In this document: positions 1 through 64,000 of the stretch, one piece after another
Position numbering within the stretch: the stretch's first letter is position 1
How the letters are laid out: every line of letters starts with the position of its first letter
Sequence record: MN850574.1
From: Escherichia phage kaaroe
Length of the DNA stretch: 64,000 bases
Reading direction: 5' to 3' (one strand)
The notes under the pieces: model-generated
What the model was told of the DNA's origin: nothing
Seen by the model: the letters and a program-made list of their open reading frames with translations, nothing else
Databases searched by the model: none
Translations under genes and position numbers: made by a program

Positions 1-43
1 TACACACATCAAAACGAAACACACTTTCTTAAGGAGAATCAAA

Positions 44-322
44 ATGAGCAACCTGTCTTTCGCTAAAGTAGAAATTTCTAAAACTCGCGGTGGCTTTAAA
101 ATCAAAACTTCCAACATCACTTCCTGTCGTGGTTGCGTCCGGTTTGCGTTCGACTTGGCAGCGAAGCTGGGTATTAAAACCTTTACCGTTGAGAGCGGAT
201 CTACCTGGACCACTCTGATTGTTACTGCCGCTTGGATCAATGGCGAGTATGTAGAAAAAGCATACTTTGACATTTTCTATGACTACGAAGAAAAATGCTT
301 TTATGCACTGCAAGACATGTAA
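44..322 (+). CDS. hypothetical protein (92 aa)
   Basis: ORF with AAGGAG RBS 8 nt upstream of ATG; no recognisable homology. Confidence 0.5.
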   Translation: MSNLSFAKVEISKTRGGFKIKTSNITSCRGCVRFAFDLAAKLGIKTFTVESGSTWTTLIVTAAWINGEYVEKAYFDIFYDYEEKCFYALQDM

Positions 323-332
323 GGAGGACAAT

Positions 333-641
333 TTGACAACACAAGATATTGTTAATGTACTTTATATCTGGATTACTGGTGCAATGATCTCGTATCTAGT
401 ATTCTGCTTGTATGCCAGATTCGACAAGGACACCAAAGAGGTCGATACAGGAGCATTTTGTATTGCTGCAATCGTCTGGCCTATAACGTGGACCGTGGTT
501 GATATTGTTATGTGTTATAAGGGGCTGAAATGTTTTGGTTTGATGATTGCTGGTAAACCGGAAGCGAAGCCGCGCACGCATAAAGGATTCAGTCCAAAAC
601 CAGTCGATGACGGTCGATATAAACCGGAAGAAGATTTTTAA
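333..641 (+). CDS. hypothetical membrane protein, TTG start inferred
   Basis: AAGGAGG RBS at 322-328 then TTG at 333; hydrophobic helices (YIWITGAMISYLVFCLY, AAIVWPITWTVV). Confidence 0.4.
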   Translation: MTTQDIVNVLYIWITGAMISYLVFCLYARFDKDTKEVDTGAFCIAAIVWPITWTVVDIVMCYKGLKCFGLMIAGKPEAKPRTHKGFSPKPVDDGRYKPEEDF

Positions 642-648
642 AAAACTG

Positions 649-677
649 TTGACATGAAAATGCGGTTATCATATAAT
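649..677 (+). promoter_or_regulatory. sigma70-type early promoter inside a hairpin
   Basis: TTGACA 649-654, 17-nt spacer, TATAAT 672-677; stem ATGCGGT 660-666 pairs with ACCGCAT 679-685 so the -10 sits in the loop. Confidence 0.6.
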
Positions 678-711
678 GACCGCATCAAATGAACGATGTG
701 AGGATTATATT

Positions 712-1020
712 ATGTTTATCTCTTCTGCTACTCCAGTTAAAGTTTACGGCGAAACTGTGTATCTTCCGGCTGGCTATCGCTATGTTATCGTTGACCGTCA
801 CGGTGTAGTGTATGCTTTTAAAGGCCGTCCGGTTGAGATTGATTCTGAATACGGTACATGGGGATATAAAGCCGCATACATGGATATTCCTGATTTGGGA
901 GTACGTTTAGGAAGATTTGATAATGATGTTAAACCATGCTTGATTAAGTATGCATCCTATGGTAAAACTGTTAAACCAAATAGCGTCGGCTGGATTGATA
1001 ACGGCGTTAACGTGAAATAA
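712..1020 (+). CDS. hypothetical protein
   Basis: ATG 712 preceded by GAGGATTATATT leader; start refined from ORF 676..1020. Confidence 0.5.
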   Translation: MFISSATPVKVYGETVYLPAGYRYVIVDRHGVVYAFKGRPVEIDSEYGTWGYKAAYMDIPDLGVRLGRFDNDVKPCLIKYASYGKTVKPNSVGWIDNGVNVK

Positions 1021-1034
1021 TGTGAGGTGAATTT

Positions 1035-1328
1035 ATGCTGTCTACTAGTAAAATGGTTGTTGGTGTCGCTGAAAATGCTTTAGAAATCGCTGATGAGGCT
1101 TTGACCGTCGCTTATGTTCGACGTGAAGAATTGCTATTGAAACACGCGGATCTATTGGTTGAACGGAAAGAGACTATGAAAGCTGGTAAAAGCACGCTCG
1201 CTATTGCCATTAAACTATCTGATAGTGAAGATGAGATCGTGGAGATCCACACTAAGATCAAGGAAGTAGAAAAATACTCTGAAATGCTGCGACATAATCT
1301 TGATGAATTAGGGGTAAATCATGGCTAA
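1035..1328 (+). CDS. hypothetical protein
   Basis: ORF with GAGGTG RBS. Confidence 0.5.
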   Translation: MLSTSKMVVGVAENALEIADEALTVAYVRREELLLKHADLLVERKETMKAGKSTLAIAIKLSDSEDEIVEIHTKIKEVEKYSEMLRHNLDELGVNHG

Positions 1329-1542
1329 GTTACGATCTGGACGAGTTTTAACGCTGGCTGAACTGAAAGAAAAAGGTTTAGACCCTGATTCTGTAGGTAT
1401 TAGACCTATTAATTACATTCTGTTTCTAGAGGGTAAACTCTTTACTAATGCTCATCCAGCATTAAATGCACCACATTTTTATAAGTGTAATGACTTTAAC
1501 GGTTATATCGTTCCAGAATATTTCTTAGAATTTGATGATTAG
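1321..1542 (+). CDS. hypothetical protein
   Basis: ORF with start overlapping upstream stop. Confidence 0.45.
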   Translation: MAKLRSGRVLTLAELKEKGLDPDSVGIRPINYILFLEGKLFTNAHPALNAPHFYKCNDFNGYIVPEYFLEFDD

Positions 1543-1828
1543 TATAAAACACTCACCGACCGGAAAGGGGTCGGTGATCTTCAATGATGATAAACCGTTA
1601 ATCTTAATTCGAAATGGTGACTGGACATTACATGATACCCGTGTTACTATCCATTCACCGCCTAAAGAGATTCAACGGGAATTGGTTAGGATCGCCCTAA
1701 CCGATAAGCATAAAGAGGCGGTAGGCTATTCTCTTTTGAAGTTGGGTGTTGACTTTCCTTTCGAGTATACGCTAACATTCAGAGAGCAGTCAGTGAAGCT
1801 AACAGAGATTCTATTCTCTGAGATATGA
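1535..1828 (+). CDS. hypothetical protein, start uncertain
   Basis: ORF; a strong hairpin at 1553-1577 lies inside the 5' end, so the true start may be GTG 1574. Confidence 0.35.
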   Translation: MISIKHSPTGKGSVIFNDDKPLILIRNGDWTLHDTRVTIHSPPKEIQRELVRIALTDKHKEAVGYSLLKLGVDFPFEYTLTFREQSVKLTEILFSEI

Positions 1829-1838
1829 GGATTATATA

Positions 1839-2270
1839 ATGGTTTATCCAACCCCTAGTAAGATTTACATTGACGATACTCATTTTCTTGTTGAAATTAT
1901 GGGTATCAAGTTTAGTGGTAATGTTAAAATTGTAGAATGGGAATTGCACGGTCAATCTGTAACCGATTATGACCATTATATCCCTTTCGGTGGCGATGAT
2001 AACTTTGTTTCATTCGACCATGAAGGTTACATGAACTTTGAGCAAGACGATGTACCTTTGTATCTGGCAATGATGGATATTCCTACTAAAACAGAATATA
2101 CAGAGGGTGATTGCGATTGTTGCGGATACTACAGCGTAACAGATATTAAGCTGCTATCCGGTAAAGAACTTTACAAAGAGGATCATTTCGGAAACTGCAA
2201 TTTTCCGTGTGATTGGCAAGAATTTTTCGAACTGGTAGAGATTGAGCGAACTTATGTGAGGAAGGGATAA
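1839..2270 (+). CDS. hypothetical Cys-rich protein
   Basis: ORF with GAGGATTATATAATG start context; CDCCGYY and CNFPCDW motifs. Confidence 0.5.
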   Translation: MVYPTPSKIYIDDTHFLVEIMGIKFSGNVKIVEWELHGQSVTDYDHYIPFGGDDNFVSFDHEGYMNFEQDDVPLYLAMMDIPTKTEYTEGDCDCCGYYSVTDIKLLSGKELYKEDHFGNCNFPCDWQEFFELVEIERTYVRKG

Positions 2271-3082
2271 TGAAGAAAGCATTAGGTTTAATTCCCTATA
2301 CTGGCAATAAGGAAAAGTTATTGCCGGGTGTTAGTAAGTATTTCCCTAAGCACTATAACCGCTTTGTTGATGCCTTTTGTGGCGGCTTGAGCGTGTCTCT
2401 GTACGTAGAAGGGGATGTGCTGGCTAATGACTATGATCACCGCTTAATTGAAGCGTACAAAGCGATTGACGAGTGTCCTGATCCGGTTTCTACGATCAAG
2501 CGGATTATTGCCGAGAATGATTTGTCTCGTGATGATAAAGATGCTTACATGGCATTCCGTAAGAAGTATAATGAGAATCCAGATCCGCTATCTCTGTTTG
2601 TTCTGATTCAGCACAGTTTTAGCAACATTAACCGTCATAACAGGAAGGGCGAATTTAATGCTAATTTTGGTCGCCGGACTTTTAACGAAAACGCGGTAGA
2701 GCGTGTCCTGAATTTTAAGGAAGAAAACAAAGACGGTCGAATCAGTTTTACGTCTGGTCGTTATGACGAGATCGAGATCTTGCCAGGTGATTTCGTTTAT
2801 TTGGACCCGCCGTACCTTATCACTTCTGCGGAATATAATAAGTTCTGGAGTGACGAGGAAGAGATTAAATTCTATCAGTGGGTAGAATCTATTATGGCGC
2901 GTGGTTTTCAGTTTGGTATAAGTAATGTCACGCATCATAAGGGAAAGGCAAATGATCATCTTCTTGACTTTATCAAGCGGAATGATTTAAACTGCGTCTT
3001 GTTGAATAAGACCTATTGCCTAGATCGTTCAGGTGGCAAGTCTTCTGATACGCAAGAAGTTTATGTAACTAACGTAGATTGA
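2270..3082 (+). CDS. dam: DNA adenine methyltransferase Dam
   Basis: N-terminal YTGNKxKLLP..FVDxFCGGLSVSL and DPPY motif; colinear with recalled T4 Dam. Confidence 0.85.
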   Translation: MKKALGLIPYTGNKEKLLPGVSKYFPKHYNRFVDAFCGGLSVSLYVEGDVLANDYDHRLIEAYKAIDECPDPVSTIKRIIAENDLSRDDKDAYMAFRKKYNENPDPLSLFVLIQHSFSNINRHNRKGEFNANFGRRTFNENAVERVLNFKEENKDGRISFTSGRYDEIEILPGDFVYLDPPYLITSAEYNKFWSDEEEIKFYQWVESIMARGFQFGISNVTHHKGKANDHLLDFIKRNDLNCVLLNKTYCLDRSGGKSSDTQEVYVTNVD

Positions 3083-3090
3083 GGTATAAC

Positions 3091-3372
3091 ATGGTAGAAA
3101 TTTTTGGTTTTGAAGGTTACAACTGTAAGTATTGCCAGAATGCAAAGCGCCTTTGTGAAGCGCGTAAGATCCCTTACATCTACATTCCGGTTAATGATGG
3201 TGTGGACGAAAACGGTCGCCCGGTAAAGATTGATTCTATCATTGCCGATATTCAGGATCGCGCAGGGGTAGAAGTTATTGCCACCATGCCGCAGATTTTC
3301 TATGATGGTGATTATATCGGTGGCTTTGATGAGTTCCGATCCTTTGTAGTCAAAAACAAGATTAATGGTTAA
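3091..3372 (+). CDS. nrdC: thioredoxin/glutaredoxin-like protein NrdC
   Basis: CKYC redox motif, MPQIFYDGDYIGGFDEF tail similar to recalled T4 NrdC; ATG 3091 after GAGG. Confidence 0.7.
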   Translation: MVEIFGFEGYNCKYCQNAKRLCEARKIPYIYIPVNDGVDENGRPVKIDSIIADIQDRAGVEVIATMPQIFYDGDYIGGFDEFRSFVVKNKING

Positions 3373-3396
3373 ATACCTTCTTTGGAGGGTGAATTT

Positions 3397-3870
3397 ATGT
3401 TACTGACTGCTAAGAGTGCTAAAGAGTACAAACAAGAACTATTCGAAAAACAGGGGGGCATTTGCCCCCTTTGTCAATTGCCACTTTTTGAGGATATGAG
3501 CAAAAACCATCTTGACCACGACCACGATCTAGATGGGAAAGGGCAAGGCCGCGTAAGGGGATTGCTTCATTCGTGTTGCAACCGCCTAGAAGGATCGTTG
3601 ACCGGAGACTTTAAACGGTTTGGTGTTGGTGCTTTAGGTGCTGATTTCGTTGTTTGGGCTACAAACTATGTTAATTACATCAAAGGAGACTACACCAACA
3701 ATCATTTACATCCTCAATATGCTGTTGATAAAGTAAAACGATTTTCACGCTTGACACGCGCGGAGATGGTTGATATTATGGACGCAGAAGGTTTCGATTA
3801 CTGCGACGCTGATACAAGAGAAGAGATCACGAAGAAGTATAAGAAACAATTTATACAAAGATTAAGATAG
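3397..3870 (+). CDS. 49: endonuclease VII (Holliday junction resolvase) gp49
   Basis: MLLTAK..CPLCQ..HLDHDH..RGLLHSCCN matches recalled T4 gp49 zinc-binding/H-N-H region. Confidence 0.85.
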   Translation: MLLTAKSAKEYKQELFEKQGGICPLCQLPLFEDMSKNHLDHDHDLDGKGQGRVRGLLHSCCNRLEGSLTGDFKRFGVGALGADFVVWATNYVNYIKGDYTNNHLHPQYAVDKVKRFSRLTRAEMVDIMDAEGFDYCDADTREEITKKYKKQFIQRLR

Positions 3871-3873
3871 TAG

Positions 3874-3908
3874 TTGACAATAAGAAATGGGAGTAGTAAA
3901 ATACTCCC
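3874..3908 (+). promoter_or_regulatory. early promoter with GGGAGTA/TACTCCC hairpin (PeSL-like)
   Basis: TTGACA 3874-3879, 17-nt spacer, TAAAAT 3897-3902; arms GGGAGTAG 3889-3896 and TACTCCC 3902-3908. Confidence 0.6.
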
Positions 3909-3933
3909 ATCTAATCAAGAAGGAGAATCAACA

Positions 3934-4206
3934 ATGCGTAAGATGTTTAAATCCGGTGTTGCCTATGTTTTTAAATCTGAGCAAGCACATAAAGACTTCT
4001 TAGATGATGAATACGAGGGGGTGAAAGATACCTACGAAGTCATCAAGAATGGGTTTACTGTTCTTAAAGTGTCACCTGTTGGTTATGTAAGTGAAATCTC
4101 GGTTGATGGGAAAACATACACCGCTAAAGACTTTGATCCGCGTTGGGAATTTATGCTGCTTCCGTGTGAGCGCATTCTGTTCCGTGCTGTTCAATTAGTG
4201 AAATGA
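3934..4206 (+). CDS. hypothetical protein, paralog family A member 1
   Basis: AAGGAG RBS; GF(T/K)VLKV..G.V..I.VDG..YT..DF module shared with next two genes. Confidence 0.5.
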   Translation: MRKMFKSGVAYVFKSEQAHKDFLDDEYEGVKDTYEVIKNGFTVLKVSPVGYVSEISVDGKTYTAKDFDPRWEFMLLPCERILFRAVQLVK

Positions 4207-4220
4207 TAGAGGATTATATT

Positions 4221-4787
4221 ATGGTACAGAAAACGTATAAATTGTATCCGGCTAAGTCTTCAAATGATGCTGTTTTTGAACGAGGTCGTTATTACACTTT
4301 CCGTAATGCTGAGTCCGCAGAGGAATTTGTTAAACGCTACCCACAACATAACAAGTTCCTGTATGGTGTGCTTCACAGGGGCTTTAAAGTTCTTACGGTT
4401 AATGTTATGGGTAAAGTGTATTTGGTAGAAACTCATGATTATGAGGGTGCATCAATCATGATTGATGCAAGCGAGCGCAAATACTTTAAACGCATCACTA
4501 AAAAGCAGTTTGAAGAAATGAAACCAGTTAAGAAAGAAGAATCTCTGGAAGATCTGATTAACTTGTTTGGTAAAGTTCGCTCTATCTCCTTTGCGATTGA
4601 AGATGACATTACCGACAATAAAATCTTTATCAAGAACGCGGAAGACCTGAAAGAGTTCCTTATTGAAAATAGATCTCGGCTGGAAACCTTTCTTGAAAGT
4701 GAAATTATTCGACATGATACCTACGCTAAATTCAGCGCCGATAAAGTAGCTGAACTGAAAGAGATCCAAAAGTCATTTAACGCTTGA
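4221..4787 (+). CDS. hypothetical protein, paralog family A member 2
   Basis: Shares GFKVLTV and ERKYFKRITKKQFEEM modules with 4844..6022. Confidence 0.55.
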   Translation: MVQKTYKLYPAKSSNDAVFERGRYYTFRNAESAEEFVKRYPQHNKFLYGVLHRGFKVLTVNVMGKVYLVETHDYEGASIMIDASERKYFKRITKKQFEEMKPVKKEESLEDLINLFGKVRSISFAIEDDITDNKIFIKNAEDLKEFLIENRSRLETFLESEIIRHDTYAKFSADKVAELKEIQKSFNA

Positions 4788-4818
4788 CATGATGAAACGG
4801 GAGTAGTAAGATACTCCC
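4784..4818 (+). promoter_or_regulatory. early promoter with GGGAGTA/TACTCCC hairpin (PeSL-like)
   Basis: TTGACA 4784-4789, 17-nt spacer, TAAGAT 4807-4812, arms GGGAGTAG/TACTCCC. Confidence 0.6.
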
Positions 4819-4843
4819 ATCTAAACAACGAGAGGATTATATT

Positions 4844-6022
4844 ATGGCTAAATTCTTTGAAGGTCATTACTATGCATTCCGTGAAGGCGGTAAAGATGAG
4901 TTTCTAGACTTTTCTCGCTATTCAATTATTCTGACCGATGCTTCGCGCCGTGGTCATATTCGGGTTGCTGAAATCGTAGAAAAGGGCTTTAAAGTATTAG
5001 AAAAAGATGACCACGGTCATGTTATTACTATTGAAGCTGGAGATGTAGTTTATTCCGCTGAGGATATCGTTTATTATTGGTCTACTATGATTATGCACAA
5101 TGAGCGCAAATACTTTAAACGTATCTCAAAAGAGGCATACGAAGCGATGAACAAGAAAGAGGATGCAATGCCGACTTACTTTGAAAAAGGTAAATGTTAT
5201 TCGTTTACCCCAGAAGGTTTGCAAGAATTTAAGCGATTCTGGGGAGAGCATGACCCAGAGCACAAAGAAGCCATGAAACTTGTTGATTTTGTCGAATATG
5301 GCTTTTTAGTTGAAGAAGAATTGCACGGATCAGCTACCATGATCACCGCGAAAGGTGAAACCGTCAAGGCGGACCGTTTTTGTGATCAATGGAATTGCTT
5401 GTTTGACGGTAGCGAATTTGAATACTTCGCGGAAATCACGAAACAACAATTTCATTCTATGCAAGCGGATGGTCAGAGATTTAAAGTAGGTGAACGCTAC
5501 AAACCAAATCAGCATAATTTGCCATATTGGTTTACCGCTGAAACTGTATCAAGTCATGTTGTTGAAATTGTTCAAAAGCTGGGACAAGGATTTAAGGTAA
5601 CTAAAGTAGATGATTATGGAAGTGTTGACGCGGTTGAAATTGATGGTGTAGAATATACACCGAAATCTTTCGGTCTTTGCTGGTATCACTTGATCAGCAA
5701 TGATGAACGTTATAACTTTGTTGAACTGCCATCTGAACCGGAAGAAGCACTAGAAGATCATGATCATCTGTCTGAACTGGTTAAGCTGTTTGGTGATCTG
5801 CCGGATGGTGTAGGCGTGGCGGTAATGGGTGAAGGTGCTGTTATCCGAAACCTGAAAGACTTTAAAAAGTTCTTGATTGACATGCTGCCTAAACTTGATG
5901 ATAATCTAGATACAGATATTCAGAATCGCAAAGAAATTGTTAAAGAGACTGAAAAAGAGATCGAAGAGATTCGAGCAATTCGCCAGAAGGTGAAAGCAGT
6001 AAAGAAAAAAGTTAGTGCTTGA
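4844..6022 (+). CDS. hypothetical protein, paralog family A member 3 (internally repeated)
   Basis: Contains GFKVLEK, GFKVTKV, ERKYFKRISKEAYEAM and EFEYFAEITKQQFHSM repeats of the family A module. Confidence 0.6.
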   Translation: MAKFFEGHYYAFREGGKDEFLDFSRYSIILTDASRRGHIRVAEIVEKGFKVLEKDDHGHVITIEAGDVVYSAEDIVYYWSTMIMHNERKYFKRISKEAYEAMNKKEDAMPTYFEKGKCYSFTPEGLQEFKRFWGEHDPEHKEAMKLVDFVEYGFLVEEELHGSATMITAKGETVKADRFCDQWNCLFDGSEFEYFAEITKQQFHSMQADGQRFKVGERYKPNQHNLPYWFTAETVSSHVVEIVQKLGQGFKVTKVDDYGSVDAVEIDGVEYTPKSFGLCWYHLISNDERYNFVELPSEPEEALEDHDHLSELVKLFGDLPDGVGVAVMGEGAVIRNLKDFKKFLIDMLPKLDDNLDTDIQNRKEIVKETEKEIEEIRAIRQKVKAVKKKVSA

Positions 6023-6053
6023 CATGCGAAGGGAGTATGCTATAATACTCCCA
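6019..6053 (+). promoter_or_regulatory. early promoter with GGGAGTA/TACTCCC hairpin (PeSL-like)
   Basis: TTGACA 6019-6024, TATAAT 6041-6046, arms GGGAGTA 6031-6037 and TACTCCC 6047-6053. Confidence 0.6.
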
Positions 6054-6076
6054 CTTAACAACGAGAGGATTATATT

Positions 6077-6571
6077 ATGTGGGTACAAGATGTTTGGTAT
6101 ACTGTAACTAAAGAAAACCTTGACGCATTCAGCGACCAATCTTGCGCTAATAGCTCAATTGCTGGTATACTTACTGATGTGTTTGGTGGTGTAGATAAAA
6201 TTCGTTTTAAAGTTGTTGTTAGTTCGCTGGGTCAGGTGAAAGATCTTTACACCGAAGATAAAGACCTTGATCTTGAACTTCGTCTTCGTATTGATAATGC
6301 AAGTCTAGGTTATTGGTTTGAAGATAACGAATATGAATACTTCACGCCAGCAATTAAAGTTTTTGCGACTAAACTGGAAGCTGTACTGAATCTCCGACCA
6401 ATTAATGTTGACGGATACATTATCAAAAATATTCAGGATTGGGAGTTGTATCTAGATCAGGTTATCCGAAATAGTAAGCAGGAAGCCGCTAATAAGAAGC
6501 GACAAGAGATTAAACAGCTTAAAGCTGAACTAGAAGCTAAAGAAAAAGAATTAGCAGAACTGGTAAAATAA
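6077..6571 (+). CDS. hypothetical protein with C-terminal coiled coil
   Basis: GAGAGGATTATATTATG start context; C-terminal heptad-like KQLKAELEAKEKELAELVK. Confidence 0.5.
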   Translation: MWVQDVWYTVTKENLDAFSDQSCANSSIAGILTDVFGGVDKIRFKVVVSSLGQVKDLYTEDKDLDLELRLRIDNASLGYWFEDNEYEYFTPAIKVFATKLEAVLNLRPINVDGYIIKNIQDWELYLDQVIRNSKQEAANKKRQEIKQLKAELEAKEKELAELVK

Positions 6572-6581
6572 CTATCAACGA

Positions 6582-6603
6582 GCGGGAGAAATCCCGCTTT
6601 TTC
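6582..6603 (+). terminator. intrinsic terminator
   Basis: GCGGGAgaaaTCCCGC followed by TTTTTC. Confidence 0.6.
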
Positions 6604-6615
6604 ATAGGTGATACA

Positions 6616-8478
6616 ATGGAAAAACTAATCAAAGACATTACAGAGATCGCAACGGGTAAAGAAAACGAAGTAAGCAAAGAGAACGCGAACAAAGACGCGC
6701 GAACATTCCCGACACGTCGAGATCTGATTGCTGGTGCTGTGTCTAAACAGATTGCTAAAACCGTGTTACCTGAGCACATCTATAAAGCGCATGTAGACGG
6801 TGACATTCATTATCATGATATGGATTATGCACCCGCTATGCCGTTTACTAACTGCTGTCTTGTTAATCTCAAAGACATGTTAGAGAATGGTTTTAAATTG
6901 GGTAGCGCACAAATCGAAAGTCCGAAATCAATCGGCGTTGCTTGTGCTGTAACCGCTCAAATTATCGCACAGGTGGCAAGTCATCAATATGGCGGGACCA
7001 CAATCGCAAACATCGATCAGGTGTTAGCACCGTATGTTGAGAAAACATATCATAAACACCTTGCTGATGCCGAAACCTACGGAATCAAAGCTGATACTCT
7101 CTATGCACAAGAGAAGACAGAAAAAGAAACTTTAGACGGGTATCAAGCGTTGGAATATGAAATCAACACTTTGTTCTCCACCAACGGTCAAACGCCTTTT
7201 GTGACTTTAACCTTTGGTATGGGTACTAGCTGGGAAGAAAAACTGATTCAGAAAGCGATCCTGAACGTTCGAACTAAAGGTTTAGGTAAAGATGGTATCA
7301 CTCCGGTGTTTCCTAAGCTGGTGATGTTCTTAGAAGAAGGATTAAACCTTAAACCGGAAGATCCGAACTACGACATTAAGCAACTTGCATTGGAATGTTC
7401 TAGTAAGCGTCTTTACCCTGATTATATCTCTGCGAAGAATAACCGTAGTATCACCGGATCTAGTGTTCCGGTTAGCCCGATGGGTTGTCGTAGCTTCCTG
7501 GGTGTGTGGCATAATGAGAAAGGCGAAGAAGTATTAGACGGACGTAATAACTTGGGTGTTGTGACCCTGAATCTTCCGCGTATTGCCCTTATTGCCGCGC
7601 GTCGTGCTGGTAAAGCGTCTGTAATGCGCAGAATTGAGCTATTCGAACAAGAGCTAGCCAATCGTATGCCTATTTGCTTTGATGCGCTCATGAGTCGCGT
7701 AGACGCTTTAAAAGGGGCTAAAGCCAATGTTGCTCCGGTGCTGTATACCGAAGGTGCGTTTTTCCGTATTCATCAAAACGATGAAATTTTGGAAGTGTTG
7801 AAAGATGGTCGCGCTAGTATCTCTCTTGGATATATTGGTTTACATGAGGTATTGAGCGTCCTGTTTGGTGTTCATCCGTTTGATTCGGAAGATGCGCAGC
7901 GATACGGTAAACATATTCTTAAGATCTTGCGTCATTATACTGAAAAATGGAAGGACGAAACCGGACTTGGGTTTAGTCTTTACGGTACTCCAGCCGAGAG
8001 CCTTTGCTATCGATTTAATCGACTGGACCGAGAGCAATTTGGTATTGTTAAGGGTGCTACCGATAAAGACTGGTACACCAACTCATTCCACCTTGACGTA
8101 GACCGGAAAGTCACTCCATTTGAGAAAATTGACTTTGAGAAAGATTATCACTGGCTGGCGTCCGGTGGCATGATCTCTTATGTTGAGTTCCCAGACATGA
8201 AAAACAACCTGAAAGGTCTTGAAACTGTAGTAGACTATGCAATGGATAAATTGCACTACTTCGGTGTTAATACTCCTTCTGATGTATGTCATGTATGCGG
8301 ATCTACTAAGGAAATGAGAGCGACCGAGTCTGGTTTTGTTTGTCCTGATTGCGGTAATGACAATCTGGACAAGATGAATGTTATCCGTCGCGTTAGTGGA
8401 TATCTTGGATCTGTTGATCTGCGTCCATTCAACCACGGGAAACACTCCGAGATGGTAAACCGCGTTAAGCACATGTAA
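6616..8478 (+). CDS. nrdD: anaerobic ribonucleoside-triphosphate reductase NrdD, uninterrupted
   Basis: Near full-length colinearity with recalled T4 NrdD (NANKDARTFPTRRDL..., C-terminal CHVCGST...CPDCG, glycyl-radical region). Confidence 0.95.
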   Translation: MEKLIKDITEIATGKENEVSKENANKDARTFPTRRDLIAGAVSKQIAKTVLPEHIYKAHVDGDIHYHDMDYAPAMPFTNCCLVNLKDMLENGFKLGSAQIESPKSIGVACAVTAQIIAQVASHQYGGTTIANIDQVLAPYVEKTYHKHLADAETYGIKADTLYAQEKTEKETLDGYQALEYEINTLFSTNGQTPFVTLTFGMGTSWEEKLIQKAILNVRTKGLGKDGITPVFPKLVMFLEEGLNLKPEDPNYDIKQLALECSSKRLYPDYISAKNNRSITGSSVPVSPMGCRSFLGVWHNEKGEEVLDGRNNLGVVTLNLPRIALIAARRAGKASVMRRIELFEQELANRMPICFDALMSRVDALKGAKANVAPVLYTEGAFFRIHQNDEILEVLKDGRASISLGYIGLHEVLSVLFGVHPFDSEDAQRYGKHILKILRHYTEKWKDETGLGFSLYGTPAESLCYRFNRLDREQFGIVKGATDKDWYTNSFHLDVDRKVTPFEKIDFEKDYHWLASGGMISYVEFPDMKNNLKGLETVVDYAMDKLHYFGVNTPSDVCHVCGSTKEMRATESGFVCPDCGNDNLDKMNVIRRVSGYLGSVDLRPFNHGKHSEMVNRVKHM

Positions 8479-8483
8479 ATTTC

Positions 8484-8512
8484 AGCCGATCCGAAAGGGT
8501 CGGCTTTTTCGT
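8484..8512 (+). terminator. intrinsic terminator
   Basis: AGCCGATCCgaaaGGGTCGGCT then TTTTTCGTTTT. Confidence 0.65.
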
Positions 8513-8521
8513 TTTGGGGTG

Positions 8522-8549
8522 TTGACAACATGATTAGCTAATGTATAAT
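8522..8549 (+). promoter_or_regulatory. sigma70-type early promoter
   Basis: TTGACA 8522-8527, 16-nt spacer, TATAAT 8544-8549. Confidence 0.55.
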
Positions 8550-8578
8550 GCTCACATCGAAAACAACGAGAGGACAAC

Positions 8579-9118
8579 ATGATGATGTTTTGTGTACTGA
8601 ACAAAGAAGTTAAACTTCGTAAACTGGAAATTGGCGATGGTGTTGTTGTTAAAATGCACGCTAGCACATTGACTAGTTTTAATTTAAAGGAAAGTTTTTT
8701 TATTAGAGGAACGGTGGTTAATATCTGCTGGAGTAAAGGCGAAGGAATCCGTAGCTTTTGCGTAATTGACGATGATAATAACCTGTATGTGATTCGCTAT
8801 CATAATAATTCTGTATTGGTCTATACCGACAATTCACGAGAATTGTATACTCTTGAATTTGTTAAGCGTACTGATTGCGATCGATTTGTTCGTGCTTATG
8901 AAGAAGATGGCTGTTTTGCGACTGAAACAGAAACAAATGAATATGTTCCTATGGAAGTAGGAGCAGAAATTAAACACAAGATCACGGATCGTATTTTTAA
9001 GGTTGTTGCGGTTGCTCATACTCAATTTGTAGCGCAAGCGCCGGATGAAGAATTTATTATCTACAATATTGGTAATGCAAGTTCTCATTTTCATAATGTA
9101 CTATATCGCGACCTTTGA
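8579..9118 (+). CDS. hypothetical protein
   Basis: ORF downstream of promoter with GAGAGG RBS. Confidence 0.5.
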   Translation: MMMFCVLNKEVKLRKLEIGDGVVVKMHASTLTSFNLKESFFIRGTVVNICWSKGEGIRSFCVIDDDNNLYVIRYHNNSVLVYTDNSRELYTLEFVKRTDCDRFVRAYEEDGCFATETETNEYVPMEVGAEIKHKITDRIFKVVAVAHTQFVAQAPDEEFIIYNIGNASSHFHNVLYRDL

Positions 9119-9135
9119 TAATGTGTGAGGTGAAT

Positions 9136-9663
9136 ATGAAATCATTAAACCGTAAGCGTAAAGCACAACGACACAAAGAACGAGCTAAAAAGATTGCTAT
9201 TGAACTGGTTGAGCGTGAGGATAGCTATTTGTCTACGGGTCGTTTGTATACATTCCATGCATTGATTGATGGTAAGCCAGTGTTGCATAATCATGATTGC
9301 TTAGCACTGTTTCACGAGATCGAACCAATCCATCGTGAATGGGATGACAACAAAGCAAAAGGACAATATTTCCTTACTTGTTCGTGTGGTCATGCTGGAT
9401 GTGCTGGATATTGGGAACCTGTTACGATCCGTGAGAAAAATGATACTATTCAATGGGTCGCCCGTACCCGCGATGGTTATGATAAAGGTGCTGATGGTAC
9501 TGGCGATAACGTAGTTTACTTTAATCGTGATTGGTATTATATGGCGCGATGTATGATCCTGTTTTATCTTGACTCGATGCCGTATGAATATTTCAGTTTC
9601 CAGAATGGGACCGAACTGACAGGGAAGGAATGGTCTGAATACATTCGAAAAAATTTAAAATAA
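9136..9663 (+). CDS. hypothetical Cys-containing protein
   Basis: ATG 9136 after GAGGTG; CSCGHAGCAGYW motif. Confidence 0.5.
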   Translation: MKSLNRKRKAQRHKERAKKIAIELVEREDSYLSTGRLYTFHALIDGKPVLHNHDCLALFHEIEPIHREWDDNKAKGQYFLTCSCGHAGCAGYWEPVTIREKNDTIQWVARTRDGYDKGADGTGDNVVYFNRDWYYMARCMILFYLDSMPYEYFSFQNGTELTGKEWSEYIRKNLK

Positions 9664-9667
9664 ATGC

Positions 9668-9696
9668 TTGACGGGGATCGCGAGATCCCCTATACT
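9668..9696 (+). promoter_or_regulatory. early promoter with GGGGATC/GATCCCC hairpin
   Basis: TTGACG 9668-9673, 17-nt spacer, TATACT 9691-9696; palindrome GGGGATCgcgaGATCCCC 9673-9690. Confidence 0.5.
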
Positions 9697-9738
9697 ATAT
9701 TCATCAAGACGAGATACAACTTTACAGGAGAATCAAAT

Positions 9739-9891
9739 ATGTGGACTTTACTGATTTGGGAAACTGAAAACGCACAAGTAGAAATCCGTGAATACGAATA
9801 CCTAAGCCCAGCTTATCTATTAGCATCTCGCGGTGGTTACTATAAAGCGCAGATTGTAAACGAGTTCGGGGTAATTGAATATGAGTTCTGA
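9739..9891 (+). CDS. hypothetical small protein
   Basis: AGGAGAATCAAAT leader then ATG 9739; 50 aa. Confidence 0.35.
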   Translation: MWTLLIWETENAQVEIREYEYLSPAYLLASRGGYYKAQIVNEFGVIEYEF

Positions 9892-10384
9892 TACATACGG
9901 CAAACTACGCTATGCCGATATTAAAGATTGTGATATGGTTAACGGTGAGGGAGTGAGAGTCTCCCTTTACGTTACCGGATGTTCACACGCATGTGATGGT
10001 TGCTTTAATGCTAGCCTACTCAATCCTAAGAACGGGGAACCATTCACCGATGATACAATGGGATTGATTCTGGATCTGCTTAGACCTGATTTTATTCAGG
10101 GGCTAACATTCTTAGGTGGCGATCCACTGTATAAACGCAATTTAAAGGGTGTACAGCGGATCATCGATGAAGTAAAATCATGGATGCCAAATAAAGATAT
10201 TTGGCTATGGTCCGGTTATACCCTTGACCAATTGAATGATGAGCAAAGAAAAATTGTAGAATCAGTTGACATGTTCATCGATGGGCGTTATATTAAAGAT
10301 ATGCCAACGAAGAAGCCGTGGCGGGGATCTGACAATCAAGTACAATACAAGATTGTTAATAGTATTCCAGTGAAAATTATTTGA
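9881..10384 (+). CDS. nrdG: anaerobic ribonucleotide reductase activating protein NrdG
   Basis: Radical-SAM-like GCSHACDGC cluster, GGDPLY and KKPWRGSDNQ matching recalled T4 NrdG. Confidence 0.9.
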   Translation: MSSDTYGKLRYADIKDCDMVNGEGVRVSLYVTGCSHACDGCFNASLLNPKNGEPFTDDTMGLILDLLRPDFIQGLTFLGGDPLYKRNLKGVQRIIDEVKSWMPNKDIWLWSGYTLDQLNDEQRKIVESVDMFIDGRYIKDMPTKKPWRGSDNQVQYKIVNSIPVKII

Positions 10385-10394
10385 GGTGATTATT

Positions 10395-10922
10395 ATGGAA
10401 TGGGAAGTTGGTAAAACTTACAAGATTGAATGCGAAGCGTCGAAAGCCGAACTGACTAAATTTTCGTCGTCTATTAACAGATGTATTGTTGACTTGTTGG
10501 CTGGTCGCCCGTTTAGGGTAGAAGACCTTGACGATGATGGTGATGTTAGAGAAATTACTATTATTGGTAGTGATTTCGACTCTATGACGTTAAAAGAATC
10601 CCCTATTGGTTGTTCTGGTGTGTGGTTTTGGTCGGGTGAGCGTCGTTTCTTTACCGAAGTTACTATTGAACCTAAGATTCCAGATTCAGAAGAAAAAGAA
10701 GAAGACCTAACTTTAGAACGCCTGGGTCTGCTTATGGAAGCCTACGACATTCAGTTGATCGATAAGATGGGGTTACATAATAGCATTGCCAAAATTACTA
10801 CCCTAGAAGGTATTAAGAGCGTACTGGATGGTATGCCTAGCCGGATCGGTGCTATCAGAGAATACAAACAAACGCGCGACCGTATGATCCAATTAGAATC
10901 ACGTATCAAAAATGAGAGATGA
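10395..10922 (+). CDS. hypothetical protein, paralog family B member 1
   Basis: N-terminal MEWEVGKTYK motif shared with the next three genes. Confidence 0.55.
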   Translation: MEWEVGKTYKIECEASKAELTKFSSSINRCIVDLLAGRPFRVEDLDDDGDVREITIIGSDFDSMTLKESPIGCSGVWFWSGERRFFTEVTIEPKIPDSEEKEEDLTLERLGLLMEAYDIQLIDKMGLHNSIAKITTLEGIKSVLDGMPSRIGAIREYKQTRDRMIQLESRIKNER

Positions 10923-10926
10923 TATT

Positions 10927-11391
10927 ATGAAATGGGAAGCTGGTAAGACCTATGCGTGGAAAGATGTAAAAGATGCAAACCAATTTTTTAAATGGTATGA
11001 TGTTGATTATTTGAAATATCTGCGATTACCGTTTAAAGTTGCGTCGGTTGATGCGAAAAAAGGATACGTGCGGTCTGTTTATCTTCATGATGGAACTTAT
11101 ATGAGTTCAACCGATGTAGGTCTATCTTGTTGGTTTCTGGATCATGACCGTAGCAGATTTGAAGAAATTATTATTCCAGAAGAATCTAAATTAATTGACC
11201 TTCTCAAATTGGCGATGGATAATTATAAAATTCGCTTTGAATGCAAATCACATGCGGCTATCGGTGCTAACGCCTTGCGTCATATCTCCAGTTTTGAAGA
11301 GTTGAAAGATTTTCTTGACAAAATGCCGGAAAGAGTGCAAGCTATACAGGAAGCTGAGAAAGCATTAAACGAACTTGATAAAATCGGTTAA
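10927..11391 (+). CDS. hypothetical protein, paralog family B member 2
   Basis: MKWEAGKTYAWKD N-terminus; C-terminal helical tail resembling other family B members. Confidence 0.55.
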   Translation: MKWEAGKTYAWKDVKDANQFFKWYDVDYLKYLRLPFKVASVDAKKGYVRSVYLHDGTYMSSTDVGLSCWFLDHDRSRFEEIIIPEESKLIDLLKLAMDNYKIRFECKSHAAIGANALRHISSFEELKDFLDKMPERVQAIQEAEKALNELDKIG

Positions 11392-11403
11392 GGGGAATAT
11401 ATT

Positions 11404-12228
11404 ATGAAATGGGAAATTGGTAAAACTTACACTTGGAAAGATGAAAACGCGAAAACTGAGTTTATTACTAACGGAGAAGGTGTTCTTTCTCCACTTAACA
11501 GCGATATCAGTGCAGCTATTGGTGACAAGCCATTTACCATCATCGAGATCGAGGGTAACGGTTGGATTGATGCAATAGAGCTAGACGGTGTTTATCATAC
11601 GGCGAAAACTGCTACAGGAAAAGACATTTGGACTGCAACATATTTCTTTAGTCCATTCGATAGAAAATTCTTTCGTGAAGTTGAAGAAGTTCCCCAGAAA
11701 TGGGAAGTTGGTAAAACTTATACTTGGAAAGATGCGAATGCTATGACCGACTTCTGTCATTATGCTGAAAACGTATCTAACCTTAATTATGTTATTGCAC
11801 GAGCAATAAATTATAGACCTTTTACTGTTAAAAATGTTAGTCCATGTGGGCAAGTTAATGTAATTGAAATTGATGGTAAAGACCATACTCTAATGAGTGC
11901 AACCGAAGATAGCGACCATAAAGGAACTAGCTGGTTTATTGATTCTGATAGAAAATTCTTTCGTGAAGTAGAAGAATTGGAAGTTATAACCACTGATTCT
12001 AAGATCGTTGGACAGTTGAAACGTCTGTTTAGTAGTCGTTATGGCCTGACAATGGTTAAATTTAGCGAAGCAAATGAAGGTAAAACCTTTGAACGTTTCG
12101 ATGATTTCATCGCAGCACTTGACAAGATGGACGAAATAATGCAAGATCGCCAGAAGATTAAAGACCTTCAAGAAGACATTAAACGTCGTGAAGTTGAATT
12201 TTTGATTGGTAAAGAGCGAGGTTGGTAA
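11404..12228 (+). CDS. hypothetical protein, paralog family B member 3 (two tandem modules)
   Basis: MKWEIGKTYTWKD and a second internal QKWEVGKTYTWKD; repeated DRKFFREVEE. Confidence 0.6.
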   Translation: MKWEIGKTYTWKDENAKTEFITNGEGVLSPLNSDISAAIGDKPFTIIEIEGNGWIDAIELDGVYHTAKTATGKDIWTATYFFSPFDRKFFREVEEVPQKWEVGKTYTWKDANAMTDFCHYAENVSNLNYVIARAINYRPFTVKNVSPCGQVNVIEIDGKDHTLMSATEDSDHKGTSWFIDSDRKFFREVEELEVITTDSKIVGQLKRLFSSRYGLTMVKFSEANEGKTFERFDDFIAALDKMDEIMQDRQKIKDLQEDIKRREVEFLIGKERGW

Positions 12229-12229
12229 T

Positions 12230-12706
12230 ATGTTTGTTGTTGGCATGACCTATCAGTGGAAAAACGAACAAGCGCGTAAAGCCTTTGCAACCAGTGATGC
12301 GAATCGTGTGATCTCCGAGTTTATCGGGGACCGTCAGTTTAAAGTCTTAGCTATTGATTCATCTACTATACCTGAATATGTTTCTGTGATTGAAATCGAT
12401 GGTAAGGCTTACCAGTGTCCAGACAATGAAAAGGTTTATCTTTATGCTTGTAATTGGTTTTCACCTACCGAAGATCAATATTTTAAAGTAGTATCAGCAG
12501 AACTATCATCCGAAGCAATGATGCAACAATTCTTCAATAACTACGAAGTTTCTGTGCGTCGCTATGGCGAAGAAGAAGTGTTTAAAATCGATGATTACAA
12601 TCAGTTTAAACGAGTATTCGCCACTAAGTTGCAGCGTGACTTTGAACGTGACCAACGGATCAAGGAACTGGAAGAAGAACTAGAAAGATTAAAGGCTGAG
12701 AAATGA
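12230..12706 (+). CDS. hypothetical protein, paralog family B member 4
   Basis: MFVVGMTYQWKNE N-terminus and coiled-coil C-terminus. Confidence 0.55.
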   Translation: MFVVGMTYQWKNEQARKAFATSDANRVISEFIGDRQFKVLAIDSSTIPEYVSVIEIDGKAYQCPDNEKVYLYACNWFSPTEDQYFKVVSAELSSEAMMQQFFNNYEVSVRRYGEEEVFKIDDYNQFKRVFATKLQRDFERDQRIKELEEELERLKAEK

Positions 12707-12972
12707 TCGAGATATACGGTATACCGAAAGAGGCTTATCATTGTTATGGTTGTATTAGTGCAATGAAGCTACTGGATGATCTGGGTATTCCGTATACACT
12801 TAAACCAGTATTCAAGCAGGTCGGGGTTGACATTATTCCCGACCGTGATATGATTGAAGAACTGGCGGGGAGGCTGAACTCAAAGAGCCTCCGGTTTGTA
12901 TACCCCCAGATATTCATTGACAACGAGCACATTGGAGGCTATAAAGAACTGAGGGCGATTTATGATTATTGA
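12703..12972 (+). CDS. nrdH: glutaredoxin-like protein (NrdH-like)
   Basis: CYGC redox motif and YPQIFIDNEHIGGYKEL; sits beside nrdG as in T4. Confidence 0.65.
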   Translation: MIEIYGIPKEAYHCYGCISAMKLLDDLGIPYTLKPVFKQVGVDIIPDRDMIEELAGRLNSKSLRFVYPQIFIDNEHIGGYKELRAIYDY

Positions 12973-13120
12973 GAATTTAGTTTCGGTATTCATTATTGCT
13001 TTATTTGCTATAATGGCTTTACCGTTGAAGAAGTGTAAACACTGTAACGGAACAGGATTGCGTGGTGATGGGTGTTGCGCTCATTGTCATGGATCTGGTA
13101 AAGTAAGTATCATTAAGTAA
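12962..13120 (+). CDS. small membrane-anchored peptide with DnaJ-type CxxCxGxG zinc finger (52 aa)
   Basis: Unlisted ORF; hydrophobic N-terminus NLVSVFIIALFAIMAL followed by CKHCNGTG..CCAHCHGSG. Confidence 0.3.
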   Translation: MIIENLVSVFIIALFAIMALPLKKCKHCNGTGLRGDGCCAHCHGSGKVSIIK

Positions 13121-13141
13121 TTCTTGAGTGAGGAATATATT

Positions 13142-13429
13142 ATGTTAGTACACAATGCAATCGCACACATGGTTTATTCTCGATTTGGGCGCATGGAAGA
13201 AATCAATATTACCGACGCAGATTTAGATCTGATGCAAGTCGAAGGCCAGACATATCTGAAAAATAACGGCGTGAATATCGGTAAAGCGCGTGTGCGTGAA
13301 TTGTTGGTTGAATATATTCTCTCTGAATTTGGCATTAGTGCTTTCGGTGTGAAAGAGATTGCACCTAAGCGCGAAATTTCTGATAAAATGATCAAGAAAT
13401 GCCAGAAAGAACGACGTAAGGGTTTCTAA
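13142..13429 (+). CDS. hypothetical protein
   Basis: GAGTGAGGAATATATTATG start context. Confidence 0.5.
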   Translation: MLVHNAIAHMVYSRFGRMEEINITDADLDLMQVEGQTYLKNNGVNIGKARVRELLVEYILSEFGISAFGVKEIAPKREISDKMIKKCQKERRKGF

Positions 13430-14898
13430 TGAAGATTGAAACATTAATCGCATTGCCAGCGGCGGGGAAAACTGATGCTATACTTTCCCACGTCCTAGAG
13501 ACAAAAGAAAAAGCGGTTATTGCTTCGCCATCTCGTGTTTTAAGTGAACAATCTTACAATAAGTTTAAAAGAATGGGCGGTCGTGCTGTCTTGATTGATA
13601 GCACAAGACTAAGAAGCCTTAAGACAGTGCAAGCGTCGATAATGCAATCAGTTAAAGATGGTGCTGATGTGATATTCATTACACATACAGCGTTATCTAA
13701 TATGGAACGTTCAAAAATGTTTGGTGATTATGCTCTTTACATTGATGAAGTTCCTCAACTGGTTGAATTTAATGAGTATCCGTTTAAGTCTAATCTTGAA
13801 CTTATCACGAAGCATTGCGAACCAATCGCCGACGAATCGGAATGCCTACAGAACTTAGTTCTAAAAGACTCTGAGAAGGCCGCTATCAAAGAAAAGATAG
13901 AAAGTGCGAAGGATGGTACTGATATGATCGATTCTTCTCTTAGAGGGCTTTATGAGGCGTTATTAGAGAAGAAAATCAACGTTATGGTAAAACATAACGA
14001 AGGACACCGGAAGAATGGGTCGAAAATTGTTTTCTTGAACGATAACAAACACGGTACGTGGGGAGACTTTAAAAAGGTTACGATAGCATGTGCAAATCTC
14101 TTTGATACATATAGTGGGAAGTATCTACGATACTATGCAAATTGCGATTTTGTTCCGAGTGCGCTAGAATCCAGACTATATTTCAAAGAGTATAAAAATA
14201 CAGATAGAGTTAATATCATCCTTATGACGGACTCTGAACGATGGTCGCGTCACCAGTCAGAAACAAACAATACCTTTGAACGTCTTGTTGATATGGTTAA
14301 AAATGAATGTGGCGATGACTTCATTTATACCGTGAATCGGGACCGTGAAGCGTGTACAAATGGTATTGGTGAGCGGATACCTTACGGGTCTTATGGTCTT
14401 AACTCTTACATTCATCATAAAAATGTTGCTGTGATGTTCAGCTTTAACCCTCAACGATGGGAGATTGATATTTTAAAAGGTCTTGCTAATAGTTGTGATC
14501 TCCCGACAAACGAGTTTTTGAAAGCGCGTCATGTGTCTGATTATCTGGAACCAGCATTTCAATTATGTTTGCGTTGTAACCTGAGAGACAACGAGAGCAA
14601 GGAGAATGTTAATCTATATGTTCCTGATTGGGCGTTGGTGGATTATCTAAAAACGTTTCTGCCTAATGCCAATGTAATAACAGATCGAATGATTCCGCTA
14701 GAATGTGGTGAACGTAAAGGGCGAAAATCATTTAAAAAGATGTTCGACTTTAACGAGCAAGAGAATGCAAGATTTAACGGATTTAAGTACCGCATGAAGA
14801 AAAAAGGAAAAACTCTTGATCCGTCTGACGGCGAATCTGTAGAGATGGTTAGAGTGTGGATAACTAAGCAAAGAAAGTATAATGGTAATGGGGAATAG
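13429..14898 (+). CDS. putative P-loop NTPase/helicase-like protein
   Basis: Walker A-like LPAAGKTD near N-terminus and Walker B-like LYIDEVP; no T4 counterpart recognised. Confidence 0.45.
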   Translation: MKIETLIALPAAGKTDAILSHVLETKEKAVIASPSRVLSEQSYNKFKRMGGRAVLIDSTRLRSLKTVQASIMQSVKDGADVIFITHTALSNMERSKMFGDYALYIDEVPQLVEFNEYPFKSNLELITKHCEPIADESECLQNLVLKDSEKAAIKEKIESAKDGTDMIDSSLRGLYEALLEKKINVMVKHNEGHRKNGSKIVFLNDNKHGTWGDFKKVTIACANLFDTYSGKYLRYYANCDFVPSALESRLYFKEYKNTDRVNIILMTDSERWSRHQSETNNTFERLVDMVKNECGDDFIYTVNRDREACTNGIGERIPYGSYGLNSYIHHKNVAVMFSFNPQRWEIDILKGLANSCDLPTNEFLKARHVSDYLEPAFQLCLRCNLRDNESKENVNLYVPDWALVDYLKTFLPNANVITDRMIPLECGERKGRKSFKKMFDFNEQENARFNGFKYRMKKKGKTLDPSDGESVEMVRVWITKQRKYNGNGE

Positions 14899-14938
14899 CC
14901 CGAAAGGGTTATTTCCTAAATAATAGCGAGGGTGCGAA

Positions 14939-15472
14939 GTGTCTGATTATGTAAACAATAAAGAGCTTTACGAAGAAATTTGCCGTTGGAAACAACAAAT
15001 TGCAGCAGAAGGTCGGCAAGTTCCAATGAGCGATCAAATCGGCCTAGCAATTATGCAAATCTCTAAAAATCTATCACGTCGTTTTAACTTTTCTGGTTAT
15101 AGTCAAACGTGGCGCGAAGAAATGATCGACGACGGAATCGAAGCGGCGGTCAAGGGTTTGATTAATTTTGACGAGACAAAGTATAAAAATCCTCATGCTT
15201 ACATCACGCAAGCGTGCTTTAATGCTTTTGTACAGCGCATTAAAAAAGAGAGAACAGCGACAGCCGCAAAATACAAATATTTTGTGCATCATGTATATGA
15301 CGAACGCGACGCTGATATGTGCCAGATTGCTGATGAGGCATTCATACAGGACATTTACGATAAAATCAACAACTACGAGGAATCGGTCAATAAACCGAAA
15401 GCGCCAAAGGTTGAAGATGTATTGACCGAGGAATTGCCTAGCTTGGACCAATTTTATGAGATTGAAAATTAA
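14939..15472 (+). CDS. 55: late-transcription sigma factor gp55
   Basis: [49 protein letters not shown] closely matches recalled T4 gp55; GTG start. Confidence 0.9.
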
Positions 15473-15689
15473 CATTTCCCGTTTGCTGGAAGAAGCAGAG
15501 TTTGAAACTGACCTTGTGCCGTATTTCGCCAAATTATTTTTGAGAGATTGCGGCGTTCCGGTGATTATCGATCCGTGCAATATCAAATCACCGGATCTTG
15601 AGGTCTTTACGGGTACAATCTCACATAGCTATAATGTATCAGAAGATGAATTTTCTTTAATAATTGATTATATCCCAGAGGTAAAATAA
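15456..15689 (+). CDS. hypothetical protein
   Basis: ORF with start overlapping end of gene 55. Confidence 0.35.
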
Positions 15690-15690
15690 T

Positions 15691-15978
15691 ATGACTTGCA
15701 ATGAACAGCATGACCAGATTGCAGTGAATGAAGTAGACAAAGTACAAGCAGAACTAGAGGCTAAAGCCGCTAAGAAAGCGGAAAAGATCTTGCGTAAGAA
15801 CTCGCGAGAGATTGCACGCCTTAAGCGGTGGGCTGAACAAGCTATCATCGATGATAACCGTGATGCGTATATCTACGCTATCGGAAAGTTACGTGATATC
15901 TACAAACAGCCACACACGCCAGAACTGCTTTCTGCTATGTGGATTAGTACACGGCAAACGGTATTAAGTATGCTGTAA
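15691..15978 (+). CDS. hypothetical protein
   Basis: ORF with GAGG RBS. Confidence 0.45.
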   Translation: MTCNEQHDQIAVNEVDKVQAELEAKAAKKAEKILRKNSREIARLKRWAEQAIIDDNRDAYIYAIGKLRDIYKQPHTPELLSAMWISTRQTVLSML

Positions 15979-16000
15979 TGGCTTTATAGGGGAGACTCTG

Positions 16001-16026
16001 AAAGGGGTTTCCCTTTTTATTTTTCT
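16001..16026 (+). terminator. putative intrinsic terminator
   Basis: AAAGGGgtttCCCTTT followed by T-rich run. Confidence 0.45.
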
Positions 16027-16068
16027 GTGATATAGTGAGAGCATCGAAAACGAAGAGAGGAAGAGACT

Positions 16069-17094
16069 ATGAAAATTTTGCTTTTAGGTGATCTGCATAC
16101 TGGTATCGGTGGCGATGATCCGTGGGTGCATGAGTATATTCTTGATACCATCAAGAAGGCGGTTGAATACTCCAAAGAGCATAATATTAAGACATGGATT
16201 CAAACAGGGGATTGGTTTGATTGCCGAAAAGCAATTACCCATGAAACCATGAAATTTAACCGTACTAAGGTCATCCCATTACTGGAAGAGGCTGGAATTA
16301 CTTGTTATATCACGGTCGGGAACCATGATATGTTTAAACGAAACAAGATCCAGCCTAACGCACCGCGTGAAGTGTTAAGCCAGTATGATTGCATTAAGGT
16401 TATCGATAAACCGGAAACAGTTACCTTTGATGGTGTATCATTTGATCTGTTCCCGTGGTTTTGTGATGACAATAAATCAGAGATTTTAGAGTTTATTCAA
16501 AACTCATTCAGCGAATATTGTGTAGGCCATTGGGAATTGTCCGGTTACTATTTCTATAAAGGGCTAAAATCCGAAGGTTATAGCGCGGACTTCCTCAAGA
16601 AATACCGTGAAGTGTTTTCCGGTCATTTTCATACTATCAGCGATGGCGGTAATGTAACGTATATCGGTACACCATACACACTAACGGCGGGTGACGAAAA
16701 CGATCCGCGTGGGTTTTGGGTATTCGATACCGATACACACAAAAAAGAGTTTATCCAGAATGACAAAACTTATCATGTGCGTATCACTTACCCGTCAGAT
16801 GATAAAATCGATGTAGAACGCTTTAAGGGGCTTAGTGTGCGTCTTATTGCAACGGTTGCTGATAATGGGTTAACTAAGTTAGAAAGCGCGTTAGAGGCCG
16901 TTGTACACAAGCTAAAAGTGGTCCATAAACTGGAGAGTAGCGCATCACAGGAAACAGGTGTTATTGAAGTTAAAAGCACTATTCAGATGGTATATGAATA
17001 TCTGGAAGAACAAAACCTAGAACCGGAAGAACTTGCGGCGGTCAAGCGTATTTCTGATGAACTTTTAGCCGAGGTAAATAGCGCAAAAAGTTAG
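16069..17094 (+). CDS. 47: recombination endonuclease subunit gp47 (Mre11-like)
   Basis: MKILLLGDLH..GDWFD..VGNHD phosphoesterase motifs; position before gene 46. Confidence 0.9.
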   Translation: MKILLLGDLHTGIGGDDPWVHEYILDTIKKAVEYSKEHNIKTWIQTGDWFDCRKAITHETMKFNRTKVIPLLEEAGITCYITVGNHDMFKRNKIQPNAPREVLSQYDCIKVIDKPETVTFDGVSFDLFPWFCDDNKSEILEFIQNSFSEYCVGHWELSGYYFYKGLKSEGYSADFLKKYREVFSGHFHTISDGGNVTYIGTPYTLTAGDENDPRGFWVFDTDTHKKEFIQNDKTYHVRITYPSDDKIDVERFKGLSVRLIATVADNGLTKLESALEAVVHKLKVVHKLESSASQETGVIEVKSTIQMVYEYLEEQNLEPEELAAVKRISDELLAEVNSAKS

Positions 17095-17123
17095 TTGACG
17101 CGTGGAGAAATCCCCGTTATACT
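17095..17123 (+). promoter_or_regulatory. sigma70-type early promoter
   Basis: TTGACG 17095-17100, 17-nt spacer, TATACT 17118-17123. Confidence 0.5.
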
Positions 17124-17148
17124 CTCTAAAAATTGATTGGAGGTTGTT

Positions 17149-17400
17149 ATGATTACTAATGCATTGAAAGAAATCAACGAAGGTTTATCGAAATTCACTA
17201 AGATCCATGTATTTGAGGTTGTGCGAGATGGTCAGTATATGCTATCATTTCGATCTAACTATGGTTTGTGGACTCATGACGAAATCCCATTTGATCGTGA
17301 AAATATCACCAAAGAGGGGCTAACAAACATCGTATCCCGTAAGGTTGCTGATATTACCCAGAATGTTATTGCGCGTGGATCTATGGGGTCTGTACGATGA
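17149..17400 (+). CDS. hypothetical protein
   Basis: GGAGG RBS then ATG 17149. Confidence 0.45.
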   Translation: MITNALKEINEGLSKFTKIHVFEVVRDGQYMLSFRSNYGLWTHDEIPFDRENITKEGLTNIVSRKVADITQNVIARGSMGSVR

Positions 17401-17714
17401 AAACACTTGCACAAAAGGTAATGGAATTTAATGAGGCATTGCCTATGTTTGCTCGACGTAAGGGGATCTCCGTTGATGTATGGTATTCCAAAGAGCATGA
17501 AGAAGTTCGGATGATGGTCGAAAAGCGACTCACTGATACTACCGTTAAGTGTAAGTTTCGCTCTATTCCTCGCGCGGAAATAGAATTTGATGAAAGCTAT
17601 TACTTTACGCTGCGTCATGTACTGAAACAAGCAGTGGATGAACTTTTAGAAGACCTGAAACAATATGAGATTGAACGAGGAACATATTATGAATACGACT
17701 ATGGTCGCGGCTGA
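17397..17714 (+). CDS. hypothetical protein
   Basis: ORF with overlapping start. Confidence 0.45.
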   Translation: MKTLAQKVMEFNEALPMFARRKGISVDVWYSKEHEEVRMMVEKRLTDTTVKCKFRSIPRAEIEFDESYYFTLRHVLKQAVDELLEDLKQYEIERGTYYEYDYGRG

Positions 17715-18261
17715 TTCTGATTTGTTGGTAATGGAACATTTTATTAAATTGGTGCACACATACACACTAAAACAATCACATTGCAAGAATCCGATCTATG
17801 GCTATCTGAAAGCGAGTATTGCTAAAATGTGGGGTCAGCCAGTGGTTAAGATGTGGTATGATGACGGTTATCGTCGTTACCTTAAAGTGATTCATCCACA
17901 GGATTTGATGGTAACTATGGACATTGGCGACTTTGTAAAAGACAAAGTAGAATCCATTATTAAGAGTGTGGTTGGTGAATATAATCCGATTGTATATGGT
18001 GCTTTCGTACAGTGGAAACAATCCAGCAAGTATTATTTTCCGAATACTCCATTGACGTTAACAGGTTGGATCTCTGTCATGCATAGTGGGGTATTCCTGG
18101 AAGCGTCAGAGACAATGTATAAAGGGTATATTCTCCCGCATCGACTGGTGAAATGTGATTACCGCTTGACTGTAGGTGAATTTCGCGATATTCTGGAACA
18201 GCAAGCGGAAGACCTGCAAGGTGAAATTGAAGAATTTTTAGAGGAACATAAACTAAAATGA
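17689..18261 (+). CDS. hypothetical protein
   Basis: GAGGAACATATTATG start context. Confidence 0.5.
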   Translation: MNTTMVAADSDLLVMEHFIKLVHTYTLKQSHCKNPIYGYLKASIAKMWGQPVVKMWYDDGYRRYLKVIHPQDLMVTMDIGDFVKDKVESIIKSVVGEYNPIVYGAFVQWKQSSKYYFPNTPLTLTGWISVMHSGVFLEASETMYKGYILPHRLVKCDYRLTVGEFRDILEQQAEDLQGEIEEFLEEHKLK

Positions 18262-18521
18262 TTCTATCGATGACCTACCTTAGACACAGGGTTATAGAAG
18301 GTCTTCGCGAATATCTGGCATTGAATAAAGGGATTTATGTTGATCCCTTTATGACATATGATCCGGCGACACTGGATTATGTGATCATGTTGCCAGATCG
18401 CAGAGACACACTAGTTAAAGTGAAGGCGGCAAGTGTTTACAATATTGATGAAGATGTGTTAGCATTTAATATTATGGAATGTGTGATTGCGGAGTGGATT
18501 AATGGCAAAGTTAAATTTTAA
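18258..18521 (+). CDS. hypothetical protein
   Basis: ORF with overlapping start. Confidence 0.45.
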   Translation: MILSMTYLRHRVIEGLREYLALNKGIYVDPFMTYDPATLDYVIMLPDRRDTLVKVKAASVYNIDEDVLAFNIMECVIAEWINGKVKF

Positions 18522-20184
18522 AACCTTGCGCTATCAAAATATAATGAGCGTGGGTGCTGAACCTGTTGAGATTCAGCTAGACGGATTCAAAAAGACACTA
18601 ATCACTGGTGTTAACGGTGCTGGTAAATCAACAATGATCGAGGCGCTTTGCTTTGTGTTGTTCGGTAAACCGTTTCGTAGTATCAAGAAAGGCCAATTGA
18701 TTAACAGCGTCAACAAAAAGAAACTGTTAGTCGAAGTCTGGTTTGAACTGGACGGAAAAGAGTTTTATATCAAACGTGGTCAAAAACCGGAAGTCTTCGA
18801 AGTGCATCGCGACGGTCAAAAGATCGACGAGAGCGCAAGCACCAAAGACTTTCAGGAATATTTTGAAGGTATCATAGGAATGAACCTAGCCAGCTTTAAA
18901 CAGATCGTTGTTTTAGGCACTGCTGGTTATGTTCCGTTTATGAGTCTTCCGGCAGCGGGTCGCCGTAAACTGGTCGAGGATTTGCTTGATATTGCTACGC
19001 TAGGCGAAATGGATAAACTGAATAAAGCGTATGTGCGCGAGATTACCCAGAATATCCAAATGCAGGAAATGAAAGCTAATCACGTTCAGCAACAAATCAA
19101 CACTCATAAAAAGTACATAGAAGACGCTAGCAAGGCGAGTGCCGAGAATCTACAGCGTTTGCAGAATATGTACGAGAAAGAAGTCGAATCAGCTAAAGCG
19201 TTTAAAGCCGAAGAAACACGCTTGACCGATGAGCTATTGGCTGTTGTTATGCCGGAAGATCCTAGCGCGGCATTGGCTAAAATTAATACGGCTATCGCAC
19301 AGATTGGTGCACAGATCCAGAACTTTGACCGTGTTATCCATATGCACGAGAAAGGCGGGATCTGTCCTACGTGCACACAACCGATCATTCAGGGTAATGA
19401 TCAGGCTGTACGCGAACAAAAAGCACAAGCCGAACATAAACTGTCTCTTATTGACGAGAAACGCGTAGAATACGCAGAGAAGGCCAATTCTTTCCAGACA
19501 GCACAAACTAAGGTCTTGGAAATTAAACGCGCTATAGAGTCACAGAGAGCGAATTTAACGGCATCTGTAGGTCGGGCTAAACAGATCCAGAAAGCAATTC
19601 AGGAATTACAAAAAGAAAGGGTTGACAATTCCGAAGAACTTGCTAAACTGGAACACGAACTGGTAGAGATTACTAATGAAAAATCAAAGCTAGTTCTTGA
19701 AAAATATCACCGTGGATTTGTAACAGAAATGTTGAAGGATTCCGGTGTTAAGGCGTCTATCGTCAAGAAATATATTCCATATTTCAATGATCGGATTGCG
19801 TATTATCTTGATATCATGGAAGCGGATTATATCTTTACGCTAGATGAAGAGTTTAACGAAACAATCAAATCACGGGGGCGGGAATCGTTTTCGTATACAT
19901 CATTCAGTCAAGGCGAAAAAGCACGTATTGACCTTGCGATGCTCTTTACATGGCGTGATGTTGCTGGTAAAGTATCTGGTACTAATATTTCTTTGTTGGT
20001 ACTCGACGAAATTTATGATGGGGCTACGGACGTTCAGGGCGTAAAAGCACTTGATTCCATCATTGACAAGTTAGATGATAACGTGTATATTATCAGCCAT
20101 CGTGACCATAACCCTGATGATTTTAGCCGTCATCTCAAGATGGTTAAACGTGGGCGATTCACTGAAATGAATGTTAACATTTGA
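18502..20184 (+). CDS. 46: recombination ATPase subunit gp46 (Rad50/SbcC-like)
   Basis: YQNIMSVG..TGVNGAGKST Walker A, central coiled coil with CPTC zinc hook, C-terminal LLVLDE; matches recalled T4 gp46. Confidence 0.9.
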   Translation: MAKLNFKTLRYQNIMSVGAEPVEIQLDGFKKTLITGVNGAGKSTMIEALCFVLFGKPFRSIKKGQLINSVNKKKLLVEVWFELDGKEFYIKRGQKPEVFEVHRDGQKIDESASTKDFQEYFEGIIGMNLASFKQIVVLGTAGYVPFMSLPAAGRRKLVEDLLDIATLGEMDKLNKAYVREITQNIQMQEMKANHVQQQINTHKKYIEDASKASAENLQRLQNMYEKEVESAKAFKAEETRLTDELLAVVMPEDPSAALAKINTAIAQIGAQIQNFDRVIHMHEKGGICPTCTQPIIQGNDQAVREQKAQAEHKLSLIDEKRVEYAEKANSFQTAQTKVLEIKRAIESQRANLTASVGRAKQIQKAIQELQKERVDNSEELAKLEHELVEITNEKSKLVLEKYHRGFVTEMLKDSGVKASIVKKYIPYFNDRIAYYLDIMEADYIFTLDEEFNETIKSRGRESFSYTSFSQGEKARIDLAMLFTWRDVAGKVSGTNISLLVLDEIYDGATDVQGVKALDSIIDKLDDNVYIISHRDHNPDDFSRHLKMVKRGRFTEMNVNI

Positions 20185-20401
20185 CAGAGTAACGCAGCCG
20201 GAGTTAGAATTGTATACATTAATCAATCTATATTCCGGTGAAGAATATGTAGTTAGTATGGGGGATATGAAAAACAGCATATACAGCGATGAAGACATAA
20301 CAAAAATGTTGTCTTGTCGTCATCATGAGTTTATGCTGGTCCCCAACTTTGATAAACTTGATTACCCTGATGCTGGGGTTGCAACAAACTTTAGAACGTG
20401 A
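20171..20401 (+). CDS. hypothetical protein
   Basis: ORF overlapping end of gene 46. Confidence 0.4.
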   Translation: MLTFDRVTQPELELYTLINLYSGEEYVVSMGDMKNSIYSDEDITKMLSCRHHEFMLVPNFDKLDYPDAGVATNFRT

Positions 20402-20431
20402 TATACTGATTTTATTTTGGAGATTAATATT

Positions 20432-20809
20432 ATGACTACTTCCGCAAACCTGGCTAAAATTACTGTAGCAGACATTCAGAACAAGAAAACCAGTCTCGAA
20501 TTTGACCGAGCAATGAACAAGATACGTAAAGCGTGGGGACTACAAATGCCGGAAAGCGAGAAAGCTAAAATGAAGGTTATCCCGCAGCAAGCACGCTTTG
20601 AACTGTACGCGCATATTGATGATATGGTGCAAAAAGAATGGATCGCGGCAATGCGCAAGTATTACGATGATTCAATTGCTAAAGGTGCTAAAACTATTCG
20701 AGGTAAAGATATTCTCGAAAAGGGTTATCAGATTGACACTGATGAACTGCTGATTGAAGCCGCTAGCGTAGTAGTAACTCGTCTGATCGCAATTGCTGAT
20801 GGGAAGTGA
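20432..20809 (+). CDS. hypothetical protein (occupies the position of rpbA in T4)
   Basis: ORF between 46 and 45; assignment positional only. Confidence 0.4.
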   Translation: MTTSANLAKITVADIQNKKTSLEFDRAMNKIRKAWGLQMPESEKAKMKVIPQQARFELYAHIDDMVQKEWIAAMRKYYDDSIAKGAKTIRGKDILEKGYQIDTDELLIEAASVVVTRLIAIADGK

Positions 20810-20813
20810 TAGA

Positions 20814-21191
20814 ATGAAACGTATGAGCTTAAAAGAACAAATGCTATTCATCCTACAAAATCGTAAATTATGTCATATTCCGTTTGACTATATCAAAGAT
20901 AATGATGTAATGAACTACCGTCACGGGATAGAATGTATTGAGTGGTATTTTGTCCTAGATAAATTTGTTGATGATGTGATTCGTCGTAAACTTGCGTTTG
21001 ATGTTCGTGGTGATCTGGTATATCTCGACGGCAAAAAGACCGCAAAGAATCCTGTTACTGTCTATGCTCTGCAACAATACTTGACAGCTTACATTGGATT
21101 GAAGTATACTCACTCATCCGACAAGGAAGCCGAGAAAAAATTTATCGAAAGAATGCTAAAGATTCAAAATGAGCACGCAGTAAACCCGTAA
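20814..21191 (+). CDS. hypothetical protein
   Basis: ORF with GGGAAG RBS. Confidence 0.45.
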   Translation: MKRMSLKEQMLFILQNRKLCHIPFDYIKDNDVMNYRHGIECIEWYFVLDKFVDDVIRRKLAFDVRGDLVYLDGKKTAKNPVTVYALQQYLTAYIGLKYTHSSDKEAEKKFIERMLKIQNEHAVNP

Positions 21192-21221
21192 TTAATTGAT
21201 TAACATGATAAAGGTGATTTG

Positions 21222-21908
21222 ATGAAACTGACTAAAGAAACCATTGCTACCCTGAAAAACTTTTCCGCTATTAACCCAGGTATCATCCTGAAAAAAGGAA
21301 ACGTCCTGATCACCAAAAACATGACAAACGTTGTATATGGTGAAGCGACTCTGAATCAAGAACTGGAACACGAAATTGGGATCTATGATCTTAACTCTTT
21401 CTTGGGTATTCTGAATCTGGTAGGCGATGAAGCAGATATTACGGTTGACGACCGCACTGGTAACATTCGTGTGTCTAATGATCGTCTGAAAATTAATTAC
21501 CCTGGTGCTAGTGCTGCTGCTATCGTATCACCGAAAGGCCGAGTTACTCCACCTGCAAGCGATGTAGATTACGAACTGAGCAACGACGATCTGAAACAGC
21601 TTATGAAAATGAGCAATCAGCTTAAAGTGGATCGCCTTGAATTTCTTCCGATTGATGGTCGTCTGATGATCAAAGGTTGGGAAGAGATTGACAAAAATAA
21701 TCCTAATGAGATGTTTTGTCTTGATATGGGCGAATATACCGGAACCGCAGACTTCCATTTCTTTATTCGTAAAGATAACATGAAACTGGTTGCTACTGAC
21801 TTCGGCGATTACAAACTGAGCTTCACTCGCCGTAAGGCTGTATGGCTGGCAAGTGAAACCGTATCTTATATGATCGCGTGTGACCTTGACTCCAGCTACA
21901 CCGACTAA
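21222..21908 (+). CDS. 45: sliding clamp gp45
   Basis: MKLTKETIATLKNFSAINPGIILK colinear with recalled T4 gp45 N-terminus; 228 aa. Confidence 0.9.
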   Translation: MKLTKETIATLKNFSAINPGIILKKGNVLITKNMTNVVYGEATLNQELEHEIGIYDLNSFLGILNLVGDEADITVDDRTGNIRVSNDRLKINYPGASAAAIVSPKGRVTPPASDVDYELSNDDLKQLMKMSNQLKVDRLEFLPIDGRLMIKGWEEIDKNNPNEMFCLDMGEYTGTADFHFFIRKDNMKLVATDFGDYKLSFTRRKAVWLASETVSYMIACDLDSSYTD

Positions 21909-21920
21909 TATAATGTTTGT

Positions 21921-21941
21921 GGGGAGTATAAAATACTCCCC
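21921..21941 (+). other. GGGGAGTA/TACTCCCC hairpin with TATAAAAT in loop region
   Basis: 8-bp stem with 5-nt loop between genes 45 and 44; same arm sequence as the PeSL-like promoters. Confidence 0.45.
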
Positions 21942-21974
21942 GTTTTAATGATGTAATTTGTGAGAGGTGATTAT

Positions 21975-22949
21975 ATGCTGAGTGTTAATGAAAATGAGTT
22001 TCAGTGGGAACAGAAATACCGTCCGAAATCAATTTCTGAATGTATTCTGCCGGAAGCAGATAAAAAGATCTTCGCGCAGATTGTTAAGCAAGGCCGAATC
22101 CCTTCTATGATCCTGCATAGCCCATCGCCGGGTACTGGTAAAACAACCGTTGCTAAGGCGCTTTGCGAAGATGTGGGTGTTGATTATCTGTTTGTTAACG
22201 GCGCAGATTGTAAGATTGATTTTATCCGCGATGAGATTACACGCTTTGCGCAGAGTGTATCACTCGATGAAGAAAAAAGAGAAAAAGGCAAAGTTGTTAT
22301 TATCGATGAGTATGACCGAGCGGGGTTGGCTGACGCTCAAAGACACTTGCGTAGTTTCTCTGAGGCATACTCAAACAATGTGACATTCATTATCACAGCA
22401 AACGATCTAGAAGGTATTATCCCAGCGTTACGATCTCGATTTGACCCCATAACGTTTGGATCTCCGACTAAAGATGATCAGCTTCGCATGATGAAAGAAA
22501 TGATCGTCCGGTGTAAAGCAATTCTTGATAAAGAAGGTGTGCCAGTAGAAGAAATGCGCGTATTAGCGGAACTGGTTAAACAGAACTTCCCAGACTTCCG
22601 ACGCGTAATGAAACTTTTGGACCGCTACGCTAAACATGGTAAAATTGATGCTGGCGTATTGAGCATGGTTATCGAAAGTAGCAATACCGAAGTAACCGAT
22701 GTGGTGGAAGCACTTAAAACTAAACAGTTTGCTAATGTGCGTAAACTTGCGCCGCGATATACCAATACATACGCTCAATTTGTCAAGAAACTTTATAATG
22801 AGTTGTATACTCAAGTTAAGCCAGCTTCTATTATTCGTCTCACTGAGATTATCGGTGAAAATAATCAGATGTTTGCACACGCGGCTGATAAAGAGATTCA
22901 CATTGTCTTTTTGTTAATGCAATTAATGGTTGAATTGGAGTTCGTATAA
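21975..22949 (+). CDS. 44: clamp loader large subunit gp44
   Basis: EQKYRP..HSPSPGTGKTTVAKAL Walker A, IDEYDR, SRC-like region; colinear with recalled T4 gp44. Confidence 0.9.
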   Translation: MLSVNENEFQWEQKYRPKSISECILPEADKKIFAQIVKQGRIPSMILHSPSPGTGKTTVAKALCEDVGVDYLFVNGADCKIDFIRDEITRFAQSVSLDEEKREKGKVVIIDEYDRAGLADAQRHLRSFSEAYSNNVTFIITANDLEGIIPALRSRFDPITFGSPTKDDQLRMMKEMIVRCKAILDKEGVPVEEMRVLAELVKQNFPDFRRVMKLLDRYAKHGKIDAGVLSMVIESSNTEVTDVVEALKTKQFANVRKLAPRYTNTYAQFVKKLYNELYTQVKPASIIRLTEIIGENNQMFAHAADKEIHIVFLLMQLMVELEFV

Positions 22950-23527
22950 TGTTAGGTCAATTTTTCGGTGAAGATGATACACAATTAAACGAGCATGAAA
23001 TTGCATGGCGCTCTCGTGATTGGGAAAAGGTGTCTGAATTAGCGGATACATTCACCGAGAAAACCGACAATGCATTATTTGCTCTGATGGATCATATCAC
23101 TTTAGATAAACAGCGCGTTAATGTGGGAAACAATTCTGCATATAACCAGAGATGGATTAACACCGCTCTTTCCCAGCACGCAGATTGCCTATATAGCGCG
23201 TATGTGATGAATTTAATCGGTCATGGCCTCCCAGATCAAATGCATTTTGATTATCTCTTACAGAGTATTTCTAAGGGGAAACGATACGGTAAATGGGCTA
23301 AACTAACAGAAGAATTGGACCAAAAATTGGTTTTAATGGCAGTGGCGAAAGCATATTGTGTAAATATGGATGACGCCCGGTTTTATCTCGATTTGGCTAA
23401 TGAAAAGGGATATATGGACAAGTTATTGAAGCACATTAAACCGTATGCGACCGATGAACTTTTGGCGGGTGTTACTAAGAATCAGACAGAAAGGAAACGA
23501 CTTAAAAAGATTATAGAAAGGTGGTAA
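22949..23527 (+). CDS. 62: clamp loader small subunit gp62
   Basis: QLNEHEIAW..KRYGKWAKL colinear with recalled T4 gp62. Confidence 0.85.
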   Translation: MLGQFFGEDDTQLNEHEIAWRSRDWEKVSELADTFTEKTDNALFALMDHITLDKQRVNVGNNSAYNQRWINTALSQHADCLYSAYVMNLIGHGLPDQMHFDYLLQSISKGKRYGKWAKLTEELDQKLVLMAVAKAYCVNMDDARFYLDLANEKGYMDKLLKHIKPYATDELLAGVTKNQTERKRLKKIIERW

Positions 23528-23528
23528 A

Positions 23529-23891
23529 ATGATTGAAATTAATTTGATTAGTCCTGAAAACTTCCTTAAAATTAAGGAAACTTTAACCCGCTGCGGCATT
23601 GCCAACAATCGAGACAAGACGCTGTATCAGTCTTGTCATATTCTCCAGAAGAAAGGGCGCTATTACATCGTTCATTTCAAGGAGTTGTTGAAATTAGATG
23701 GTCGTAGTGTTAAAATGACGTGGGAAGATGAATTACGCCGTAATAACATTGCAAAACTTCTGGCGCAGTGGAATCTGTGTACCCTGATTGATAGTGATTT
23801 TGAAACTACCGAAGTTAATAATTTCCGTGTATTGTCTTTCAAACAGAAAGAAGAGTGGACGCTGATCGAGAAATATCAGATCGGGCGATAA
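23529..23891 (+). CDS. regA: translational repressor RegA
   Basis: MIEINL..LTRCGIANNRDKTLYQSCHILQKKGRYYIVHFKE nearly identical in pattern to recalled T4 RegA. Confidence 0.9.
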   Translation: MIEINLISPENFLKIKETLTRCGIANNRDKTLYQSCHILQKKGRYYIVHFKELLKLDGRSVKMTWEDELRRNNIAKLLAQWNLCTLIDSDFETTEVNNFRVLSFKQKEEWTLIEKYQIGR

Positions 23892-23913
23892 GATACTGAT
23901 GGGATAGGGGTAT

Positions 23914-23941
23914 TGACAAACTAAGTCGATTCCCCTATAAT
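23914..23941 (+). promoter_or_regulatory. sigma70-type early promoter
   Basis: TTGACA 23914-23919, 16-nt spacer, TATAAT 23936-23941. Confidence 0.55.
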
Positions 23942-23973
23942 GAGTGTCTTTCGTAAGTGAAGGAGTTTATATT

Positions 23974-26652
23974 ATGTATTTTCTGTCATGTGAGCGAGTA
24001 GGTGATAAGATCTACGAGCGTTATATTGATGATGCTGGACAAGAACAAGAGCGTTACGTTGAATATACGCCAACTTTATTTCATCATGCCGCGCCTGGTA
24101 TGGTTACGAATTATAAAGATATCTATGGCAAGCCTTGCATTGCTAAAAAATTCCCCTCTATGAACGAGGCCAACAAATGGCGTAAAAAGATGGGAGAAAT
24201 GGGGCAAGAGGCGCTAGGGATGGATGATTTTATCATCTCCTATCTGTCTGATACGTATAAAGGCGAGATTCGATATGACCGAAATAAAATCCGTGTAGCA
24301 TGGGTTGATATCGAGGTCACTGCCCCAGAATTTCCTAAACCAGAAGAAGCGAAATATCCTATCGATGCAATTACGCATTATGATTCCGTACATGATCGTT
24401 TCTTTGTATTTGATTTGAAAGGAAAAAACGGTGAAATCTGGGAATCTAGCAAGTCTATTCTTCGACCTGATATTGTAGAGCGCGTTGTTTATAACGTCTA
24501 TGACACAGAAGATGAATTGCTGTTAGAATACATCCGATTCTTTGAGGAAAACCGACCCGTTGGTTTCACTGGCTGGAACACAGAAACATTCGATATTCCA
24601 TATATCATTAAACGTATCAGTAATAAGTTCGGAAGTAGAACCGCTAACCGTCTAAGCCCGTGCGGTAAGATTAAATCCCGAATCTCACAGGATGATTTTG
24701 GCAACGAGCGTGAAGCATTTACGATCATGGGGATCGAAAGCCTTGATTATATTGACCTGTACAAGAAATTTAGCTTTACGACTCAACCAACATATGCATT
24801 AGATTATGTTGCTGAATATGAGACAGGAATCGGTAAGGTTGATTATGATGGTCCGTTAAAGAAATTGCGTGATGACAACCATCAACTTTACATCGATTAT
24901 AACATCGGCGACGTTGATCGTGTTCTGGCGATTGATAAAAAGCGTGGATTTATCGATCTGGTGTATAGTCTATGTTTCTATGCAAAGATTAAATTTAACC
25001 ATGTTTATAACCCGATGAAAGTGTGGGATGCTATTATCTTCGGATCTCTGAAAGCTGAGGGTAAAGTAGTACCGGAAAATAAGATACAGCCTAAGCAGAC
25101 GTATCCAGGCGCATTCGTAAAAGAACCTGTGCCGAATGCTTACCGTTGGATGATGAGCTTTGACTTAACAAGTCTGTACCCATCTATTATTCGACAGGTT
25201 AATATTTCGCCTGAAACAATCGCTGGATCTTTTGATGCTGCACCGATGCACGAGTATATCAATAAAACTGCACCACGTCCGAGTGATGAGTATTCTTGCT
25301 CGCCTAACGGATGGATGTATAGAAAAGATATTCACGGTATCGTACCGATTGAGATTAAAAAGGTATTCGATCAGCGTAAGCAGTACAAAAACATGATGTT
25401 GGCATGTGATCGCAATGCTGAACTCTGTAAAGCGATTCTACACGATGAAAATCATGTTTATGGAGGAACCATTAACTATAGCGTTGAAGTGCGTCACGAC
25501 TTTGATGAAGCGTTTAAATCGATGCTTTCTGAATTAAGTAAAGATGCCTTAGAGAAATTGCTGGAAGAATGTAAAGACGAGTCGATCTTGTGCAATACAA
25601 ACCAGCTTTCTCGTAAAGTTTTGATCAACTCCCTTTATGGTGCGTTGGGGAATCCTAAATTCCGTTTTTATGATCTCCGTAACGCTAGTGCGATCACCTT
25701 GTTTGGTCAGCTTGCAATTCAGTGGATTGAGCGTAAGATTAACGAATACTTAAACGAGCTTTGTGGAACAACCGATTTTGCATATGTTCGTTATTGTGAT
25801 ACTGACTCCGTTTATGTGCTGGTTAACAATGTTGTTGATAAGGTTGGCGGGGAAGACCGTTTCGACGATACCGAAAAACTTGTTGACTTCCTTGATAATT
25901 TCGGTAAACATCGAATGGAACCTATTATCGACAAGGGATATCGCGAGTTATGCGAGTACATGAACAACTATGAGCACTTGATGTTTATGGACCGTGAGGC
26001 AATTGCTGGTCCTCCATTGAAATCTGCGGGTATCGGTGGATTCTGGACTGGTAAAAAGCGTTATGCTCTTAATGTTTGGGATATGGAAGGAACGCGCTTT
26101 GCTGAACCTAAGCTAAAAATCATGGGCTTGGAAACGCAACGTAGCTCCACCCCTAAAGCATGTCAGAAATCACTGAAAGAATGTATTCGCCGTATGTTGC
26201 AGGAAGGTGAAGAGTCATTGCAGGAATACTACGGTATTTTTGAGCAAGAATTTAGAAAACTTGACTATCTTGATGTTGCTGCGGTATCATCTGCAAACAA
26301 CCTACAGAAATACAGCGATTCAAACGGGTATCCGATTAAGGGTTGTCCGTATGCGGTTAAGAGTGTATTGTGTTATAATCGTAATGCTCGAAAATTCGGA
26401 CTAGATCCGATTCGTGAAGGCGAGAAGGTTATGATTGTACCGCTGAAAGATCGAAATCCGTTTGGAGAAATCTGTTTTGGTTGGTTGTCCGGTACTCGTA
26501 TTCCTCCAGAAATTGAATCAGAGGTGTTAAAGTGGTTAGACTGGCCTTTGTTGTTTAATAAGACTTTCGTCAAACCACTGGAGAACATTACCACGGCTGC
26601 AAAGCTGCAATATGAAAAAGTGGCATCTCTTACAGACCTGTTTGACATTTAA
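23974..26652 (+). CDS. 43: DNA polymerase gp43 (family B)
   Basis: Exonuclease and polymerase motifs (DIE, YNIGDVD, SLYPSII, KILINSLYGALG, YCDTDS) colinear with recalled T4 gp43. Confidence 0.95.
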   Translation: MYFLSCERVGDKIYERYIDDAGQEQERYVEYTPTLFHHAAPGMVTNYKDIYGKPCIAKKFPSMNEANKWRKKMGEMGQEALGMDDFIISYLSDTYKGEIRYDRNKIRVAWVDIEVTAPEFPKPEEAKYPIDAITHYDSVHDRFFVFDLKGKNGEIWESSKSILRPDIVERVVYNVYDTEDELLLEYIRFFEENRPVGFTGWNTETFDIPYIIKRISNKFGSRTANRLSPCGKIKSRISQDDFGNEREAFTIMGIESLDYIDLYKKFSFTTQPTYALDYVAEYETGIGKVDYDGPLKKLRDDNHQLYIDYNIGDVDRVLAIDKKRGFIDLVYSLCFYAKIKFNHVYNPMKVWDAIIFGSLKAEGKVVPENKIQPKQTYPGAFVKEPVPNAYRWMMSFDLTSLYPSIIRQVNISPETIAGSFDAAPMHEYINKTAPRPSDEYSCSPNGWMYRKDIHGIVPIEIKKVFDQRKQYKNMMLACDRNAELCKAILHDENHVYGGTINYSVEVRHDFDEAFKSMLSELSKDALEKLLEECKDESILCNTNQLSRKVLINSLYGALGNPKFRFYDLRNASAITLFGQLAIQWIERKINEYLNELCGTTDFAYVRYCDTDSVYVLVNNVVDKVGGEDRFDDTEKLVDFLDNFGKHRMEPIIDKGYRELCEYMNNYEHLMFMDREAIAGPPLKSAGIGGFWTGKKRYALNVWDMEGTRFAEPKLKIMGLETQRSSTPKACQKSLKECIRRMLQEGEESLQEYYGIFEQEFRKLDYLDVAAVSSANNLQKYSDSNGYPIKGCPYAVKSVLCYNRNARKFGLDPIREGEKVMIVPLKDRNPFGEICFGWLSGTRIPPEIESEVLKWLDWPLLFNKTFVKPLENITTAAKLQYEKVASLTDLFDI

Positions 26653-26668
26653 GATAAAGTGTGTATAA
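26641..26668 (+). promoter_or_regulatory. sigma70-type early promoter followed by leader hairpin
   Basis: TTGACA 26641-26646, 16-nt spacer, TATAAT 26663-26668; GGCGGGT/ACCCGCC hairpin at 26669-26694. Confidence 0.5.
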
Positions 26669-26713
26669 TGGCGGGTGTTGGGTGACGATACCCGCCAACG
26701 TGAGAAATATACT

Positions 26714-26902
26714 ATGAGAGAAATTGAAAAGATTAAACGTGAACGTGAGGAAGGCATAGAGCATTTCAAGAAAGTTCACGGAAATCACAGCAACGAAGTA
26801 TTTGTGACGATCGATGTTGATGCGATGAAAAAGTTAATTCAAGAGCACTACAAAGATCGAATAACAATGAAGCAATTAAAGTATTACGGATTAACTGAAT
26901 AG
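26714..26902 (+). CDS. hypothetical small protein
   Basis: GAGAAATATACTATG start; only ORF between 43 and uvsX. Confidence 0.4.
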   Translation: MREIEKIKREREEGIEHFKKVHGNHSNEVFVTIDVDAMKKLIQEHYKDRITMKQLKYYGLTE

Positions 26903-26913
26903 AGGTATTAATA

Positions 26914-27984
26914 ATGTCTGTACTGGAAAAACTGAAAAAGAACTCTACCCTGAAAACTACTGCGGTACTGTCTAAATCCAGCTTCTTTAACGAAAAAACA
27001 AATACTCGCACTAAGATCCCGATGCTGAATATTGCGTTTTCAGGTGATCTTAAAAAAGGCTTTCAATCTGGTCTGATTTTCTTTGCTGGTCCGTCTAAGC
27101 ACTTTAAATCAAACATGGGATTAACTTGTGTTAGTGCATACATGAAACAGAATCCTGATGCGGCGTGTTTGTTCTTTGATTCTGAGTTCGGTATTACACC
27201 CGCTTATCTTGAATCTATGGGTGTAGATCCTGATCGCGTGGTGCATGTTCCAATCAAGAACATCGAAGAACTTAAATTTGAAATCATGAACCAGCTTGAG
27301 CAAATTACCCGTGAAGATAAAGTGATCATCTTTATTGACTCAATCGGTAACTTAGCAAGTAAAAAAGAAGTTGAAGACGCGATTAATGAGAAATCTGCAC
27401 AGGATATGACGCGAGCTAAAGCACTTAAAGGCTTGTTCCGTATGGTGACGCCATATCTGACTATGAATGATATCCCGTGCATCGCTATTAACCACACTTA
27501 CGAAACACAAGAAATGTTTAGTAAGACCGTTATGTCCGGCGGTACGGGCGCGATGTATTCAGCCAATGAAGTTTTCATTATTGGTCGTCGTCAGCAGAAA
27601 GAAGGAACCGAAATTACTGGTTATGATTTTATCCTGAATGCGGAAAAATCACGAACCGTTAAAGAAAAATCTAAGTTCCCGATTAGCGTAACATTTAGCG
27701 GTGGCATCGATCCTTATTCCGGTTTGCTGGAGTTGGCTGTAGAGTTAGGTTGGGTAGTGAAACCGTCAAACGGCTGGTATTCTCGTTCAATCCTGAATAC
27801 TGAGACCGGAGAGATGGAAACCGAAGAACGCAAGTTCCGTGCTAAAGAAACCAATAGCATTGAGTTCTGGAAACCGCTTCTGACAAACGATAAGTTTAAC
27901 GAAGCAATCAACGATCATTATAAGCTGGGGCAAGTGATCAGCGACGAAGCAGTTGACAAAGAAATCGAAGATATGTTAGCATAA
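26914..27984 (+). CDS. uvsX: recombinase UvsX (RecA-like)
   Basis: KIPMLNIAFSG..AGPSKHFKSN Walker A-like region and FIDSIGNLASKKE; colinear with recalled T4 UvsX. Confidence 0.95.
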   Translation: MSVLEKLKKNSTLKTTAVLSKSSFFNEKTNTRTKIPMLNIAFSGDLKKGFQSGLIFFAGPSKHFKSNMGLTCVSAYMKQNPDAACLFFDSEFGITPAYLESMGVDPDRVVHVPIKNIEELKFEIMNQLEQITREDKVIIFIDSIGNLASKKEVEDAINEKSAQDMTRAKALKGLFRMVTPYLTMNDIPCIAINHTYETQEMFSKTVMSGGTGAMYSANEVFIIGRRQQKEGTEITGYDFILNAEKSRTVKEKSKFPISVTFSGGIDPYSGLLELAVELGWVVKPSNGWYSRSILNTETGEMETEERKFRAKETNSIEFWKPLLTNDKFNEAINDHYKLGQVISDEAVDKEIEDMLA

Positions 27985-27995
27985 CAATGGTAGTA

Positions 27996-28018
27996 AAGGG
28001 GCTACGTGCCCCTTTTTC
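27996..28018 (+). terminator. intrinsic terminator
   Basis: AAGGGGCtacgtGCCCCTT followed by TTTTC. Confidence 0.6.
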
Positions 28019-28039
28019 ATATCTAGAGAGGATTATATT

Positions 28040-28357
28040 ATGGATAAGAAACCAACAAGTTTAGAAGAAGCACACGGCTTGATTCAAGAAGCAATGAAGA
28101 CAGTTATTCAGGAATTGATAATTGTTGATGAAGAGGGAGAGCATCATATTGTCTATATTCATAATGTTGAATACGATCCAGACACTAAAGGTATTGTGGT
28201 CGACTACTCCACGCCGTCAGATCGTGATGTGGTATATCCACACGTCATTAAGGCGTTAACCGCGCAGATCAAAGAAGCAGAAGAAAAGTTGAAAAAAGAA
28301 ACTTTCTGGTATAAACTCAAGACCTTTGTTATGCGTGTAGTTGGGGGCTATGTATGA
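28040..28357 (+). CDS. hypothetical protein (occupies the position of gene 40 in T4)
   Basis: GAGAGGATTATATTATG start; assignment positional only. Confidence 0.4.
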   Translation: MDKKPTSLEEAHGLIQEAMKTVIQELIIVDEEGEHHIVYIHNVEYDPDTKGIVVDYSTPSDRDVVYPHVIKALTAQIKEAEEKLKKETFWYKLKTFVMRVVGGYV

Positions 28358-29766
28358 TTAAAACTATCTTTTCACAGTTGATTTACAATGGCGCATTCTT
28401 TACGAATGTATGGCCTCACCTTAAAGCGGACTACTTCACCGAAGACGAAGAAAAACTGATTTATAAGCTGATTAAAAAGCACGTAGACGAATATTCCAAC
28501 ATTCCTACGCCAACTGCATTACATATTGCTTTAGACAAGGAGAGAGGCAATCAGACAACATATGAAGGGGCTAAAACTCTTCTTGATTCGCTTGAGAATA
28601 CACCGGAAGACCTTGATTGGTTAATGAAGGAAACCGAAAAATTTATTCGTGACCGTGCCATGTATAATGCAATGTCACGGGCGCTAGAGATTCAGGCGAA
28701 CGCACAACTACCAAAAGAGAAACAGAATAAGAAATTGCCGAGTGAGGGTGCTATTCCTGAGATCATGCAGGAAGCACTATCAATTACGTTTGATTCTGAT
28801 GTAGGTCATGACTGGTTTAATGACTTTGAAAAACGATTCTTGCTATATCAGACTAAGGCGAATAAGATCCCGTTTAAGCTGCCGATGTTGAATAAAATCA
28901 CGAAAGGAGGGGCGGAAAGAAAAACGCTAAATGTGTTGCTTGCTGGTGTAAATGTTGGTAAATCGCTTGGATTATGTTCTCTTGCTGCGGATTATATGGA
29001 ATGTGGTTATGATGTATTGTATATCTCAATGGAGATGGCAGAGCATGTCGTAGCCAAACGTATCGACGCAAACTTGCTTGACATTACATTAGATGAATTG
29101 GATAATGGTAATGTTTCTTTTGCGGAATATTCCGCACGTATGAAGCGTGTTAAGAATAAGAAGATCGGAGATCGTCCGGTTGGAAAATTGATGATCAAGC
29201 AGTATCCGACTGGTGGCGCGAACTCCAATCACTTTGAGGCGTTAATGAATGAATTGCGACTCAAGAAACAGTTTAAACCTGATGTTGTGATTGTTGACTA
29301 TCTGGGGATTTGCGCATCGTCTCGCTTGCGTGTATACTCTGAAAATAGTTACACACTAGTTAAGGCGATTGCGGAAGAACTGCGAGGATTTTTTGTTAAG
29401 TGGGATGTTGTTGGTTGGACTGCGGCACAGACTACCCGCGCGGGTTGGGATGCTTCCGACCTTAACATGAGTGATACCGCTGAATCAGCAGGTCTTCCGG
29501 CTACTGCCGACTTTATGTTGGGTGTTATCGAAACCGAAGACCTGGCTAAAATGGGCGTCCAACTCATGAAGCAGATCAAGTCTCGTTACGGTGATAAGAA
29601 CTATTATTCACGGTTTAACGTTGGTGTGAAGAAAGGCAATCAGCGTTGGTATGAAGTACCAAACCAGATCGCAGATCAGGAGAATGCACAACTTAAACCA
29701 CAAAGCGCACAGCAAGCCGAGAAACGAGAAAAACTCGACGAGCTAGCAAATAACATGACTTTCTAA
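28354..29766 (+). CDS. 41: replicative DNA helicase gp41 (DnaB-like)
   Basis: LLAGVNVGKSLGLCSLAADY Walker A, IVDYLGIC, C-terminal IKSRYGDKN; colinear with recalled T4 gp41. Confidence 0.95.
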   Translation: MIKTIFSQLIYNGAFFTNVWPHLKADYFTEDEEKLIYKLIKKHVDEYSNIPTPTALHIALDKERGNQTTYEGAKTLLDSLENTPEDLDWLMKETEKFIRDRAMYNAMSRALEIQANAQLPKEKQNKKLPSEGAIPEIMQEALSITFDSDVGHDWFNDFEKRFLLYQTKANKIPFKLPMLNKITKGGAERKTLNVLLAGVNVGKSLGLCSLAADYMECGYDVLYISMEMAEHVVAKRIDANLLDITLDELDNGNVSFAEYSARMKRVKNKKIGDRPVGKLMIKQYPTGGANSNHFEALMNELRLKKQFKPDVVIVDYLGICASSRLRVYSENSYTLVKAIAEELRGFFVKWDVVGWTAAQTTRAGWDASDLNMSDTAESAGLPATADFMLGVIETEDLAKMGVQLMKQIKSRYGDKNYYSRFNVGVKKGNQRWYEVPNQIADQENAQLKPQSAQQAEKREKLDELANNMTF

Positions 29767-29772
29767 TAAAAT

Positions 29773-29788
29773 GCGCCCTGCGGGGCGC
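29773..29788 (+). other. GC-rich hairpin without T-run
   Basis: GCGCCCtgcgGGGCGC immediately after gene 41 stop. Confidence 0.35.
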
Positions 29789-29816
29789 TGGTGAATGATT
29801 TGATAGGAGATATAAC

Positions 29817-30452
29817 ATGATCGCTAATGCTTTACCGCCAAAATGGATCGTAAGTCGCTTTTATACTCTCAAGGAAGGTAACGCACCTGATGGTCGTCCG
29901 ATCCGAGATCTGTTTCTGGAGATGACTACAGCCGAAGCACAGTTTTATAATGATCTGACAGACGATAAGCCATTTCTCGTAAATTCGGTGGACCTTGATG
30001 GCAATGTCACATCAATCATCACACATGGTGGGGGAGTGAAAAATATTACTTCTCTGCGTGATCACGGTTGGGAAATTGCTTGTGTATTTCCTGCGGATGT
30101 ACGCGGATTCTTTGATGAGGTATCTGATATTAAAGTAAATGCACTGGAACCATATGACGAGATCCCACCACTGAAAGAAGAAAAAGAGTTGACACCGGAA
30201 GATGTAGATAGTACACTACACCCCGACCTATTTAAGAAGATTAGCGGTTTATGGACTGTTACCCTGTATCCAACCGCATTAGGTCTAGAATTGGGTATGC
30301 CAACTTATTCTGATATTGATAATTGGAATAAGAGCATTGATAAAGATGTTGAAAAACAGCGAAATAATGCTAAAATGCAACTTAAAGAGAAACGCAAAGA
30401 TCTTGAACGACAACTGAAAGAAACAAAACGTTTGCTTTCTACATTCGCTTGA
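29817..30452 (+). CDS. hypothetical protein
   Basis: ORF with GGAGA RBS. Confidence 0.5.
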   Translation: MIANALPPKWIVSRFYTLKEGNAPDGRPIRDLFLEMTTAEAQFYNDLTDDKPFLVNSVDLDGNVTSIITHGGGVKNITSLRDHGWEIACVFPADVRGFFDEVSDIKVNALEPYDEIPPLKEEKELTPEDVDSTLHPDLFKKISGLWTVTLYPTALGLELGMPTYSDIDNWNKSIDKDVEKQRNNAKMQLKEKRKDLERQLKETKRLLSTFA

Positions 30453-30482
30453 TCTATAATGAAACTCTAAGGAGACGATATT

Positions 30483-30860
30483 ATGAAAAATATGATTACG
30501 CCGGAAGATGTAGCATTCAAAACCGCATTCAACGGAGATATTCTTATTTTTATCGACGGTAAACACGCCGGAATGATTGAACCGGAAGGTCGCTGGGGTG
30601 TTGCTGAACTATATAACGTGGCGGGTGTAGAAGGTCATAAAACAGCACTTGTTTTCTTGTCAGATAAAGATCAAATGCGTCGAAAAATTGCTGCGCTCTA
30701 TAATGAAGCAGTATATTTCTACGAACCGTTTCATCGTATTAAAACGATCTCCCGCGTGACTCGAAAAGATGTTAATGCTTGTGTTATCAAGATTGTAGAG
30801 AATCAGGATAAACTGACGAAAGACCAGATTGTTGACTTACTGAAAGAGATTATTCTATGA
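30483..30860 (+). CDS. hypothetical protein
   Basis: AAGGAGACGATATTATG start context. Confidence 0.5.
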   Translation: MKNMITPEDVAFKTAFNGDILIFIDGKHAGMIEPEGRWGVAELYNVAGVEGHKTALVFLSDKDQMRRKIAALYNEAVYFYEPFHRIKTISRVTRKDVNACVIKIVENQDKLTKDQIVDLLKEIIL

Positions 30861-31180
30861 TTGGATTTAAACAGTTTGTTGAAGAAAATAAACTCAAAGA
30901 AGATATGACCGCTGGCGATGCTGGCGGCAATCCTGAGAAGATCGCAGCAGGTGAAACGAGCGGATCTATTACCAATCGTGGACCTAGTGTAGCGGGTAAA
31001 GAAAAACGCAAAAAGGAGAAAGACGGTGCTTAGTATCATCATGTTTATCGTTGGCTTGCTGTCCGCTATTATCGGTGTTGTTGTTTTCGGATTATCTGGA
31101 CACAAAACAAAAACAGAAAAGTTATCCGAGATCACAATGTATGTTGGTGTAGTTCTCATTCTGTTGTCGGTGGCGCTTAA

Positions 31181-31384
31181 ATGATTACGATGAAATGTCT
31201 TAAAAGCACATATGCACTTTTTGAAGCCGGAAAAGAATATGAATTTACAGAACTTGATTCGGTAGGCCGTTTTCGTGTATTCTCTTACACATCGCCAGAT
31301 GGTAGTGTCTACAAATTTGGCTTAGATGAAAACGGAGAGAATGAAAATGAAAGTGTAGGAACTTTCATGAAATTTGAGCTATAA
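31181..31384 (+). CDS. hypothetical protein
   Basis: Small ORF upstream of primase. Confidence 0.4.
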   Translation: MITMKCLKSTYALFEAGKEYEFTELDSVGRFRVFSYTSPDGSVYKFGLDENGENENESVGTFMKFEL

Positions 31385-31393
31385 GAGGTTATT

Positions 31394-32422
31394 ATGATTT
31401 ACTACGCAGATTATGAAATAGCGGAAAAAGCCATATACGGCGAACGAAATTTTAAACGGTTGCATACTAGCTCATTTACGCTGGTCTGTAGTTGTCCGAT
31501 CTGCGGTGACTCAAAGAAAAATCATACTCAAGCGCGATTCCGTATCTATACCTATAAAGATAGTTTGCGTTGTGGTTGTTTCAACTGTAACTACAATCAG
31601 CCGTTAGGTGAATTTCTCAAACAGTATAAGCCGGACCTATTCAGGGAATGGCTTATGGAACGACGGAAGGAACAAGGCGACCACAAGAACACCACGTTCA
31701 AGCCACTGAAAAAGGTAGAAAAGCCGGAGATTAAGAAAGTGCAAACATTGCCTTTCTGCGAGAGATTAGATACTCTTCCGGCTAATCATCCTATAATAAA
31801 GTATGTCAGTGATCGTTGCATCCCTCACGATAAATGGGATCTTCTGTATTTCACGAGAGAATGGCAAAAGGTAGCAAATCACATTAAGGCTGATACTTTC
31901 AAGAATCCACAACCTGAACCGCGTTTAGTGATTCCTATCTTTAACCGAGAGAACAAGATAGAATCCATTCAGGGGCGAGCATTGAGAAAGGATTACGGAA
32001 AGACCAAATATATGACGATTAAAACTCATGAGTTAGCGAGTAAGGTCTATGGTCTTGAACGAGCCGATCCGAGTAAACCAGTGTATTTCTTAGAAGGTCC
32101 GATCGATTCATTGTTTATTGATAACGGGTGTGCAATTACTGGCGGTACTTTGGGATTAGATGAAATTCCTTTCCCTGATCAGCGAGTGTTTGTACTTGAT
32201 GCGGAACCACGGTCTGCCGATACAATGCACCGACTGGAAAAGTTTATCAATGCAGGGGAAAAGATTGTATTGTGGGACCGTTGCCCGTGGCATTCTAAAG
32301 ACGTTAACGCCATGATTCAAGACGAGGGCGCTACACGCGACCAGATCATGGAATATATCAAAGAGAACACCGTACAAGGTCTGATGGCTAAAATGCGGTT
32401 TATGAAATATTGTAAATTTTAA
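31394..32422 (+). CDS. 61: DNA primase gp61
   Basis: N-terminal zinc ribbon CPICGDSKKN..CFNCNY, EPRLVIPI, EGPIDSLFI and GATRDQIMEY colinear with recalled T4 gp61. Confidence 0.9.
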   Translation: MIYYADYEIAEKAIYGERNFKRLHTSSFTLVCSCPICGDSKKNHTQARFRIYTYKDSLRCGCFNCNYNQPLGEFLKQYKPDLFREWLMERRKEQGDHKNTTFKPLKKVEKPEIKKVQTLPFCERLDTLPANHPIIKYVSDRCIPHDKWDLLYFTREWQKVANHIKADTFKNPQPEPRLVIPIFNRENKIESIQGRALRKDYGKTKYMTIKTHELASKVYGLERADPSKPVYFLEGPIDSLFIDNGCAITGGTLGLDEIPFPDQRVFVLDAEPRSADTMHRLEKFINAGEKIVLWDRCPWHSKDVNAMIQDEGATRDQIMEYIKENTVQGLMAKMRFMKYCKF

Positions 32423-32436
32423 TTAATGAGGTGAAT

Positions 32437-32955
32437 ATGTCAGAATTTAATTCTTGTGCTGGTCTGGTTAACGAAAAAGATATTAACGCGGCTATCGCCG
32501 CATATCATCACGCGATTGCAGAAGGTAAAGATCCGTTTCAGGTGATGCTCGAAATGCAAACTGGTTTGCAGGTTGCATTATCCGAAAAATTTGATTGGGT
32601 CCCAAATCCAACTAAGCTAGAGACTTGCGGTGAAATGCTGGATTGGATGCAACGGATGGATGACGCTATCGCAGACGAAACACGAGAGCTTTACACATCG
32701 CTGGGTGGAATGTCCAATGGTAAAGATGCAAGTGCAATCTGGAAAATGTGGAAAAAGAACCACGGAGAAGCGCGAGCGCGTAAATTCTCTGAACTGTCAC
32801 CGGAAGATCAGCTTGAAGTGAAATTTGAATTTGTGGACGCGATCCACTTCATTCTGTCAAAGATGATCCCGCTGGGTATTGACGCTCAAGAACTCTTTAT
32901 TCTGTACTATCTGAAAAATGCTGAAAACTTCGCCCGTCAAGAACGCGGCTACTAA
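32437..32955 (+). CDS. 56: gp56-like dCTP pyrophosphatase (MazG-like all-alpha NTP pyrophosphatase)
   Basis: Position after gene 61 and C-terminal LSPEDQLEVKFEFVD..LYYLKNAENFARQ acidic-helix pattern; sequence match to T4 gp56 is from memory only. Confidence 0.5.
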   Translation: MSEFNSCAGLVNEKDINAAIAAYHHAIAEGKDPFQVMLEMQTGLQVALSEKFDWVPNPTKLETCGEMLDWMQRMDDAIADETRELYTSLGGMSNGKDASAIWKMWKKNHGEARARKFSELSPEDQLEVKFEFVDAIHFILSKMIPLGIDAQELFILYYLKNAENFARQERGY

Positions 32956-32962
32956 AAATTAG

Positions 32963-32991
32963 TTGACACTACTCTATAATGGTTTTATTAT
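32963..32991 (+). promoter_or_regulatory. sigma70-type early promoter
   Basis: TTGACA 32963-32968, 17-nt spacer, TATTAT 32986-32991. Confidence 0.5.
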
Positions 32992-33021
32992 GCCTCCCGT
33001 CGAAAGATTGGAGGCTTTTTT
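32992..33021 (+). other. hairpin plus U-run that includes the Shine-Dalgarno of the downstream gene
   Basis: GCCTCC 32992-32997 pairs with GGAGGC 33010-33015, then TTTTTT; ATG at 33025. Confidence 0.5.
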
Positions 33022-33024
33022 ATT

Positions 33025-33528
33025 ATGCAATTTACACCAGAAGAACTTAACATCATTGATGAAGTGATGAACTCTAAAGAAAATATCGATATGTCGATCC
33101 TTAATGGATTGATCGAAAAGACTGAGCGGTTAGTGCATCATGAAGCCTTGTATCGCGGTGTGAGCAAAAGAGAAGGCCGTAAGCTGGATACCTTAATTGT
33201 TGGTGATTCTTTCGTTGTAGAGCGTCCTATGAGCTTTACGCCACTGCAATCAACAGCAGAGGACTTTGCAACCGATGTTTATGCAACAGGAAAGATTATT
33301 GCAATAAAACCTACCAAGCCTTGCATGAATTATTACGAACATGCTATTGACCGAGTGGTGTCTAAAGAGTATGACAATCCGACTACTCGACTGTCTTTGT
33401 ATGCTATGTTGGCAGATGAGCGCGAGTGCATATACAAGACAGGGACGACCATGATCCTTGATGAGATCGAGGAAGTTTACGCGTGTAACGGCGATCTGAT
33501 AGAGATTTACAAATTTTCTTTAATTTAA
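33025..33528 (+). CDS. putative ADP-ribosyltransferase-like protein (Mod-like)
   Basis: Ordered YRG, SFT/QST and ExE (DEIEE) motifs in R-S-E spacing; sits where T4 has modA/modB. Confidence 0.35.
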   Translation: MQFTPEELNIIDEVMNSKENIDMSILNGLIEKTERLVHHEALYRGVSKREGRKLDTLIVGDSFVVERPMSFTPLQSTAEDFATDVYATGKIIAIKPTKPCMNYYEHAIDRVVSKEYDNPTTRLSLYAMLADERECIYKTGTTMILDEIEEVYACNGDLIEIYKFSLI

Positions 33529-33531
33529 GTG

Positions 33532-33560
33532 TTGACAGGACAAACCAGATAGACAATAAT
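33532..33560 (+). promoter_or_regulatory. sigma70-type early promoter with conserved leader
   Basis: TTGACA 33532-33537, about 17-nt spacer, AATAAT 33555-33560; leader ATAATACACACATACCAA..AAGGAGAATCAA. Confidence 0.5.
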
Positions 33561-33589
33561 ACACACATACCAACTAAGGAGAATCAATT

Positions 33590-34345
33590 ATGAAACTGTT
33601 TGCTTTTAAATCTAACGAAGAATTGGCGCTGGTTGTTTTCCGGCTGAACTCTATCATGGCTGGCGCTTCACGTCGCAACAAAGACTTCTCTATGAGCTTA
33701 GTCACTGTGCGTAACATTTACCGTCAGACTCATTGCGCCTATTCAGGTGAAGCGTTCGGTGAAGGTGATGATGGACTCTCCTTAGAGCGCATTGATTGCA
33801 ATCTGGGATATGTTGATGGCAATGTAATTCCGGTTAAACTGAAATACAATTCTTTCCGTGGAAATCACACTATCGAATCTCTTAAAGAGATCCAGGAACT
33901 GGGAACTAACGGTAAACTTTCTGATGATGAAATTGCCCTACGTGCGAAGTACATCGAGTGGATCGAACTTAACGAGAATCGCATCAAAAATCAGGAAATG
34001 GCAATCGAAGAAAAGAAATTAGCAATCGAGCGCCACAAAAAGCACAACGAACCGGAGAAAGCAGAGGCAGCCGAGCGAGCGATTAAAAATACTCTCTTCC
34101 GTATGGAAGAACGTTATCAGAAAATTGCAGATCTCAAGCAAGCACTTAGCGAAATCAACAAGAAAGAAGAAAAACTTAAGGCTATTGCAAACAATACCGA
34201 AATCGTGCTAAAATATACCAGCGTTTTGATTGAATCTCTTTCTAAGTATGAGAACTTAACGCCAGCACAAAAAGAACGCGTGAAATACGGGCTTCCGATT
34301 GATGCGTCGTGGATTGAATTGATGAAAGCGAAGGTAGGTTTATAA
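33590..34345 (+). CDS. hypothetical protein with long coiled-coil segment
   Basis: ORF with AAGGAG RBS; charged helical region AIEEKKLAIERHKK.. Confidence 0.5.
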   Translation: MKLFAFKSNEELALVVFRLNSIMAGASRRNKDFSMSLVTVRNIYRQTHCAYSGEAFGEGDDGLSLERIDCNLGYVDGNVIPVKLKYNSFRGNHTIESLKEIQELGTNGKLSDDEIALRAKYIEWIELNENRIKNQEMAIEEKKLAIERHKKHNEPEKAEAAERAIKNTLFRMEERYQKIADLKQALSEINKKEEKLKAIANNTEIVLKYTSVLIESLSKYENLTPAQKERVKYGLPIDASWIELMKAKVGL

Positions 34346-34659
34346 TGCATGTATTTGCTGTATGTTATCGTGATAAAGACGGATTCTTTCAATACTCAGT
34401 GGACGCGAAAGGTCGCGTCCTAACTTGCGAAACACATGATGCTGCGTTAGCGTCAATGTGTGATCAGATAGATTATTGTGAGAGTCTATTGGCGGGTGAA
34501 CCGAAATACAAGGTTGTACCTAAACGAAAATTTGGCATAATCCGGTCTTCTGAAATTGTTCGGGATGGTATCGAATATAAAATTCCTGAATATGAAAAAG
34601 AACGGGTACGGCGAGAACTCAATACTATCTGTGTTCGCAAGGTGAGGATTTTAGGATAA
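34345..34659 (+). CDS. hypothetical protein
   Basis: ORF with overlapping start. Confidence 0.45.
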   Translation: MHVFAVCYRDKDGFFQYSVDAKGRVLTCETHDAALASMCDQIDYCESLLAGEPKYKVVPKRKFGIIRSSEIVRDGIEYKIPEYEKERVRRELNTICVRKVRILG

Positions 34660-36050
34660 TGAGCAGAGTATTAACTTTCGATATGTTAACAGACGGGCAA
34701 AAACATGCTTTTGATGTTCTAATGAAACGCATTGAACAAAAGAAGCATACAACTGTCCGTGGTGCGGCGGGTACTGGTAAAACCGCAATGATGAAATTCA
34801 TTGTTCAGGAAATGGTCCGCCGTGGTGTAACTGGTGTGGTTTTGGCAACGCCTACCCACCAGGCTAAAAAAGTTTTGAGTAAAGCGGTAGGTCGTCAAGC
34901 ATTTACTTTACATGCACTACTGCGACTAAACCCGACCAACTATGAAGATACTCAAGTATTTGAGCAAAAAGATACTCCTAAGCTAGATGATGTTCAGATC
35001 ATCATTGTTGATGAAGCGAGTATGGTCGATAAGAAACTATTTGATATTCTCATGAAGAGTATCAACGGTCGAATTGTTATTATTGCCGTGGGTGATCTGT
35101 ACCAGTTACGACCAGTTGATCCGAGCGGTGCAACGTCGATCTCTCCTTTCTTCACCGATGAAAGGTTTCAGAATGTAGAACTTACAGAGATTAAACGATC
35201 TAATGCGCCAATAATTGATGTGGCGACCGCTGTCCGTAATGGTAAATGGGTATTCGAAAAGCAGTGCGGTAACGAGGGTGTATTCCATAGCTCAACTCTG
35301 CCGGAGTTTATGAAGCATTATTTCGAAACCGTTAAAACGCCGGAAGACCTTCTAGAAAACCGTATTCTGGCCTACACTAACAAGAGCGTCGAAAAACTCA
35401 ATGAAATTGTGCGTAAGCGCGTTTATAACACCGATGAACCAGTGATTGTAGATGAAATTCTGGTTACTCAGGAACCATTGATCGAATATCTGCGAGATGA
35501 ACGCGGGAAGAAGATTCCCAATGTTATTTTTAACAATGGTGAGATGATCCGAGTTAAAGAGGTCATCCCGCGTGAATTTACATTACGTTGCACGGGGGTA
35601 GATCCGCAACCAGTTTTAGGATATACTCTGAAAGTGGAAAGCGTCGATGATGACGAAGACAAAGAAATCCTAAATCAGAAAGTCGGTTTAGATGCAGTCG
35701 GAATCACTACAGATAAACCAGATTTAGTAGAAATCAACATTCTGACAGAACAACGTCAGAAGAACATTTTCTCTATCTATCTGAATACGGTCGCCGGACA
35801 ATATCGCGAAATGAAGAAAGAGAATCCAAAATTTAAACCAGATTGGGATTCCTTCTGGACGATGAAGCGTATGTTCTTGAATGTAAAAGCATTACCAGCT
35901 TGCACCATTCATAAGTCACAAGGGATCAGCGTAGACCGCGTGTTCCTGTATACTCCTTGCATGTGTACAGACAATGTTGACTTTGAACTGGCAATGCAGT
36001 TATTATATGTGGGTGTTACCCGTGCGCGGTATCGAGTAGACTATATTTGA
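34659..36050 (+). CDS. dda: DNA helicase Dda (SF1)
   Basis: LTDGQKHAFD..GAAGTGKT Walker A, IIVDEASM, GDLYQLRPV, C-terminal VGVTRAR; colinear with recalled T4 Dda. Confidence 0.9.
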   Translation: MSRVLTFDMLTDGQKHAFDVLMKRIEQKKHTTVRGAAGTGKTAMMKFIVQEMVRRGVTGVVLATPTHQAKKVLSKAVGRQAFTLHALLRLNPTNYEDTQVFEQKDTPKLDDVQIIIVDEASMVDKKLFDILMKSINGRIVIIAVGDLYQLRPVDPSGATSISPFFTDERFQNVELTEIKRSNAPIIDVATAVRNGKWVFEKQCGNEGVFHSSTLPEFMKHYFETVKTPEDLLENRILAYTNKSVEKLNEIVRKRVYNTDEPVIVDEILVTQEPLIEYLRDERGKKIPNVIFNNGEMIRVKEVIPREFTLRCTGVDPQPVLGYTLKVESVDDDEDKEILNQKVGLDAVGITTDKPDLVEINILTEQRQKNIFSIYLNTVAGQYREMKKENPKFKPDWDSFWTMKRMFLNVKALPACTIHKSQGISVDRVFLYTPCMCTDNVDFELAMQLLYVGVTRARYRVDYI

Positions 36051-36229
36051 GGAAATTATTATGATTATGCGAAGTATCCCAGAATTTAATGATGTGACGG
36101 TAAGCCGTCACAATGGAACTGTTACCATGTGCTTTAGATGGGGTCTATACGGCTGGAACGTGTCCGGCGATAGTGAAGCTGCATGTATCAATAAAATGAT
36201 CGAGCATTTCACTAAGCGAGGGTTTTGAT

Positions 36230-36472
36230 ATGGTTGTTATTAATAATGTGGCTAATGTAATACATCTACAATCAATTGTCGCGTGGAACCGTCAAAAGAT
36301 TCATTGTGACTATGCACAACATGTAATGAATTTTAACAACAAAGTACGCGCATACATGGCAACGGAACGACTGTTAACCGATAATTACGGTAACGGGATT
36401 ATTGATTGTAGCGGTTTCATTCTGGATAAAAACGATCTGGAGTTGTTCCGGCATATCGCGGAGGATATTTAA
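36230..36472 (+). CDS. hypothetical protein
   Basis: ORF between dda and dexA. Confidence 0.4.
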   Translation: MVVINNVANVIHLQSIVAWNRQKIHCDYAQHVMNFNNKVRAYMATERLLTDNYGNGIIDCSGFILDKNDLELFRHIAEDI

Positions 36473-36473
36473 A

Positions 36474-37142
36474 ATGCTTCCAGTGGATTTAATGATTGAC
36501 TTTGAAAGTTTAGGTTATCCGCCTGATGGGGCGGTTATCAATATGGCGGCAATCGGATTTAAAGAAGATCCGCACAATCCACCTACATTTAAAGAACTGG
36601 TTGGCAATTCCTTTCTGGTAAAATTTGATATTCCTTCCCAGAAAGGTGTAAGGGTGTTTGATCATGGTGTGGTTGAATGGTGGAAGAATACCACCTCAGA
36701 AGGCATGAGAAAGCAATTAATCACAAATGGTACGGAAGTATCAACTAAAGAAGGTTTAGCGCGTTTTAACGCATTCTGTGAAGCCGTAGGAGTAGATCCG
36801 GTTAAATCCGTATTGTGGTCACGCGGTAATGCGTTTGATATTCCGTTACTAGTTGATATGATCCGCCGTGCACACAATACACGAGAGACGTTCAGCCTTG
36901 AACCTGTGCGATTCTGGAATATCCGAGATGTTCGCACCGCCATTGAGCGTACATTGATGCATCGCGGGATGTGTGAGTGTCCGTTACCAATGGGTACGCT
37001 AGATGGTTTTATCGCACATGATGCAATTCATGATTGCGCTCGCGATATTCTTATGCTAATCTATGCACAACGTTATGCTATGGGTCTGGAAGACCTACCA
37101 GAAAATCCAGATCCAAATTCAGTTAAGAAACAAAGGGGATAA
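36474..37142 (+). CDS. dexA: exonuclease A DexA
   Basis: DLMIDFESLG N-terminal DEDD-type motif and HDAIHDCARD C-terminal motif; position after dda. Confidence 0.8.
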   Translation: MLPVDLMIDFESLGYPPDGAVINMAAIGFKEDPHNPPTFKELVGNSFLVKFDIPSQKGVRVFDHGVVEWWKNTTSEGMRKQLITNGTEVSTKEGLARFNAFCEAVGVDPVKSVLWSRGNAFDIPLLVDMIRRAHNTRETFSLEPVRFWNIRDVRTAIERTLMHRGMCECPLPMGTLDGFIAHDAIHDCARDILMLIYAQRYAMGLEDLPENPDPNSVKKQRG

Positions 37143-37143
37143 T

Positions 37144-37317
37144 ATGCCATTATACGATTATTCTTGTGAAGAACACGGTCAATTTCAGAAAATCCGCAAA
37201 ATTTCCGAGCGTGAAAAGGCAGAATGCCCTGAATGCGGTAAAGAATGCAAACAGGGATTGACTGCCCCGCGCGGGATTAATGGCGGGTACTATGATAAAA
37301 ATGTGCGCGTGTCATGA
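37144..37317 (+). CDS. FmdB-like zinc-ribbon small protein (57 aa)
   Basis: MPLYDYSCEEHG...CPECGKEC arrangement typical of FmdB-family zinc ribbons; GGGG RBS. Confidence 0.45.
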   Translation: MPLYDYSCEEHGQFQKIRKISEREKAECPECGKECKQGLTAPRGINGGYYDKNVRVS

Positions 37318-37416
37318 GTCATATACTTGACAATCACTCAATTTTTAATATGATTGTTGCAGCCGTCTTTGTGGCGGTTGCAGTAAGTTATGGTTATGTT
37401 ATGAAGAGGTTTAATA

Positions 37417-39240
37417 ATGAGTGAGTTTCGCATTTTATCTGATCGTGAACATGTCCTTAAGCGTGCAGGAATGTATATAGGATCAACAACTTACGAAGAA
37501 CATCAACGTTTCCTGTTCGGTAAATGGACAAAAATTTCATACGTTCCTGGACTGGTTAAAATCATTGATGAGATCATCGACAACTCTGTAGACGAGGCGA
37601 TCCGCACTAACTTTGAATTTGCCAATGTGATTAGCGTCGATATCCAAAACAATATTGTTACTGTAACAGACAATGGTCGCGGTATTCCTCAACATATGGT
37701 TACTACCCCAGAGGGTACGCAGATTCCGCAACCTGTCGCCGCATGGACACGAACAAAAGCAGGGTCTAACTTTGATGATACCAATCGATTAACGCAAGGG
37801 ATGAACGGTGTGGGGTCGTCGTTGTCAAATTTCTTTAGCGATTGGTTTACTGGTGTGACCTGTGACGGCGAAACAGAAATGACCGTTCAATGTACAAACG
37901 GTGCTGAAAATATCACATGGTCATCGAAACCATCAAAATTGAAGGGAACAAAGGTTACATTTTGCCCAGACTTCGACCACTTCGAAGGTTATATGATGGG
38001 CAACTCTGTTTTAGATATTGTTCATGATCGTCTGCAATCATTGAGCGTAATATTTCCTAAGATCACGTTTAAGTTTAATGGTAAACGTATTGTTAGTAAG
38101 TTCAAGGATTATGCTAAACTATACAATGATGATCCGTTTGTCATTGAAGATAAAAACTTTTCACTTGCCCTAGTTCCTGCGGTCGAGGGAGAAGGTTTTA
38201 AATCAGTATCCTTTGCTAATGGTCTGTTTACCAAAAACGGGGGAACACACGTTGATTATGTGACAGATGATCTTTGTGAAGAGATTGTAAAACGAATCAA
38301 GAAAGAATATAAGGTTGATGTTACTAAAGCTGCGGTTAAGTCTGGATTGACCTGTATTCTTATTGTTCGTGAATTGCCTAACCTTCGTTTTGATTCACAG
38401 ACAAAAGAACGATTGACTAATCCAACTGGTGATATCAAGCGTCATATTGATCTTGATTTTAAAAAGCTGGCTAAAGTCATTGCTAAGAAAGAAAACATTA
38501 TCATGCCTATTATTGCTGTAGTCCTGGCACGCAAAGAGGCAGCAGATAAAGCGGCAGCGACTAAGGCAGCAAAGGCAGCGAAACGGGCTAAGGTGGCAAA
38601 ACACGTTAAAGCTAACCTTATTGGAACTGACGCAGAAACTACCCTGTTTTTGACGGAAGGTGATTCCGCGATCAACTATCTGATCTCTGTACGTGATCAA
38701 GATTTACATGGAGGTTTCCCGTTGCGAGGCAAAACTCTTACAACGTGGGAACAACCGGAGGCAAAGATCGTTAAGAACGCCGAAATTTTTAACATCATGG
38801 CGATCACTGGCTTGCAATTTGGTGTTGATGCATTGGAAGTTATGCAATACAAAAATATTGCGATTATGACCGACGCTGATACTGACGGGATCGGGTCTAT
38901 TAAACCTAGTCTGATCTCTTTCTTTGCACGTTGGCCTGAATTGTTCGAAGATGGACGAATCCGGTTTATCAAAACACCTATTATCATTGCGGAACCAAAG
39001 AAAGGTGATGATGTTCGATGGTATTATGACCTAGAAGATTTCGAGAACGACCGAGATAATATCAAAGGTTACAACATTCGATATATCAAAGGTTTAGCAT
39101 CGCTCACAGAATCAGACTATCATCGCGTGATCAACGATCCTGTCATGGAGATCATCACGTTACCGGAAAACTATAAAGAGCTATTCGATTTGCTCTATAG
39201 TGAAGATGCAGATCAGCGCAAAATTTGGATGCAATCATAA
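37417..39240 (+). CDS. 39: topoisomerase II large (GyrB-like ATPase) subunit gp39, unsplit
   Basis: RPGMYIGS-like N-terminus, GHKL ATPase motifs (DNGRGIP), TOPRIM region; continuous 607-aa ORF. Confidence 0.9.
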   Translation: MSEFRILSDREHVLKRAGMYIGSTTYEEHQRFLFGKWTKISYVPGLVKIIDEIIDNSVDEAIRTNFEFANVISVDIQNNIVTVTDNGRGIPQHMVTTPEGTQIPQPVAAWTRTKAGSNFDDTNRLTQGMNGVGSSLSNFFSDWFTGVTCDGETEMTVQCTNGAENITWSSKPSKLKGTKVTFCPDFDHFEGYMMGNSVLDIVHDRLQSLSVIFPKITFKFNGKRIVSKFKDYAKLYNDDPFVIEDKNFSLALVPAVEGEGFKSVSFANGLFTKNGGTHVDYVTDDLCEEIVKRIKKEYKVDVTKAAVKSGLTCILIVRELPNLRFDSQTKERLTNPTGDIKRHIDLDFKKLAKVIAKKENIIMPIIAVVLARKEAADKAAATKAAKAAKRAKVAKHVKANLIGTDAETTLFLTEGDSAINYLISVRDQDLHGGFPLRGKTLTTWEQPEAKIVKNAEIFNIMAITGLQFGVDALEVMQYKNIAIMTDADTDGIGSIKPSLISFFARWPELFEDGRIRFIKTPIIIAEPKKGDDVRWYYDLEDFENDRDNIKGYNIRYIKGLASLTESDYHRVINDPVMEIITLPENYKELFDLLYSEDADQRKIWMQS

Positions 39241-39244
39241 CACT

Positions 39245-39280
39245 TGACATACAAGGGAGATTCTCTATAATGGGAGTCTC
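39245..39280 (+). promoter_or_regulatory. early promoter within GGGAGA/TCTCCC hairpin followed by T-run
   Basis: TTGACA 39245-39250, TATAAT 39266-39271; arms GGGAGA 39255-39260 and TCTCCC 39277-39282 then TTTTCTTTT. Confidence 0.5.
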
Positions 39281-39305
39281 CCTTTTCTTTTATGAGGATT
39301 TAACG

Positions 39306-39605
39306 ATGAGCAAAAAGAATAACATGATGATGAGTATGGCAAAGTTCATGGAAGCAGACCTGATCAAAAATACAGTACAGCATGAACGCCAGCGAGAAGC
39401 CGCAGTGATTGCAGAACAAGGTTTTCAGGTTATCCGCAATCCACCTAAAGATACGATTAAATCGAAATACAGAGAAGATCTGAAAGACCATGAAGTACGG
39501 GAACTGGTTAATGATCTGCGTGACATTGCCATCAAATATCATGGTTATCAGTGCTTACGAGAACTGATCGCAGAGCGAGTAATGGATGCATTGAAAAAAG
39601 ATTAA
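39306..39605 (+). CDS. hypothetical protein
   Basis: GAGGATTTAACGATG start. Confidence 0.45.
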   Translation: MSKKNNMMMSMAKFMEADLIKNTVQHERQREAAVIAEQGFQVIRNPPKDTIKSKYREDLKDHEVRELVNDLRDIAIKYHGYQCLRELIAERVMDALKKD

Positions 39606-39612
39606 AAATCTG

Positions 39613-39647
39613 TTGACACTGGATCGGGGATATATCATAATGTCCCC
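39613..39647 (+). promoter_or_regulatory. early promoter with GGGGA/TCCCC hairpin
   Basis: TTGACA 39613-39618, 17-nt spacer, CATAAT 39636-39641; arms GGGGA 39626-39630 and TCCCC 39643-39647. Confidence 0.5.
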
Positions 39648-39671
39648 ATCGAAAACAAAAGGTTGACTTAT

Positions 39672-39866
39672 ATGAAACCGTTTAAGAATGAAGAAACTCA
39701 AAAATTTTGTGAAAAAATTGCAGAAATCTACTTGACAGGGAATAAGGAAAAAGCTAATATTATGTTCAAAGAGTCAGTTTCCATGATGAAAGTAGCACGC
39801 TGGGAACTGATCGCAATGCAAGACCAAATTCGTTATCTAGTAACAAAGGAGAATCAAAATGCGTAA
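39672..39866 (+). CDS. hypothetical protein
   Basis: Small ORF downstream of promoter. Confidence 0.4.
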   Translation: MKPFKNEETQKFCEKIAEIYLTGNKEKANIMFKESVSMMKVARWELIAMQDQIRYLVTKENQNA

Positions 39867-40053
39867 CCATTACATCGAATTGGCAAGCCGTAAAGTTTCA
39901 GACCTGAAAGGCGTAATTGCTTACTATGAAGAAGTCCTGAAAAACGAAATTGCCGAGTGGGAACGTAAAGAATACAGCAAGTGCTTAGAGAAAAGCCGCG
40001 CTGAACTGGTTGACGCAGAAGCCCATCTGCAATGGGTAATTGAAAATGTATAA
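39859..40053 (+). CDS. hypothetical protein
   Basis: AAGGAGAATCAAAATG start context. Confidence 0.4.
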   Translation: MRNHYIELASRKVSDLKGVIAYYEEVLKNEIAEWERKEYSKCLEKSRAELVDAEAHLQWVIENV

Positions 40054-40064
40054 GGAGTAGAAAA

Positions 40065-40322
40065 ATGAGTCGAAGTTTTGATTTTATGATCGCCAAGTGT
40101 CATAGAGAAAAGAAATCGATGGACCTATTTATGAAATGTCTGAGATATGAATATGCGCACCTTCGTAAACACAAAATTGACCCGCAAGTTTCCTACGAAA
40201 ACATCAAGAAATATGCGAAAGAAGTGATTGACAACGATTGCACCGTGACATATAATGCGTTTATTGATTTATGGGCGTGGGATGTAATCTACGCAGAGAT
40301 GGACAAAGAAGATTTTAATTAA
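40065..40322 (+). CDS. hypothetical protein
   Basis: AAGGAG RBS. Confidence 0.45.
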   Translation: MSRSFDFMIAKCHREKKSMDLFMKCLRYEYAHLRKHKIDPQVSYENIKKYAKEVIDNDCTVTYNAFIDLWAWDVIYAEMDKEDFN

Positions 40323-40336
40323 GTGAGGATTATATT

Positions 40337-42445
40337 ATGAAAATGCATATTGATAATGAAGAAGTATTTGGCAGTGACTTGAGCGGTGCGGTTGATTTTT
40401 CACTGAAAGCAAGTAGCAAGGCTTTTATGGTGCTTTCTAAGAACACTTATCAATATTGTGAACGTGCTTGCGTCCGTGAGTATTCGTGCAATGCTACCGA
40501 CACTCACAAAGAAGCCGGAACCTTAGATCGTCCGTTTGATATTCATTTACCGACTGCAATCGAACCGTATTTTTCTGTGCGTGATTATGGTACTGGTATT
40601 CCGTCTAAGAAAGAATTAGAACAACTGTTTACGGTTTACTTTGAATCAACAAAAGACCAGACTAATGATTATATCGGATCTTTTGGTTTAGGTGCGAAAT
40701 CTGCTTATAGCTATACCGACACCTTTACAATCGTAAACTATTACAATGGTCGCGCTTATGGCTTTACGGCATTTGTGCAAAACTCTATGCCGAAAATGGT
40801 GCAGATTTTCGACGAACCGACCTATGAAGACAACGGTCTGAAAATCACTATTCCGGTGAAAGAAAAAGACATTCAGACATGGCATCGAGAAGCGCAATTT
40901 GTACTGCGTCATTTTGGGGAACACAAACCTAATATCAATGCAATCGAAATTAATTATTTCCCTAGCTTTGATAATTATTATGTGTGTAATGGGCGTGATA
41001 ACGATTCCTATGTAGTATATGCAATCATGGGTAAGATCCAGTATCCGATCCCGTATGAATATGTTCGCGGAACATGGTTAGAAGCTGTAAACCGCCAGCA
41101 CCAGACCATTTACATTAATTTTGAGTTGGGTGATCTGGACCTTATGCCATCGCGTGAAGAAGTTCACTTGTCAATTGAGACTAAAGCGAACATCGAAAAA
41201 CGCATTGCAGAAATCAATGAAATGATGTTGGAAAAGGTTAAAGAAAAGATCGCCAACATTAAAACAGAGCGTAAACTTGCGCAATTTATGAGCGAGTATT
41301 CATCGACTCAACGCAATATTATTAGCAAGATGGGTAAGATCGGACAATGGGACGATCCGGTAGCAATCTATAATAAGTTTGTTAATGCGGGTAAAGATTC
41401 GCCTAATGACGTAGAAGGTCAGGTGTATACTCTGTATCGTACTCGTCACACAATAAGTAAATTGCGCCCTGCTTTCGTTAGCAGTCAATACAACATTACG
41501 CATTTTGTATGGATGCATAAAGAAGATATTACGTGTCTTATTGATGATACCGATAAACCGAAACTGCGTGCACTGACTCTTAACGGCATGGTCCAGGAAT
41601 ACGGCATCAATAAAAAGGTACTGGTGTTCCGTCAGAAAAACGAAAAACATATGGAGACTTTCGAGTACATCAAACAGTATTATGATGATTCTGAAATGAC
41701 CGTGATTAAAGTGTCTGAGGCCGATGATCTGCGTGCTAAAGCAGTTAAACCGGAGAAGACCGAGCGTACACAACGTGAAGCGACTCCTAAGCTGCCTAAC
41801 GTGTATATCATGGAAAAGATTGGTGACAGTTGGCATAAAACCAGCCATCACATGAAAGCGGCAGAGATTCGCGAGTTATCAGGCTTGCACATGTTCCGCG
41901 TAGGTGATGCATTCGAAAGCCGTAGTCGTAAATCGATCCATAGTGAAAATACATTACACACGGCGCTTGACTACTTCGGGGTAACAAAGTATATTATTAC
42001 TCGAAACGAGACACAAAAATATCTCGTTGACGAACAATTGGAATGTGCGCTAGAATTTGTTCGCGGTAAGCTGGCTGGTCTGGCTAAGAAGGTTAAGACC
42101 AATCATCTGGGGTATGGCGAATATCTGGGTGTGATCACTATGTTGTTTCATGACGATGAACTAGAACGCTGTGTTCCAGAATTTATTGACAGACTGTACG
42201 GTCGTCATTATAATAAAGAGGTTTCCAAGTTACTCCTTCGTACTCGTTGGATTATGGACGCAGAAACTAAAAAGATTTGTGATGAAAAATTCACGGTAGC
42301 AAACGAACGAATTAAAGCAGTTTGTGCGAAGTTTAAAGAGAATAGCCCGTTACTGTATGATATTGTAGATAACTGGTATCGTATTCTGCATAATGACAAA
42401 CGCGCACAAGACTTTATGAAACTGGTTAAGAATGTTAAATTTTAA
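40337..42445 (+). CDS. rIIA: rIIA protein (membrane-associated, GHKL-type ATPase-like domain)
   Basis: SKAFMVLSKN..YQ, LPTA..SVRDYGTGIP, GSFGLGAKSAYSYTDTF and GLKITIPV colinear with recalled T4 rIIA. Confidence 0.9.
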   Translation: MKMHIDNEEVFGSDLSGAVDFSLKASSKAFMVLSKNTYQYCERACVREYSCNATDTHKEAGTLDRPFDIHLPTAIEPYFSVRDYGTGIPSKKELEQLFTVYFESTKDQTNDYIGSFGLGAKSAYSYTDTFTIVNYYNGRAYGFTAFVQNSMPKMVQIFDEPTYEDNGLKITIPVKEKDIQTWHREAQFVLRHFGEHKPNINAIEINYFPSFDNYYVCNGRDNDSYVVYAIMGKIQYPIPYEYVRGTWLEAVNRQHQTIYINFELGDLDLMPSREEVHLSIETKANIEKRIAEINEMMLEKVKEKIANIKTERKLAQFMSEYSSTQRNIISKMGKIGQWDDPVAIYNKFVNAGKDSPNDVEGQVYTLYRTRHTISKLRPAFVSSQYNITHFVWMHKEDITCLIDDTDKPKLRALTLNGMVQEYGINKKVLVFRQKNEKHMETFEYIKQYYDDSEMTVIKVSEADDLRAKAVKPEKTERTQREATPKLPNVYIMEKIGDSWHKTSHHMKAAEIRELSGLHMFRVGDAFESRSRKSIHSENTLHTALDYFGVTKYIITRNETQKYLVDEQLECALEFVRGKLAGLAKKVKTNHLGYGEYLGVITMLFHDDELERCVPEFIDRLYGRHYNKEVSKLLLRTRWIMDAETKKICDEKFTVANERIKAVCAKFKENSPLLYDIVDNWYRILHNDKRAQDFMKLVKNVKF

Positions 42446-42456
42446 GAGGTGATATT

Positions 42457-42588
42457 ATGACTAAACTGACCGCTATCCAGAAAGAAACCATCCGTAAACA
42501 ATACGCTCGCGGCTTGACTAAAGGCGAACTGGCACGAATCTATAATGTATCAGACCGCACAATCCGCAAGGTTGTCGAAGCAAAATAA
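42457..42588 (+). CDS. small HTH protein resembling the N-terminal domain of T4 rIIB (43 aa)
   Basis: Unlisted ORF with GAGGTG RBS; LTKGELARIYNVSDRTIRKVVEAK parallels recalled T4 rIIB residues about 25-50. Confidence 0.45.
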   Translation: MTKLTAIQKETIRKQYARGLTKGELARIYNVSDRTIRKVVEAK

Positions 42589-42591
42589 TTC

Positions 42592-42628
42592 TGGTATAAT
42601 GATGTGAATCGGGCGGCGATAGTCGCCC
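42592..42628 (+). promoter_or_regulatory. extended -10 promoter-like element followed by hairpin
   Basis: TGgTATAAT at 42592-42600, no clear -35; GGGCG/CGCCC hairpin 42611-42628. Confidence 0.35.
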
Positions 42629-42650
42629 AACTAATAGAGGAATGAATACT

Positions 42651-43643
42651 ATGACTAAAGCAAAAATCACCGTCTCTGACCGTAACGTTCAATGCCTGGA
42701 TTCTGAAAAACAAATCAAACTGGCTAAACAGTGGGGCGAAGGTAAGTTTACTACCCGCGAAGCACTTGCGGCAGCATTTGGGGTATCTCGTCGTACTGCC
42801 TCCCGTGTATTACTGATTCAGAAAGACGCAGTAGCGGAAGGTCGCAAGGCACTAGAAAAACGTAAAGCACGCCGTAAAACCAGTAAAGGAAAAGGCGGTG
42901 AACGCGCAAAAAAGCCCGTGACTACTTCCTCAAAAATCGTAGCAATAGCCTCAACTAAGTTTATTACTATTACATGTGGTGACATTGTTTATACTGCTGA
43001 TCCATCGCATGTTAACTTTAATGAAGCACTGGAAGCGATTAAACATAATGATTTCATCAAAGCTATTACGCTGATTGACATTAAGAAAGCGGTTGAAGTA
43101 TATTATCACGGCGCTTTCCGTATCGAAAATGGTATTGTGTATTATCATAATATTGTTCTTGATAATAATCTGACTCGTCGAGTTGTGGAGTCGATTAAAG
43201 AGAATAAGCCATATACGCACTATCTGAACTTCTTTGAGAAGTGCAAGAAGAATCCTAGCCGTAAGGCGGTAGATCGTCTGTTTGACTTCTTAGAGCACAA
43301 CGACATTGAGATCGGGGAAGATGGTTGTTTCTATGCATGGAAACGTGTTGATGTTGATTATAAAGATTTCTTTACGCATACGTTTGATAATAGCCCAGGG
43401 CGCACGGTTAAAATGAAGCGTAAAGACGTGGACCCAGATGATGATCGCACTTGCTCTAATGGCCTCCACGTTGCAGCGAAACACTATATTCCTCACTATG
43501 GCGGTGGACGAGGCCGAATCATTAAATGCAAAGTTGATCCGCGTCACGTTGTAAGTATCCCGAAAGATTATGCGAATGCCAAAATGCGCTGCCATCGTTA
43601 CTATGTGGTTGAAGATGTAACCGAAGGTTTTAGCCATTACTAA
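42651..43643 (+). CDS. rIIB: rIIB protein
   Basis: C-terminal FYAWKRV..TFDNSPGRTVKM..DDDRTCSNGLHV..DPRHVVSIP..AKMRC..YVVEDVTE colinear with recalled T4 rIIB. Confidence 0.85.
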   Translation: MTKAKITVSDRNVQCLDSEKQIKLAKQWGEGKFTTREALAAAFGVSRRTASRVLLIQKDAVAEGRKALEKRKARRKTSKGKGGERAKKPVTTSSKIVAIASTKFITITCGDIVYTADPSHVNFNEALEAIKHNDFIKAITLIDIKKAVEVYYHGAFRIENGIVYYHNIVLDNNLTRRVVESIKENKPYTHYLNFFEKCKKNPSRKAVDRLFDFLEHNDIEIGEDGCFYAWKRVDVDYKDFFTHTFDNSPGRTVKMKRKDVDPDDDRTCSNGLHVAAKHYIPHYGGGRGRIIKCKVDPRHVVSIPKDYANAKMRCHRYYVVEDVTEGFSHY

Positions 43644-43657
43644 CAGAGGAATTAATT

Positions 43658-43984
43658 ATGGTTGATATGAAAGTTACTTGCGAAAGTGCACATGTTGAAG
43701 TTGAAAGTAGCCAATATTCATTGCGTCCGTCCGGTCGCGTTACTGTGACTATGGATGATGTTGATTTGGTTAATAATGTTAGTGTTGAAGATATCGTTAA
43801 TGAGTATGATCATAGCGAACTACTAGACGCAATTCCTGAACATGTTGTGATCCAGCACGTAGTAAGCAATAATGATCCATCGACTTTCATTAAAGAATAT
43901 GGCGCTGATGAAATGCTCGATGAAATTGGCGAAAAGATTGTTATTGCATGGCTTGAAAACAACGGTTATACTGTAGAACAATAA
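43658..43984 (+). CDS. hypothetical acidic protein
   Basis: ORF with GAGG RBS. Confidence 0.45.
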   Translation: MVDMKVTCESAHVEVESSQYSLRPSGRVTVTMDDVDLVNNVSVEDIVNEYDHSELLDAIPEHVVIQHVVSNNDPSTFIKEYGADEMLDEIGEKIVIAWLENNGYTVEQ

Positions 43985-43993
43985 TCAACATAG

Positions 43994-44016
43994 GCCGCTT
44001 TGCGCGGCCTTTCTTA
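43994..44016 (+). terminator. intrinsic terminator
   Basis: GGCCGCtttgcGCGGCC followed by TTTCTT. Confidence 0.5.
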
Positions 44017-44029
44017 GAGGGAATACATT

Positions 44030-44323
44030 ATGACGGTCACGGTTATTACCAAATACGACGACGAAAATGTGATTTACGGTGACGTGGTTGTTGTTCACGG
44101 TCGTAGCATGAAAGTTACTGGTAATTGTAAAGATGGTGCTATTATTTGCGGTGAATTGGTGAGAACAGTCAATCCTATCACCGACGAACAAAAGCGAGTC
44201 ATTATCAGAAAACTTAAAGACAGTGGATATTGTAACGTCGTGGTGATTCAAGAAAAAATTGAAGTAGGTCACTTATACACAAATCAGAAAACAATTCCTG
44301 TATCAATGGTTAAAGGCGGTTAA
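44030..44323 (+). CDS. hypothetical protein
   Basis: AGAGGG RBS. Confidence 0.45.
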   Translation: MTVTVITKYDDENVIYGDVVVVHGRSMKVTGNCKDGAIICGELVRTVNPITDEQKRVIIRKLKDSGYCNVVVIQEKIEVGHLYTNQKTIPVSMVKGG

Positions 44324-44325
44324 TA

Positions 44326-44688
44326 ATGCTAGGTCATTCTAAAATAGAAGATTGCTCATTCAGAGCAATGAAAGATGATTTTTCGGTCCTGTACGCGTCT
44401 ATCCGAGAGTTGTTTGTAGATTTTAAGCAATTCAGAGAATACAAAGGCGTTAAGATGCGGGAGTGGGTATTCTGGCCTTTCTATATCATTACTCTGTTTT
44501 CTATGGTATTTTGTTTTGTCGGGATCACTATCGCTAGTTTTGTCACTTGCGTTTTCCTGATTATCAGGTGTATCATGTTTGCTTTGATTGCTGCCCCGTT
44601 TATTGTGTCAATCCTTCCGTTAAAATGGCTATTGGATTGGGCTGATAAATCTGATAAAGTAAAGAATGTGATTTGTAAGCGTGTATGA
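44326..44688 (+). CDS. hypothetical membrane protein
   Basis: Two long hydrophobic segments (FYIITLFSMVFCFVGITIASFV, IMFALIAAPFIVSIL). Confidence 0.45.
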   Translation: MLGHSKIEDCSFRAMKDDFSVLYASIRELFVDFKQFREYKGVKMREWVFWPFYIITLFSMVFCFVGITIASFVTCVFLIIRCIMFALIAAPFIVSILPLKWLLDWADKSDKVKNVICKRV

Positions 44689-44695
44689 GGTGAAG

Positions 44696-46042
44696 ATGAA
44701 TAAATCAGTTACTTACCGCAGCCTTGAAAGCATTGTACATAATGAAGCTAAGGAATATGCGATCTATTCTGCCGAGGAACGCGGGATTCCTCAATTAGTG
44801 GATGGGCTTAAACCAGTGCAACGCTTTGTTATGGAGTGCGCACTTCAAAAGAGTAAAGGTGACCGTAAGAAATTCCGTAAGATGGCAGATATTGGATCTG
44901 GTGTTGCTGAGTTGGGGTATCACCACGGCGAAACTAATGCCGTAGAAGCCGGATCACTCATGGCGAATACATGGAGCAATAATACTCCACTGCTTGACGG
45001 TCAAGGTAACTTCGGATCGCGTTTAGTCCAGAAAGCAGGTGCGGCACGTTATATCTTTGCTCGCGTGCATGAAAACTTCTTTAAAATCTATAAAGATATG
45101 AATTGCGCACCTAAGCACGAAGATCTGGAACACATCCCGCCAGCGTTCTACTTGCCAGTTGTGCCAATGGTATTGGCTAACGGTATTAGTGGTATTGCTA
45201 CAGGGTATAAAACTGACATTTTACCGCATTCACTGGAAAGCCTTATTGAATGCACAGAGCTAGCACTTGCCGGAAAACTGGATAAAGAACCTAGTGTTCA
45301 ATTCCCGAAATTCACGGGTAAAGTTATCCCGCGAGATGATCGCGATGGTGTGATTCTTGAGGGTACATATGAACTAAACGGCAAGACTAAACTGACAATA
45401 TCAGAAGTTCCTTATAAGTTCGACCGTGAAGAATATGTAGCGGTACTGGATGCACTGGAAGAAAAAGATCTGATTGTATCGTATAATGACCGTTGCTCTA
45501 AGGACGGATTCAGATTTGAAGTAACACTGAAACGCGATTATTTCAAAAGCGAAGATGAATCCGCTCGACATGAGCAAATCATGAAGGATTTTAAACTAAC
45601 GCAGTTAGTAGCCCAGAATATCGTAGTAGTTAACGAACGTGGTTTAGTAGAAGTATTCGAGAAAGCGAGCGATCTGATCCGTCGATTCGTCGAAATCCGA
45701 TTAGGGTATGTCGATAAACGCATTGAATTGATGCAAGCGGAAACGCTGGAAGCATACAATTATGCAATGGCTAAAGCCGAATTTATCGATCGCGTAATTA
45801 AGGGCGAAATCGAGCTACAGGGCAAGAAAAAGGCCGAGGTAATGCAATCCATCAATGGACATGAAAAACTGCGTCCATACGCCGATAAGCTAGTTTCTAT
45901 GCCATTGTATAGCGTTACTCAAGAAGAGTATGATCGACTGGTCAAAGATGCCGATAAACATCATAGTGAATATGAGTATTGGACAAAGACGACCGCAATG
46001 AAGGAATATAAGAAAGATCTTAAAGAACTTAAGAAGGGTTGA
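44696..46042 (+). CDS. 52: topoisomerase II medium (GyrA-like) subunit gp52
   Basis: DGLKPVQRFV motif and breakage-reunion region; position after the rIIB region. Confidence 0.9.
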   Translation: MNKSVTYRSLESIVHNEAKEYAIYSAEERGIPQLVDGLKPVQRFVMECALQKSKGDRKKFRKMADIGSGVAELGYHHGETNAVEAGSLMANTWSNNTPLLDGQGNFGSRLVQKAGAARYIFARVHENFFKIYKDMNCAPKHEDLEHIPPAFYLPVVPMVLANGISGIATGYKTDILPHSLESLIECTELALAGKLDKEPSVQFPKFTGKVIPRDDRDGVILEGTYELNGKTKLTISEVPYKFDREEYVAVLDALEEKDLIVSYNDRCSKDGFRFEVTLKRDYFKSEDESARHEQIMKDFKLTQLVAQNIVVVNERGLVEVFEKASDLIRRFVEIRLGYVDKRIELMQAETLEAYNYAMAKAEFIDRVIKGEIELQGKKKAEVMQSINGHEKLRPYADKLVSMPLYSVTQEEYDRLVKDADKHHSEYEYWTKTTAMKEYKKDLKELKKG

Positions 46043-46044
46043 TT

Positions 46045-46242
46045 ATGAAAGAATATCCAGAAGGCGGTTATATTGCATTTGTGTACAACAATAAAAAGAT
46101 TGTGCCAATGGTCGTTGAGACTATGGAAGAAGCCAACCGGATCACTATTGAATCTCTGAGCAAATTAGCAGAGATGACAAACACACCAGAACACAGAGCA
46201 AAGATCGACAGCTTGATGAAAGAATTTTCAGAGAGGAAATAA
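46045..46242 (+). CDS. hypothetical protein
   Basis: Small ORF, ATG 46045 just after gene 52 stop. Confidence 0.4.
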   Translation: MKEYPEGGYIAFVYNNKKIVPMVVETMEEANRITIESLSKLAEMTNTPEHRAKIDSLMKEFSERK

Positions 46243-46245
46243 ATT

Positions 46246-46641
46246 ATGACTGAACGACGCATTACTTCAAATGGTTTGGGTACTCATCATGCCTGGATGG
46301 TTGACCCAGACAAAAATCCTTATAAACTTTACGATACAACGATTAAACCGTGGAATAATGGCGTATGGAAAACACCACCCACAACAGCACCTATTATGAC
46401 TGATCAGAAACCGTTTAGCCCGATGGCGGAACCAGTACAGATTAAGCCGTTACCTTACCAGATAACGACGAATAGCATCACCAACAAACAAGAAAATGAT
46501 ATTGATATGATCTACGAGATGATTAAACTTTGGCGTGATGTTTATCTGGGTGTTCTCTGCAACACAGATAAAAGTGCACATGCGGCAGCGGTACTGGCAT
46601 CTCATGCAGTAGACGAAGCCAAAAAGAAATTTAGTAAGTAA
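46246..46641 (+). CDS. hypothetical protein
   Basis: GAGAGG RBS. Confidence 0.5.
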   Translation: MTERRITSNGLGTHHAWMVDPDKNPYKLYDTTIKPWNNGVWKTPPTTAPIMTDQKPFSPMAEPVQIKPLPYQITTNSITNKQENDIDMIYEMIKLWRDVYLGVLCNTDKSAHAAAVLASHAVDEAKKKFSK

Positions 46642-46651
46642 CTGATTATTA

Positions 46652-46680
46652 AGCCGATCCTTGTGGTCGGCTTTTTTATT
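46652..46680 (+). terminator. intrinsic terminator
   Basis: AGCCGATCcttgtGGTCGGCT followed by TTTTTTATTTT. Confidence 0.7.
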
Positions 46681-46690
46681 TTAAAAGTTG

Positions 46691-46719
46691 TTGACTTCCA
46701 TAATCCATCATTGCATAAT
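46691..46719 (+). promoter_or_regulatory. sigma70-type early promoter with conserved leader
   Basis: TTGACT 46691-46696, 17-nt spacer, CATAAT 46714-46719; leader ATAATACACACATACCAAAC..AAGGAGAATCAA. Confidence 0.55.
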
Positions 46720-46750
46720 ACACACATACCAAACAAAAGGAGAATCAAAG

Positions 46751-47023
46751 ATGAACAACGAAAACAGCAAAGTGTTGGCAATTGCAGATAAAGTAGGTTA
46801 CTGGAAATGCTGGGATGATATGGAGAAATTAGGCGGTCGCTATCTCGATAACTTAGAGTTGCATTATTGCCAAGCGCGTAATGCAGAAGTTGCGGGAGTA
46901 GCAATCGAAGATATTCCGTCTAAAGTCTTCGGATTCTCTAAAGATGATACTCTAGAATATGTTTTCAAGGCTGTTATGGATCAAGCATGGGAAGACGCAG
47001 AGACACGCGCTCTTGACTGGTGA
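46751..47023 (+). CDS. hypothetical protein
   Basis: AAGGAGAATCAAAG then ATG 46751. Confidence 0.45.
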   Translation: MNNENSKVLAIADKVGYWKCWDDMEKLGGRYLDNLELHYCQARNAEVAGVAIEDIPSKVFGFSKDDTLEYVFKAVMDQAWEDAETRALDW

Positions 47024-47027
47024 TAAT

Positions 47028-47198
47028 ATGAACTGGTATAAAATTTGGAAAAATCAGGTGGAGGCTTATCTAGGGTATAAGCCAACCGACGAAGAATTAC
47101 TTGAAGCAATGTACGAAGACGGCTTAAATCCGAAAGTAGCCGCGCAAGAATACGCGGAATGGGTGAAGGTCGAAGATAACCTAAAGGGGAAACTATGA
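47028..47198 (+). CDS. hypothetical small protein
   Basis: ATG 47028; 56 aa. Confidence 0.35.
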   Translation: MNWYKIWKNQVEAYLGYKPTDEELLEAMYEDGLNPKVAAQEYAEWVKVEDNLKGKL

Positions 47199-47395
47199 AG
47201 AAAATGATTGCGATTGCTTTGCTGGCTAGTGCATGTACGGTAAATGCTAATACCGCAGCGATGGTCGCGGCTGTAACTGCTGCAAATGCGTCTGTTATGG
47301 CATCGCAAGAGGCAGCACGCCAGCAAGCACAACAAGAAGCCCAGCGAAAAGCACATGAGGCGACGAAAAATTTCACGAAAATAACAAAAAACTAG
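47195..47395 (+). CDS. small secreted or lipoprotein-like protein
   Basis: N-terminal signal-like MKKMIAIALLASAC with possible lipobox Cys; Ala/Gln-rich mature part. Confidence 0.4.
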   Translation: MKKMIAIALLASACTVNANTAAMVAAVTAANASVMASQEAARQQAQQEAQRKAHEATKNFTKITKN

Positions 47396-47430
47396 TTGAC
47401 GCCAAAGGTCATCGGTAGTATTATACTCCC
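47396..47430 (+). promoter_or_regulatory. sigma70-type early promoter with degenerate hairpin
   Basis: TTGACG 47396-47401, 17-nt spacer, TATTAT 47419-47424; GGTAGTA..TACTCCC arms. Confidence 0.5.
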
Positions 47431-47458
47431 ATACCGAAACGAACTGGAGGAAATAAAA

Positions 47459-47701
47459 ATGGTTAAAGTTAATGTTATCGAAGTTGCACTGTACGACGCT
47501 GGGATCTTCCTGAATGAAAAAGAAGCTGCCGTCCTCGACGAACTGAAAACTGTTTTTGTTCCTGTAGTAGAAGACGTAGAAGCAATCAAAATCGCTTCTC
47601 GTAAACTGTCCCGCGAAGCATTCGACATGATTGATCCGGTTTTCAAAGTTATGCACGAATGCGCGGTTATGATGACCGAAGAAGAAGCGAAAAATTTCTA
47701 A
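47459..47701 (+). CDS. hypothetical protein
   Basis: GGAGG RBS, ATG 47459. Confidence 0.45.
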   Translation: MVKVNVIEVALYDAGIFLNEKEAAVLDELKTVFVPVVEDVEAIKIASRKLSREAFDMIDPVFKVMHECAVMMTEEEAKNF

Positions 47702-47708
47702 AAACTAG

Positions 47709-47743
47709 TTGACGTAAAGATAAGGGAGTAGTAACATACTCCC
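47709..47743 (+). promoter_or_regulatory. early promoter with GGGAGTA/TACTCCC hairpin (PeSL-like)
   Basis: TTGACG 47709-47714, 17-nt spacer, TAACAT 47732-47737; arms GGGAGTAG 47724-47731 and TACTCCC 47737-47743. Confidence 0.55.
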
Positions 47744-47766
47744 ATACCAAACGAAAGGAGAATCAC

Positions 47767-47976
47767 ATGAAATCTATCGAGCAAGTAGTAACAGAGTTTA
47801 TGAGCTACGAAGGAAACCGCATCTTTGGACGTTCTCAAGTTCGCGAGATCGTAGAAGAAGTTGCTGGAGAGTTTGCGGAATCTGGTCACATTATCACGCA
47901 AGAACGTAAAGAAGAAGCAGTAAACCAGATCATGGCTATACAGAAAATGCGTATTAATGCACGAGCGGGGGCTTAA
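47767..47976 (+). CDS. hypothetical protein
   Basis: AAGGAGAATCACATG start context. Confidence 0.45.
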   Translation: MKSIEQVVTEFMSYEGNRIFGRSQVREIVEEVAGEFAESGHIITQERKEEAVNQIMAIQKMRINARAGA

Positions 47977-47977
47977 A

Positions 47978-48277
47978 ATGAATTTTACCGATAAAGTTTT
48001 TGAAATTAGTCGCACTACTTCAATTAAAAATCTTAGGGCGGCTGCATTTATGGTTGATAAAGGGTTTAATATGGCATCGTCTGACGGTGTACCGTACTTT
48101 GCACCAACTTTCGTTGGCTGGATGACTGATCGTAAACGTGATTACACTAAAGCATATCCGCATATGGTACTTAGTAAAATTATCACTAAAGTGTATCCAC
48201 ATATGGTACTTAATGACGTTATCACGGACCACGATCACTTTACAAACTTTATTGTTTCCGGTGAATGGCGAAAATAA
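47978..48277 (+). CDS. hypothetical protein with internal 13-aa tandem repeat
   Basis: ATG 47978; YPHMVLSKIITKV / YPHMVLNDVITDH from a 39-bp direct DNA repeat. Confidence 0.45.
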   Translation: MNFTDKVFEISRTTSIKNLRAAAFMVDKGFNMASSDGVPYFAPTFVGWMTDRKRDYTKAYPHMVLSKIITKVYPHMVLNDVITDHDHFTNFIVSGEWRK

Positions 48278-48288
48278 TTTAAAACTAG

Positions 48289-48323
48289 TTGACACCGGAT
48301 TAAGGGAGTAGTAACATACTCCC
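48289..48323 (+). promoter_or_regulatory. early promoter with GGGAGTA/TACTCCC hairpin (PeSL-like)
   Basis: TTGACA 48289-48294, 17-nt spacer, TAACAT 48312-48317; arms identical to the 47709 copy. Confidence 0.55.
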
Positions 48324-48351
48324 ATCAAGACAAAACACTGAGGAATATATT

Positions 48352-49110
48352 ATGAAAAACATTATCGCTGCTATCGTTCTTTCTGCTACTGCTTTCGGTG
48401 CTAACGCTGCGTCCTTTGATTGCGCTAAAGCTACTACCAAATCAGAGAAGTTTATTTGTGCTAATGAGTCTATCTCCGCACTGGACTCTAAACTTCATGA
48501 GGTGTATGTTAAGGCTGTTAAGATTGATCCGTCTCTGAAACAAGAGCAACGAAACTGGAATAAAACTGTTCGTGATACAATGATCAATATAGGGCAGATT
48601 CAGCCACTGGAGGCTGTATATAACGCTCAAATCCAAAACTTGATGAATGTATTACCTAAAGAAGAAACCGCGTCAGAAAGCGATTCAGAGACTTCTGCGA
48701 AGGTTGAAGAAGAACAACCGAAACAGGAAGCAAAAGTGGTAGAAGAACCGAAGGTCGAAACTTTTACCTATCAATGTACCGTTCGTTATGAGTGGAGTAT
48801 GAAAGATGGAATTTCCACAAAAATTAAAGAGGCTCCACTGTATGCAAAATATGGAAACCAGCCAGGGGATCTTAAAGTAACCATTAAAAATGGGAAGATG
48901 GTTGATTTTGTATACACTGATGAATACAACGTACACAAAGCAAACGTACAAGAAACCGTTATGACTAAAGGCGGGTTTTATAAGAATGTTGGCAAGAAAG
49001 ATCTATATGAATACTCCGTTTTCGAACCAAACGACGGAACTATTCGATTTGAAAAACGTCATCCTACATTCGGTGGAGCAATTGATGTAGATCAATACGT
49101 TTGCAAGTAA
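48352..49110 (+). CDS. secreted protein with LprI/DUF1311-like N-terminal domain
   Basis: Signal peptide MKNIIAAIVLSATAFGANA; CAKATT..E.FIC..ISALDSKL..VY pattern typical of DUF1311; acidic linker then C-terminal domain with second Cys pair. Confidence 0.5.
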   Translation: MKNIIAAIVLSATAFGANAASFDCAKATTKSEKFICANESISALDSKLHEVYVKAVKIDPSLKQEQRNWNKTVRDTMINIGQIQPLEAVYNAQIQNLMNVLPKEETASESDSETSAKVEEEQPKQEAKVVEEPKVETFTYQCTVRYEWSMKDGISTKIKEAPLYAKYGNQPGDLKVTIKNGKMVDFVYTDEYNVHKANVQETVMTKGGFYKNVGKKDLYEYSVFEPNDGTIRFEKRHPTFGGAIDVDQYVCK

Positions 49111-49121
49111 GAGGTTAAATT

Positions 49122-49409
49122 ATGCAATTCAATAACATGAAGATTACAAAAGATTGGTGGAAGGCGATGCAAGATACTCCAGAAACCAAATTAAGCGAGA
49201 CAACAACCACAATACAAGTTGATTACGAAGATCCGAAAGACATATACAGAGAGATTTTAATCAGAGAGCTTATAAAAGCTGGAAACTATCAAACACCAGA
49301 TGGCCTTATTGACATGATGGTTAAAGGTCTGTATAGTGGTAAAAATCCAGATATTTTACCGTGGTACGAGGGATATTTTAAAACATATCGTGACCACAAC
49401 CGAAAATAA
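49122..49409 (+). CDS. hypothetical protein
   Basis: ORF with AGAGG RBS. Confidence 0.45.
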   Translation: MQFNNMKITKDWWKAMQDTPETKLSETTTTIQVDYEDPKDIYREILIRELIKAGNYQTPDGLIDMMVKGLYSGKNPDILPWYEGYFKTYRDHNRK

Positions 49410-49432
49410 GTTGTTGACGTGAGGATTATATT

Positions 49433-49624
49433 ATGGTAATTTTTAATCGCGATGGTATCATAGTTCGGCAGCATCCATTCCTTGAATACTATCAGGTTGA
49501 ACAATGGGGATATGGAGATTGCAACCGCTCATACGGTCAAAGCTGGGGATACCGTACAGTTTTTGAATCAACTAATATTGACAAAGTACGACAGAAAGTT
49601 TTAGAACTTCTTAACGATAAGTGA
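49433..49624 (+). CDS. hypothetical protein
   Basis: GAGGATTATATTATG start context. Confidence 0.4.
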   Translation: MVIFNRDGIIVRQHPFLEYYQVEQWGYGDCNRSYGQSWGYRTVFESTNIDKVRQKVLELLNDK

Positions 49625-49634
49625 GGATTACATC

Positions 49635-50003
49635 ATGGAAATTCAAAACAATTACGAAAAATGTGTTATTATCAATGATTTGCAACGTCAATTGCACAAC
49701 TACGAAACCGATTATAAAACAGCAACCAAAACTGGAAAGCTGAAAGTGTGGGAAGTCTGGTATAACCGGAACTATCTGGGAAGCATCCACAAACTTGATC
49801 GCAGTGATGTTTATACAATGCATGTAGGCGCTTGTGGTGAATCGGATGTAGCATTTAATTTCATGGAAGCACTTGCATTCTATGTAGAATATCTGGTAGA
49901 CTATATCGAGTTGGAAGAGGAAGTTGTAGAATTGCTTCCTCCACCGGAAGAAGCGCCGGAAGCAACGATCCTGAAAGCATTAAAGAAAATCTTTGTTAAG
50001 TGA
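49635..50003 (+). CDS. hypothetical protein
   Basis: GTGAGGATTACATCATG start context. Confidence 0.45.
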   Translation: MEIQNNYEKCVIINDLQRQLHNYETDYKTATKTGKLKVWEVWYNRNYLGSIHKLDRSDVYTMHVGACGESDVAFNFMEALAFYVEYLVDYIELEEEVVELLPPPEEAPEATILKALKKIFVK

Positions 50004-50011
50004 GGTGAACT

Positions 50012-50344
50012 ATGAAAAATGTACTGATTGTGTGGGAACTGATTCCAGAAACTACTGAATTATACATGGTACAGGTTGACAATAAAGAATTTGAAATTCT
50101 GAAACGCGTCAACTGCAAATATATTAACATTGATGACATGACCCCAGAAATGGACTATGTAAACTATGCTCTCATGCAGCCTAGTTGGATTATGGATGAA
50201 ACTAAAGCAGACGCCGAATCGCTGGGTGTACCGGAAGAAGTATTAGCGAAATGGCATCAATTCAAAGTTGAAATAAAAGAGGGCGAACCGTTTATTCCTA
50301 GCGGTAAGATCGATGCGGTGATCGTAACAGGTTTTCATCTGTAA
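50012..50344 (+). CDS. hypothetical protein
   Basis: GTGAGGTGAACTATG start context. Confidence 0.45.
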   Translation: MKNVLIVWELIPETTELYMVQVDNKEFEILKRVNCKYINIDDMTPEMDYVNYALMQPSWIMDETKADAESLGVPEEVLAKWHQFKVEIKEGEPFIPSGKIDAVIVTGFHL

Positions 50345-50356
50345 GGAGATTATACA

Positions 50357-50689
50357 ATGTTTAACTATGACAAATATGAATCATGGAAAGCGACCGAATT
50401 GAAAGAGGCAGCGCGGTTAATCACACCGCGTCTTTATCCGGTGTTGTTTAGCGCAGATAAAGTAACAAGGGAAGTAAACGAGGCGCTATCGGTTTTAGGC
50501 TATCTGATCGATAAAGTAGAGAAAACATCGGTATTCACAAATAGCGTAGAATATACCCGGTATCGAGTGTTTTTAGATTCCTTGCTCGTTGTCATTAAGG
50601 CACTAAATGATCATAACTACACCATGAACATGACGAAAATAATCGACGAAGCAAGAATTATGACAGAGAATATTTTCGGTAAATTTTGA
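50357..50689 (+). CDS. hypothetical protein, paralog family C member 1
   Basis: C-terminal ..IIDEARIMTENIFGKF similar to the next gene. Confidence 0.45.
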   Translation: MFNYDKYESWKATELKEAARLITPRLYPVLFSADKVTREVNEALSVLGYLIDKVEKTSVFTNSVEYTRYRVFLDSLLVVIKALNDHNYTMNMTKIIDEARIMTENIFGKF

Positions 50690-50803
50690 TTATGAAAGAT
50701 GATGAATCATTGAAAATTGCACTGGTTATGCTATTACAAGGTATAGAATTAGCAAACCACGAAAAAATGTTGAAACAACAGCGTGAAATTATGAGAGGTG
50801 ATT

Positions 50804-51127
50804 ATGATCGAGTTTGAAATTGACAACTTTCACGAAAAAGCAGAAGACCTAACCAAAATTTTGATTAGTCGAGGTGCATATAATACGAAAGATATTATAA
50901 AAGAAGTTAATGTAGCGATGGACGCGATCCGAAAGGAATTTAAACATATTTCAGCGATTGGAGAAAATGGTCATCTTGAAGATGTTGAGCTGGTAGCACT
51001 GCGACGCTATTACTTCTTTGTTGATTGCATCATTGATCTAGCTAAAAATTATAGTCATTACATGAAAGATATTGTAAAAGATGCACGTAAGCTGGCAGAG
51101 AATGTTTACGGGAAGTTTCCAGAATGA
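50804..51127 (+). CDS. hypothetical protein, paralog family C member 2
   Basis: C-terminal ..IVKDARKLAENVYGKF similar to the previous gene. Confidence 0.45.
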   Translation: MIEFEIDNFHEKAEDLTKILISRGAYNTKDIIKEVNVAMDAIRKEFKHISAIGENGHLEDVELVALRRYYFFVDCIIDLAKNYSHYMKDIVKDARKLAENVYGKFPE

Positions 51128-51372
51128 AATTAGAACAAGCGATTGTATACTTTGAGATGGGCTATGATATTGCTCGTGTAGAGTGGGAAGATGGTGATTT
51201 TGTCCGATTGATTGATCTTCCAGAAACAGCTATTGCACTGGTCAAAGTAGAAAACGGCGTACAACGAAATTACGCGTTTTCTGACGAAGACAAACAAGCC
51301 GATGACTGGTACGCTACCTGTTTTCATCATACAGCGTCAAAATGCGATTCAGGCGCGTCTATGCGCCAATAA
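51124..51372 (+). CDS. hypothetical protein
   Basis: Last + strand ORF before the convergent terminator. Confidence 0.4.
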   Translation: MKLEQAIVYFEMGYDIARVEWEDGDFVRLIDLPETAIALVKVENGVQRNYAFSDEDKQADDWYATCFHHTASKCDSGASMRQ

Positions 51373-51375
51373 AAA

Positions 51376-51405
51376 GAAGGGGAGGCCGAAAGGCTTCCCC
51401 TTTAA
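51376..51405. terminator. bidirectional intrinsic terminator between convergent transcription units
   Basis: GGGGAGGCCgaaaGGCTTCCCC with A/T runs on both sides, between + strand ORF end (51372) and holin stop (51407). Confidence 0.6.
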
Positions 51406-51406
51406 G

Positions 51407-52063
51407 TTATCTAATCCTTCCGAGGATTCTGGCAGATTGATTGCAAAGAGTATCTAAATTCTCAATGTCAATATCCGGTTTATTCTTCCATGAAATGGCG
51501 ATACTACCAGAATAGACATTATCGAGATTGAATATAGGACAAGAATACATGAAACCTATATCGATATTCTCTAATTTCTTTTCTCTTGATGGAATATACT
51601 GGAAATCTTTATCGGTAAAATATGATTTACCTAAAAGATGCCTACGATATTCTTCACTCGTTTTATTGATAGGGAATCCGCCTAAATTTTTTTCATCGAT
51701 TGTGTGAGGTAGCTTTCCTTCATATGCCACCAAATCAACAAAATAGTTTAGGTTTTTCGGACGAAAACTAAAAACAGCAGAAAAATCGGCATCAGCCGAC
51801 ACATGAACTATCTGTAACTGCTCCTGTGCTGCATTATCAAAATTGCGGTCTTTCTCTACCTGGAGAATGTGAGCATAAGTCTCATAACGAGTCTCTTTAT
51901 AAAGCGCAAATAACTCGTTTTTACTATAAACGACAAATGCTAATATGGACAACACGACGGCAGCAAAAACACGAAGTACGAGCAACTCCGTGCTTTTAGT
52001 TGTGAAAATAGCGCGCAGGACATTTGAGATAGCAAAGTCTTTCCCTTTTTCAGAAACTTGCAT
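51407..52063 (-). CDS. t: holin T
   Basis: 218 aa, one N-terminal TM helix; QLQIVHVSADADFSAVFSFRPKNLNYFVDLVAYEGKLP and CNQSARILGR colinear with recalled T4 holin. Confidence 0.85.
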   Translation of the reverse strand: MQVSEKGKDFAISNVLRAIFTTKSTELLVLRVFAAVVLSILAFVVYSKNELFALYKETRYETYAHILQVEKDRNFDNAAQEQLQIVHVSADADFSAVFSFRPKNLNYFVDLVAYEGKLPHTIDEKNLGGFPINKTSEEYRRHLLGKSYFTDKDFQYIPSREKKLENIDIGFMYSCPIFNLDNVYSGSIAISWKNKPDIDIENLDTLCNQSARILGRIR

Positions 52064-52096
52064 ATAATGCCCTAAGATAACTATGACAGTGTACTC

Positions 52097-52336
52097 TTAT
52101 TTAGGTAGTTGACTATCACTAGGTTTATCTTGCTCGTTACTATCTTCTGACTGATCTTTATTAAACTCCTTATAAAGTTCTTCCACAAAACGATCATCAA
52201 TTGGCGTATTGGTATAAGCCGCAAGACGACGAGCGCAATAGAAGAAAATTTTAGTGAGCATCTTTTCACTAATTAACTTTGACAATAATTTCATTCCGAA
52301 ATTAGACAAAGCACCAATGACGATATTATAGACCAT
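52097..52336 (-). CDS. hypothetical protein (79 aa) in the position of gene 38
   Basis: AAGGAGAAAC RBS; hydrophobic N-terminus, acidic C-terminus; no resemblance to T4 gp38 noticed. Confidence 0.45.
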   Translation of the reverse strand: MVYNIVIGALSNFGMKLLSKLISEKMLTKIFFYCARRLAAYTNTPIDDRFVEELYKEFNKDQSEDSNEQDKPSDSQLPK

Positions 52337-52376
52337 AGCCGTTTCTCCTTAGTAGTTCCCTTCCCTGGGAGTTTCC

Positions 52377-55139
52377 TTAATTCTTTTTAAGTTCCGCTAG
52401 TTCAGCTTTAACGGCATTCAATTCTTCGCTCATTTCCTGAAACGCCTTAATTAAAAGAGCGTTGACAGCAGAGTTAGAAATTGTTAAGATCTCTTCTGGC
52501 TTATCGGGATCGCCGATGTTAGAAGTTGTTACTGCTTCCGGTAATTCTTTTTCAAGATCCTGAGCAATAATACCAACTTCATGAGCAATGACAGTACGGT
52601 CGGTTAAAGATTTAACCTTGTCATAGGTGTATACCGTCAAGCGATTAACTTTATCAGTGGCATTCTCCTTATACTCTTCCTTGTTGATTTTAAGGCGAGC
52701 ATCAGAGCGAATGTAAACGTCGTTAAAGTTACCATTGCGTCCAGCTTGGAAATCGCCGTTTTTATAGAAGGTAGTATTAGATTCAACACCAGAACCTTTA
52801 ACATGAACTCGCCATGAACCTTCATTAAGAAGCATACCCAACGAGAATGTTACTGCACCTTGAACATAACGTTGCTTGATCAAAGGAACATATGTAGACG
52901 CATCACCACGGTCTAAACGTTGGAAAATAGGTGCTTTGACGTTATCATCATGTTGAGATGCAAAAGAACCAGCACCCGCAGAACCAGAATCTATAGTAAT
53001 GACGCTAGCGCCGCGTTGAATAGCATTACCAAAATTCAGACTACCGCCTACGTTAGCATCGCTTCCGCTATAGAAAGAACCTGCAACAGAGAACTTAACC
53101 GGACCAGTTCCACCCGCAGTACGTTCGGTATACCAATGATAACTTGTTGCATCCGTACATTCAAAAACTTGTTTTCGTGATTCATTACCCCATGTATGGA
53201 GACTAAATTGCGAAGAAGAACCACGGTTAGCATGGAATGTAATTTCGCCAGATTCTACACGCACAAATCCTTTAAATCGCGCAGTAATTTCACCGGTTGC
53301 CATTTTACGTTCAGTTGTGAAGTGTGCACCGCTATTGTCTTCAAACTGCAAAATGTTATCACGGGCGTTATTGCTATCACCCCAATGGTTGATTTTAAAG
53401 AAATCACGAGATCCTAATCGTCCACTAGAGAAATGAAGGAAACCTTTTTCTACATAAACATCACCCGTAAAACGAGCGGCTTTGCTTGCACGTTCTAACG
53501 TTAATGCAGCTTCGTTACCGTCACCGCCTAATTGAACGTTACCGGAAGTCAAATCGTAAATGAATGGTCGGTTGCCGTTCCACCCACCAAAACGATCATT
53601 TTCGGCAGTAGAAAGAAGATAAACTTTAGTGCCGTCATTACGCCAGAATGCACCATAATTACCAAAGATCATACGGTATGCATCAGAATTGGCAGCTACA
53701 TATTGACCATTAGTGTATACAATTTTGGTTGCACCTGCGCTTAAAGATACTTGACCACTTGCTTCTAGCTTAACAAAGTTTTTACCTTCGTCACTATACC
53801 ATTGAAAATCGTTGGTTTCTGTAGAACCAAAACCAAACCAGCCTTGACGTTTATTAGCCCCGTCTCGCTGATCCATATATTCAAAATAGTTACTACAACC
53901 AGTAGGACGCCACATACGAATCGCGTTATTGCCTTGCAGATGAAGTCTATTGACAAATAAACCATCACTACCAACAATTTTTAATACTTCTTTTTGGTCG
54001 GTGGAACCAGTAGCCAAACGATACACATCACCTTGAACAGTTTCATGCCATATTGTTTCCGCCGCACGACTGCGGAATTTACGCATATATTTTTTATTGT
54101 TGTCTGGTACGTTATTAAGGCTCACAATATCATAGGTTGCTTGTGAGTTATTATCAAACATCAACGTTCCGGCTTTGTTTTCTGTGTTGAACATCGTAAT
54201 AACACGAGCATCAAATTTAGTTCCGGTTGCTGGTGCAGTCGCCGAAAATTCAGGAACATCATAAACAGTCAATGCGACGTCAACAGTTTTTCCAAACTCT
54301 ACAATAACGTTATCGGTGTAACGACCATAGTTAACATAAATGTCATAGTTATCACCGGAAGTATTAATTGCAAATACTTCATGGACGTTCAAAGAATTTC
54401 GACGATATGCAGCAATAGTAACACCTTTAGGATTTCCATTCCCACCACGAATCACGATTTCAAGGAAATCCACCTGGTCGTAGGATTTAACATTAAATCC
54501 GTTTCCACCATAGATACGAATAAATGCCATTTTTCCTTGCTGGGGGATCATTGCGGTTGCAATCTTAAAGTAGCCACGAGTTGCGTCACCGGAAGGAACA
54601 GACATTTTAACGTTCTTAACAAACATACGGTCAATTTCTTGTTTGCTATAAACGTTCAATTCTCCTGGAGTTGGTTTATCACCTTCGTGATACATTTTAT
54701 AACTAAATGCTTTTTGACCTTCTCTATTATAGCCATAAGTTTCTACACGCGATCCAGTGTGCCCATACTGGAAAGTAAATCCTCGACCATGTTGGACACC
54801 GGAAGAGTGAGGAACGTTTAGCGTGAGTTCGAGAAGACCATCAAGACCATTGGTACGGAAAGCGCCAAAGTAGTTAAGATCTCTCGCTGTCTGATCTTCC
54901 AGATAGTTAGCGGTTTTACTTAAGATATAATTATTACCTTTAACCTTACCCGCCATTGTAACATCGCGGTCATAAACCGGAGGACAACTTAAATTGATAA
55001 TAGTACCGGAATCATTTTTAGTAAGAAGATATTGATCCGCAAGGTTGATTGCCAATTCCCCCGGATTCATCGTACTAGCATCAGGTTTACGACCTTTAGT
55101 GCTAGTGCGTTTAAATTGGATTCTGCTTAAATCTGCCAT
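52377..55139 (-). CDS. 37: long tail fiber distal subunit gp37 with C-terminal intramolecular chaperone (peptidase S74-like) domain
   Basis: N-terminal RIQFKR..PGELAINL and internal AGAGSFASQ..DASTYVPLIKQRYVQG match recalled T4 gp37; C-terminal SDARLK..GIIAQDLEKELPEAV matches the S74 chaperone signature. Confidence 0.9.
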   Translation of the reverse strand: MADLSRIQFKRTSTKGRKPDASTMNPGELAINLADQYLLTKNDSGTIINLSCPPVYDRDVTMAGKVKGNNYILSKTANYLEDQTARDLNYFGAFRTNGLDGLLELTLNVPHSSGVQHGRGFTFQYGHTGSRVETYGYNREGQKAFSYKMYHEGDKPTPGELNVYSKQEIDRMFVKNVKMSVPSGDATRGYFKIATAMIPQQGKMAFIRIYGGNGFNVKSYDQVDFLEIVIRGGNGNPKGVTIAAYRRNSLNVHEVFAINTSGDNYDIYVNYGRYTDNVIVEFGKTVDVALTVYDVPEFSATAPATGTKFDARVITMFNTENKAGTLMFDNNSQATYDIVSLNNVPDNNKKYMRKFRSRAAETIWHETVQGDVYRLATGSTDQKEVLKIVGSDGLFVNRLHLQGNNAIRMWRPTGCSNYFEYMDQRDGANKRQGWFGFGSTETNDFQWYSDEGKNFVKLEASGQVSLSAGATKIVYTNGQYVAANSDAYRMIFGNYGAFWRNDGTKVYLLSTAENDRFGGWNGNRPFIYDLTSGNVQLGGDGNEAALTLERASKAARFTGDVYVEKGFLHFSSGRLGSRDFFKINHWGDSNNARDNILQFEDNSGAHFTTERKMATGEITARFKGFVRVESGEITFHANRGSSSQFSLHTWGNESRKQVFECTDATSYHWYTERTAGGTGPVKFSVAGSFYSGSDANVGGSLNFGNAIQRGASVITIDSGSAGAGSFASQHDDNVKAPIFQRLDRGDASTYVPLIKQRYVQGAVTFSLGMLLNEGSWRVHVKGSGVESNTTFYKNGDFQAGRNGNFNDVYIRSDARLKINKEEYKENATDKVNRLTVYTYDKVKSLTDRTVIAHEVGIIAQDLEKELPEAVTTSNIGDPDKPEEILTISNSAVNALLIKAFQEMSEELNAVKAELAELKKN

Positions 55140-55182
55140 TTTATAAAATCCTTAAACGGTTATTAGAATAATATTATTTAGA

Positions 55183-55207
55183 AAAGCGGGGATTGTCTCC
55201 CCGCTAA
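55183..55207 (-). terminator. intrinsic terminator after gene 36
   Basis: AGCGGGGAgacaaTCCCCGCT followed on the - strand by TTTTC. Confidence 0.5.
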
Positions 55208-55209
55208 AA

Positions 55210-56700
55210 TTAGAAAGTACCAAAATCAATCACCGCATTAAGTGGAACTGCGCCAACATCAGCCGGAGTAGGTTTATTACCTTCATGATAAAGCTGATAG
55301 CGGTCCACGGTTTGAGTATTGTTTCTAGAACGGAAAAACACGACCTTTGAGTCGTGGGTGATCCCCAGCTTTTCGGTCCCTTTAATATCACTAATGCGGT
55401 GAATCATAGCAGTACCATCAGCACCGCTTAACGCCGCATAACAGTTATCCCCGTTATAGTTAGTTTTAGCTGTTCTAACACCGTTTGCAGCCGGAACAGT
55501 TAACGGTCCTGTCATGGTATCGCCAGTGACGTTAACATAGCGAATATCAGCCAATTTACGGTGATCTACATAGTTCCATGCAGTCCATGATTCATTAGAA
55601 CACGAACGCCAGCACATCGGATGGTCAATAGATTCAGGATAATACACCTGAACAATTCGACGAGTACCAACAGCATCTTCTGGGCGATATACCATCAAAA
55701 CGCCGTTATAATAGCTATCAGACGGTTTATTAGTACCTGATCCAGCATTTTCCACACGATAGATACCGCGATTAATAAGAGTGTTCCAATCAACGTTTCC
55801 AATGATGGTTGGATTTGCTACCATTGATTTTCTCTCAAAGTAGCTCAAACGAACCAATTCATTAGGACCAGCAGGATCGTTTGTCGCCAACATTCTAGGC
55901 GCTTGCAAGTTACCTTCCATAATATCACCAGCACGTTTAACCTGTGCATCATTGGTGACATTGCCTAGCCCAACATCGGCTTTAGTTGGTTTATTGTTGG
56001 TGTGATAAAAACGACCTTCTCTGCCATTAACAAAAATGGTAGGCTCATCTTTACTTCGGAAGACCAACGTGTCAAGAACGTTACCATAATAGATCTTAGT
56101 CGCATCAAAATTAATTAAATCACGTTCCCTTGCAATTAATTTCGAATCAACCGATAGTTTAACAGTGACAGTGTTTAAATTATATGTTCCTGTGAGGGTA
56201 TCACCGCGACGAGACACCAAATCTAAATCATTATTCGTTGGTTTATTAACAGGGCTATAGACGCGTTGACCTGTGTCTTTAATGGTTGTCCCTTCGATAG
56301 TCCCTTTAGACTTAAATTCGCCCGTTGTGGTGTCAATATACGCCATAATAACGCCATCACGGGCATTAACAAAGCCGATTGACTTCCATGAATGCAAACC
56401 CCAGCTTACGCCGTCAAAATTAGCAGCGTCGCTCTGACCTTTAAAGATACCATTCTTTTTGGTTTCTCCAGCCGATGCGCTACCTACGCTTAAACCTTCC
56501 TCGAAATGAACTTGCTTTTGAAATGTGCCACCTTCGGATGCACTAACAGCATCAAAATCGGTAGCCGAAGGTCTATCAAAAGCGGTATAGATTTTATGAC
56601 CTTTGTAGAAAAGCTGATCCCCCGCTGGCTGGATCGTCAAGTTTCCTTGCGTCCAAATGGGAGATCCACCTACAGTAGATCCATATTTCAAATCTGCCAT
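55210..56700 (-). CDS. 36: long tail fiber distal connector gp36 (enlarged, 496 aa)
   Basis: N-terminal MADLKYGSTVGGSPIWTQGN..PAGD matches recalled T4 gp36; about twice the T4 length. Confidence 0.8.
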   Translation of the reverse strand: MADLKYGSTVGGSPIWTQGNLTIQPAGDQLFYKGHKIYTAFDRPSATDFDAVSASEGGTFQKQVHFEEGLSVGSASAGETKKNGIFKGQSDAANFDGVSWGLHSWKSIGFVNARDGVIMAYIDTTTGEFKSKGTIEGTTIKDTGQRVYSPVNKPTNNDLDLVSRRGDTLTGTYNLNTVTVKLSVDSKLIARERDLINFDATKIYYGNVLDTLVFRSKDEPTIFVNGREGRFYHTNNKPTKADVGLGNVTNDAQVKRAGDIMEGNLQAPRMLATNDPAGPNELVRLSYFERKSMVANPTIIGNVDWNTLINRGIYRVENAGSGTNKPSDSYYNGVLMVYRPEDAVGTRRIVQVYYPESIDHPMCWRSCSNESWTAWNYVDHRKLADIRYVNVTGDTMTGPLTVPAANGVRTAKTNYNGDNCYAALSGADGTAMIHRISDIKGTEKLGITHDSKVVFFRSRNNTQTVDRYQLYHEGNKPTPADVGAVPLNAVIDFGTF

Positions 56701-56734
56701 AAAGTAACCTCAAAAAATTAGTTATAGTTCCGAG

Positions 56735-56742
56735 TATTTATA
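56735..56742 (-). promoter_or_regulatory. T4-type late promoter TATAAATA
   Basis: TATAAATA on - strand about 30 nt upstream of gene 36 ATG. Confidence 0.6.
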
Positions 56743-56870
56743 GAATGTTAACAAAATATCGCTTCGCGACGTGCCGTAGGCACTGGCTATTTTTTAACCG
56801 AAACAAATTTCTATTATTCTAAAGATCTTTCTTCGTTTTGGTTACATTTTAACCAACTGTATAAAAAATA

Positions 56871-56893
56871 AAGCCGACCACATGGGTCGGCTT
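56871..56893 (-). terminator. intrinsic terminator after gene 35
   Basis: AAGCCGACCcatgtGGTCGGCTT followed on - strand by TATTTTTTAT. Confidence 0.6.
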
Positions 56894-56903
56894 GTTAAAA
56901 ATG

Positions 56904-58043
56904 TTAATCAACATCGAACTCTTTAAAGTTGTTGGATGTGATGTGTTTATTATCTCTGGGTAGTTTAAGAAGACTCATTACAGGGTTAGTAAAATCACCG
57001 TTATCCTGAATATGAGTTGTTCTAACACCATTAACACCAAATGAAGTAGGACCAGTAGTTTTGACAACTCCACTGATCGGCGTTATTAGTATGTTTCTAA
57101 TTTTAACAATACCTTCATTGGAGTTGGTTGGATATCTGATACAACCAGTTACTACACTATCAACTCCTTCCGGTACGGTATAGACGGCTTCAAACTTTTC
57201 CCATTGGTCTTTTTTGCTGGCATTGTATCGAACACCAGTTTGATATTGTCCATCGGTGAAGTAGTTGTGATAGAAACGCGCTGTTACGTTGGCTGCGGCT
57301 GCGGCACTATCACGGAACAATTCAAAGGATATTGATAGTTTGTCACCTGCCTTTATGTTAAAATCCTCAAGTGGGGCGCTGGTCTCATCATGAGGCCATT
57401 GTATTAGCTCGAAATGTTCGGCATCTTCGCTAACATACTCAACCGGATAATCTAAAAATCGTTGTGGTGTTCCTGTTATAGCAAGATCATCTATAGTATC
57501 ATAGACTTTCTCAATTTGTATAGATGAATCTTGTCCTTCCCCGTGAGTTGCTTGCATCCCTTCGCACACAATTTTACCCATTTTAGTAGAATAAATTGCT
57601 GCATATGATACACGAGGCATTTGCTGTAGCAAAATGTGATTCGGGAATGATACAGATCCCAGCTTAGAGAATACACCATCACTGATCGGATCTGCAAACA
57701 ATTCTCCATGCGTTGCCATCGCAATGATATAGTCACCTTTCAGCAAAGAAAGATAATCACGCATTGCCAAAACAGCACCGCGACCATAGAATACCTTTTC
57801 TTCGTGTAGTTGTCCAGTTGGAGTAAGAACTTTAAAATTTAGGCCATTTTCATAGCCAGTGCCAACGATCTCCACTCCATTAAATCTAATCCTTGCTGGT
57901 TTGGTAGAATCCGCATTAGATCCGCGCACTTCCAGCTTATACATCACAGAGTTATTTTCTGAAATGCTGGTAAATGTCGCAGAGTCTTCGTCGAAATGCG
58001 CAAACCTAATTCCAGTGTTGCGTAATTCTATATCTTGTGTCAT
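56904..58043 (-). CDS. 35: long tail fiber hinge connector gp35
   Basis: Position between 34 and 36; NNSVMYKLEVRGS, VSYAAIYS and FGVNGVR resemble recalled T4 gp35 segments. Confidence 0.75.
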   Translation of the reverse strand: MTQDIELRNTGIRFAHFDEDSATFTSISENNSVMYKLEVRGSNADSTKPARIRFNGVEIVGTGYENGLNFKVLTPTGQLHEEKVFYGRGAVLAMRDYLSLLKGDYIIAMATHGELFADPISDGVFSKLGSVSFPNHILLQQMPRVSYAAIYSTKMGKIVCEGMQATHGEGQDSSIQIEKVYDTIDDLAITGTPQRFLDYPVEYVSEDAEHFELIQWPHDETSAPLEDFNIKAGDKLSISFELFRDSAAAAANVTARFYHNYFTDGQYQTGVRYNASKKDQWEKFEAVYTVPEGVDSVVTGCIRYPTNSNEGIVKIRNILITPISGVVKTTGPTSFGVNGVRTTHIQDNGDFTNPVMSLLKLPRDNKHITSNNFKEFDVD

Positions 58044-58055
58044 AATAACCCCATA

Positions 58056-58071
58056 GGGGGCTTTCGCCCCC
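58056..58071 (-). other. intercistronic GC hairpin between genes 34 and 35
   Basis: GGGGGCgaaaGCCCCC (minus-strand sense) in the 33-nt gap, no T-run. Confidence 0.4.
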
Positions 58072-58076
58072 TTTAA

Positions 58077-61000
58077 TTAGTCTTCCCAGATAAAGTCTAC
58101 GGTACGAGTCAGATTATTGGCGATGATTTTAACATTACCAACTTTGATCCAATCACGAACCGTCATAGAGTTCATTAAACCACCTTCTGCAACTACTGCC
58201 CCGATTTCCTGAGCGGTAGGCTTATTCTGTTTGGTGTAAATTTCACCCCATGCTGTCCATTGACCACCAGTACCGGAACGGATATAATGTTTATGAGTAC
58301 CATCAGGGGACCAAAGCTGGGTAAGCCCGTCCGCGTCAGTACCCCATTGCATCAGAGTACCGTTTTTCTTCTCTGGATAAGTTTCTTTGATGTTCTGGGT
58401 AGTAACTCGCATATTCCAGAAACCGATGTTACCGATTGCCGGAGCGGTTGCCGCGCTAGCTTCATGCTTAACAGAAACAATAGGCGCATTATCCATAGTC
58501 AGCTTACCGACCATTGTATCGCCAGCATTCTTAACAAACTGACGGTTAAGAACTTCGTCGGCGTTTCCTGCGTGTACGATCTGATATTTCTGTCCGGCGA
58601 TCTCTGTAGTTAACGTTTGATGACCTGCCTTGATGTTAACACTTCCACCGTGACCGATATTCAGCATACCATCTGAGGAACGAGTCATTGCCGGATTAGA
58701 CTGGTCAACTATGTATAAACCGCCTTGTTTCGCATACAGGTTACGACCTGCAATAAAGTCTCTATATGCTGTCGCGTCGCCATTGTGTTTCATAGCAAAG
58801 GCGTAATGCTCAACGACTCCACCATCATTGATTTTACCGAAAGCGATAGCATCACTATCAACAACTTGCGCTGTTCCAGTACCACCAACGATAATAGACC
58901 AAGAGTTTTTCATGCCTTCCGATGCGGTTGTGCCATGCAGAGTAATTCCGGTGTGACCGTCAACTCCACGCTCACCCAACACCAGATGACCATTACTCGG
59001 AACATCGGTCGAGTTCTTAGTCACAGACAGAGTTTCAAAGGAACCTGATTTTAAGCACTCTAAATCGCCCTTCACGTTAACGTTTTTATTAAACGTGTAA
59101 TTGCTCTCTATGGTCTGATCAATGTCTCTACGCGCCCATTTAGCGGCCTCTACGTTACCCAATTTCAAACTATTCTGAGCGGTTGCCATCTTAGGTAAGA
59201 AATTAGCAAGTGCGTAGTTTAATCCTTTAGGGGTAACAGCAATTCCGTCATGCTGGTAGTTTCCTAGTTCTTGAGTAGAACCTTGCAGATTATCACCAAC
59301 AAAACAGTTTTCCTGAGTAGCAACTTTCAAGAAGCCACGACGCGCTTCGGTTGCTTTCCATGTATCCTCTGTCTGAACAACATATTTGAAGTTCTTCGGA
59401 GAAATTGCTACATTGTCCATAATACCAGCCACGGTTTCGGCTTGAGTACCAACTCGGATAATACCTTCTTTACCTTCGGTGGCCTTTTTGCCTTGCAGCT
59501 TTTTAGGCGTGATGATTGTAGTATCATCTTGACCAGCGTCAGTAAGCTGAGTAGTCGCAACTTTAGCGACACCTTTTGTATCTTCGGTTGCATCCAGACC
59601 GCTGATCATGATACCTTGCCACAAATCACCAGTAAGGTTAAGCCCCTGAGTCGGATCTACTTTCAAACGCTGTGCATTCTCAAAGAAGGTTTTAATCTTC
59701 AATGGGGTAGAAATGCGATCATCGTCACGACCTGCGTCAAATTCCGGCTGAGTTGCAATTTCTGCTAAACCGTGTAAAGTTTCCGTTGCGCGGCGAGTAT
59801 GCAACTTTTTAGGCGTGATGATATGGTTATCACTTTGACCTAAGTTTGTTTCTTCCTGAGTTGCAATTTCAGCGATACCAGTGCGCGATTCGGTAGCAGT
59901 ACGTTTCGTTAGCGTGCGAGTCGTGATGAGTAAAGCATCTTGCTGGGTTGATTCTGTAGCCCCTTGCACTTCCGCGTCAGTTGCCAGATAGCCAACACCA
60001 CGGGAAGTTTCGGTCGCCTTGACTTCGTTGATGTTTTTTGGCGTAACAATTTTAGCATGGTCATTGATGTTATAGATCCCTGTACCAGCTTCGCCACGTC
60101 GAGCGGCAGCACTGCCGCCAGCCTGAACAATTTCAGCAATACCAGCGAGATCTTCGGAAGCGCGACGTTCTTCTAATTTCTTAGGAGTAATAGCGCGGGT
60201 ATCGTCTAAACCTTCATTGGTTTCGTGCTGGGTTGCAATTTCCATCACACCACGACGGGCTTCGGTAGCAACACAGTCATTTAACTTTTTAGGCGTAACG
60301 ATAACATCATCCAGGAAGTTGGAACCAGTATCTTGATGCGTTTCCGCTTGAGTCGCAATGCGAGCAATACCGCGTCGAGTTTCGTTGGCGGTTTTATTAG
60401 CCAGCATTTTTGGTGTTACTGCAACTTCGTCGCTAGGATTCTCTTCATGGTTTTTATTCGTTTCAGTTTGGGTAGCCAGTGCAATTACACCAACACGATC
60501 TTTACGAGTCGGATCTACTCGTTCTACAATCGGGTGAGCATGTGCCACCAACCAGTATTTCTTACCATCATCACCTTCTGAATAAGAGAACTCCAGATAA
60601 GGTACATAATCATTTGCAGCGTTGAAAGACAATTCAGATACTCCCGTCCATGTATCGGTCCCATTGAATGGGTACTCGCTACGCTTAGGAAACTGAACCA
60701 TGTTTTTCTGCATAAGGATTTTTGTATCCTCTGTGGCGGTGATAATACGGCAATTCTGGTTTCCGTTCATATACTGCATAGAAACTTGAATACGATCACC
60801 CGGCTCGACATTGGTCGGCAGCGTCAGAGTAACATCACGACCACCAAATACAGCAACATAGCTATTAGGTTGCAAGCGAGTGTCATCGATGATCGGTTTA
60901 AGACGAACAGACTGATCACCATCCCACAAACGCCATAAGTTTTCCGTCTTGTCAAAGATGAATACACCATGACCGCTACGCTTACCGATAATCTCTTTTA

Positions 61001-61817
61001 GACCGGACGTGCCAATTGATTGTTCTTCTGCGTGCTCATGAACTTTAACCGTAACGTGGTTGGTTGCGGTTAATCCGTCAAGGTCTGTAGTCTGGATCAT
61101 GTCGCCATTGTTGGCAAACTTAGGAAGCACTAAGGTAATATTACCCAACGAACTACGACGAAATACCTGATCACCATTCTGCATTTGAATAGCATCAATC
61201 GCTGGCTGTGCGTACACACCGCGTGGCTCTGTTCCTGTCTGATAAACATGCCAACGATTACGAACAAAGATGAAATAGTTCATTGCATACGGGGTAGTGC
61301 AATACCATTTTCGGTTGTACACATTACCGTTATGGTAAAACTCATGTCCTGTACTCAAGAACGATAATTCGTTAACACCACACTTGCCACCGATATCTTT
61401 TACTGTTATAGTGTCTCCCTCTGCTGGTTTAGTTGGCATAGAGAAAGTCAAGTTTGCAAATTGACCATCTGCTGCGATATAATCACCAGACTGTAAAGGA
61501 GTATCACCGGAAGTTGCTGCAATATAATCCCAACGTGGGTCCGTGCGCAGTGCTTGCCATTTAGTCGGGTCAAAATCACCTGCTGGCTTTGTGATATCTT
61601 CTTTTGCATAATACGGACGGTTTTGATAGATTGTAGTTCCGTATTGATCATAACCGCGAGTTGTGTCATACTGAGTAATACCATTATGGTAATTGAAAAA
61701 TTCAACGTTGACCGCATCGGTGTTGACATTCTTATCAGCCAATGCTACATTGACGACCTTTTCATTACCAGCGTCAAAGCCAAATGTGGCCTTGAAATGT
61801 TGAGAAAAATCTGCCAT
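58077..61817 (-). CDS. 34: long tail fiber proximal subunit gp34
   Basis: Repeated TETRRGIARIATQ / TEARRGVMEIATQ / TPKKL units and C-terminal TVRDWIKVGNVKI..FIWED colinear with recalled T4 gp34. Confidence 0.9.
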   Translation of the reverse strand: MADFSQHFKATFGFDAGNEKVVNVALADKNVNTDAVNVEFFNYHNGITQYDTTRGYDQYGTTIYQNRPYYAKEDITKPAGDFDPTKWQALRTDPRWDYIAATSGDTPLQSGDYIAADGQFANLTFSMPTKPAEGDTITVKDIGGKCGVNELSFLSTGHEFYHNGNVYNRKWYCTTPYAMNYFIFVRNRWHVYQTGTEPRGVYAQPAIDAIQMQNGDQVFRRSSLGNITLVLPKFANNGDMIQTTDLDGLTATNHVTVKVHEHAEEQSIGTSGLKEIIGKRSGHGVFIFDKTENLWRLWDGDQSVRLKPIIDDTRLQPNSYVAVFGGRDVTLTLPTNVEPGDRIQVSMQYMNGNQNCRIITATEDTKILMQKNMVQFPKRSEYPFNGTDTWTGVSELSFNAANDYVPYLEFSYSEGDDGKKYWLVAHAHPIVERVDPTRKDRVGVIALATQTETNKNHEENPSDEVAVTPKMLANKTANETRRGIARIATQAETHQDTGSNFLDDVIVTPKKLNDCVATEARRGVMEIATQHETNEGLDDTRAITPKKLEERRASEDLAGIAEIVQAGGSAAARRGEAGTGIYNINDHAKIVTPKNINEVKATETSRGVGYLATDAEVQGATESTQQDALLITTRTLTKRTATESRTGIAEIATQEETNLGQSDNHIITPKKLHTRRATETLHGLAEIATQPEFDAGRDDDRISTPLKIKTFFENAQRLKVDPTQGLNLTGDLWQGIMISGLDATEDTKGVAKVATTQLTDAGQDDTTIITPKKLQGKKATEGKEGIIRVGTQAETVAGIMDNVAISPKNFKYVVQTEDTWKATEARRGFLKVATQENCFVGDNLQGSTQELGNYQHDGIAVTPKGLNYALANFLPKMATAQNSLKLGNVEAAKWARRDIDQTIESNYTFNKNVNVKGDLECLKSGSFETLSVTKNSTDVPSNGHLVLGERGVDGHTGITLHGTTASEGMKNSWSIIVGGTGTAQVVDSDAIAFGKINDGGVVEHYAFAMKHNGDATAYRDFIAGRNLYAKQGGLYIVDQSNPAMTRSSDGMLNIGHGGSVNIKAGHQTLTTEIAGQKYQIVHAGNADEVLNRQFVKNAGDTMVGKLTMDNAPIVSVKHEASAATAPAIGNIGFWNMRVTTQNIKETYPEKKNGTLMQWGTDADGLTQLWSPDGTHKHYIRSGTGGQWTAWGEIYTKQNKPTAQEIGAVVAEGGLMNSMTVRDWIKVGNVKIIANNLTRTVDFIWED

Positions 61818-61845
61818 TATTGGGTCTCCTTTTATAGTATGTTCA

Positions 61846-61853
61846 TATTTATA
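61846..61853 (-). promoter_or_regulatory. T4-type late promoter TATAAATA
   Basis: TATAAATA on - strand 29 nt upstream of gene 34 ATG. Confidence 0.6.
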
Positions 61854-61891
61854 AAATAAGGCTTGATAGAAACAAAAGAGGATGATATATT

Positions 61892-62077
61892 ATGGTTAAA
61901 GTTGATTTGTCAGAAGGTGCAAAATGGGTAGTTGACAGAATCCCTGATAAGGATTACAATTATTTCCGCGCCGAATTAAACAATGCAATTCTGCGAGTTA
62001 TGGAGAAGTACGGGTATGACCGTGAAGTATCTAACTCGTTTGGCGAATATGTTGTTGTGAGAGTGGAGAGAACTTAA
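61892..62077 (+). CDS. hypothetical protein
   Basis: AAGAGGATGATATATTATG start context. Confidence 0.45.
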   Translation: MVKVDLSEGAKWVVDRIPDKDYNYFRAELNNAILRVMEKYGYDREVSNSFGEYVVVRVERT

Positions 62078-62079
62078 TT

Positions 62080-63027
62080 ATGACGTATAACCCATTTACA
62101 AAAACGACCGCTACACTTAATGATTTCTTCGATGATCCAGAAGATAAACTGCCGGAAGGTGTGCATTTGATTGATATGTCGCAGCTTATGATTGCTACTA
62201 TCTCACATACCTTTAAACCGGAAGATCCTATTAATGAAGGTATGATCCGTCATCTTATCCTTGACACCATGCGTTATAATATGACAAAATTCAAAGAGCA
62301 ATACCCAATTACGGTACTTGCCTTTGATTCAAGCAAAGGTTACTGGCGACGTGATATCGCACCTTACTATAAACGCAACCGTAAGGAAAAACGAGACGCA
62401 GATCCGCGTGATTGGGAGATGATCTTTGCTGCGATCAATAAGATCACCGAAGAGTTTAAAGAGAACATGCCTTATCACGTTATTAAGGTTGACAAAGTTG
62501 AAGCGGATGATATAATCGCTGTGTTAACTAAAAAGTTTTCTGTCGAAGGTCGCCAGGTGCTGATCAACTCAGGCGATGGTGACTACACACAGTTACACAA
62601 ATACAAAAACGTGAAACAGTGGTCGCCAGTACAGAAAGCGTGGAAGAAATGCAAATATGGTAGCCCTTACAAAGACCTTATGGTAAAATGTGTTAAGGGT
62701 GACGCAAAAGACGGTGTAGCTTCTATCAAGTGCCGTAGTGATTTCATTATCTCACGACTGGAAGGAGAACGAGCTAAACCAATTGCAACCAAATGGTTAG
62801 AGCAAATTTTCGATGCCGAAGATCCAAAGTCTTTGATGACAGAGGAAGAAGCACGACGCTTTGACGAAAACCGCGAACTTATTGATTTTGAATTTATTCC
62901 TGATAACATCGAATATGAAATTTTGTTAGCATGGGAGAAATCTAAACCAGCACCACGCGGTAAAATTTATAACTATTTTGTAACAAATGCGTTAGTTAAA
63001 ATGTTGCAGAAAATTGGTGAGTTCTAA
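62080..63027 (+). CDS. rnh: RNase H (5'-3' exonuclease/flap endonuclease)
   Basis: RHLILDT, YWRRDIAPYYK, VEADDIIAVL, SGDGDYTQLHKY.NVKQWSP and PRGKIYNYFV colinear with recalled T4 Rnh. Confidence 0.9.
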   Translation: MTYNPFTKTTATLNDFFDDPEDKLPEGVHLIDMSQLMIATISHTFKPEDPINEGMIRHLILDTMRYNMTKFKEQYPITVLAFDSSKGYWRRDIAPYYKRNRKEKRDADPRDWEMIFAAINKITEEFKENMPYHVIKVDKVEADDIIAVLTKKFSVEGRQVLINSGDGDYTQLHKYKNVKQWSPVQKAWKKCKYGSPYKDLMVKCVKGDAKDGVASIKCRSDFIISRLEGERAKPIATKWLEQIFDAEDPKSLMTEEEARRFDENRELIDFEFIPDNIEYEILLAWEKSKPAPRGKIYNYFVTNALVKMLQKIGEF

Positions 63028-63037
63028 GGGTTGATAT

Positions 63038-63634
63038 ATGAAAGAACTTGAATTAAAATACTATGCACACTCACAAATTGGCGTCGAAACAATCTGTGAT
63101 TTGTGGGTAGCAATGTATGACGGGTACAATCTAGTAGATCGTGCTAACACTCTAAAACACGAATTTTATTATGATACCGAAGATCATGCACTGCGTCGAA
63201 AAGGAATTTATGCTCGACTTGACGTTAATAGATCATTGATCATGGTCAAAATAGGTGATAGTGAATCTGGACTCTTCAACCGAGAAGAAATTACTTTTTC
63301 AACAATGGATGATTTCTATCATTATGTTGATAGTCTAGGCGTAAACTCCGACCTTATCGTTCCTTTATTGCAAGTAATGACATACCGCAAGTCATTGACA
63401 CTTGACCTTGAGGGTGCTATAGTGGAAATGTGCAAAGACACTTTCTATTATTGCAAAGTCGGCGAAAGAATGGGAGAGGCTCACTATGAACTTGAGTTCG
63501 AGTTAAAATCAGGTGATGAAAAAGCACTTGACATTATCCGAGAAATGATGCTAGAATATGTTGGTGACGATTTAAGTCCTAGCGAATTTTCAAAAGCTGA
63601 ACGTGGTTTTCAATTAATGACGAAAGAGGGTTAA
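63038..63634 (+). CDS. CYTH-like (triphosphate tunnel metalloenzyme-like) domain protein
   Basis: N-terminal ELELK (ExExK) and C-terminal YELEFELK acidic motif; 198 aa. Confidence 0.45.
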   Translation: MKELELKYYAHSQIGVETICDLWVAMYDGYNLVDRANTLKHEFYYDTEDHALRRKGIYARLDVNRSLIMVKIGDSESGLFNREEITFSTMDDFYHYVDSLGVNSDLIVPLLQVMTYRKSLTLDLEGAIVEMCKDTFYYCKVGERMGEAHYELEFELKSGDEKALDIIREMMLEYVGDDLSPSEFSKAERGFQLMTKEG

Positions 63635-63638
63635 TATT

Positions 63639-63914
63639 ATGACTGAACAGAAAAAAGAAAAAGTAGTATTTGACGAAGCAGTGCACGGAAATACCCTGGC
63701 ACAACTGATTAAAGAAGCCAGCGATCAGAAAACCATTCAAGAAGCATATGGCGATAAGATCAAAGAGATCAAACAGCGTGCTAAAGAAGAATTAGGCGTA
63801 GATGGTAAAATGTGGGGCATTCTGTTTAAACTGTATCACCAGCAACAGCGCGAAACCTTCGAAGCAGAACGCGATGAAGCAGTAGAACTCTATGATCGGG
63901 TGTTCAATGCTTAA
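63639..63914 (+). CDS. dsbA: late-promoter/dsDNA-binding protein DsbA-like
   Basis: FDEAVHG..LAQLIKEASD..RAKEELGVDGKM..FEAERDEAVELYDRVF resembles recalled T4 DsbA; position after rnh. Confidence 0.6.
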   Translation: MTEQKKEKVVFDEAVHGNTLAQLIKEASDQKTIQEAYGDKIKEIKQRAKEELGVDGKMWGILFKLYHQQQRETFEAERDEAVELYDRVFNA

Positions 63915-64000
63915 TGAACATGCGGTAAAAGCCGCGAATAAAACAGCAAACGGTCTTGCAATCGAAAAACTGGTTGTTGAAGAGGGATTGACTTATCTTG

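Follow-up and report, generated by a model that had tools for sequence, protein, structure and literature searches.

Escherichia phage kaaroe encodes a putative periplasmic protein in which a near-invariant N-terminal LprI/DUF1311 module is followed by a C-terminal beta-barrel. Sequence comparisons indicate that this barrel exists as at least six anciently diverged alleles that have been cassette-swapped onto the N-terminal module. We regard this polymorphism, as read from the alignments, as the most striking result of the analysis. Together with the predicted barrel fold of the second domain and the apparent transfer of the gene from a lytic phage to prophages it is also what is new here, the assignment to the LprI family being already known from databases.

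The window, which is the whole stretch of 64,000 nucleotides that was analysed (MN850574.1), aligns collinearly with two parts of RB49, from 1 to 43,003 and from about 142,900 to 164,018. Over 47900-49500 it shares 99.3% identity with phage FL37 and 97% with RB49. On this sequence basis the phage is assigned to Krischvirus as an RB49-like T4-type coliphage. The coding sequence of interest (Table 1) matches PHROG 14799 over its full length, its RB49 ortholog is annotated as a 'hypothetical protein', and the gene is kept in 58 Krischvirus records, with the N-terminal domain under strong purifying selection. It is situated in the accessory 'hyperplastic' early region that extends from gene 52 (topoisomerase) to holin t, about 2.3 kb away from the latter, and the same gene 52-holin t synteny is found in Krischvirus-like metagenomic contigs. 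A Tad2-like anti-defence candidate also lies within the hyperplastic region. No cognate T6SS effector is encoded beside the gene, the neighbours being ORFans in the phages and prophage genes plus hicAB in the prophages.

Table 1. Features of the locus, with positions in the window and residue numbers of the encoded protein.
Feature	Position	Strand	Description
PeSL early promoter/stem-loop	48289..48323	+	Promoter scan; matches the RB49/phi1 PeSL class (PMC2839356)
-35 box TTGACA	48289-48294	+	17-nt spacer to the -10 box
Stem-loop GGGAGTA-GTAACA-TACTCCC	48304-48323	+	7-bp stem, GC-rich, over the -10 box
-10 box TAACAT	48312-48317	+	Overlapped by the stem-loop
Shine-Dalgarno GAGGA	48340..48344	+	7 nt 5' of the ATG; read from the sequence
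CDS	48352..49110	+	252 aa, ATG start; ortholog of RB49p262 / UniProt Q7Y3G7
Sec signal peptide, residues 1-19 (MKNIIAAIVLSATAFGANA)	48352..48408	+	Predicted SPase I cut after A-N-A (A19)
LprI/DUF1311 helical domain, residues 20-103	48409..48660	+	Pfam PF07007 match; AlphaFold2 helices
Acidic low-complexity disordered linker, residues 104-134 (EETASESDSETSAKVEEEQPKQEAKVVEEPK)	48661..48753	+	Charge, pLDDT
Variable C-terminal beta-barrel, residues 135-252, RB49-type allele	48754..49107	+	C142 in first strand, C251 in last
ORF261	49122..49409	+	95 aa, no signal peptide; PHROG 15915 match; 3' neighbour of the CDS

Architecture of the predicted periplasmic protein

The N-terminus, as read from the sequence, has the composition of a Sec signal: K2 is followed by a hydrophobic core of 12 residues and then by A-N-A, a signal peptidase I site (MKNIIAAIVLSATAFGANA before the predicted cut and ASFDC after it). 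Sequence reading revealed no lipobox in this region, so that the protein would have no outer-membrane anchor and would be soluble rather than lipid-anchored. A crude hydrophobicity scan of the 64-kb window picked out this coding sequence and one other plausible ORF, 47195..47395, while the remaining seven hits look like short spurious ORFs.

Residues 24-76 match the Pfam LprI profile PF07007 (E=1.4e-5, 25.9 bits, gathering cutoff 22). The match is modest, with the alignment covering profile positions 1-71 of 106, or two thirds of the model, and a predicted fourth helix (residues 83-98) falls where the remainder of the model would be. PF07007 also scores above the cutoff in the alleles P0003, P0009 and P0019 (24.3-26.4 bits) and at or above it in three phage homologs of just 27-33% identity (22.0-28.4 bits), and a profile search with the N-terminal domain retrieves many proteins annotated with PF07007. 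The motif residues are C24-x2-A27-x-T29, F34-x-C36 and L44-D45..L48...Y52; C24 and C36 are invariant across all homologs and belong to the invariant motif ASFDC...IC. An AlphaFold2 model of the full-length protein, based on a 20-sequence alignment, places helices at residues 30-37, 39-58, 62-80 and 83-98 with moderate confidence (pLDDT 73-82), preceded by a region of pLDDT <50 at residues 1-20. Hence, the conserved cysteines, the predicted all-helical fold and the secretion signal that mark PF07007 proteins are all present, and the product is assigned to the LprI/DUF1311 family. Sequence searches of the PDB with the full protein and with the N-domain profile found no solved DUF1311 structure, and none of the 50 matches listed in a Foldseek comparison of the full-length model with the PDB involved the N-terminal domain. 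The domain call is not new, since RB49 Q7Y3G7 is named 'Lysozyme inhibitor LprI-like N-terminal domain-containing protein' in UniProt, the E. coli copies are named 'lysozyme inhibitor LprI family protein' by NCBI, and a weak DUF1311 match for RB49 ORF260c, which is probably the same gene in an older numbering, was tabulated in 2006 (PMC1524935).

The linker that follows has a charge of -7.1 and a pLDDT of <50 at residues 104-130. The C-terminal domain is beta-rich in the AlphaFold2 model (pLDDT about 90) and is confidently predicted to be an 8-9-stranded beta-barrel of the MliC/PliC/ACP/PhiA fold class, the predicted structure containing the eight-stranded antiparallel beta-barrel of the MliC/PliC family. 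Only C142, C251 and G153 are invariant in the barrel. The MliC/PliC fold class is marked by a disulfide that joins the first and last strands (PMC5507604), and in the model C142 lies within the predicted strand 135-151 and C251 within the predicted strand 244-251, so placed that a C142/C251 disulfide may close the barrel. The resulting arrangement of one putative cysteine pair per domain (C24/C36 and C142/C251) is as expected of a DsbA-oxidised periplasmic protein.

Membership of the MliC family itself was rejected. The MliC/PliC motifs SxSGAxY and YxxxTKG are absent from all 20 family sequences examined, a lone TKG occurring among them in the RB49-type allele only; Pfam MliC (PF09864) gave no match at E<=10; and hhalign, comparing the C-domain alignment with E. 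coli MliC, gave a probability of 0.35%, that is, no profile similarity. The Foldseek comparison of the full-length model with the PDB returned nothing at E<=0.001 and only generic lipocalin/FABP/NHBA-type barrels among the matches listed. Profile searches for relatives of the barrel, run in one set of 5.8 billion proteins and in another of 1.84 billion representative proteins, retrieved only its own family and spurious repeat-protein hits (Rib, FMN_bind). The barrel is thus classed as an orphan family, since these searches gave no relatives outside the gene family. NCBIfam and PADLOC scans produced no meaningful match and none to an anti-defence family.

Much of this architecture had been outlined in an earlier note made from the sequence. 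Its cleavable signal peptide corresponds to predicted residues 1-19 with their A-N-A site, its DUF1311 motif is present exactly as described and is joined by the above-cutoff PF07007 match (E=1.4e-5), and its acidic linker and second domain are recovered as residues 104-134 and 135-252.

Barrel alleles, their exchange and the prophage copies

Residues 1-125 are nearly invariant among homologs, whereas the barrels of different types are only 17-39% identical. In DNA comparisons of RB49, Phi1 and JSE the first ~400 bp are 95-97% identical, the barrel-coding DNA is unalignable among the three, and identity returns near the stop codon. Synonymous divergence between barrel alleles is saturated (dS of 1.4 to >2) and dN/dS within the RB49-type allele is 0.04, while for the N-terminal domain the comparison of phage with prophage copies yields a dS of 0.06-0.26 and a dN/dS of 0-0.11. 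Because dS is saturated between alleles and dN/dS is as low as 0.04 within one, the pattern points to old, constrained alleles brought together by recombination and not to a fast-evolving domain, and on the same grounds recent positive selection on the C-terminal domain was rejected.

Sequenced Krischvirus isolates carry three of the alleles, namely the RB49 type (~44 records), the Phi1 type (11 records from nine phages) and the JSE type (2 records of phage JSE); further alleles come from metagenomic contigs with Krischvirus synteny. The 5' breakpoint of the cassette falls in the repetitive DNA that encodes the distal linker, at about 48730-48760, and at 48730-48759 the DNA ceases to match Phi1, JSE and the copies in prophages. 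At the 3' side the boundary, or homology arm, is formed by the conserved first 40-70 nt of ORF261. ORF261 has alleles of its own that assort independently of those of the barrel, and the idea that the two form a co-varying pair was rejected for that reason. Neither does the barrel allele track the tail proteins of the phage that carries it. The tail spike protein gp5 is 96-100% identical in all Krischvirus whatever the barrel allele, and correspondence with the phage's own gp5 was rejected on account of this near-invariance. A link to the receptor-binding tip of gp37 was likewise rejected, alleles and gp37 tips being mismatched among phages: the window, with the RB49-type allele, has a gp37 tip in common with MIZ2/3/6, which carry the Phi1-type allele, and Phi1 and GEC-3S have the same barrel allele and different gp37.

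Of 5426 complete E. coli genomes, 26 also have the gene, each in a single copy. At all five of the chromosomal loci inspected, a lambda-like prophage is inserted at hicB with this gene as its outermost, and at least two barrel alleles are found among the E. coli prophage copies. The N-terminal 380 bp of the prophage and phage genes are 94-96% identical, with the similarity starting 6 bp before the ATG. In P0013-type prophage copies a 25-codon remnant of ORF261 (MQFNSMKITQKWWDAMKANHQNDIN*), taken from its conserved 5' end and the sole part of it to be kept, follows the stop codon; no such remnant was found 3' of the stop codon in the P0019-type copy (L003). The prophages apparently acquired the gene from a lytic, Krischvirus-like phage, as the 5' part of their copy is near-identical to that of the phage gene and the ORF261 remnant persists beside the P0013-type copies. 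More distant relatives, also of two domains, in which the signal and the ASFDC LprI module are followed by other C-terminal domains, occur in Klebsiella Marfavirus, Aeromonas Ceceduovirus and lambdoid Radostvirus, and the Radostvirus homolog adjoins xis/int.

Candidate functions and related systems

Known LprI-domain proteins provide several precedents. Mycobacterium tuberculosis LprI, which is cited as binding lysozyme in the ScwA paper (PMC7933661), has an MliC domain too, and experimentally the MliC part suffices for lysozyme resistance (PMC7933661). Salmonella ScwA, which has the LprI domain only, does not protect from lysozyme; it raises or controls the amount of MltD, a lytic transglycosylase, its prolonged overproduction lyses cells, and its authors consider the LprI domain itself to be without experimental support as a lysozyme inhibitor (PMC7933661). 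For the DUF1311 protein Etsi4 from E. coli O157, rescue from the toxicity that the T6SS effector Etse4 exerts in the periplasm was shown experimentally (PMC12981562), and predicted LprI immunity proteins adjoin lysozyme-like or LysM/transglycosylase T6SS effectors (PMC9796082, PMC8867033). What these proteins share is the binding of peptidoglycan glycosidases in the periplasm; to go from an LprI domain to a lysozyme inhibitor is to follow a name that over-states the case.

The closest architectural counterpart is M. tuberculosis LprI (Rv1541c), in which a secretion signal, an LprI/DUF1311 helical domain and a small eight-stranded barrel occur in the same order (PMC7933661). Unlike it, the phage protein lacks a lipobox and would be soluble, and its barrel is polymorphic, phage-encoded and without similarity to MliC. 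With MliC/PliC, Neisseria ACP and Brucella PhiA the phage domain shares, in the predicted structure, the barrel fold class and cysteines in the first and last strands, although this fold is also common to many unrelated barrels and the phage domain differs in having neither their motifs nor profile similarity to them, in its extra strand and in its fusion to LprI. LprI-type T6SS immunity proteins (Etsi4 of EHEC and those predicted in Pantoea and Salmonella Dublin) are likewise periplasmic and consist of a signal peptide and an LprI domain (PMC12981562, PMC9796082, PMC8867033), but they are single-domain proteins of about 120-150 aa encoded beside an effector gene, whereas the phage protein adds a barrel and has no effector neighbour. 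ScwA resembles it as a soluble periplasmic LprI-domain protein whose disulfides are DsbA-dependent (PMC7933661), and differs in that its LprI domain is C-terminal in an all-helical, chromosomally encoded protein of 275 aa that has no barrel.

A further comparison is with Spackle (gp61.3) of T4, a protein that mediates superinfection exclusion and inhibits the gp5 tail lysozyme in the periplasm (PMC7677548). Both are products of early T4-type genes with a Sec signal, and Spackle is, as predicted for the phage protein, a small disulfide-bonded periplasmic protein (PMC7677548). However, Spackle is a single, highly conserved helical bundle of 75 residues, while the phage protein has two domains of which the second is hypervariable, and there is no sequence similarity between them. 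A functional analogy is therefore only a hypothesis. Homologs of Imm and Sp are not detectable in Krischvirus, and a tblastn search with T4 Sp in the RB49 genome and the window gave a chance hit only (E=0.07), inside gene 41.

The RB49 endolysin is a Peptidase_M15_4 enzyme and not a lysozyme, the sole lysozyme domain in the phage is that of the tail spike gp5 (about residues 189-320), and the lysis control genes rI, t and the spanins are present. With an M15 peptidase as its endolysin, the phage is held unlikely to use the protein as an inhibitor of that enzyme, and endolysin control or lysis timing is the least likely of the three roles that had been suggested in the earlier note. Its interpretation therefore stands in part: a secreted LprI/DUF1311 protein with a linker and a second domain, expressed from a PeSL, is retained, and a role in lysis timing is not.

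We tentatively propose, mainly by analogy, that the protein binds or inhibits incoming peptidoglycan hydrolases in the periplasm, providing Spackle-like superinfection exclusion and/or immunity to cell-wall toxins, a possibility to which we would give some weight although well short of an even chance. The gene would be transcribed early from its own sigma-70-type PeSL promoter, and the product would be exported via Sec, cleaved after Ala19 and released in soluble form into the periplasm as a helical LprI/DUF1311 domain, a flexible acidic linker and a small disulfide-closed barrel. There it might bind and neutralise peptidoglycan-cleaving enzymes arriving from outside, the first candidate targets being the lysozyme domains of the tail spikes of superinfecting phages and the second being cell-wall T6SS or bacteriocin-type toxins. 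The infected cell, or the lysogen in the case of the prophage copies, would thus be shielded from superinfection, lysis from without and competitors. Such a protein would act like T4 Spackle in its effect and resemble M. tuberculosis LprI (DUF1311 plus MliC barrel) in its architecture, with the conserved LprI domain serving in common binding or anchoring and the barrel allele setting which enemy enzyme or variant is recognised.

This reading is preferred because LprI proteins are tied to glycosidases, the endolysin is an M15 enzyme, the only lysozyme is in gp5, and Spackle and Imm homologs were not detected. That Krischvirus should have no homologs of Sp and Imm and yet have a gp5 tail lysozyme counts in its favour, as does the fusion of the LprI module to other C-terminal domains in independent phage lineages. 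The early promoter, the Sec signal and the hyperplastic accessory site fit a role in envelope protection, and so does the outermost position in the prophages, which is typical of cargo genes. Ancient, individually conserved and freely reassorting alleles, as the barrels appear to be, are a pattern typical of specificity or immunity modules. Counting against the reading are the failure of ScwA to confer lysozyme resistance and the lack of MliC motifs or profile similarity in the barrel, the independence of the barrel polymorphism from the phage's own gp5, and an N-terminal domain with a pLDDT of only 73-82 and a Pfam match to two thirds of the profile.

Other roles in the envelope would account for some of the same observations. 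An unlikely alternative is that the protein acts in periplasmic counter-defence, or in some other way that does not involve peptidoglycan hydrolases; it might for example neutralise an envelope-located host or prophage defence or sensor, with the barrel alleles as escape or specificity variants and LprI as a stable secreted scaffold. In its favour are the orphan status of the barrel family, for which no relatives were found beyond these phages, and the joining of the LprI module in other phages to C-terminal domains of unrelated kinds, as expected of a carrier module, and the Tad2-like candidate in the hyperplastic region is in keeping with it. Nevertheless, the scans gave no PADLOC or anti-defence family match, nothing in the analysis points to a specific target, and the recurrent association of LprI with cell-wall enzymes is ignored. 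Rather less probable is the masking of a receptor or other envelope component in the manner of T5 Llp and Cor, in which the barrel would bind the periplasmic face of a variable outer-membrane or other envelope protein of the host and thereby block adsorption or DNA entry by further phages, or the inactivation of progeny on debris, the LprI module again being a scaffold. A protein predicted to be periplasmic, early and polymorphic would suit this role, the cargo genes at prophage ends are often of such a type, and other phages have barrel-shaped lipoprotein-like proteins; but the barrel allele does not co-vary with tail-fibre gene 37 (window versus MIZ2/3/6; Phi1 versus GEC-3S), and the missing lipobox would leave the protein without an outer-membrane anchor.

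We consider it very unlikely that the protein modulates a host cell-wall enzyme as ScwA does, with the LprI domain binding or stabilising a lytic transglycosylase such as MltD so as to remodel or weaken the sacculus and affect cell size or the efficiency or timing of lysis. The increase in MltD caused by ScwA, the lysis that follows its prolonged overproduction (PMC7933661) and the position of the gene ~2.3 kb from holin t are consistent with such a role. Against this, with a conserved host protein as the target the ancient divergence of the barrel alleles is left without a reason, the phage endolysin is an M15 peptidase and not a glycosidase, RB49 is already equipped with rI, t and spanins, and prophages with different lysis cassettes keep the same gene.

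The inhibitor of incoming hydrolases can be taken further, to a model that we offer as speculative and think unlikely to be right in full. The locus would be a 'specificity cassette' in which a constant LprI module carries balanced, ancient barrel alleles, each directed against a different weapon (the tail-spike lysozyme of a rival, or a T6SS or bacteriocin muramidase) and swapped at the linker and ORF261 among virulent T4-type phages and into prophages, so that a lysogen would be protected by an exclusion gene borrowed from just the sort of lytic phage that attacks it. The protein would then represent a new polymorphic class of superinfection-exclusion or immunity proteins, and the functional replacement for Spackle in Krischvirus.

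The protein provides a compact and tractable test case for the role of LprI/DUF1311 and for exclusion in T4-type phages that lack Spackle and Imm. Its natural alleles hold the LprI module constant and vary only the barrel, and they are found in lytic phages and prophages of systems that infect E. coli K-12. An allele-specific inhibitor of incoming hydrolases, if that is what it is, would define a new family of phage proteins for exclusion or immunity, would make the combination of LprI and a barrel an anti-hydrolase design that recurs from mycobacteria to coliphages, and would be relevant to the design of phage cocktails, Krischvirus phages being used therapeutically. Otherwise it would be an ordinary accessory ORFan with a domain that was already annotated.

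The early promoter

The element upstream of the gene has the features of a PeSL (promoter-early stem-loop), a class published for RB49 and phi1 (PMC2839356): a promoter resembling the sigma-70 consensus, an overlapping stable stem-loop, an ORFan downstream and a location in the hyperplastic region. The stem has a folding energy of -11.9 kcal/mol (z = -3.8), and the window has 4 copies of the composite promoter/stem-loop motif, where 0 would be expected by chance. The hairpin early promoter of the earlier note is thus borne out as TTGACA-17-TAACAT with a 7-bp stem. In comparison with the PeSL cassettes of RB49 and phi1 the element is canonical and belongs to the subclass with a stem-loop lying over the -10 box; the difference is that allele exchange at this locus breaks in the linker-coding region and at the 5' end of ORF261, and not at the PeSLs.

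Prophage copies of the main gene and the adjacent ORF261

ORF261, the gene next downstream of the main gene (the RB49p262 ortholog with the LprI/DUF1311 domain), encodes a cytoplasmic ORFan and exists as at least three diverged alleles, with 41–50% amino-acid identity between types, which assort independently of the alleles of the main-gene barrel. A 25-codon Krischvirus ORF261 remnant is present in three E. coli prophage loci carrying the main gene (L005, L006 and L009). Its position immediately after the prophage gene copy indicates that a temperate phage integrated at hicB captured the main gene from a lytic T4-type phage.

Coordinates of features in the window and, where stated, in a prophage locus
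Feature	Position	Strand	Remark
PeSL (promoter-early stem-loop) copies, one subclass	3874-3908, 4784-4818, 47709-47743, 48289-48323		composite-motif match
ORFan block	47180..48275		1.1 kb, four ORFans
66-aa ORF	47195..47395		within ORFan block; Sec- or lipoprotein-like signal (MKKMIAIALLASAC...VNA)
106-aa ORF	47957..48277	+	internal near-duplicate peptide KAYPHMVLSKIITKVYPHMVLNDVIT
ORF261, 95 aa	49122..49409	+	PHROG 15915
Two adjacent ORFs, 109-110 aa	50357..50689, 50798..51127	+	PHROG 9457 both
Tad2-like ORF, 82 aa	51124..51372	+	adjoins holin t; Pfam PF11195 match
Gene 37, distal tail-fibre gene	52377..55139	-	mosaic
Krischvirus ORF261 remnant, 25 codons	L005 8790-8867		directly after main-gene copy

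Early stem-loops and the upstream ORFan block

The motif TTGAC-N10-GGGAGTAGTAA[C/A/G]ATACTCCC defines a single PeSL subclass, of which the window contains four copies where none would be expected by chance. The third lies inside the ORFan block, which stands in place of a 0.5-kb block in RB49, and the fourth lies just beyond the downstream end of that block. A family match was sought for the 66-aa ORF and none was found. The 106-aa ORF matches PHROG 19692 in two stretches, and its near-duplicate peptide looks like a short tandem duplication.

Lytic enzymes and neighbouring genes

Homologs of T4 Spackle and Imm were not detectable by tblastn in the whole window or the RB49 genome (L011-L013, L001). 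A Phage_lysozyme domain is retained in gp5, in contrast to the endolysin of RB49, which is a Peptidase_M15_4 protein. The two adjacent 109-110-aa ORFs share one PHROG and are therefore tandem paralogs. The tip-proximal 1.5 kb of gene 37 is best matched, at 92% and over its full length, by phages MIZ2/3/6, with coverage of only ∼54% in FL37 and RB49, which are otherwise the nearest relatives around the main gene. The 82-aa ORF beside holin t matches the Tad2-like (Thoeris anti-defence 2) family with E=2.4e-6 (28.4 bits; cutoff 25) and is a candidate anti-Thoeris sponge. The same weak Tad2-like annotation is also present in Krischvirus-like metagenomic contigs.

Follow-up and report, generated by a model that had tools for sequence, protein, structure and literature searches.

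We read this stretch, with a probability of about 0.8, as the standard late operon 36-37-ORF-t of a Krischvirus, in which a self-cleaving gp37 with a C-terminal Peptidase_S74 (S74) chaperone is combined with a gp38 cap encoded at a distance and with a small lysis-type ORF related to P18 of phage PM2. This reading builds on domain assignments, on homologies, on the order of the genes and on relatives that encode gp38. The self-cleaving gp37, the displaced gp38 and the P18 homologue have all been published already (Trojet 2011; Efimov 2022; Krupovic and Bamford 2007).

Layout of the locus

The window, i.e., the whole 64-kb stretch of Escherichia phage kaaroe DNA that was analysed, shares 93-97% nucleotide identity with Krischvirus genomes over positions 51400-56800. 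The phage is an RB49-like Krischvirus coliphage, and the locus is an ordinary long-tail-fibre and lysis locus. All features described here lie on the minus strand. A gp36-like distal hinge/fibre protein of 496 aa (55210-56700; phrog_16472 and phrog_1425), which aligns with T4 gp36, is followed by gp37, the distal subunit of the long tail fibre (920 aa, 52377-55139), by an ORF of 79 aa (52097-52336) and by the holin gene t (51407-52063), whose 218-aa product matches Pfam Phage_holin_T with an E value of 4.5e-61 and is 48.5% identical to T4 T. A good Shine-Dalgarno sequence for the 79-aa ORF, AAGGAG, can be read directly at 52345-52350, 8 nt 5' of its ATG.

A pattern scan of positions 51001-58200 returned a single T4-type late-promoter motif, TATAAATA at 56735-56742, just upstream of gene 36. 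Terminator scanning found a hairpin with a 9-bp stem and a T-run after the gp35-like gene (56871-56893), and no terminator-like site in the intergenic DNA between the late promoter and the stop codon of the 79-aa ORF. Genes 36, 37, the 79-aa ORF and t may thus form one late transcription unit, in which the 79-aa ORF probably shares its late transcript with holin t.

Chaperone and predicted cleavage site of gp37

The predicted mature part of gp37 (residues 1-811, 52707-55139) is assigned by PHROG, Pfam and alignment with T4 gp37. It belongs to a protein that matches the PHROG long tail fibre distal subunit with an E value of 8e-152, carries a Pfam Gp34_trimer match at residues 418-528 and aligns with T4 gp37 at its N-terminus and over residues 578-802. 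The last 109 residues of this fibre protein, 812-920 (52380-52706), form a C-terminal intramolecular chaperone, as judged from PF13884 and from alignment with the chains 6F45 and 8JOV. The preliminary description of this DNA had proposed an S74-type chaperone at this place and a profile search as its check; the search was positive and covered the whole Peptidase_S74 profile (PF13884, positions 1-58 of 58) at residues 812-871 (52527-52706). The match scores 44.9 bits, where the gathering threshold is 22, and with an E value of 1.4e-11 it is far above chance. The part of the chaperone C-terminal to this core, after residue 871, is not covered by the Pfam profile. Further alignments of the gp37 C-terminus are those with 6F45, a solved chain of S16 gp37 (E 4e-6), with the tail fibre chain 8JOV and, weakly, with MYRF.

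The motif SDARLK begins at residue 812, with the serine codon TCT at 52704-52706 and 108 residues following to the C-terminus, and GIIAQDLEKELPEAV is also present in gp37. In alignment A4, which includes S16 gp37 and 8JOV, the residues S812, D813, R815 and K817 are invariant, as is a G-x-I-A-Q motif. A serine and a lysine with S-x4-K spacing thus stand at the start of the domain, as in S74 members, and Ser812 and Lys817 are candidate catalytic residues. The preliminary description had placed the cut after this serine, as S|DARLK. Codon and motif were right, but the scissile bond was not, as the alignment with S16 puts the cut before the serine. Our prediction is DVYIR^SDARLK, i.e., cleavage between R811 and S812. 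For S16 gp37 the cut was reported as DLNVS^SDRRIKK (PMC7917993); DVYIR^SD aligns with this site and is identical to the motif described for fPS phages in the same work.

The DVYIR strand (52707-52721) immediately precedes the predicted cut and, as in T2/S16-type fibres, is the predicted docking tip for gp38. DVYIR has been reported as the gp38 docking motif, and a model of cleavage and docking has been given for S16 (PMC7917993). Between G795 and R811, kaaroe gp37 hardly differs from an S74 fibre (locus L043) whose gene precedes a gp38-like gene. Autoproteolytic chaperone release has been stated for S16 (PMC7917993) and for RB49, where gp37 is described with a self-cleaving chaperone and subsequent capping by gp38 (PMC9569957). 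From motif conservation, we infer self-cleavage of kaaroe gp37 as well. The gp37 trimer would fold assisted by the S74 chaperone at its own C-terminus, which would then cut itself off at R811^S812. This would leave the DVYIR tip exposed, and a separately encoded T2/S16-type gp38 would dock on it and recognise the receptor.

Probable position of the gp38 adhesin gene

Gene 38 does not lie directly downstream of gene 37 here; the 79-aa ORF occupies its slot between gene 37 and t. The preliminary description had recognised correctly that the T4 gene 38 position holds an unrelated small ORF; it had also suggested that gp38 is replaced and that the fibre follows a design different from T4. Pfam analysis of ten mid-sized ORFs and inspection of the unassigned ORFs found no GP38-family sequence in the 64-kb window, and tblastn of the window with RB49 gp38 and T4 gp38, the low-complexity filter switched off, found neither. 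A T4-type gp38 chaperone was undetected: the best tblastn E values were 3.4 for the window and 1.6 for the loci of RB49. Such a window, with an unrelated ORF in the slot after gene 37, would fit a phage that matures gp37 by its own chaperone, has no gp38 and recognises its receptor by the gp37 tip, perhaps assisted by the 79-aa protein, in a non-T-even design.

We regard such a design as highly improbable, however, since tblastn found a T2/S16-type gp38 adhesin gene in all Krischvirus relatives listed, at a conserved locus just past the window edge. This gene is about 55 kb away from gene 37 in all close relatives. In the closest ones, PTE-Eco09 and JEP8, it is found about 2.15 kb left of the segment corresponding to window positions 1-3100. 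Hence gp38 is not visible here because its expected position falls about 2.15 kb outside the left end of the window. In RB49, gene 38 corresponds to positions 45367-46143 and encodes a Gly-rich protein of 258 aa with Pfam matches to GP38 (E 7e-72) and Gp38_N (E 6e-18); ORF143w and ORF164c of RB49, checked as gene 38 candidates, were both wrong. Host-range mutations of RB49 map to gp38 (E230K/Y231S; PMC9569957), which together with the DVYIR docking motif likewise argues against recognition by a bare gp37 tip. Moreover, members of the 79-aa family are also encoded 3' of gp38-like genes, as well as in phages without a comparable fibre.

From its collinear relatives, we infer that kaaroe encodes a gp38, which would dock on the gp37 tip. 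That g38 of RB49 is displaced and that a small ORF takes its slot was reported earlier (Trojet et al. 2011, who cite Desplats 2002). With distant gp38 adhesins encoded in RB49 and its Krischvirus relatives listed, a functional replacement of gp38 is not borne out, and the displacement of gene 38 concerns the order of the genes rather than the mechanism. The fibre does differ from that of T4 itself, as had been proposed, but it would match the predominant T2/T6/S16 design and would not be new.

The 79-aa ORF as a probable P18-like lysis factor

The preliminary description had considered the role of the 79-aa ORF unknown; instead, PF26925, hhalign and the literature (PMC1950889) identify the protein as a homologue of the PM2 lysis factor P18. 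The family name PF26925, Phage_PM2_Gpl, comes from precomputed Pfam annotations, which carry it on all 71 homologues, and NCBIfam and local Pfam profile searches gave no match for the ORF. Family alignments compared with PM2 gp l by hhalign reached 90% and 92.7%, the latter with an E value of 4e-7, and the ORF matches phrog_402 (E 5e-20). It is 97.5% identical to RB49p252, and PMC1950889 lists RB49 among the phages that encode P18 homologues. Full-length family members have 56-79 aa, apart from one entry of 104 aa and two shorter, probably truncated ones. An AF2 model features three helices with an acidic tail that is disordered. The modest confidence of this model (pLDDT 67) and the only borderline hydrophobic N-terminal helix (KD19 maximum 1.31) count against our reading.

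Small size and adjacency to lysis genes, as seen for the PM2 P18 family, are both found here. Relatives in four other lineages adjoin holins or endolysins, even where gp38 co-occurs. In Krischvirus they stand before the T holin, in Ounavirinae they precede a TM/coiled-coil protein with a holin annotation, in Vibrio-type phages they directly follow GH108, GH24 or other putative endolysins, and in PM2 the P18 gene comes directly after that of holin P17. Three loci (L043, L053, L054) have the order S74 fibre, gp38-like gene, P18-like gene, TM/coiled-coil gene; the P18-like ORF thus coexists with gp38. The TM/coiled-coil neighbour in Ounavirinae gave no signal as a homologue of PM2 holin P17, nor did we find a credible out-of-frame lipobox ORF that would make it an i-spanin with an embedded o-spanin. 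The sole lipobox flag (locus L047) falls inside the N-terminal hydrophobic segment of the gene product, in frame with the gene itself.

Most likely, the 79-aa protein is an accessory lysis factor and not a fibre component; it would act in lysis alongside holin T, with which it would be co-transcribed. It could alternatively be a tail-fibre assembly or attachment factor, for example as a small protein that chaperones gp37 or gp38. The ORF lies directly 3' of a distal fibre gene or a gp38-like gene in both Krischvirus and Ounavirinae, which are unrelated myoviruses, and probably shares a late transcript with genes 36 and 37; for other phages, Trojet 2011 raised the idea that small ORFs located after g37 act as chaperones. 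We nevertheless find a fibre role quite unlikely. In the Vibrio-type loci examined, the ORF follows an endolysin and not a fibre gene, and tailless PM2 has the homologue P18, a lysis factor encoded after holin P17. Likewise, the Ounavirinae fibres 5' of the ORF vary in class, with and without S74, while the holin-like 3' neighbour is constant.

How an accessory lysis factor would act is a separate matter. PM2 P18 is reported to be needed for disruption of the outer membrane at lysis (PMC9502842, PMC6356626), and within the family this role has been reported only for PM2 P18. RB49-type phages already have T4-type spanins (PMC6139136), so that a P18-like outer-membrane disruptor seems redundant there. 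Instead of disrupting the outer membrane, the 79-aa protein might regulate holin T as an antiholin or timing factor, perhaps as a stand-in for RIII. Its gene is immediately upstream of t, the partner elsewhere is a holin or holin-like single-TM protein, spanins are already present, and neither the window nor the RB49 loci gave a significant match to T4 RIII (best E 0.04). We still hold this role to be unlikely: the ORF is unrelated in sequence to T4 RIII (hhalign probability 0.04%), the Vibrio-type partner is an endolysin and not a recognisable holin, and the sole experimental data on the family, those on PM2 P18 as summarised in PMC9502842 and PMC6356626, point to the outer-membrane step. More broadly, we may speculate that in the spanin-encoding coliphages, i.e., Krischvirus and Ounavirinae, P18-like proteins are partners of single-TM holins such as T, with a part in timing or triggering in the place of an undetected RIII, and are not redundant disruptors. 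They may also travel in a horizontally exchanged cassette of fibre tip with chaperone, gp38, P18-like gene and holin common to Ounavirinae-like phages and Krischvirus, but this conjecture as a whole seems rather doubtful.

Three points matter for the annotation and engineering of RB49-like therapeutic phages. It is gp38, with its gene far from the fibre operon, that determines host range, and not the gp37 C-terminus; the last 109 residues of gp37 would be a disposable folding domain; and the small gene before t probably belongs with the lysis genes.

Comparison with known systems

T4 resembles kaaroe in homologous shaft segments and a homologous N-terminus of gp37, in gp36 and in the downstream holin t. 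However, T4 gp37 has no counterpart of kaaroe residues 803-920, the chaperone region. Its needle/head domain instead depends for folding on two separate chaperones, gp38 and gp57A, of which T4 gp38 has no homologue that we found here. The fibres of S16, T2 and T6 (PDB 6F45) share with kaaroe the S74 chaperone with its SD-R-K motif at the cleavage site. In this type, the tip that cleavage uncovers receives the Trp-prong N-domain of gp38, and Krischvirus gp38 has Gp38_N and GP38 domains. The difference is one of position, with gene 38 following gene 37 in S16, T2 and T6, whereas in Krischvirus it is about 55 kb away and a lysis-type ORF takes its slot. Endosialidase, T5 pb1 and MYRF (MEROPS S74) likewise have profile matches above threshold, a C-terminal position after a trimeric fibre and a Ser and Lys in S-x4-K spacing; at the sequence level, we found no difference between them and the predicted kaaroe domain.

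PM2 P18 is, like the 79-aa protein, small and helical, is assigned to PF26925, lies beside a holin and has the core E..I...F..A..LA..T.T..DD.F...L. It measures 51 aa in comparison with 79 aa here, the kaaroe protein having an additional acidic disordered tail. Furthermore, PM2 has no spanins, in contrast to Krischvirus, and the P18-type gene and the holin gene come in opposite order in the two.

RB49, Phi1 and JSE share the order 35-36-37-small ORF-t with kaaroe, with gp38 displaced to a distant locus. RB49 gp37 ends in the same C-terminal intramolecular chaperone (94% identity over the last 127 aa). The two proteins differ in a mosaic middle part, with 60.5% identity overall and lengths of 979 aa in RB49 and 920 aa in kaaroe, which is no difference in kind.

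Locus organization and relatives

Between positions 51400 and 56800 the sequence shares 93-97% identity with Krischvirus genomes (MIZ6, FL38, RB49, Phi1 and others), which identifies the source, as judged from sequence, as an RB49-like "pseudo-T-even" coliphage. On the minus strand, gp34 (58077-61817) and a gp35-like gene (56904-58043), both window ORFs, are followed by a gp36-like gene found by family searches (55210-56700, 496 aa) and by gp37 (52377-55139, 920 aa; long-tail-fibre distal subunit PHROG, E 8e-152). Then come a 79-aa ORF (52097-52336; phrog_402, E 5e-20) and holin t (51407-52063, 218 aa; Phage_holin_T, E 4.5e-61). A lone T4-type late-promoter motif, TATAAATA (56735-56742, minus strand), is located immediately ahead of gene 36 and is itself preceded by a strong terminator-like hairpin (56893-56871, minus strand), and a scan of the intergenic DNA from gene 36 to the start of t returned no terminator-like site. 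This argues that genes 36, 37, the ORF and t are probably expressed as one late transcript.

Elsewhere in the window, an early-gene region of this lytic phage encodes a 252-aa protein (48352-49110, plus strand) whose N-terminus resembles a signal peptide and which contains the Pfam domain LprI, a "lysozyme inhibitor" (E 1.4e-5). A 274-aa protein without Pfam match (11404-12228, plus strand) features an internal tandem duplication, in which "KWEIGKTYTWKDENAKTEF...DRKFFREVEE" recurs as "KWEVGKTYTWKDANAMTDF...DRKFFREVEE"; the ending of ORF 4203-4787, "...ERKYFKRI", is similar but looser. Adjoining RNase H, a 198-aa CYTH-domain protein (63038-63634, plus strand) is the counterpart of RB49ORF244c, annotated "similar to ygiF".

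The gp37 chaperone domain

As put forward in the preliminary description, gp37 ends in an S74-type intramolecular chaperone domain (IMC). Its residues 812-871 matched the full Pfam Peptidase_S74 profile with 44.9 bits (E 1.4e-11), against a gathering score of 22 bits. Alignments of the C-terminus were also obtained to Salmonella phage S16 gp37 as deposited in 6F45 (E 4e-6) and to the tail fibre chain 8JOV; MYRF aligned weakly. S812, D813, R815, K817 and a G-x-I-A-Q motif were invariant in an alignment that took in RB49, two metagenomic fibres, S16 and 8JOV. T4 gp37 matches the N-terminus and residues 578-802, and the last ~118 residues have no T4 counterpart. Taken together, these findings show that the observation is real.

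The SDARLK motif indeed starts at residue 812 (codon 52706-52704), its Ser being followed by 108 more residues, but cleavage after this Ser, as initially proposed, is not what related fibres suggest. The cut reported for S16 separates the two serines in DLNVS^SDRRIKK; the fPS phage site that aligns with it, DVYIR^SDGRLKI, is predicted to be cut before Ser (PMC7917993). The window gp37 reads exactly DVYIR^SDARLKI; from this alignment we predict a cut at R811^S812 that would free 109 residues.

gp37 is a mosaic, with 60.5% overall identity to RB49 gp37 (920 versus 979 aa), 94% identity in its final 127 aa and >92% identity in the flanking DNA; a Gp34_trimer domain lies at aa 418-528. The gp36-like protein is more than twice as long as T4 gp36 (221 aa), which aligns with its residues 1-171 and 251-294 only. 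The distal half-fibre may hence be built differently from that of T4.

Gene 38 and fibre maturation

Neither an RB49-type nor a T4-type gp38 was found within the 64-kb window. The 79-aa ORF does occupy the gp38 slot, but the proposal that it replaced gp38 is not supported. In RB49, gene 38 is displaced from after gene 37, with a small ORF there instead (Trojet 2011, PMC3157838); we located it at 45367-46143 of AY343333, encoding a glycine-rich protein of 258 aa (Pfam GP38, E 7e-72; Gp38_N, E 6e-18). By tblastn, gene 38 is present across the listed Krischvirus relatives. In PTE-Eco09 and JEP8, the two records best matching window positions 1-3100, it ends ~2.15 kb before the point equivalent to position 1. 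Judging from these positions, gene 38 of this phage probably sits just beyond the window and is not missing.

Furthermore, in three Ounavirinae-like contigs an S74-bearing fibre is followed by one or two gp38-like genes (L054 2175-3448; L053 2965-3447; L043 3432-3914), then by the ORF and a TM/coiled-coil gene. Because both coexist there, the ORF cannot be a substitute for gp38. L054 carries a tandem pair: one gene encodes a complete GP38 of 255 aa, the other a protein of 160 aa that has the Gp38_N docking domain only. This arrangement suggests that adhesin caps are interchangeable.

For RB49, a self-cleaving gp37 chaperone and a subsequent gp38 cap have been described (Efimov 2022, PMC9569957). 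By analogy to S16 and RB49, the IMC would aid gp37 trimerisation and then cut itself off at R811^S812, and gp38 from its distant locus would dock on the DVYIR tip via its Trp-bearing N-domain and recognise the receptor. In support of these steps, the pre-cleavage stretch G795-R811 is nearly identical to that of the L043 fibre, behind which the gp38-like genes encode N-termini 59-68% identical to RB49 gp38. The fibre differs from T4's own, as first supposed, but is most likely of the common T2/T6/S16 type and not a new design.

The 79-aa ORF belongs to the P18 family

The small ORF had been regarded as of unknown role; it is a homologue of the PM2 lysis factor P18, and the connection to lysis is already in print. 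Relatives were found by tblastn in 387 phage records (Krischvirus, many Felix O1-like Ounavirinae, Erwinia, Vibrio and Aeromonas phages). In a large protein collection, 71 of 71 homologues were small (nearly all 56-79 aa) with precomputed PF26925, named Phage_PM2_Gpl in gene tables. A profile of 33 members matched PM2 gp l (P18, 51 aa) with 92.7% probability (E 4e-7, 43 columns), a smaller family alignment with 90%. RB49 is among the phages encoding P18 homologues (PMC1950889), and since the RB49 sequence examined holds one relative only, at 97.5% identity, we infer that the ORF is its counterpart.

The conserved core comprises F13, E24, F31, F32, T42, T44, D47, D48 and F50. In the RB49 RefSeq (L001, 5001-5240), one frame bears two annotations, RB49p252 (79 aa) and dc5 (65 aa, start Met15); invariant F13 precedes Met15 and residues 2-14 are conserved family-wide, which favours the longer start. 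An AlphaFold2 model of modest confidence (pLDDT 67) shows helices at 2-21, 24-41 and 45-65 and a disordered acidic tail. The first helix is borderline hydrophobic (KD19 maximum 1.31; 1.3-1.9 across the family).

Gene neighbourhoods and a possible lysis role

Fibres preceding the ORF are of differing classes, with and without S74; the constant neighbour of the family is a lysis gene. In Krischvirus and one related contig the ORF follows gp37 and precedes T holin. Among Ounavirinae (Mordin, mistaenkt, Erwinia phages, L052, L055), tail fibre and ORF precede a gene, annotated holin, whose 106-124-aa product combines a single TM helix with a coiled coil, and the stop and start codons of ORF and TM/coiled-coil gene overlap. 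In Vibrio-type phages, the P18-like gene is always directly 3' of an endolysin, though the endolysin family varies (L008 2980-3713; L044 2193-2977; L048 499-1230; L051 3444-4201): two are GH108 and one a phage lysozyme, and the fourth, an unassigned protein, is a putative endolysin with transglycosylase-like motifs recognized by eye only. No obvious holin adjoins the P18-like gene in these loci. In PM2, gene l follows holin gene k.

We give a lysis role of any kind a probability of about one half. The 79-aa protein would be made simultaneously with T and most likely act at the envelope in the final lysis step, like P18. A holin partner or timing factor is a reasonable alternative: RIII went undetected in RB49-type sequence, although the ORF itself is not RIII-like by sequence.

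In sum, the observation is confirmed and its interpretation partly supported; the self-cleaving gp37 chaperone, the displacement of gp38, the small ORF that fills its slot and the homology to P18 were already described. According to Krupovic et al. 2007, as cited in PMC9502842 and PMC6356626, P17 serves PM2 as holin, and outer membrane disruption requires P18. The main difficulty for a P18-like role is that T4-type spanins are already encoded by RB49-type phages, whereas PM2 has none (PMC6139136).

Follow-up and report, generated by a model that had tools for sequence, protein, structure and literature searches.

What is encoded by the gene that lies between rnh and dsbA, in a slot that is empty in T4? 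The window (the whole stretch of DNA that was analysed, 64,000 nucleotides) belongs to a Krischvirus, and an exact-sequence look-up found the protein of this slot to be identical to QHR66236.1 of phage kaaroe. The initial annotation had described the gene as inserted relative to T4, and this was correct. The gene and its two neighbours are arranged as follows:

62080..63027, plus strand: rnh (T4-type RNase H / 5'-3' exonuclease), upstream of the CYTH gene and read in the same direction, with Pfam RNaseH_C and 5_3_exonuc_N
63038..63634, plus strand: CYTH/triphosphate tunnel metalloenzyme (TTM) gene, 198 aa, from the ORF list, Pfam CYTH, phrog_14893 and the AF2 model
63639..63914, plus strand: dsbA (late-transcription dsDNA-binding protein), next gene downstream, from Pfam Phage_DsbA and the ORF

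A gap of 10 nt separates rnh from the CYTH gene, whose stop lies 4 nt before the start of dsbA, and the gene is a member of the rightward block rnh-CYTH-dsbA-33-59-32. The order rnh-CYTH-dsbA-33 was kept in 58/58 Krischvirus records and also, wherever the contig extends far enough, in metagenomic relatives whose CYTH identity is only 32-44%. A consensus scan for the late-promoter motif TATAAATA revealed none on the strand of the CYTH gene; this, together with the place of the gene in the block running from rnh to 32, suggests that the protein is probably made before or during replication along with its block-mates, a timing for which gene order and consensus scans are the only basis. Promoter-like sites were noted at 62489-62516 and 63528-63557. 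The Rfam scan of positions 61700-64000 on both strands gave nothing at E <= 1, and the antisense ORFs inside the gene were all of 53 aa or shorter, none of them with support.

The CYTH-like identity claimed from the letters was borne out by a Pfam profile match above the curated threshold (PF01928; 27.2 bits, gathering cut-off 23.2, E 4e-6), with aa 41-190 aligned on profile positions 36-178 of 179. When the protein was compared by hhalign with 41 cellular YgiF-like CYTH proteins, a probability of 99.7% was obtained (E 8.5e-27, 189 columns); phrog_14893, which carries the PHROG label 'unknown function', was matched at 1.5e-131, and the NCBIfam scan of the protein returned zero matches. The AF2 model (pLDDT 92.1, pTM 0.85) predicted a barrel of eight long strands (2-10, 31-46, 57-62, 67-76, 79-87, 108-123, 127-140 and 148-159) followed by a C-terminal plug helix at 186-195, so that the eight-strand tunnel on which the first reading depended is present in the predicted fold. 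Solved TTM/CYTH structures headed both PDB fold searches, with YgiF as the best structural match; in sequence, too, no solved relative was closer than YgiF (E 0.0028), and the profile search grouped the phage clade with the longer YgiF-like tunnel domains. The gene of the rnh-dsbA interval is one for a small CYTH/triphosphate tunnel metalloenzyme, its fold being as predicted by the model. We consider it quite probable that the product is a stand-alone, single-domain TTM of the YgiF-like branch of the CYTH superfamily, acting most likely as a Mg2+/Mn2+-dependent hydrolase on the terminal phosphate of a triphosphate substrate.

Residue conservation was determined from a MAFFT alignment of 93 sequences, with column counts taken among 87 cellular relatives. 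E3, E5, K7, Y44, D46, R60, K71, R82 and E84, and likewise R117, E130, D134, E151, E153, E155, K186, R189 and G190, were common to 79-87 of these 87 relatives, and the two-metal catalytic set (E3, E5, K7, R60, K71, R82, E84, R117, E153 and E155) was complete. The motifs are placed in the gene as follows:

63044..63058, plus strand: ExExK motif (E3, E5, K7) of strand beta1, homologous to the metal-site-2 ligands E4/E6 of YgiF
63209..63223, plus strand: Y58-A-R60-L-D62, at the 'small-x-R-x-R' motif, on which hhalign and MAFFT agree
63248..63289, plus strand: tunnel residues K71 (YgiF K69), R82 and E84 of strands beta4 and beta5, by conservation
63386..63388, plus strand: R117, a basic tunnel residue of strand beta6, invariant in 93/93 sequences
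63488..63508, plus strand: E151-L-E153-F-E155-L-K157 of strand beta8, 'ExE' and not 'ExA', by conservation
63590..63607, plus strand: S185-K186-A-E-R189-G190, start of the plug helix (cf. YgiF SKAARGY), by conservation and the AF2 helix

The N-terminal ExExK noticed earlier as ELELK corresponds to E3-L-E5-L-K7, which did not vary among 21 phage and 87 cellular sequences, and the acidic E-x-E-x-E-like strand noticed near the C-terminus is that of E151 to K157, in which E153 and E155 were invariant in 93/93. By alignment, E153 is equivalent to the metal-1 ligand E160 of YgiF and E155 to the metal-2 ligand E162. K71, R82 and E84 were also invariant in the 93 aligned sequences (R82 being counted in 86/87 of the cellular relatives), as was K186 (93/93), while S185, R189 and G190 were found in at least 90%.

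The roles of the conserved catalytic residues have been described for YgiF and AtTTM3 (PMC4641920). From homology to YgiF we infer a mechanism in which the substrate would be threaded through the eight-stranded beta-barrel and would lose its terminal phosphate in a Mg2+/Mn2+-dependent way. Metal 1 would be held by E153 and the substrate, and metal 2, held by E3, E5 and E155, would activate the attacking water; R60 would touch the beta-gamma bridging oxygen, and the phosphates would be bound by K7, K71, R82 and R117 together with K186 and R189 of the plug helix.

The assignment of R60 as the catalytic first Arg (YgiF R56) was obtained by both hhalign and MAFFT, and the spacing from the Asp of YYDT to the first Arg was 14, ungapped, in five solved TTMs as well as in the phage protein. 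The pairwise HMMER alignment disagreed, its register being shifted by 2 such that Tyr58 would replace the catalytic Arg. This register is less likely, as hhalign, the 93-sequence MAFFT alignment and the D+14 spacing all favour R60; under the R60 register the indel falls in the next hairpin, the length of which varies in the phage clade and among the solved TTMs. The placement of R60 at the catalytic position thus appears well supported but not absolute. If the HMMER register were right, the missing Arg would be the catalytic one, and weak or no hydrolysis would be predicted.

Several phage GenBank records name this product an adenylate cyclase, and a class IV (CyaB-type) adenylate or nucleotidyl cyclase, which would reprogramme the host through cAMP or a different cNMP, was weighed against the hydrolase. 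The published signatures of class IV adenylate cyclases are HFxxxxExExK, replacement of the first Arg of RxR by a small neutral residue (Val, Cys or Leu), and ExA in place of ExE (PMC8233210). No HF motif stood four residues before ExExK, where only M1-K2 precede E3, and an in-frame TGA at 63032-63034, two codons upstream, makes an N-terminal extension impossible. The first Arg was found to be retained as R60 by hhalign, MAFFT and the +14 spacing, with the HMMER register dissenting, and on strand beta8 ExA was absent, E153-F-E155 being present in 93/93. CyaB, moreover, ranked well below YgiF, BH2851, TTM3 and ThTPase. With all three motif tests failed, the cyclase identity was rejected as extremely unlikely; we predict on the basis of these motifs that the protein is a triphosphate hydrolase, and the 'adenylate cyclase' names, which fail three published criteria, are probably misannotations. 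A defensible product name would be 'Triphosphatase-type CYTH protein'.

As for the kind of triphosphate, one reading takes the protein for an ordinary inorganic triphosphatase or a short-chain polyphosphatase, a phage version of the YgiF tunnel domain that lacks CHAD; it would remove PPPi or polyP in the infected cell. YgiF is the nearest solved relative by both sequence (E 0.0028) and structure, the metal ligands and the catalytic Arg are all retained, and 'inorganic triphosphatase' is already the name in some GenBank records. The basic tunnel residues, the acidic patch and the ExE of beta8 were all in place, with a single deviation at the second Arg of RxR, which is Asp62. This Arg is found in 85/87 cellular relatives, whereas Asp62 is invariant in the phage clade; where the phage protein has Tyr58, a small residue (A/S/G/T) stands in 81/87. 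The RxR motif is thus YxRxD, and T-x-K, with T in 78/87 cellular relatives, is M69-x-K71, so that instead of the intact YgiF-type pair we found Y58-x-R60-x-D62 and M69-x-K71. Further clade-specific tunnel residues are K40, M69, F136, Y138 and H149. Loss of a phosphate-binding Arg and gain of bulky aromatics are not expected of a pure PPPi site. The polyP-binding CHAD domain is also missing, none being detected by Pfam in a protein that stops at 198 aa, 8 residues past the plug-helix motif, and identity to YgiF is only 23-24%. We therefore regard a pure inorganic triphosphatase as somewhat unlikely.

For the triphosphate hydrolase that we prefer, one end of the tunnel would instead be remodelled in comparison with cellular relatives, through Asp62, Tyr58, K40, M69, F136, Y138 and H149. 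Such remodelling suggests that the physiological substrate is probably not simply inorganic triphosphate and that an organic group may be attached to it. The two most distant relatives have Val or Ile in place of Tyr58, and an aromatic stacking role is thus not universal in the clade. We found no characterised phage CYTH enzyme in the literature searched, which also contained no enzymatic, expression or genetic study of members of this clade and no work on the function of phage CYTH proteins at large. The clade combines a conserved core with an altered tunnel end (YxRxD), and this makes it tractable for substrate screening.

The neighbouring RNase H gene raises the possibility of an RNA 5'-triphosphatase, acting on pppApC... 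Okazaki primers or on the 5' ends of host mRNA, whose decay would be speeded. The TTM-type RNA triphosphatases known from eukaryotic viruses would be a parallel. At E <= 1, Pfam gave only CYTH and a weak Baculo_p74 match below the cut-off, and mRNA_triPase (PF02940) was unmatched; the structural match to the Cet1 type was also much weaker than that to small-molecule TTMs. T4 handles its primers without such a gene, and where an inserted ORF sits in a T4-like genome says little about its function. An RNA triphosphatase is, on these grounds, very unlikely.

It could also be argued that the protein is a non-catalytic binder (sponge) of a phosphorylated ligand, or a decaying remnant heading for loss. 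A frameshift at codon 59 was detected in one isolate (G2494), a truncated form of 130 aa is present in databases (P0034), and the catalytic Arg would be lost if the HMMER register were right. Against this, the ORF is intact in 57/58 genomes with dN/dS < 1, and no metal ligand varies, either among alleles with an overall identity of only 56% or in relatives at 31-48%, which is difficult to account for without metal-dependent chemistry. We hence judge a sponge or remnant highly improbable. The G2494 frameshift indicates, unless it is a sequencing error, that the phage can do without the gene, for propagation at least.

The comparison of related genomes divided the gene into two parts with distinct histories:

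63062..63478, plus strand: variable cassette, about codons 9-148, from sliding identity, sharply bounded, with boundaries approximate to about 20 nt
63479..63634, plus strand: constant 3' part, aa 148-198, which matches the genome backbone and is a probable downstream recombination arm

At least four deep allele classes of the cassette were present among Krischvirus genomes that are otherwise near-identical (about 98%). Its sliding nucleotide identity fell to about 0.5 in comparison with alleles of the Skers and P0042 types and to about 0.82 with Phi1, the flanks staying at 0.95-1.0, and its synonymous sites were saturated (pS 0.77-0.85). Against Skers, the cassette was one of only three divergent segments of at least 500 bp in the 64 kb, the other two lying within or beside the distal tail-fibre region. 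The cassette dN/dS against Phi1 was 0.34; for the window and RB49 cassettes the ratio was 1.36, which carries no meaning at a divergence of about 1%. The constant 3' part had 95-98% nucleotide identity to all Krischvirus alleles, with a dS of 0.03-0.19, which is the backbone level, and of 2.2 in a distant contig (L003). Special constraint on the C-terminal 50 aa was considered and rejected in view of this backbone-level dS and the normal divergence in L003; the C-terminal part of about 50 aa is simply the part of the gene left unreplaced.

Within the strands of the cassette, 20/36 residues inferred to face inward were invariant as against 0/38 of those facing outward (Fisher p 1e-8), the calls being made by strand parity anchored on known motifs and not from coordinates. 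With facing assigned in this way, the tunnel appears to be held constant while the exterior diversifies rapidly by exchange of the central cassette. In distant T4-like contigs, the identity of the CYTH protein was 44%, 36% and 32% where that of rnh/dsbA was 79%, 76% and 66%, respectively, which puts the divergence of the protein at two to three times that of rnh and dsbA. Recent capture of host ygiF was not supported, the identity being only 23-24%; of the nearest non-phage relatives looked up, one was archaeal and the other lay next to a Mur ligase gene on a short contig. When 50,697 phage records were searched by tblastn with the window protein and its two most distant relatives, nothing beyond these 58 Krischvirus records was recovered; the IMG/VR scan yielded no more than 3 loci, each of them Krischvirus-like, and other phage CYTH proteins in BFVD were distant structural matches only.

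An invariant tunnel with an exchanged exterior is the pattern expected of genes at the phage-host interface, and the gene is therefore a reasonable and cheap candidate in which to look for a host-conflict role. For the interference with host nucleotide signalling that the initial annotation had offered as speculative, which it still is, the sole indirect support is the very fast evolution of the protein exterior. A counter-defence or host-takeover role, which is compatible with a TTM hydrolase, would consist in destroying a triphosphate-bearing nucleotide of a host immune or stress pathway, e.g. an alarmone, a signalling nucleotide or a precursor, the surface diversifying because hosts sense or inhibit the protein. 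In favour of such a role are the position of the cassette among three large divergent segments of which the other two are at the distal tail-fibre region, the two- to threefold faster divergence relative to rnh and dsbA, the variable exterior around a fixed tunnel, and the retention of the gene in 58/58 Krischvirus records. However, the cassette dN/dS is 0.34 and not above 1, and fast evolution and mosaicism are common in T4-like accessory genes whatever their function. The PADLOC scan of the protein gave nothing at E <= 1, no paper joining CYTH/TTM with anti-defence was found in the literature searched, and no candidate target molecule was identified. We consider this role unlikely on present evidence. 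Its more specific form, a counter-defence or host-takeover hydrolase of new specificity in which the Tyr58/Asp62/Lys40 tunnel end would take an organic triphosphate while the exterior cassette would be swapped as hosts recognise or inhibit it, is distinctly unlikely; a signalling nucleotide, an alarmone or thiamine triphosphate would be examples of such a substrate. If true, it would be the first TTM-fold enzyme in phage-host conflict; if there is no host-conflict role, the gene would be an ordinary accessory gene of nucleotide or phosphate metabolism in one phage genus.

The CYTH domain call for RB49-like phages is not new and is already in public records: the domain was listed for RB49ORF244c with E 0.0026 (Nolan 2006), the RB49 GenBank note on this ORF reads 'similar to ... 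ygiF', and the UniRef name is 'CYTH domain-containing protein'. RB49ORF244c, Phi1 ORF245 and phrog_14893 are orthologues in the same gene family, 98% (RB49) and 83% (Phi1) identical to the window protein. What is new here, judged from sequence comparison, is that the active-site tunnel appears strictly conserved while the rest varies between near-identical phages like a tail-fibre tip.

Among known systems, the Cet1-type RNA triphosphatases (mimivirus, poxvirus D1, baculovirus LEF-4) are also virus-encoded and of TTM fold, but they have a Pfam family of their own (PF02940), match far less well in structure and are part of capping enzymes; we know of no phage counterpart of their function. CyaB, the class IV cyclase (Y. 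pestis, PDB 2fjt/3n0y), is alike in belonging to the CYTH superfamily with a single domain of about 180 aa and two metal sites, whereas the phage protein has no HF motif and keeps the gatekeeper Arg and ExE. In mammalian ThTPase (PDB 3bhd, 5a64), with W/Y-x-R-x-R, the aromatic residue stacks on the substrate ring; the phage motif ends in Asp instead, the sequence similarity is marginal, and Tyr58 is replaced by Val/Ile in the most distant phage relatives. The stand-alone bacterial and archaeal TTMs NeuTTM, CthTTM, SaTTM and BH2851 are shorter (150-190 aa) and, unlike the phage protein, have RxR intact. Compared with E. coli YgiF (PDB 5a60/5a61), a CYTH-CHAD inorganic triphosphatase with which it shares 23-24% identity, the phage protein is without CHAD and has Asp at the second Arg of RxR, Tyr two residues before the first Arg and about ten further clade-specific tunnel positions, and its gene is phage-borne and fast-evolving.

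The initial annotation placed an open reading frame that is extra relative to T4 between rnh and dsbA, and the ORF call, the Pfam assignments of the neighbours and the T4 gene order all agreed with it: in T4 dsbA directly follows rnh without any gene between, whereas in the window the CYTH gene occupies that slot.

63038..63634, + strand: CYTH gene, 198 aa, ATG start (ORF call)
62080..63027, + strand: rnh, T4-type RNase H / 5'-3' exonuclease, upstream neighbour (Pfam RNaseH_C, 2.6e-37)
63639..63914, + strand: dsbA, downstream neighbour (Pfam Phage_DsbA, 5.4e-22)

The N-terminus cannot extend further because an in-frame TGA is present at 63032-63034, two codons 5' of the ATG. The gaps on the two sides (10 nt from rnh, 4 nt to dsbA) each carry a purine-rich Shine-Dalgarno-like stretch, and all three genes run rightward, diverging from late gene 34 (58077..61817), which is read leftward. 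A 61-aa ORF (61892-62077, + strand; phrog_3594, labelled unknown function, 2.6e-31) was observed between gene 34 and rnh.

The protein scored 27.2 bits against Pfam CYTH (cut-off 23.2), and the profile of 21 phage homologues (A1) matched E. coli YgiF in the PDB (E 0.0028). When the profile was searched against 1.84 billion representative proteins, 205 matches were obtained at E <= 0.001, only six of them below 1e-10; most were stand-alone proteins of ~200 aa or proteins of ~500 aa, and those checked were CYTH. A profile comparison of the HHpred type, performed with hhalign, aligned A1 with 41 cellular proteins from that search over 189 columns (99.7% probability, E 8.5e-27). The AlphaFold2 model computed with A1 (pLDDT 92.1, pTM 0.85) contained eight long strands with helices between them and a C-terminal helix, and Foldseek ranked YgiF first (E 3.4e-13, TM 0.77), followed by plant TTM3/HpAC1, BH2851, SaTTM, ThTPase, CyaB, Vtc4 and viral capping triphosphatases, with Mediator Med18/20 subunits as the non-TTM exception. 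By profile and by predicted fold, the protein is a member of the CYTH/TTM (triphosphate tunnel metalloenzyme) family, as the initial annotation had proposed.

The CYTH domain call is already public and not new, since in GenBank the orthologue in RB49, RB49ORF244c, is annotated 'similar to P45267, P30871, HI1598, ygiF' and was entered with 'CYTH domain, E 0.0026' (Nolan et al., 2006; PMC1524935), while UniRef, and PGAP for copies in E. coli assemblies, use the name 'CYTH domain-containing protein'. An exact-sequence look-up returned QHR66236.1 of Escherichia phage kaaroe as identical. Over the 2-kb region, 41 phage records match at 95-99% identity and a further 17 at 90-95%, every one an RB49/JSE/Phi1-like Krischvirus, and orthologues in other records are named 'hypothetical protein', 'inorganic triphosphatase' or 'adenylate cyclase'; the PHROGs family, phrog_14893, is labelled unknown function. 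No functional study of the Krischvirus protein was found in the literature searched.

The two motifs read from the sequence at the start also held, the N-terminal ExExK being MKELELK (E3-x-E5-x-K7) and the C-terminal acidic strand YELEFELK (E151/E153/E155/K157). In a 93-sequence alignment that included 87 cellular relatives, E3, E5, K7, Y44, D46, R60, K71, R82, E84, R117, E130, D134, E151, E153, E155, K186, R189 and G190 were each common to 79-87 of the 87. In YgiF, metal 1 is bound by E160 and metal 2 by E4, E6 and E162, the second metal activating the attacking water; R56 serves as the catalytic Arg, and E4 is oriented by K69 (Martinez et al., 2015; PMC4641920). In the phage protein these correspond to E153, E3/E5/E155, R60 and K71, respectively. 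Class IV cyclases have HF placed four residues ahead of ExExK, a Val, Cys or Leu in place of the first Arg of RxR, and ExA where hydrolases have ExE (Vogt et al., 2021; PMC8233210). None of these three cyclase features is present in the phage protein, which argues against adenylate cyclase identity and for a hydrolase, and on this residue pattern we regard two-metal triphosphate hydrolase chemistry as a likely prediction. The 'adenylate cyclase' label, seen on orthologues in MK573636 (PHB13), OR352938 (AV108) and OR525698 (KMB43), is probably a misannotation propagating through phage genome records.

The position of the catalytic Arg depended on the aligner. HMMER, both pairwise and with the profile, placed Y58 opposite R56 of YgiF and R60 opposite R58, whereas in the hhalign and MAFFT alignments R60 pairs with the first Arg and D62 with the second. 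Counted from the 'YYDT' Asp/Glu/Asn, the first Arg lies at +14, ungapped, in YgiF, BH2851, GBAA_1210, SaTTM and HpAC1, and phage R60 likewise lies at +14 from D46; the hairpin after the RxR region varies in length among solved TTMs and within the phage clade. On these grounds the HMMER register was set aside and R60 is taken as the putative catalytic Arg. In this register the phage motif reads Y58-x-R60-x-D62, against small-x-R-x-R in the cellular relatives (the small residue being A/S/G/T in 81/87, the second Arg being R in 85/87). An aromatic residue at the Y58-equivalent position, stacking on the substrate ring, is a hallmark of thiamine triphosphatase (PMC8233210); the two relatives furthest from the window protein carry Val or Ile there, so that Y58 is not universal in the clade. 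Other positions inferred to lie in the tunnel also hold residues specific to the clade: Y9, K40, E42, M69 (Thr in 78 of the 87 cellular sequences), F80, T115, T121, D123, C132, F136 (Gly in 67/87), Y138 and H149. Together with the Y58-x-R60-x-D62 motif, they suggest that the substrate pocket may differ from the one expected in an enzyme acting simply on PPPi, and the protein would then hydrolyse triphosphates by two-metal chemistry in a pocket of altered specificity.

Comparison with the Skers genome at the DNA level revealed an abrupt loss of identity within the gene. Tiling of the 64 kb gave a median identity of 98%, with only three divergent segments of at least 500 bp.

~63062-63478, + strand: variable cassette, codons ~9-148 of the CYTH gene, ~50% identity to Skers
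63001-63525: divergent segment in the 64-kb tiling, corresponding to the CYTH cassette
50251-51075: divergent segment, small + strand ORFs beside a putative holin gene
52276-55050 in the tiling (given also as 52276-55500): divergent segment, distal tail-fibre region with a 920-aa fibre gene (52377-55139, - strand), where Skers has a 1060-aa fibre and a separate adhesin

Here rnh and dsbA are 95-100% identical, and identity returns to 95-98% in the last 155 nt of the CYTH gene. The same boundaries were found against the metagenomic P0042-type allele (~50-60%) and, more mildly, Phi1 (~82%). Between allele classes, synonymous sites in the cassette have reached saturation (pS 0.77-0.85) while the 3' part stays at backbone level (dS 0.03-0.19), which indicates that deep allelic lineages are exchanged by recombination among near-identical genomes. 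With strand residues assigned by parity anchored on known motifs rather than by coordinates, 20 of 36 inward but 0 of 38 outward cassette positions were invariant in 21 sequences (Fisher p 1e-8), and helices alpha1 and alpha2 had 2/27; dN/dS was 0.34 for the moderately diverged window-Phi1 pair, and most pairs gave 0.05-0.15 over the constant part. The picture is of a putatively fixed tunnel with a rapidly changing exterior. An anti-defence role is a candidate that we consider improbable, the cassette polymorphism counting modestly and indirectly in its favour. Just upstream, a patch in the 3' part of rnh (62850-62930, ~aa 258-284) shows 63-83% nucleotide identity to RB49, Phi1 and Skers and 95-100% to the P0042-type contig and G2494, the rest of rnh being 95-100% conserved; it resembles another mosaic segment, smaller than the cassette.

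No TATAAATA late-promoter motif was found on the + strand of the whole window; its two matches are both on the - strand, one in front of gene 34. Sigma-70-like sites, which are consensus matches only, numbered 16 on the + strand of 61700-64000 against 6.4 +/- 2.8 expected, some of them ahead of the 61-aa ORF with which the rightward block begins.

62489-62516, + strand: inside rnh, perfect TTGACA-16-TATAAT with upstream TG
63395-63423, + strand: inside the variable cassette, not conserved in Skers
63528-63557, + strand: constant 3' segment of the CYTH gene, ahead of dsbA, also in Skers

Gene order and this motif scan suggest that the CYTH gene may be expressed pre-replicatively, alongside replication and late-transcription accessory genes.

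The gene was present in all 58 phage records holding this rnh-dsbA region and intact in 57. In vB_EcoM_G2494, a 1-nt deletion in codon 59 (L009 ~1674, window ~63212) splits it into ORFs of 66 and 130 aa, the latter matched by a 130-aa database protein (P0034); this is either a sequencing error or a natural knockout, in which case phage propagation would not require the gene. Three distant relatives in metagenomic T4-like contigs (44%, 36% and 32% identity to the window protein) all sit directly on the 5' side of dsbA and gene 33, with rnh upstream wherever the contig reaches; since rnh and dsbA there are 66-79% identical to those of the window, divergence of the CYTH protein is two- to threefold faster. 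Searching 50,697 phage records by tblastn with distant members found the clade in no other phage genus, IMG/VR added three further loci only, all Krischvirus-like, and other phage CYTH proteins (Aeromonas phages, uncultured Caudovirales) were distant structural matches only. Recent capture of host ygiF was not supported as the origin.

The nearest of the non-phage relatives looked up were both cellular. One adjoins a Mur ligase gene; the other and closest, archaeal P0046 (metagenomic contig L016, 4797-6606), immediately follows a gene of the PRK family (phosphoribulokinase/uridine kinase), a combination that occurs as a single fused protein in plant TTM1/TTM2. Elsewhere in these genomes, Skers (L001 5802-6398) and G2494 (L009 3298-3593) carry an HNH homing-endonuclease gene between genes 59 and 32 that RB49 and Phi1 lack at that position; the T4 slot holds segG, a GIY-YIG endonuclease. 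T4 also has no counterpart of the 61-aa ORF between gene 34 and rnh and, as it lacks the CYTH gene as well, Krischvirus rnh carries genus-specific insertions on both sides.
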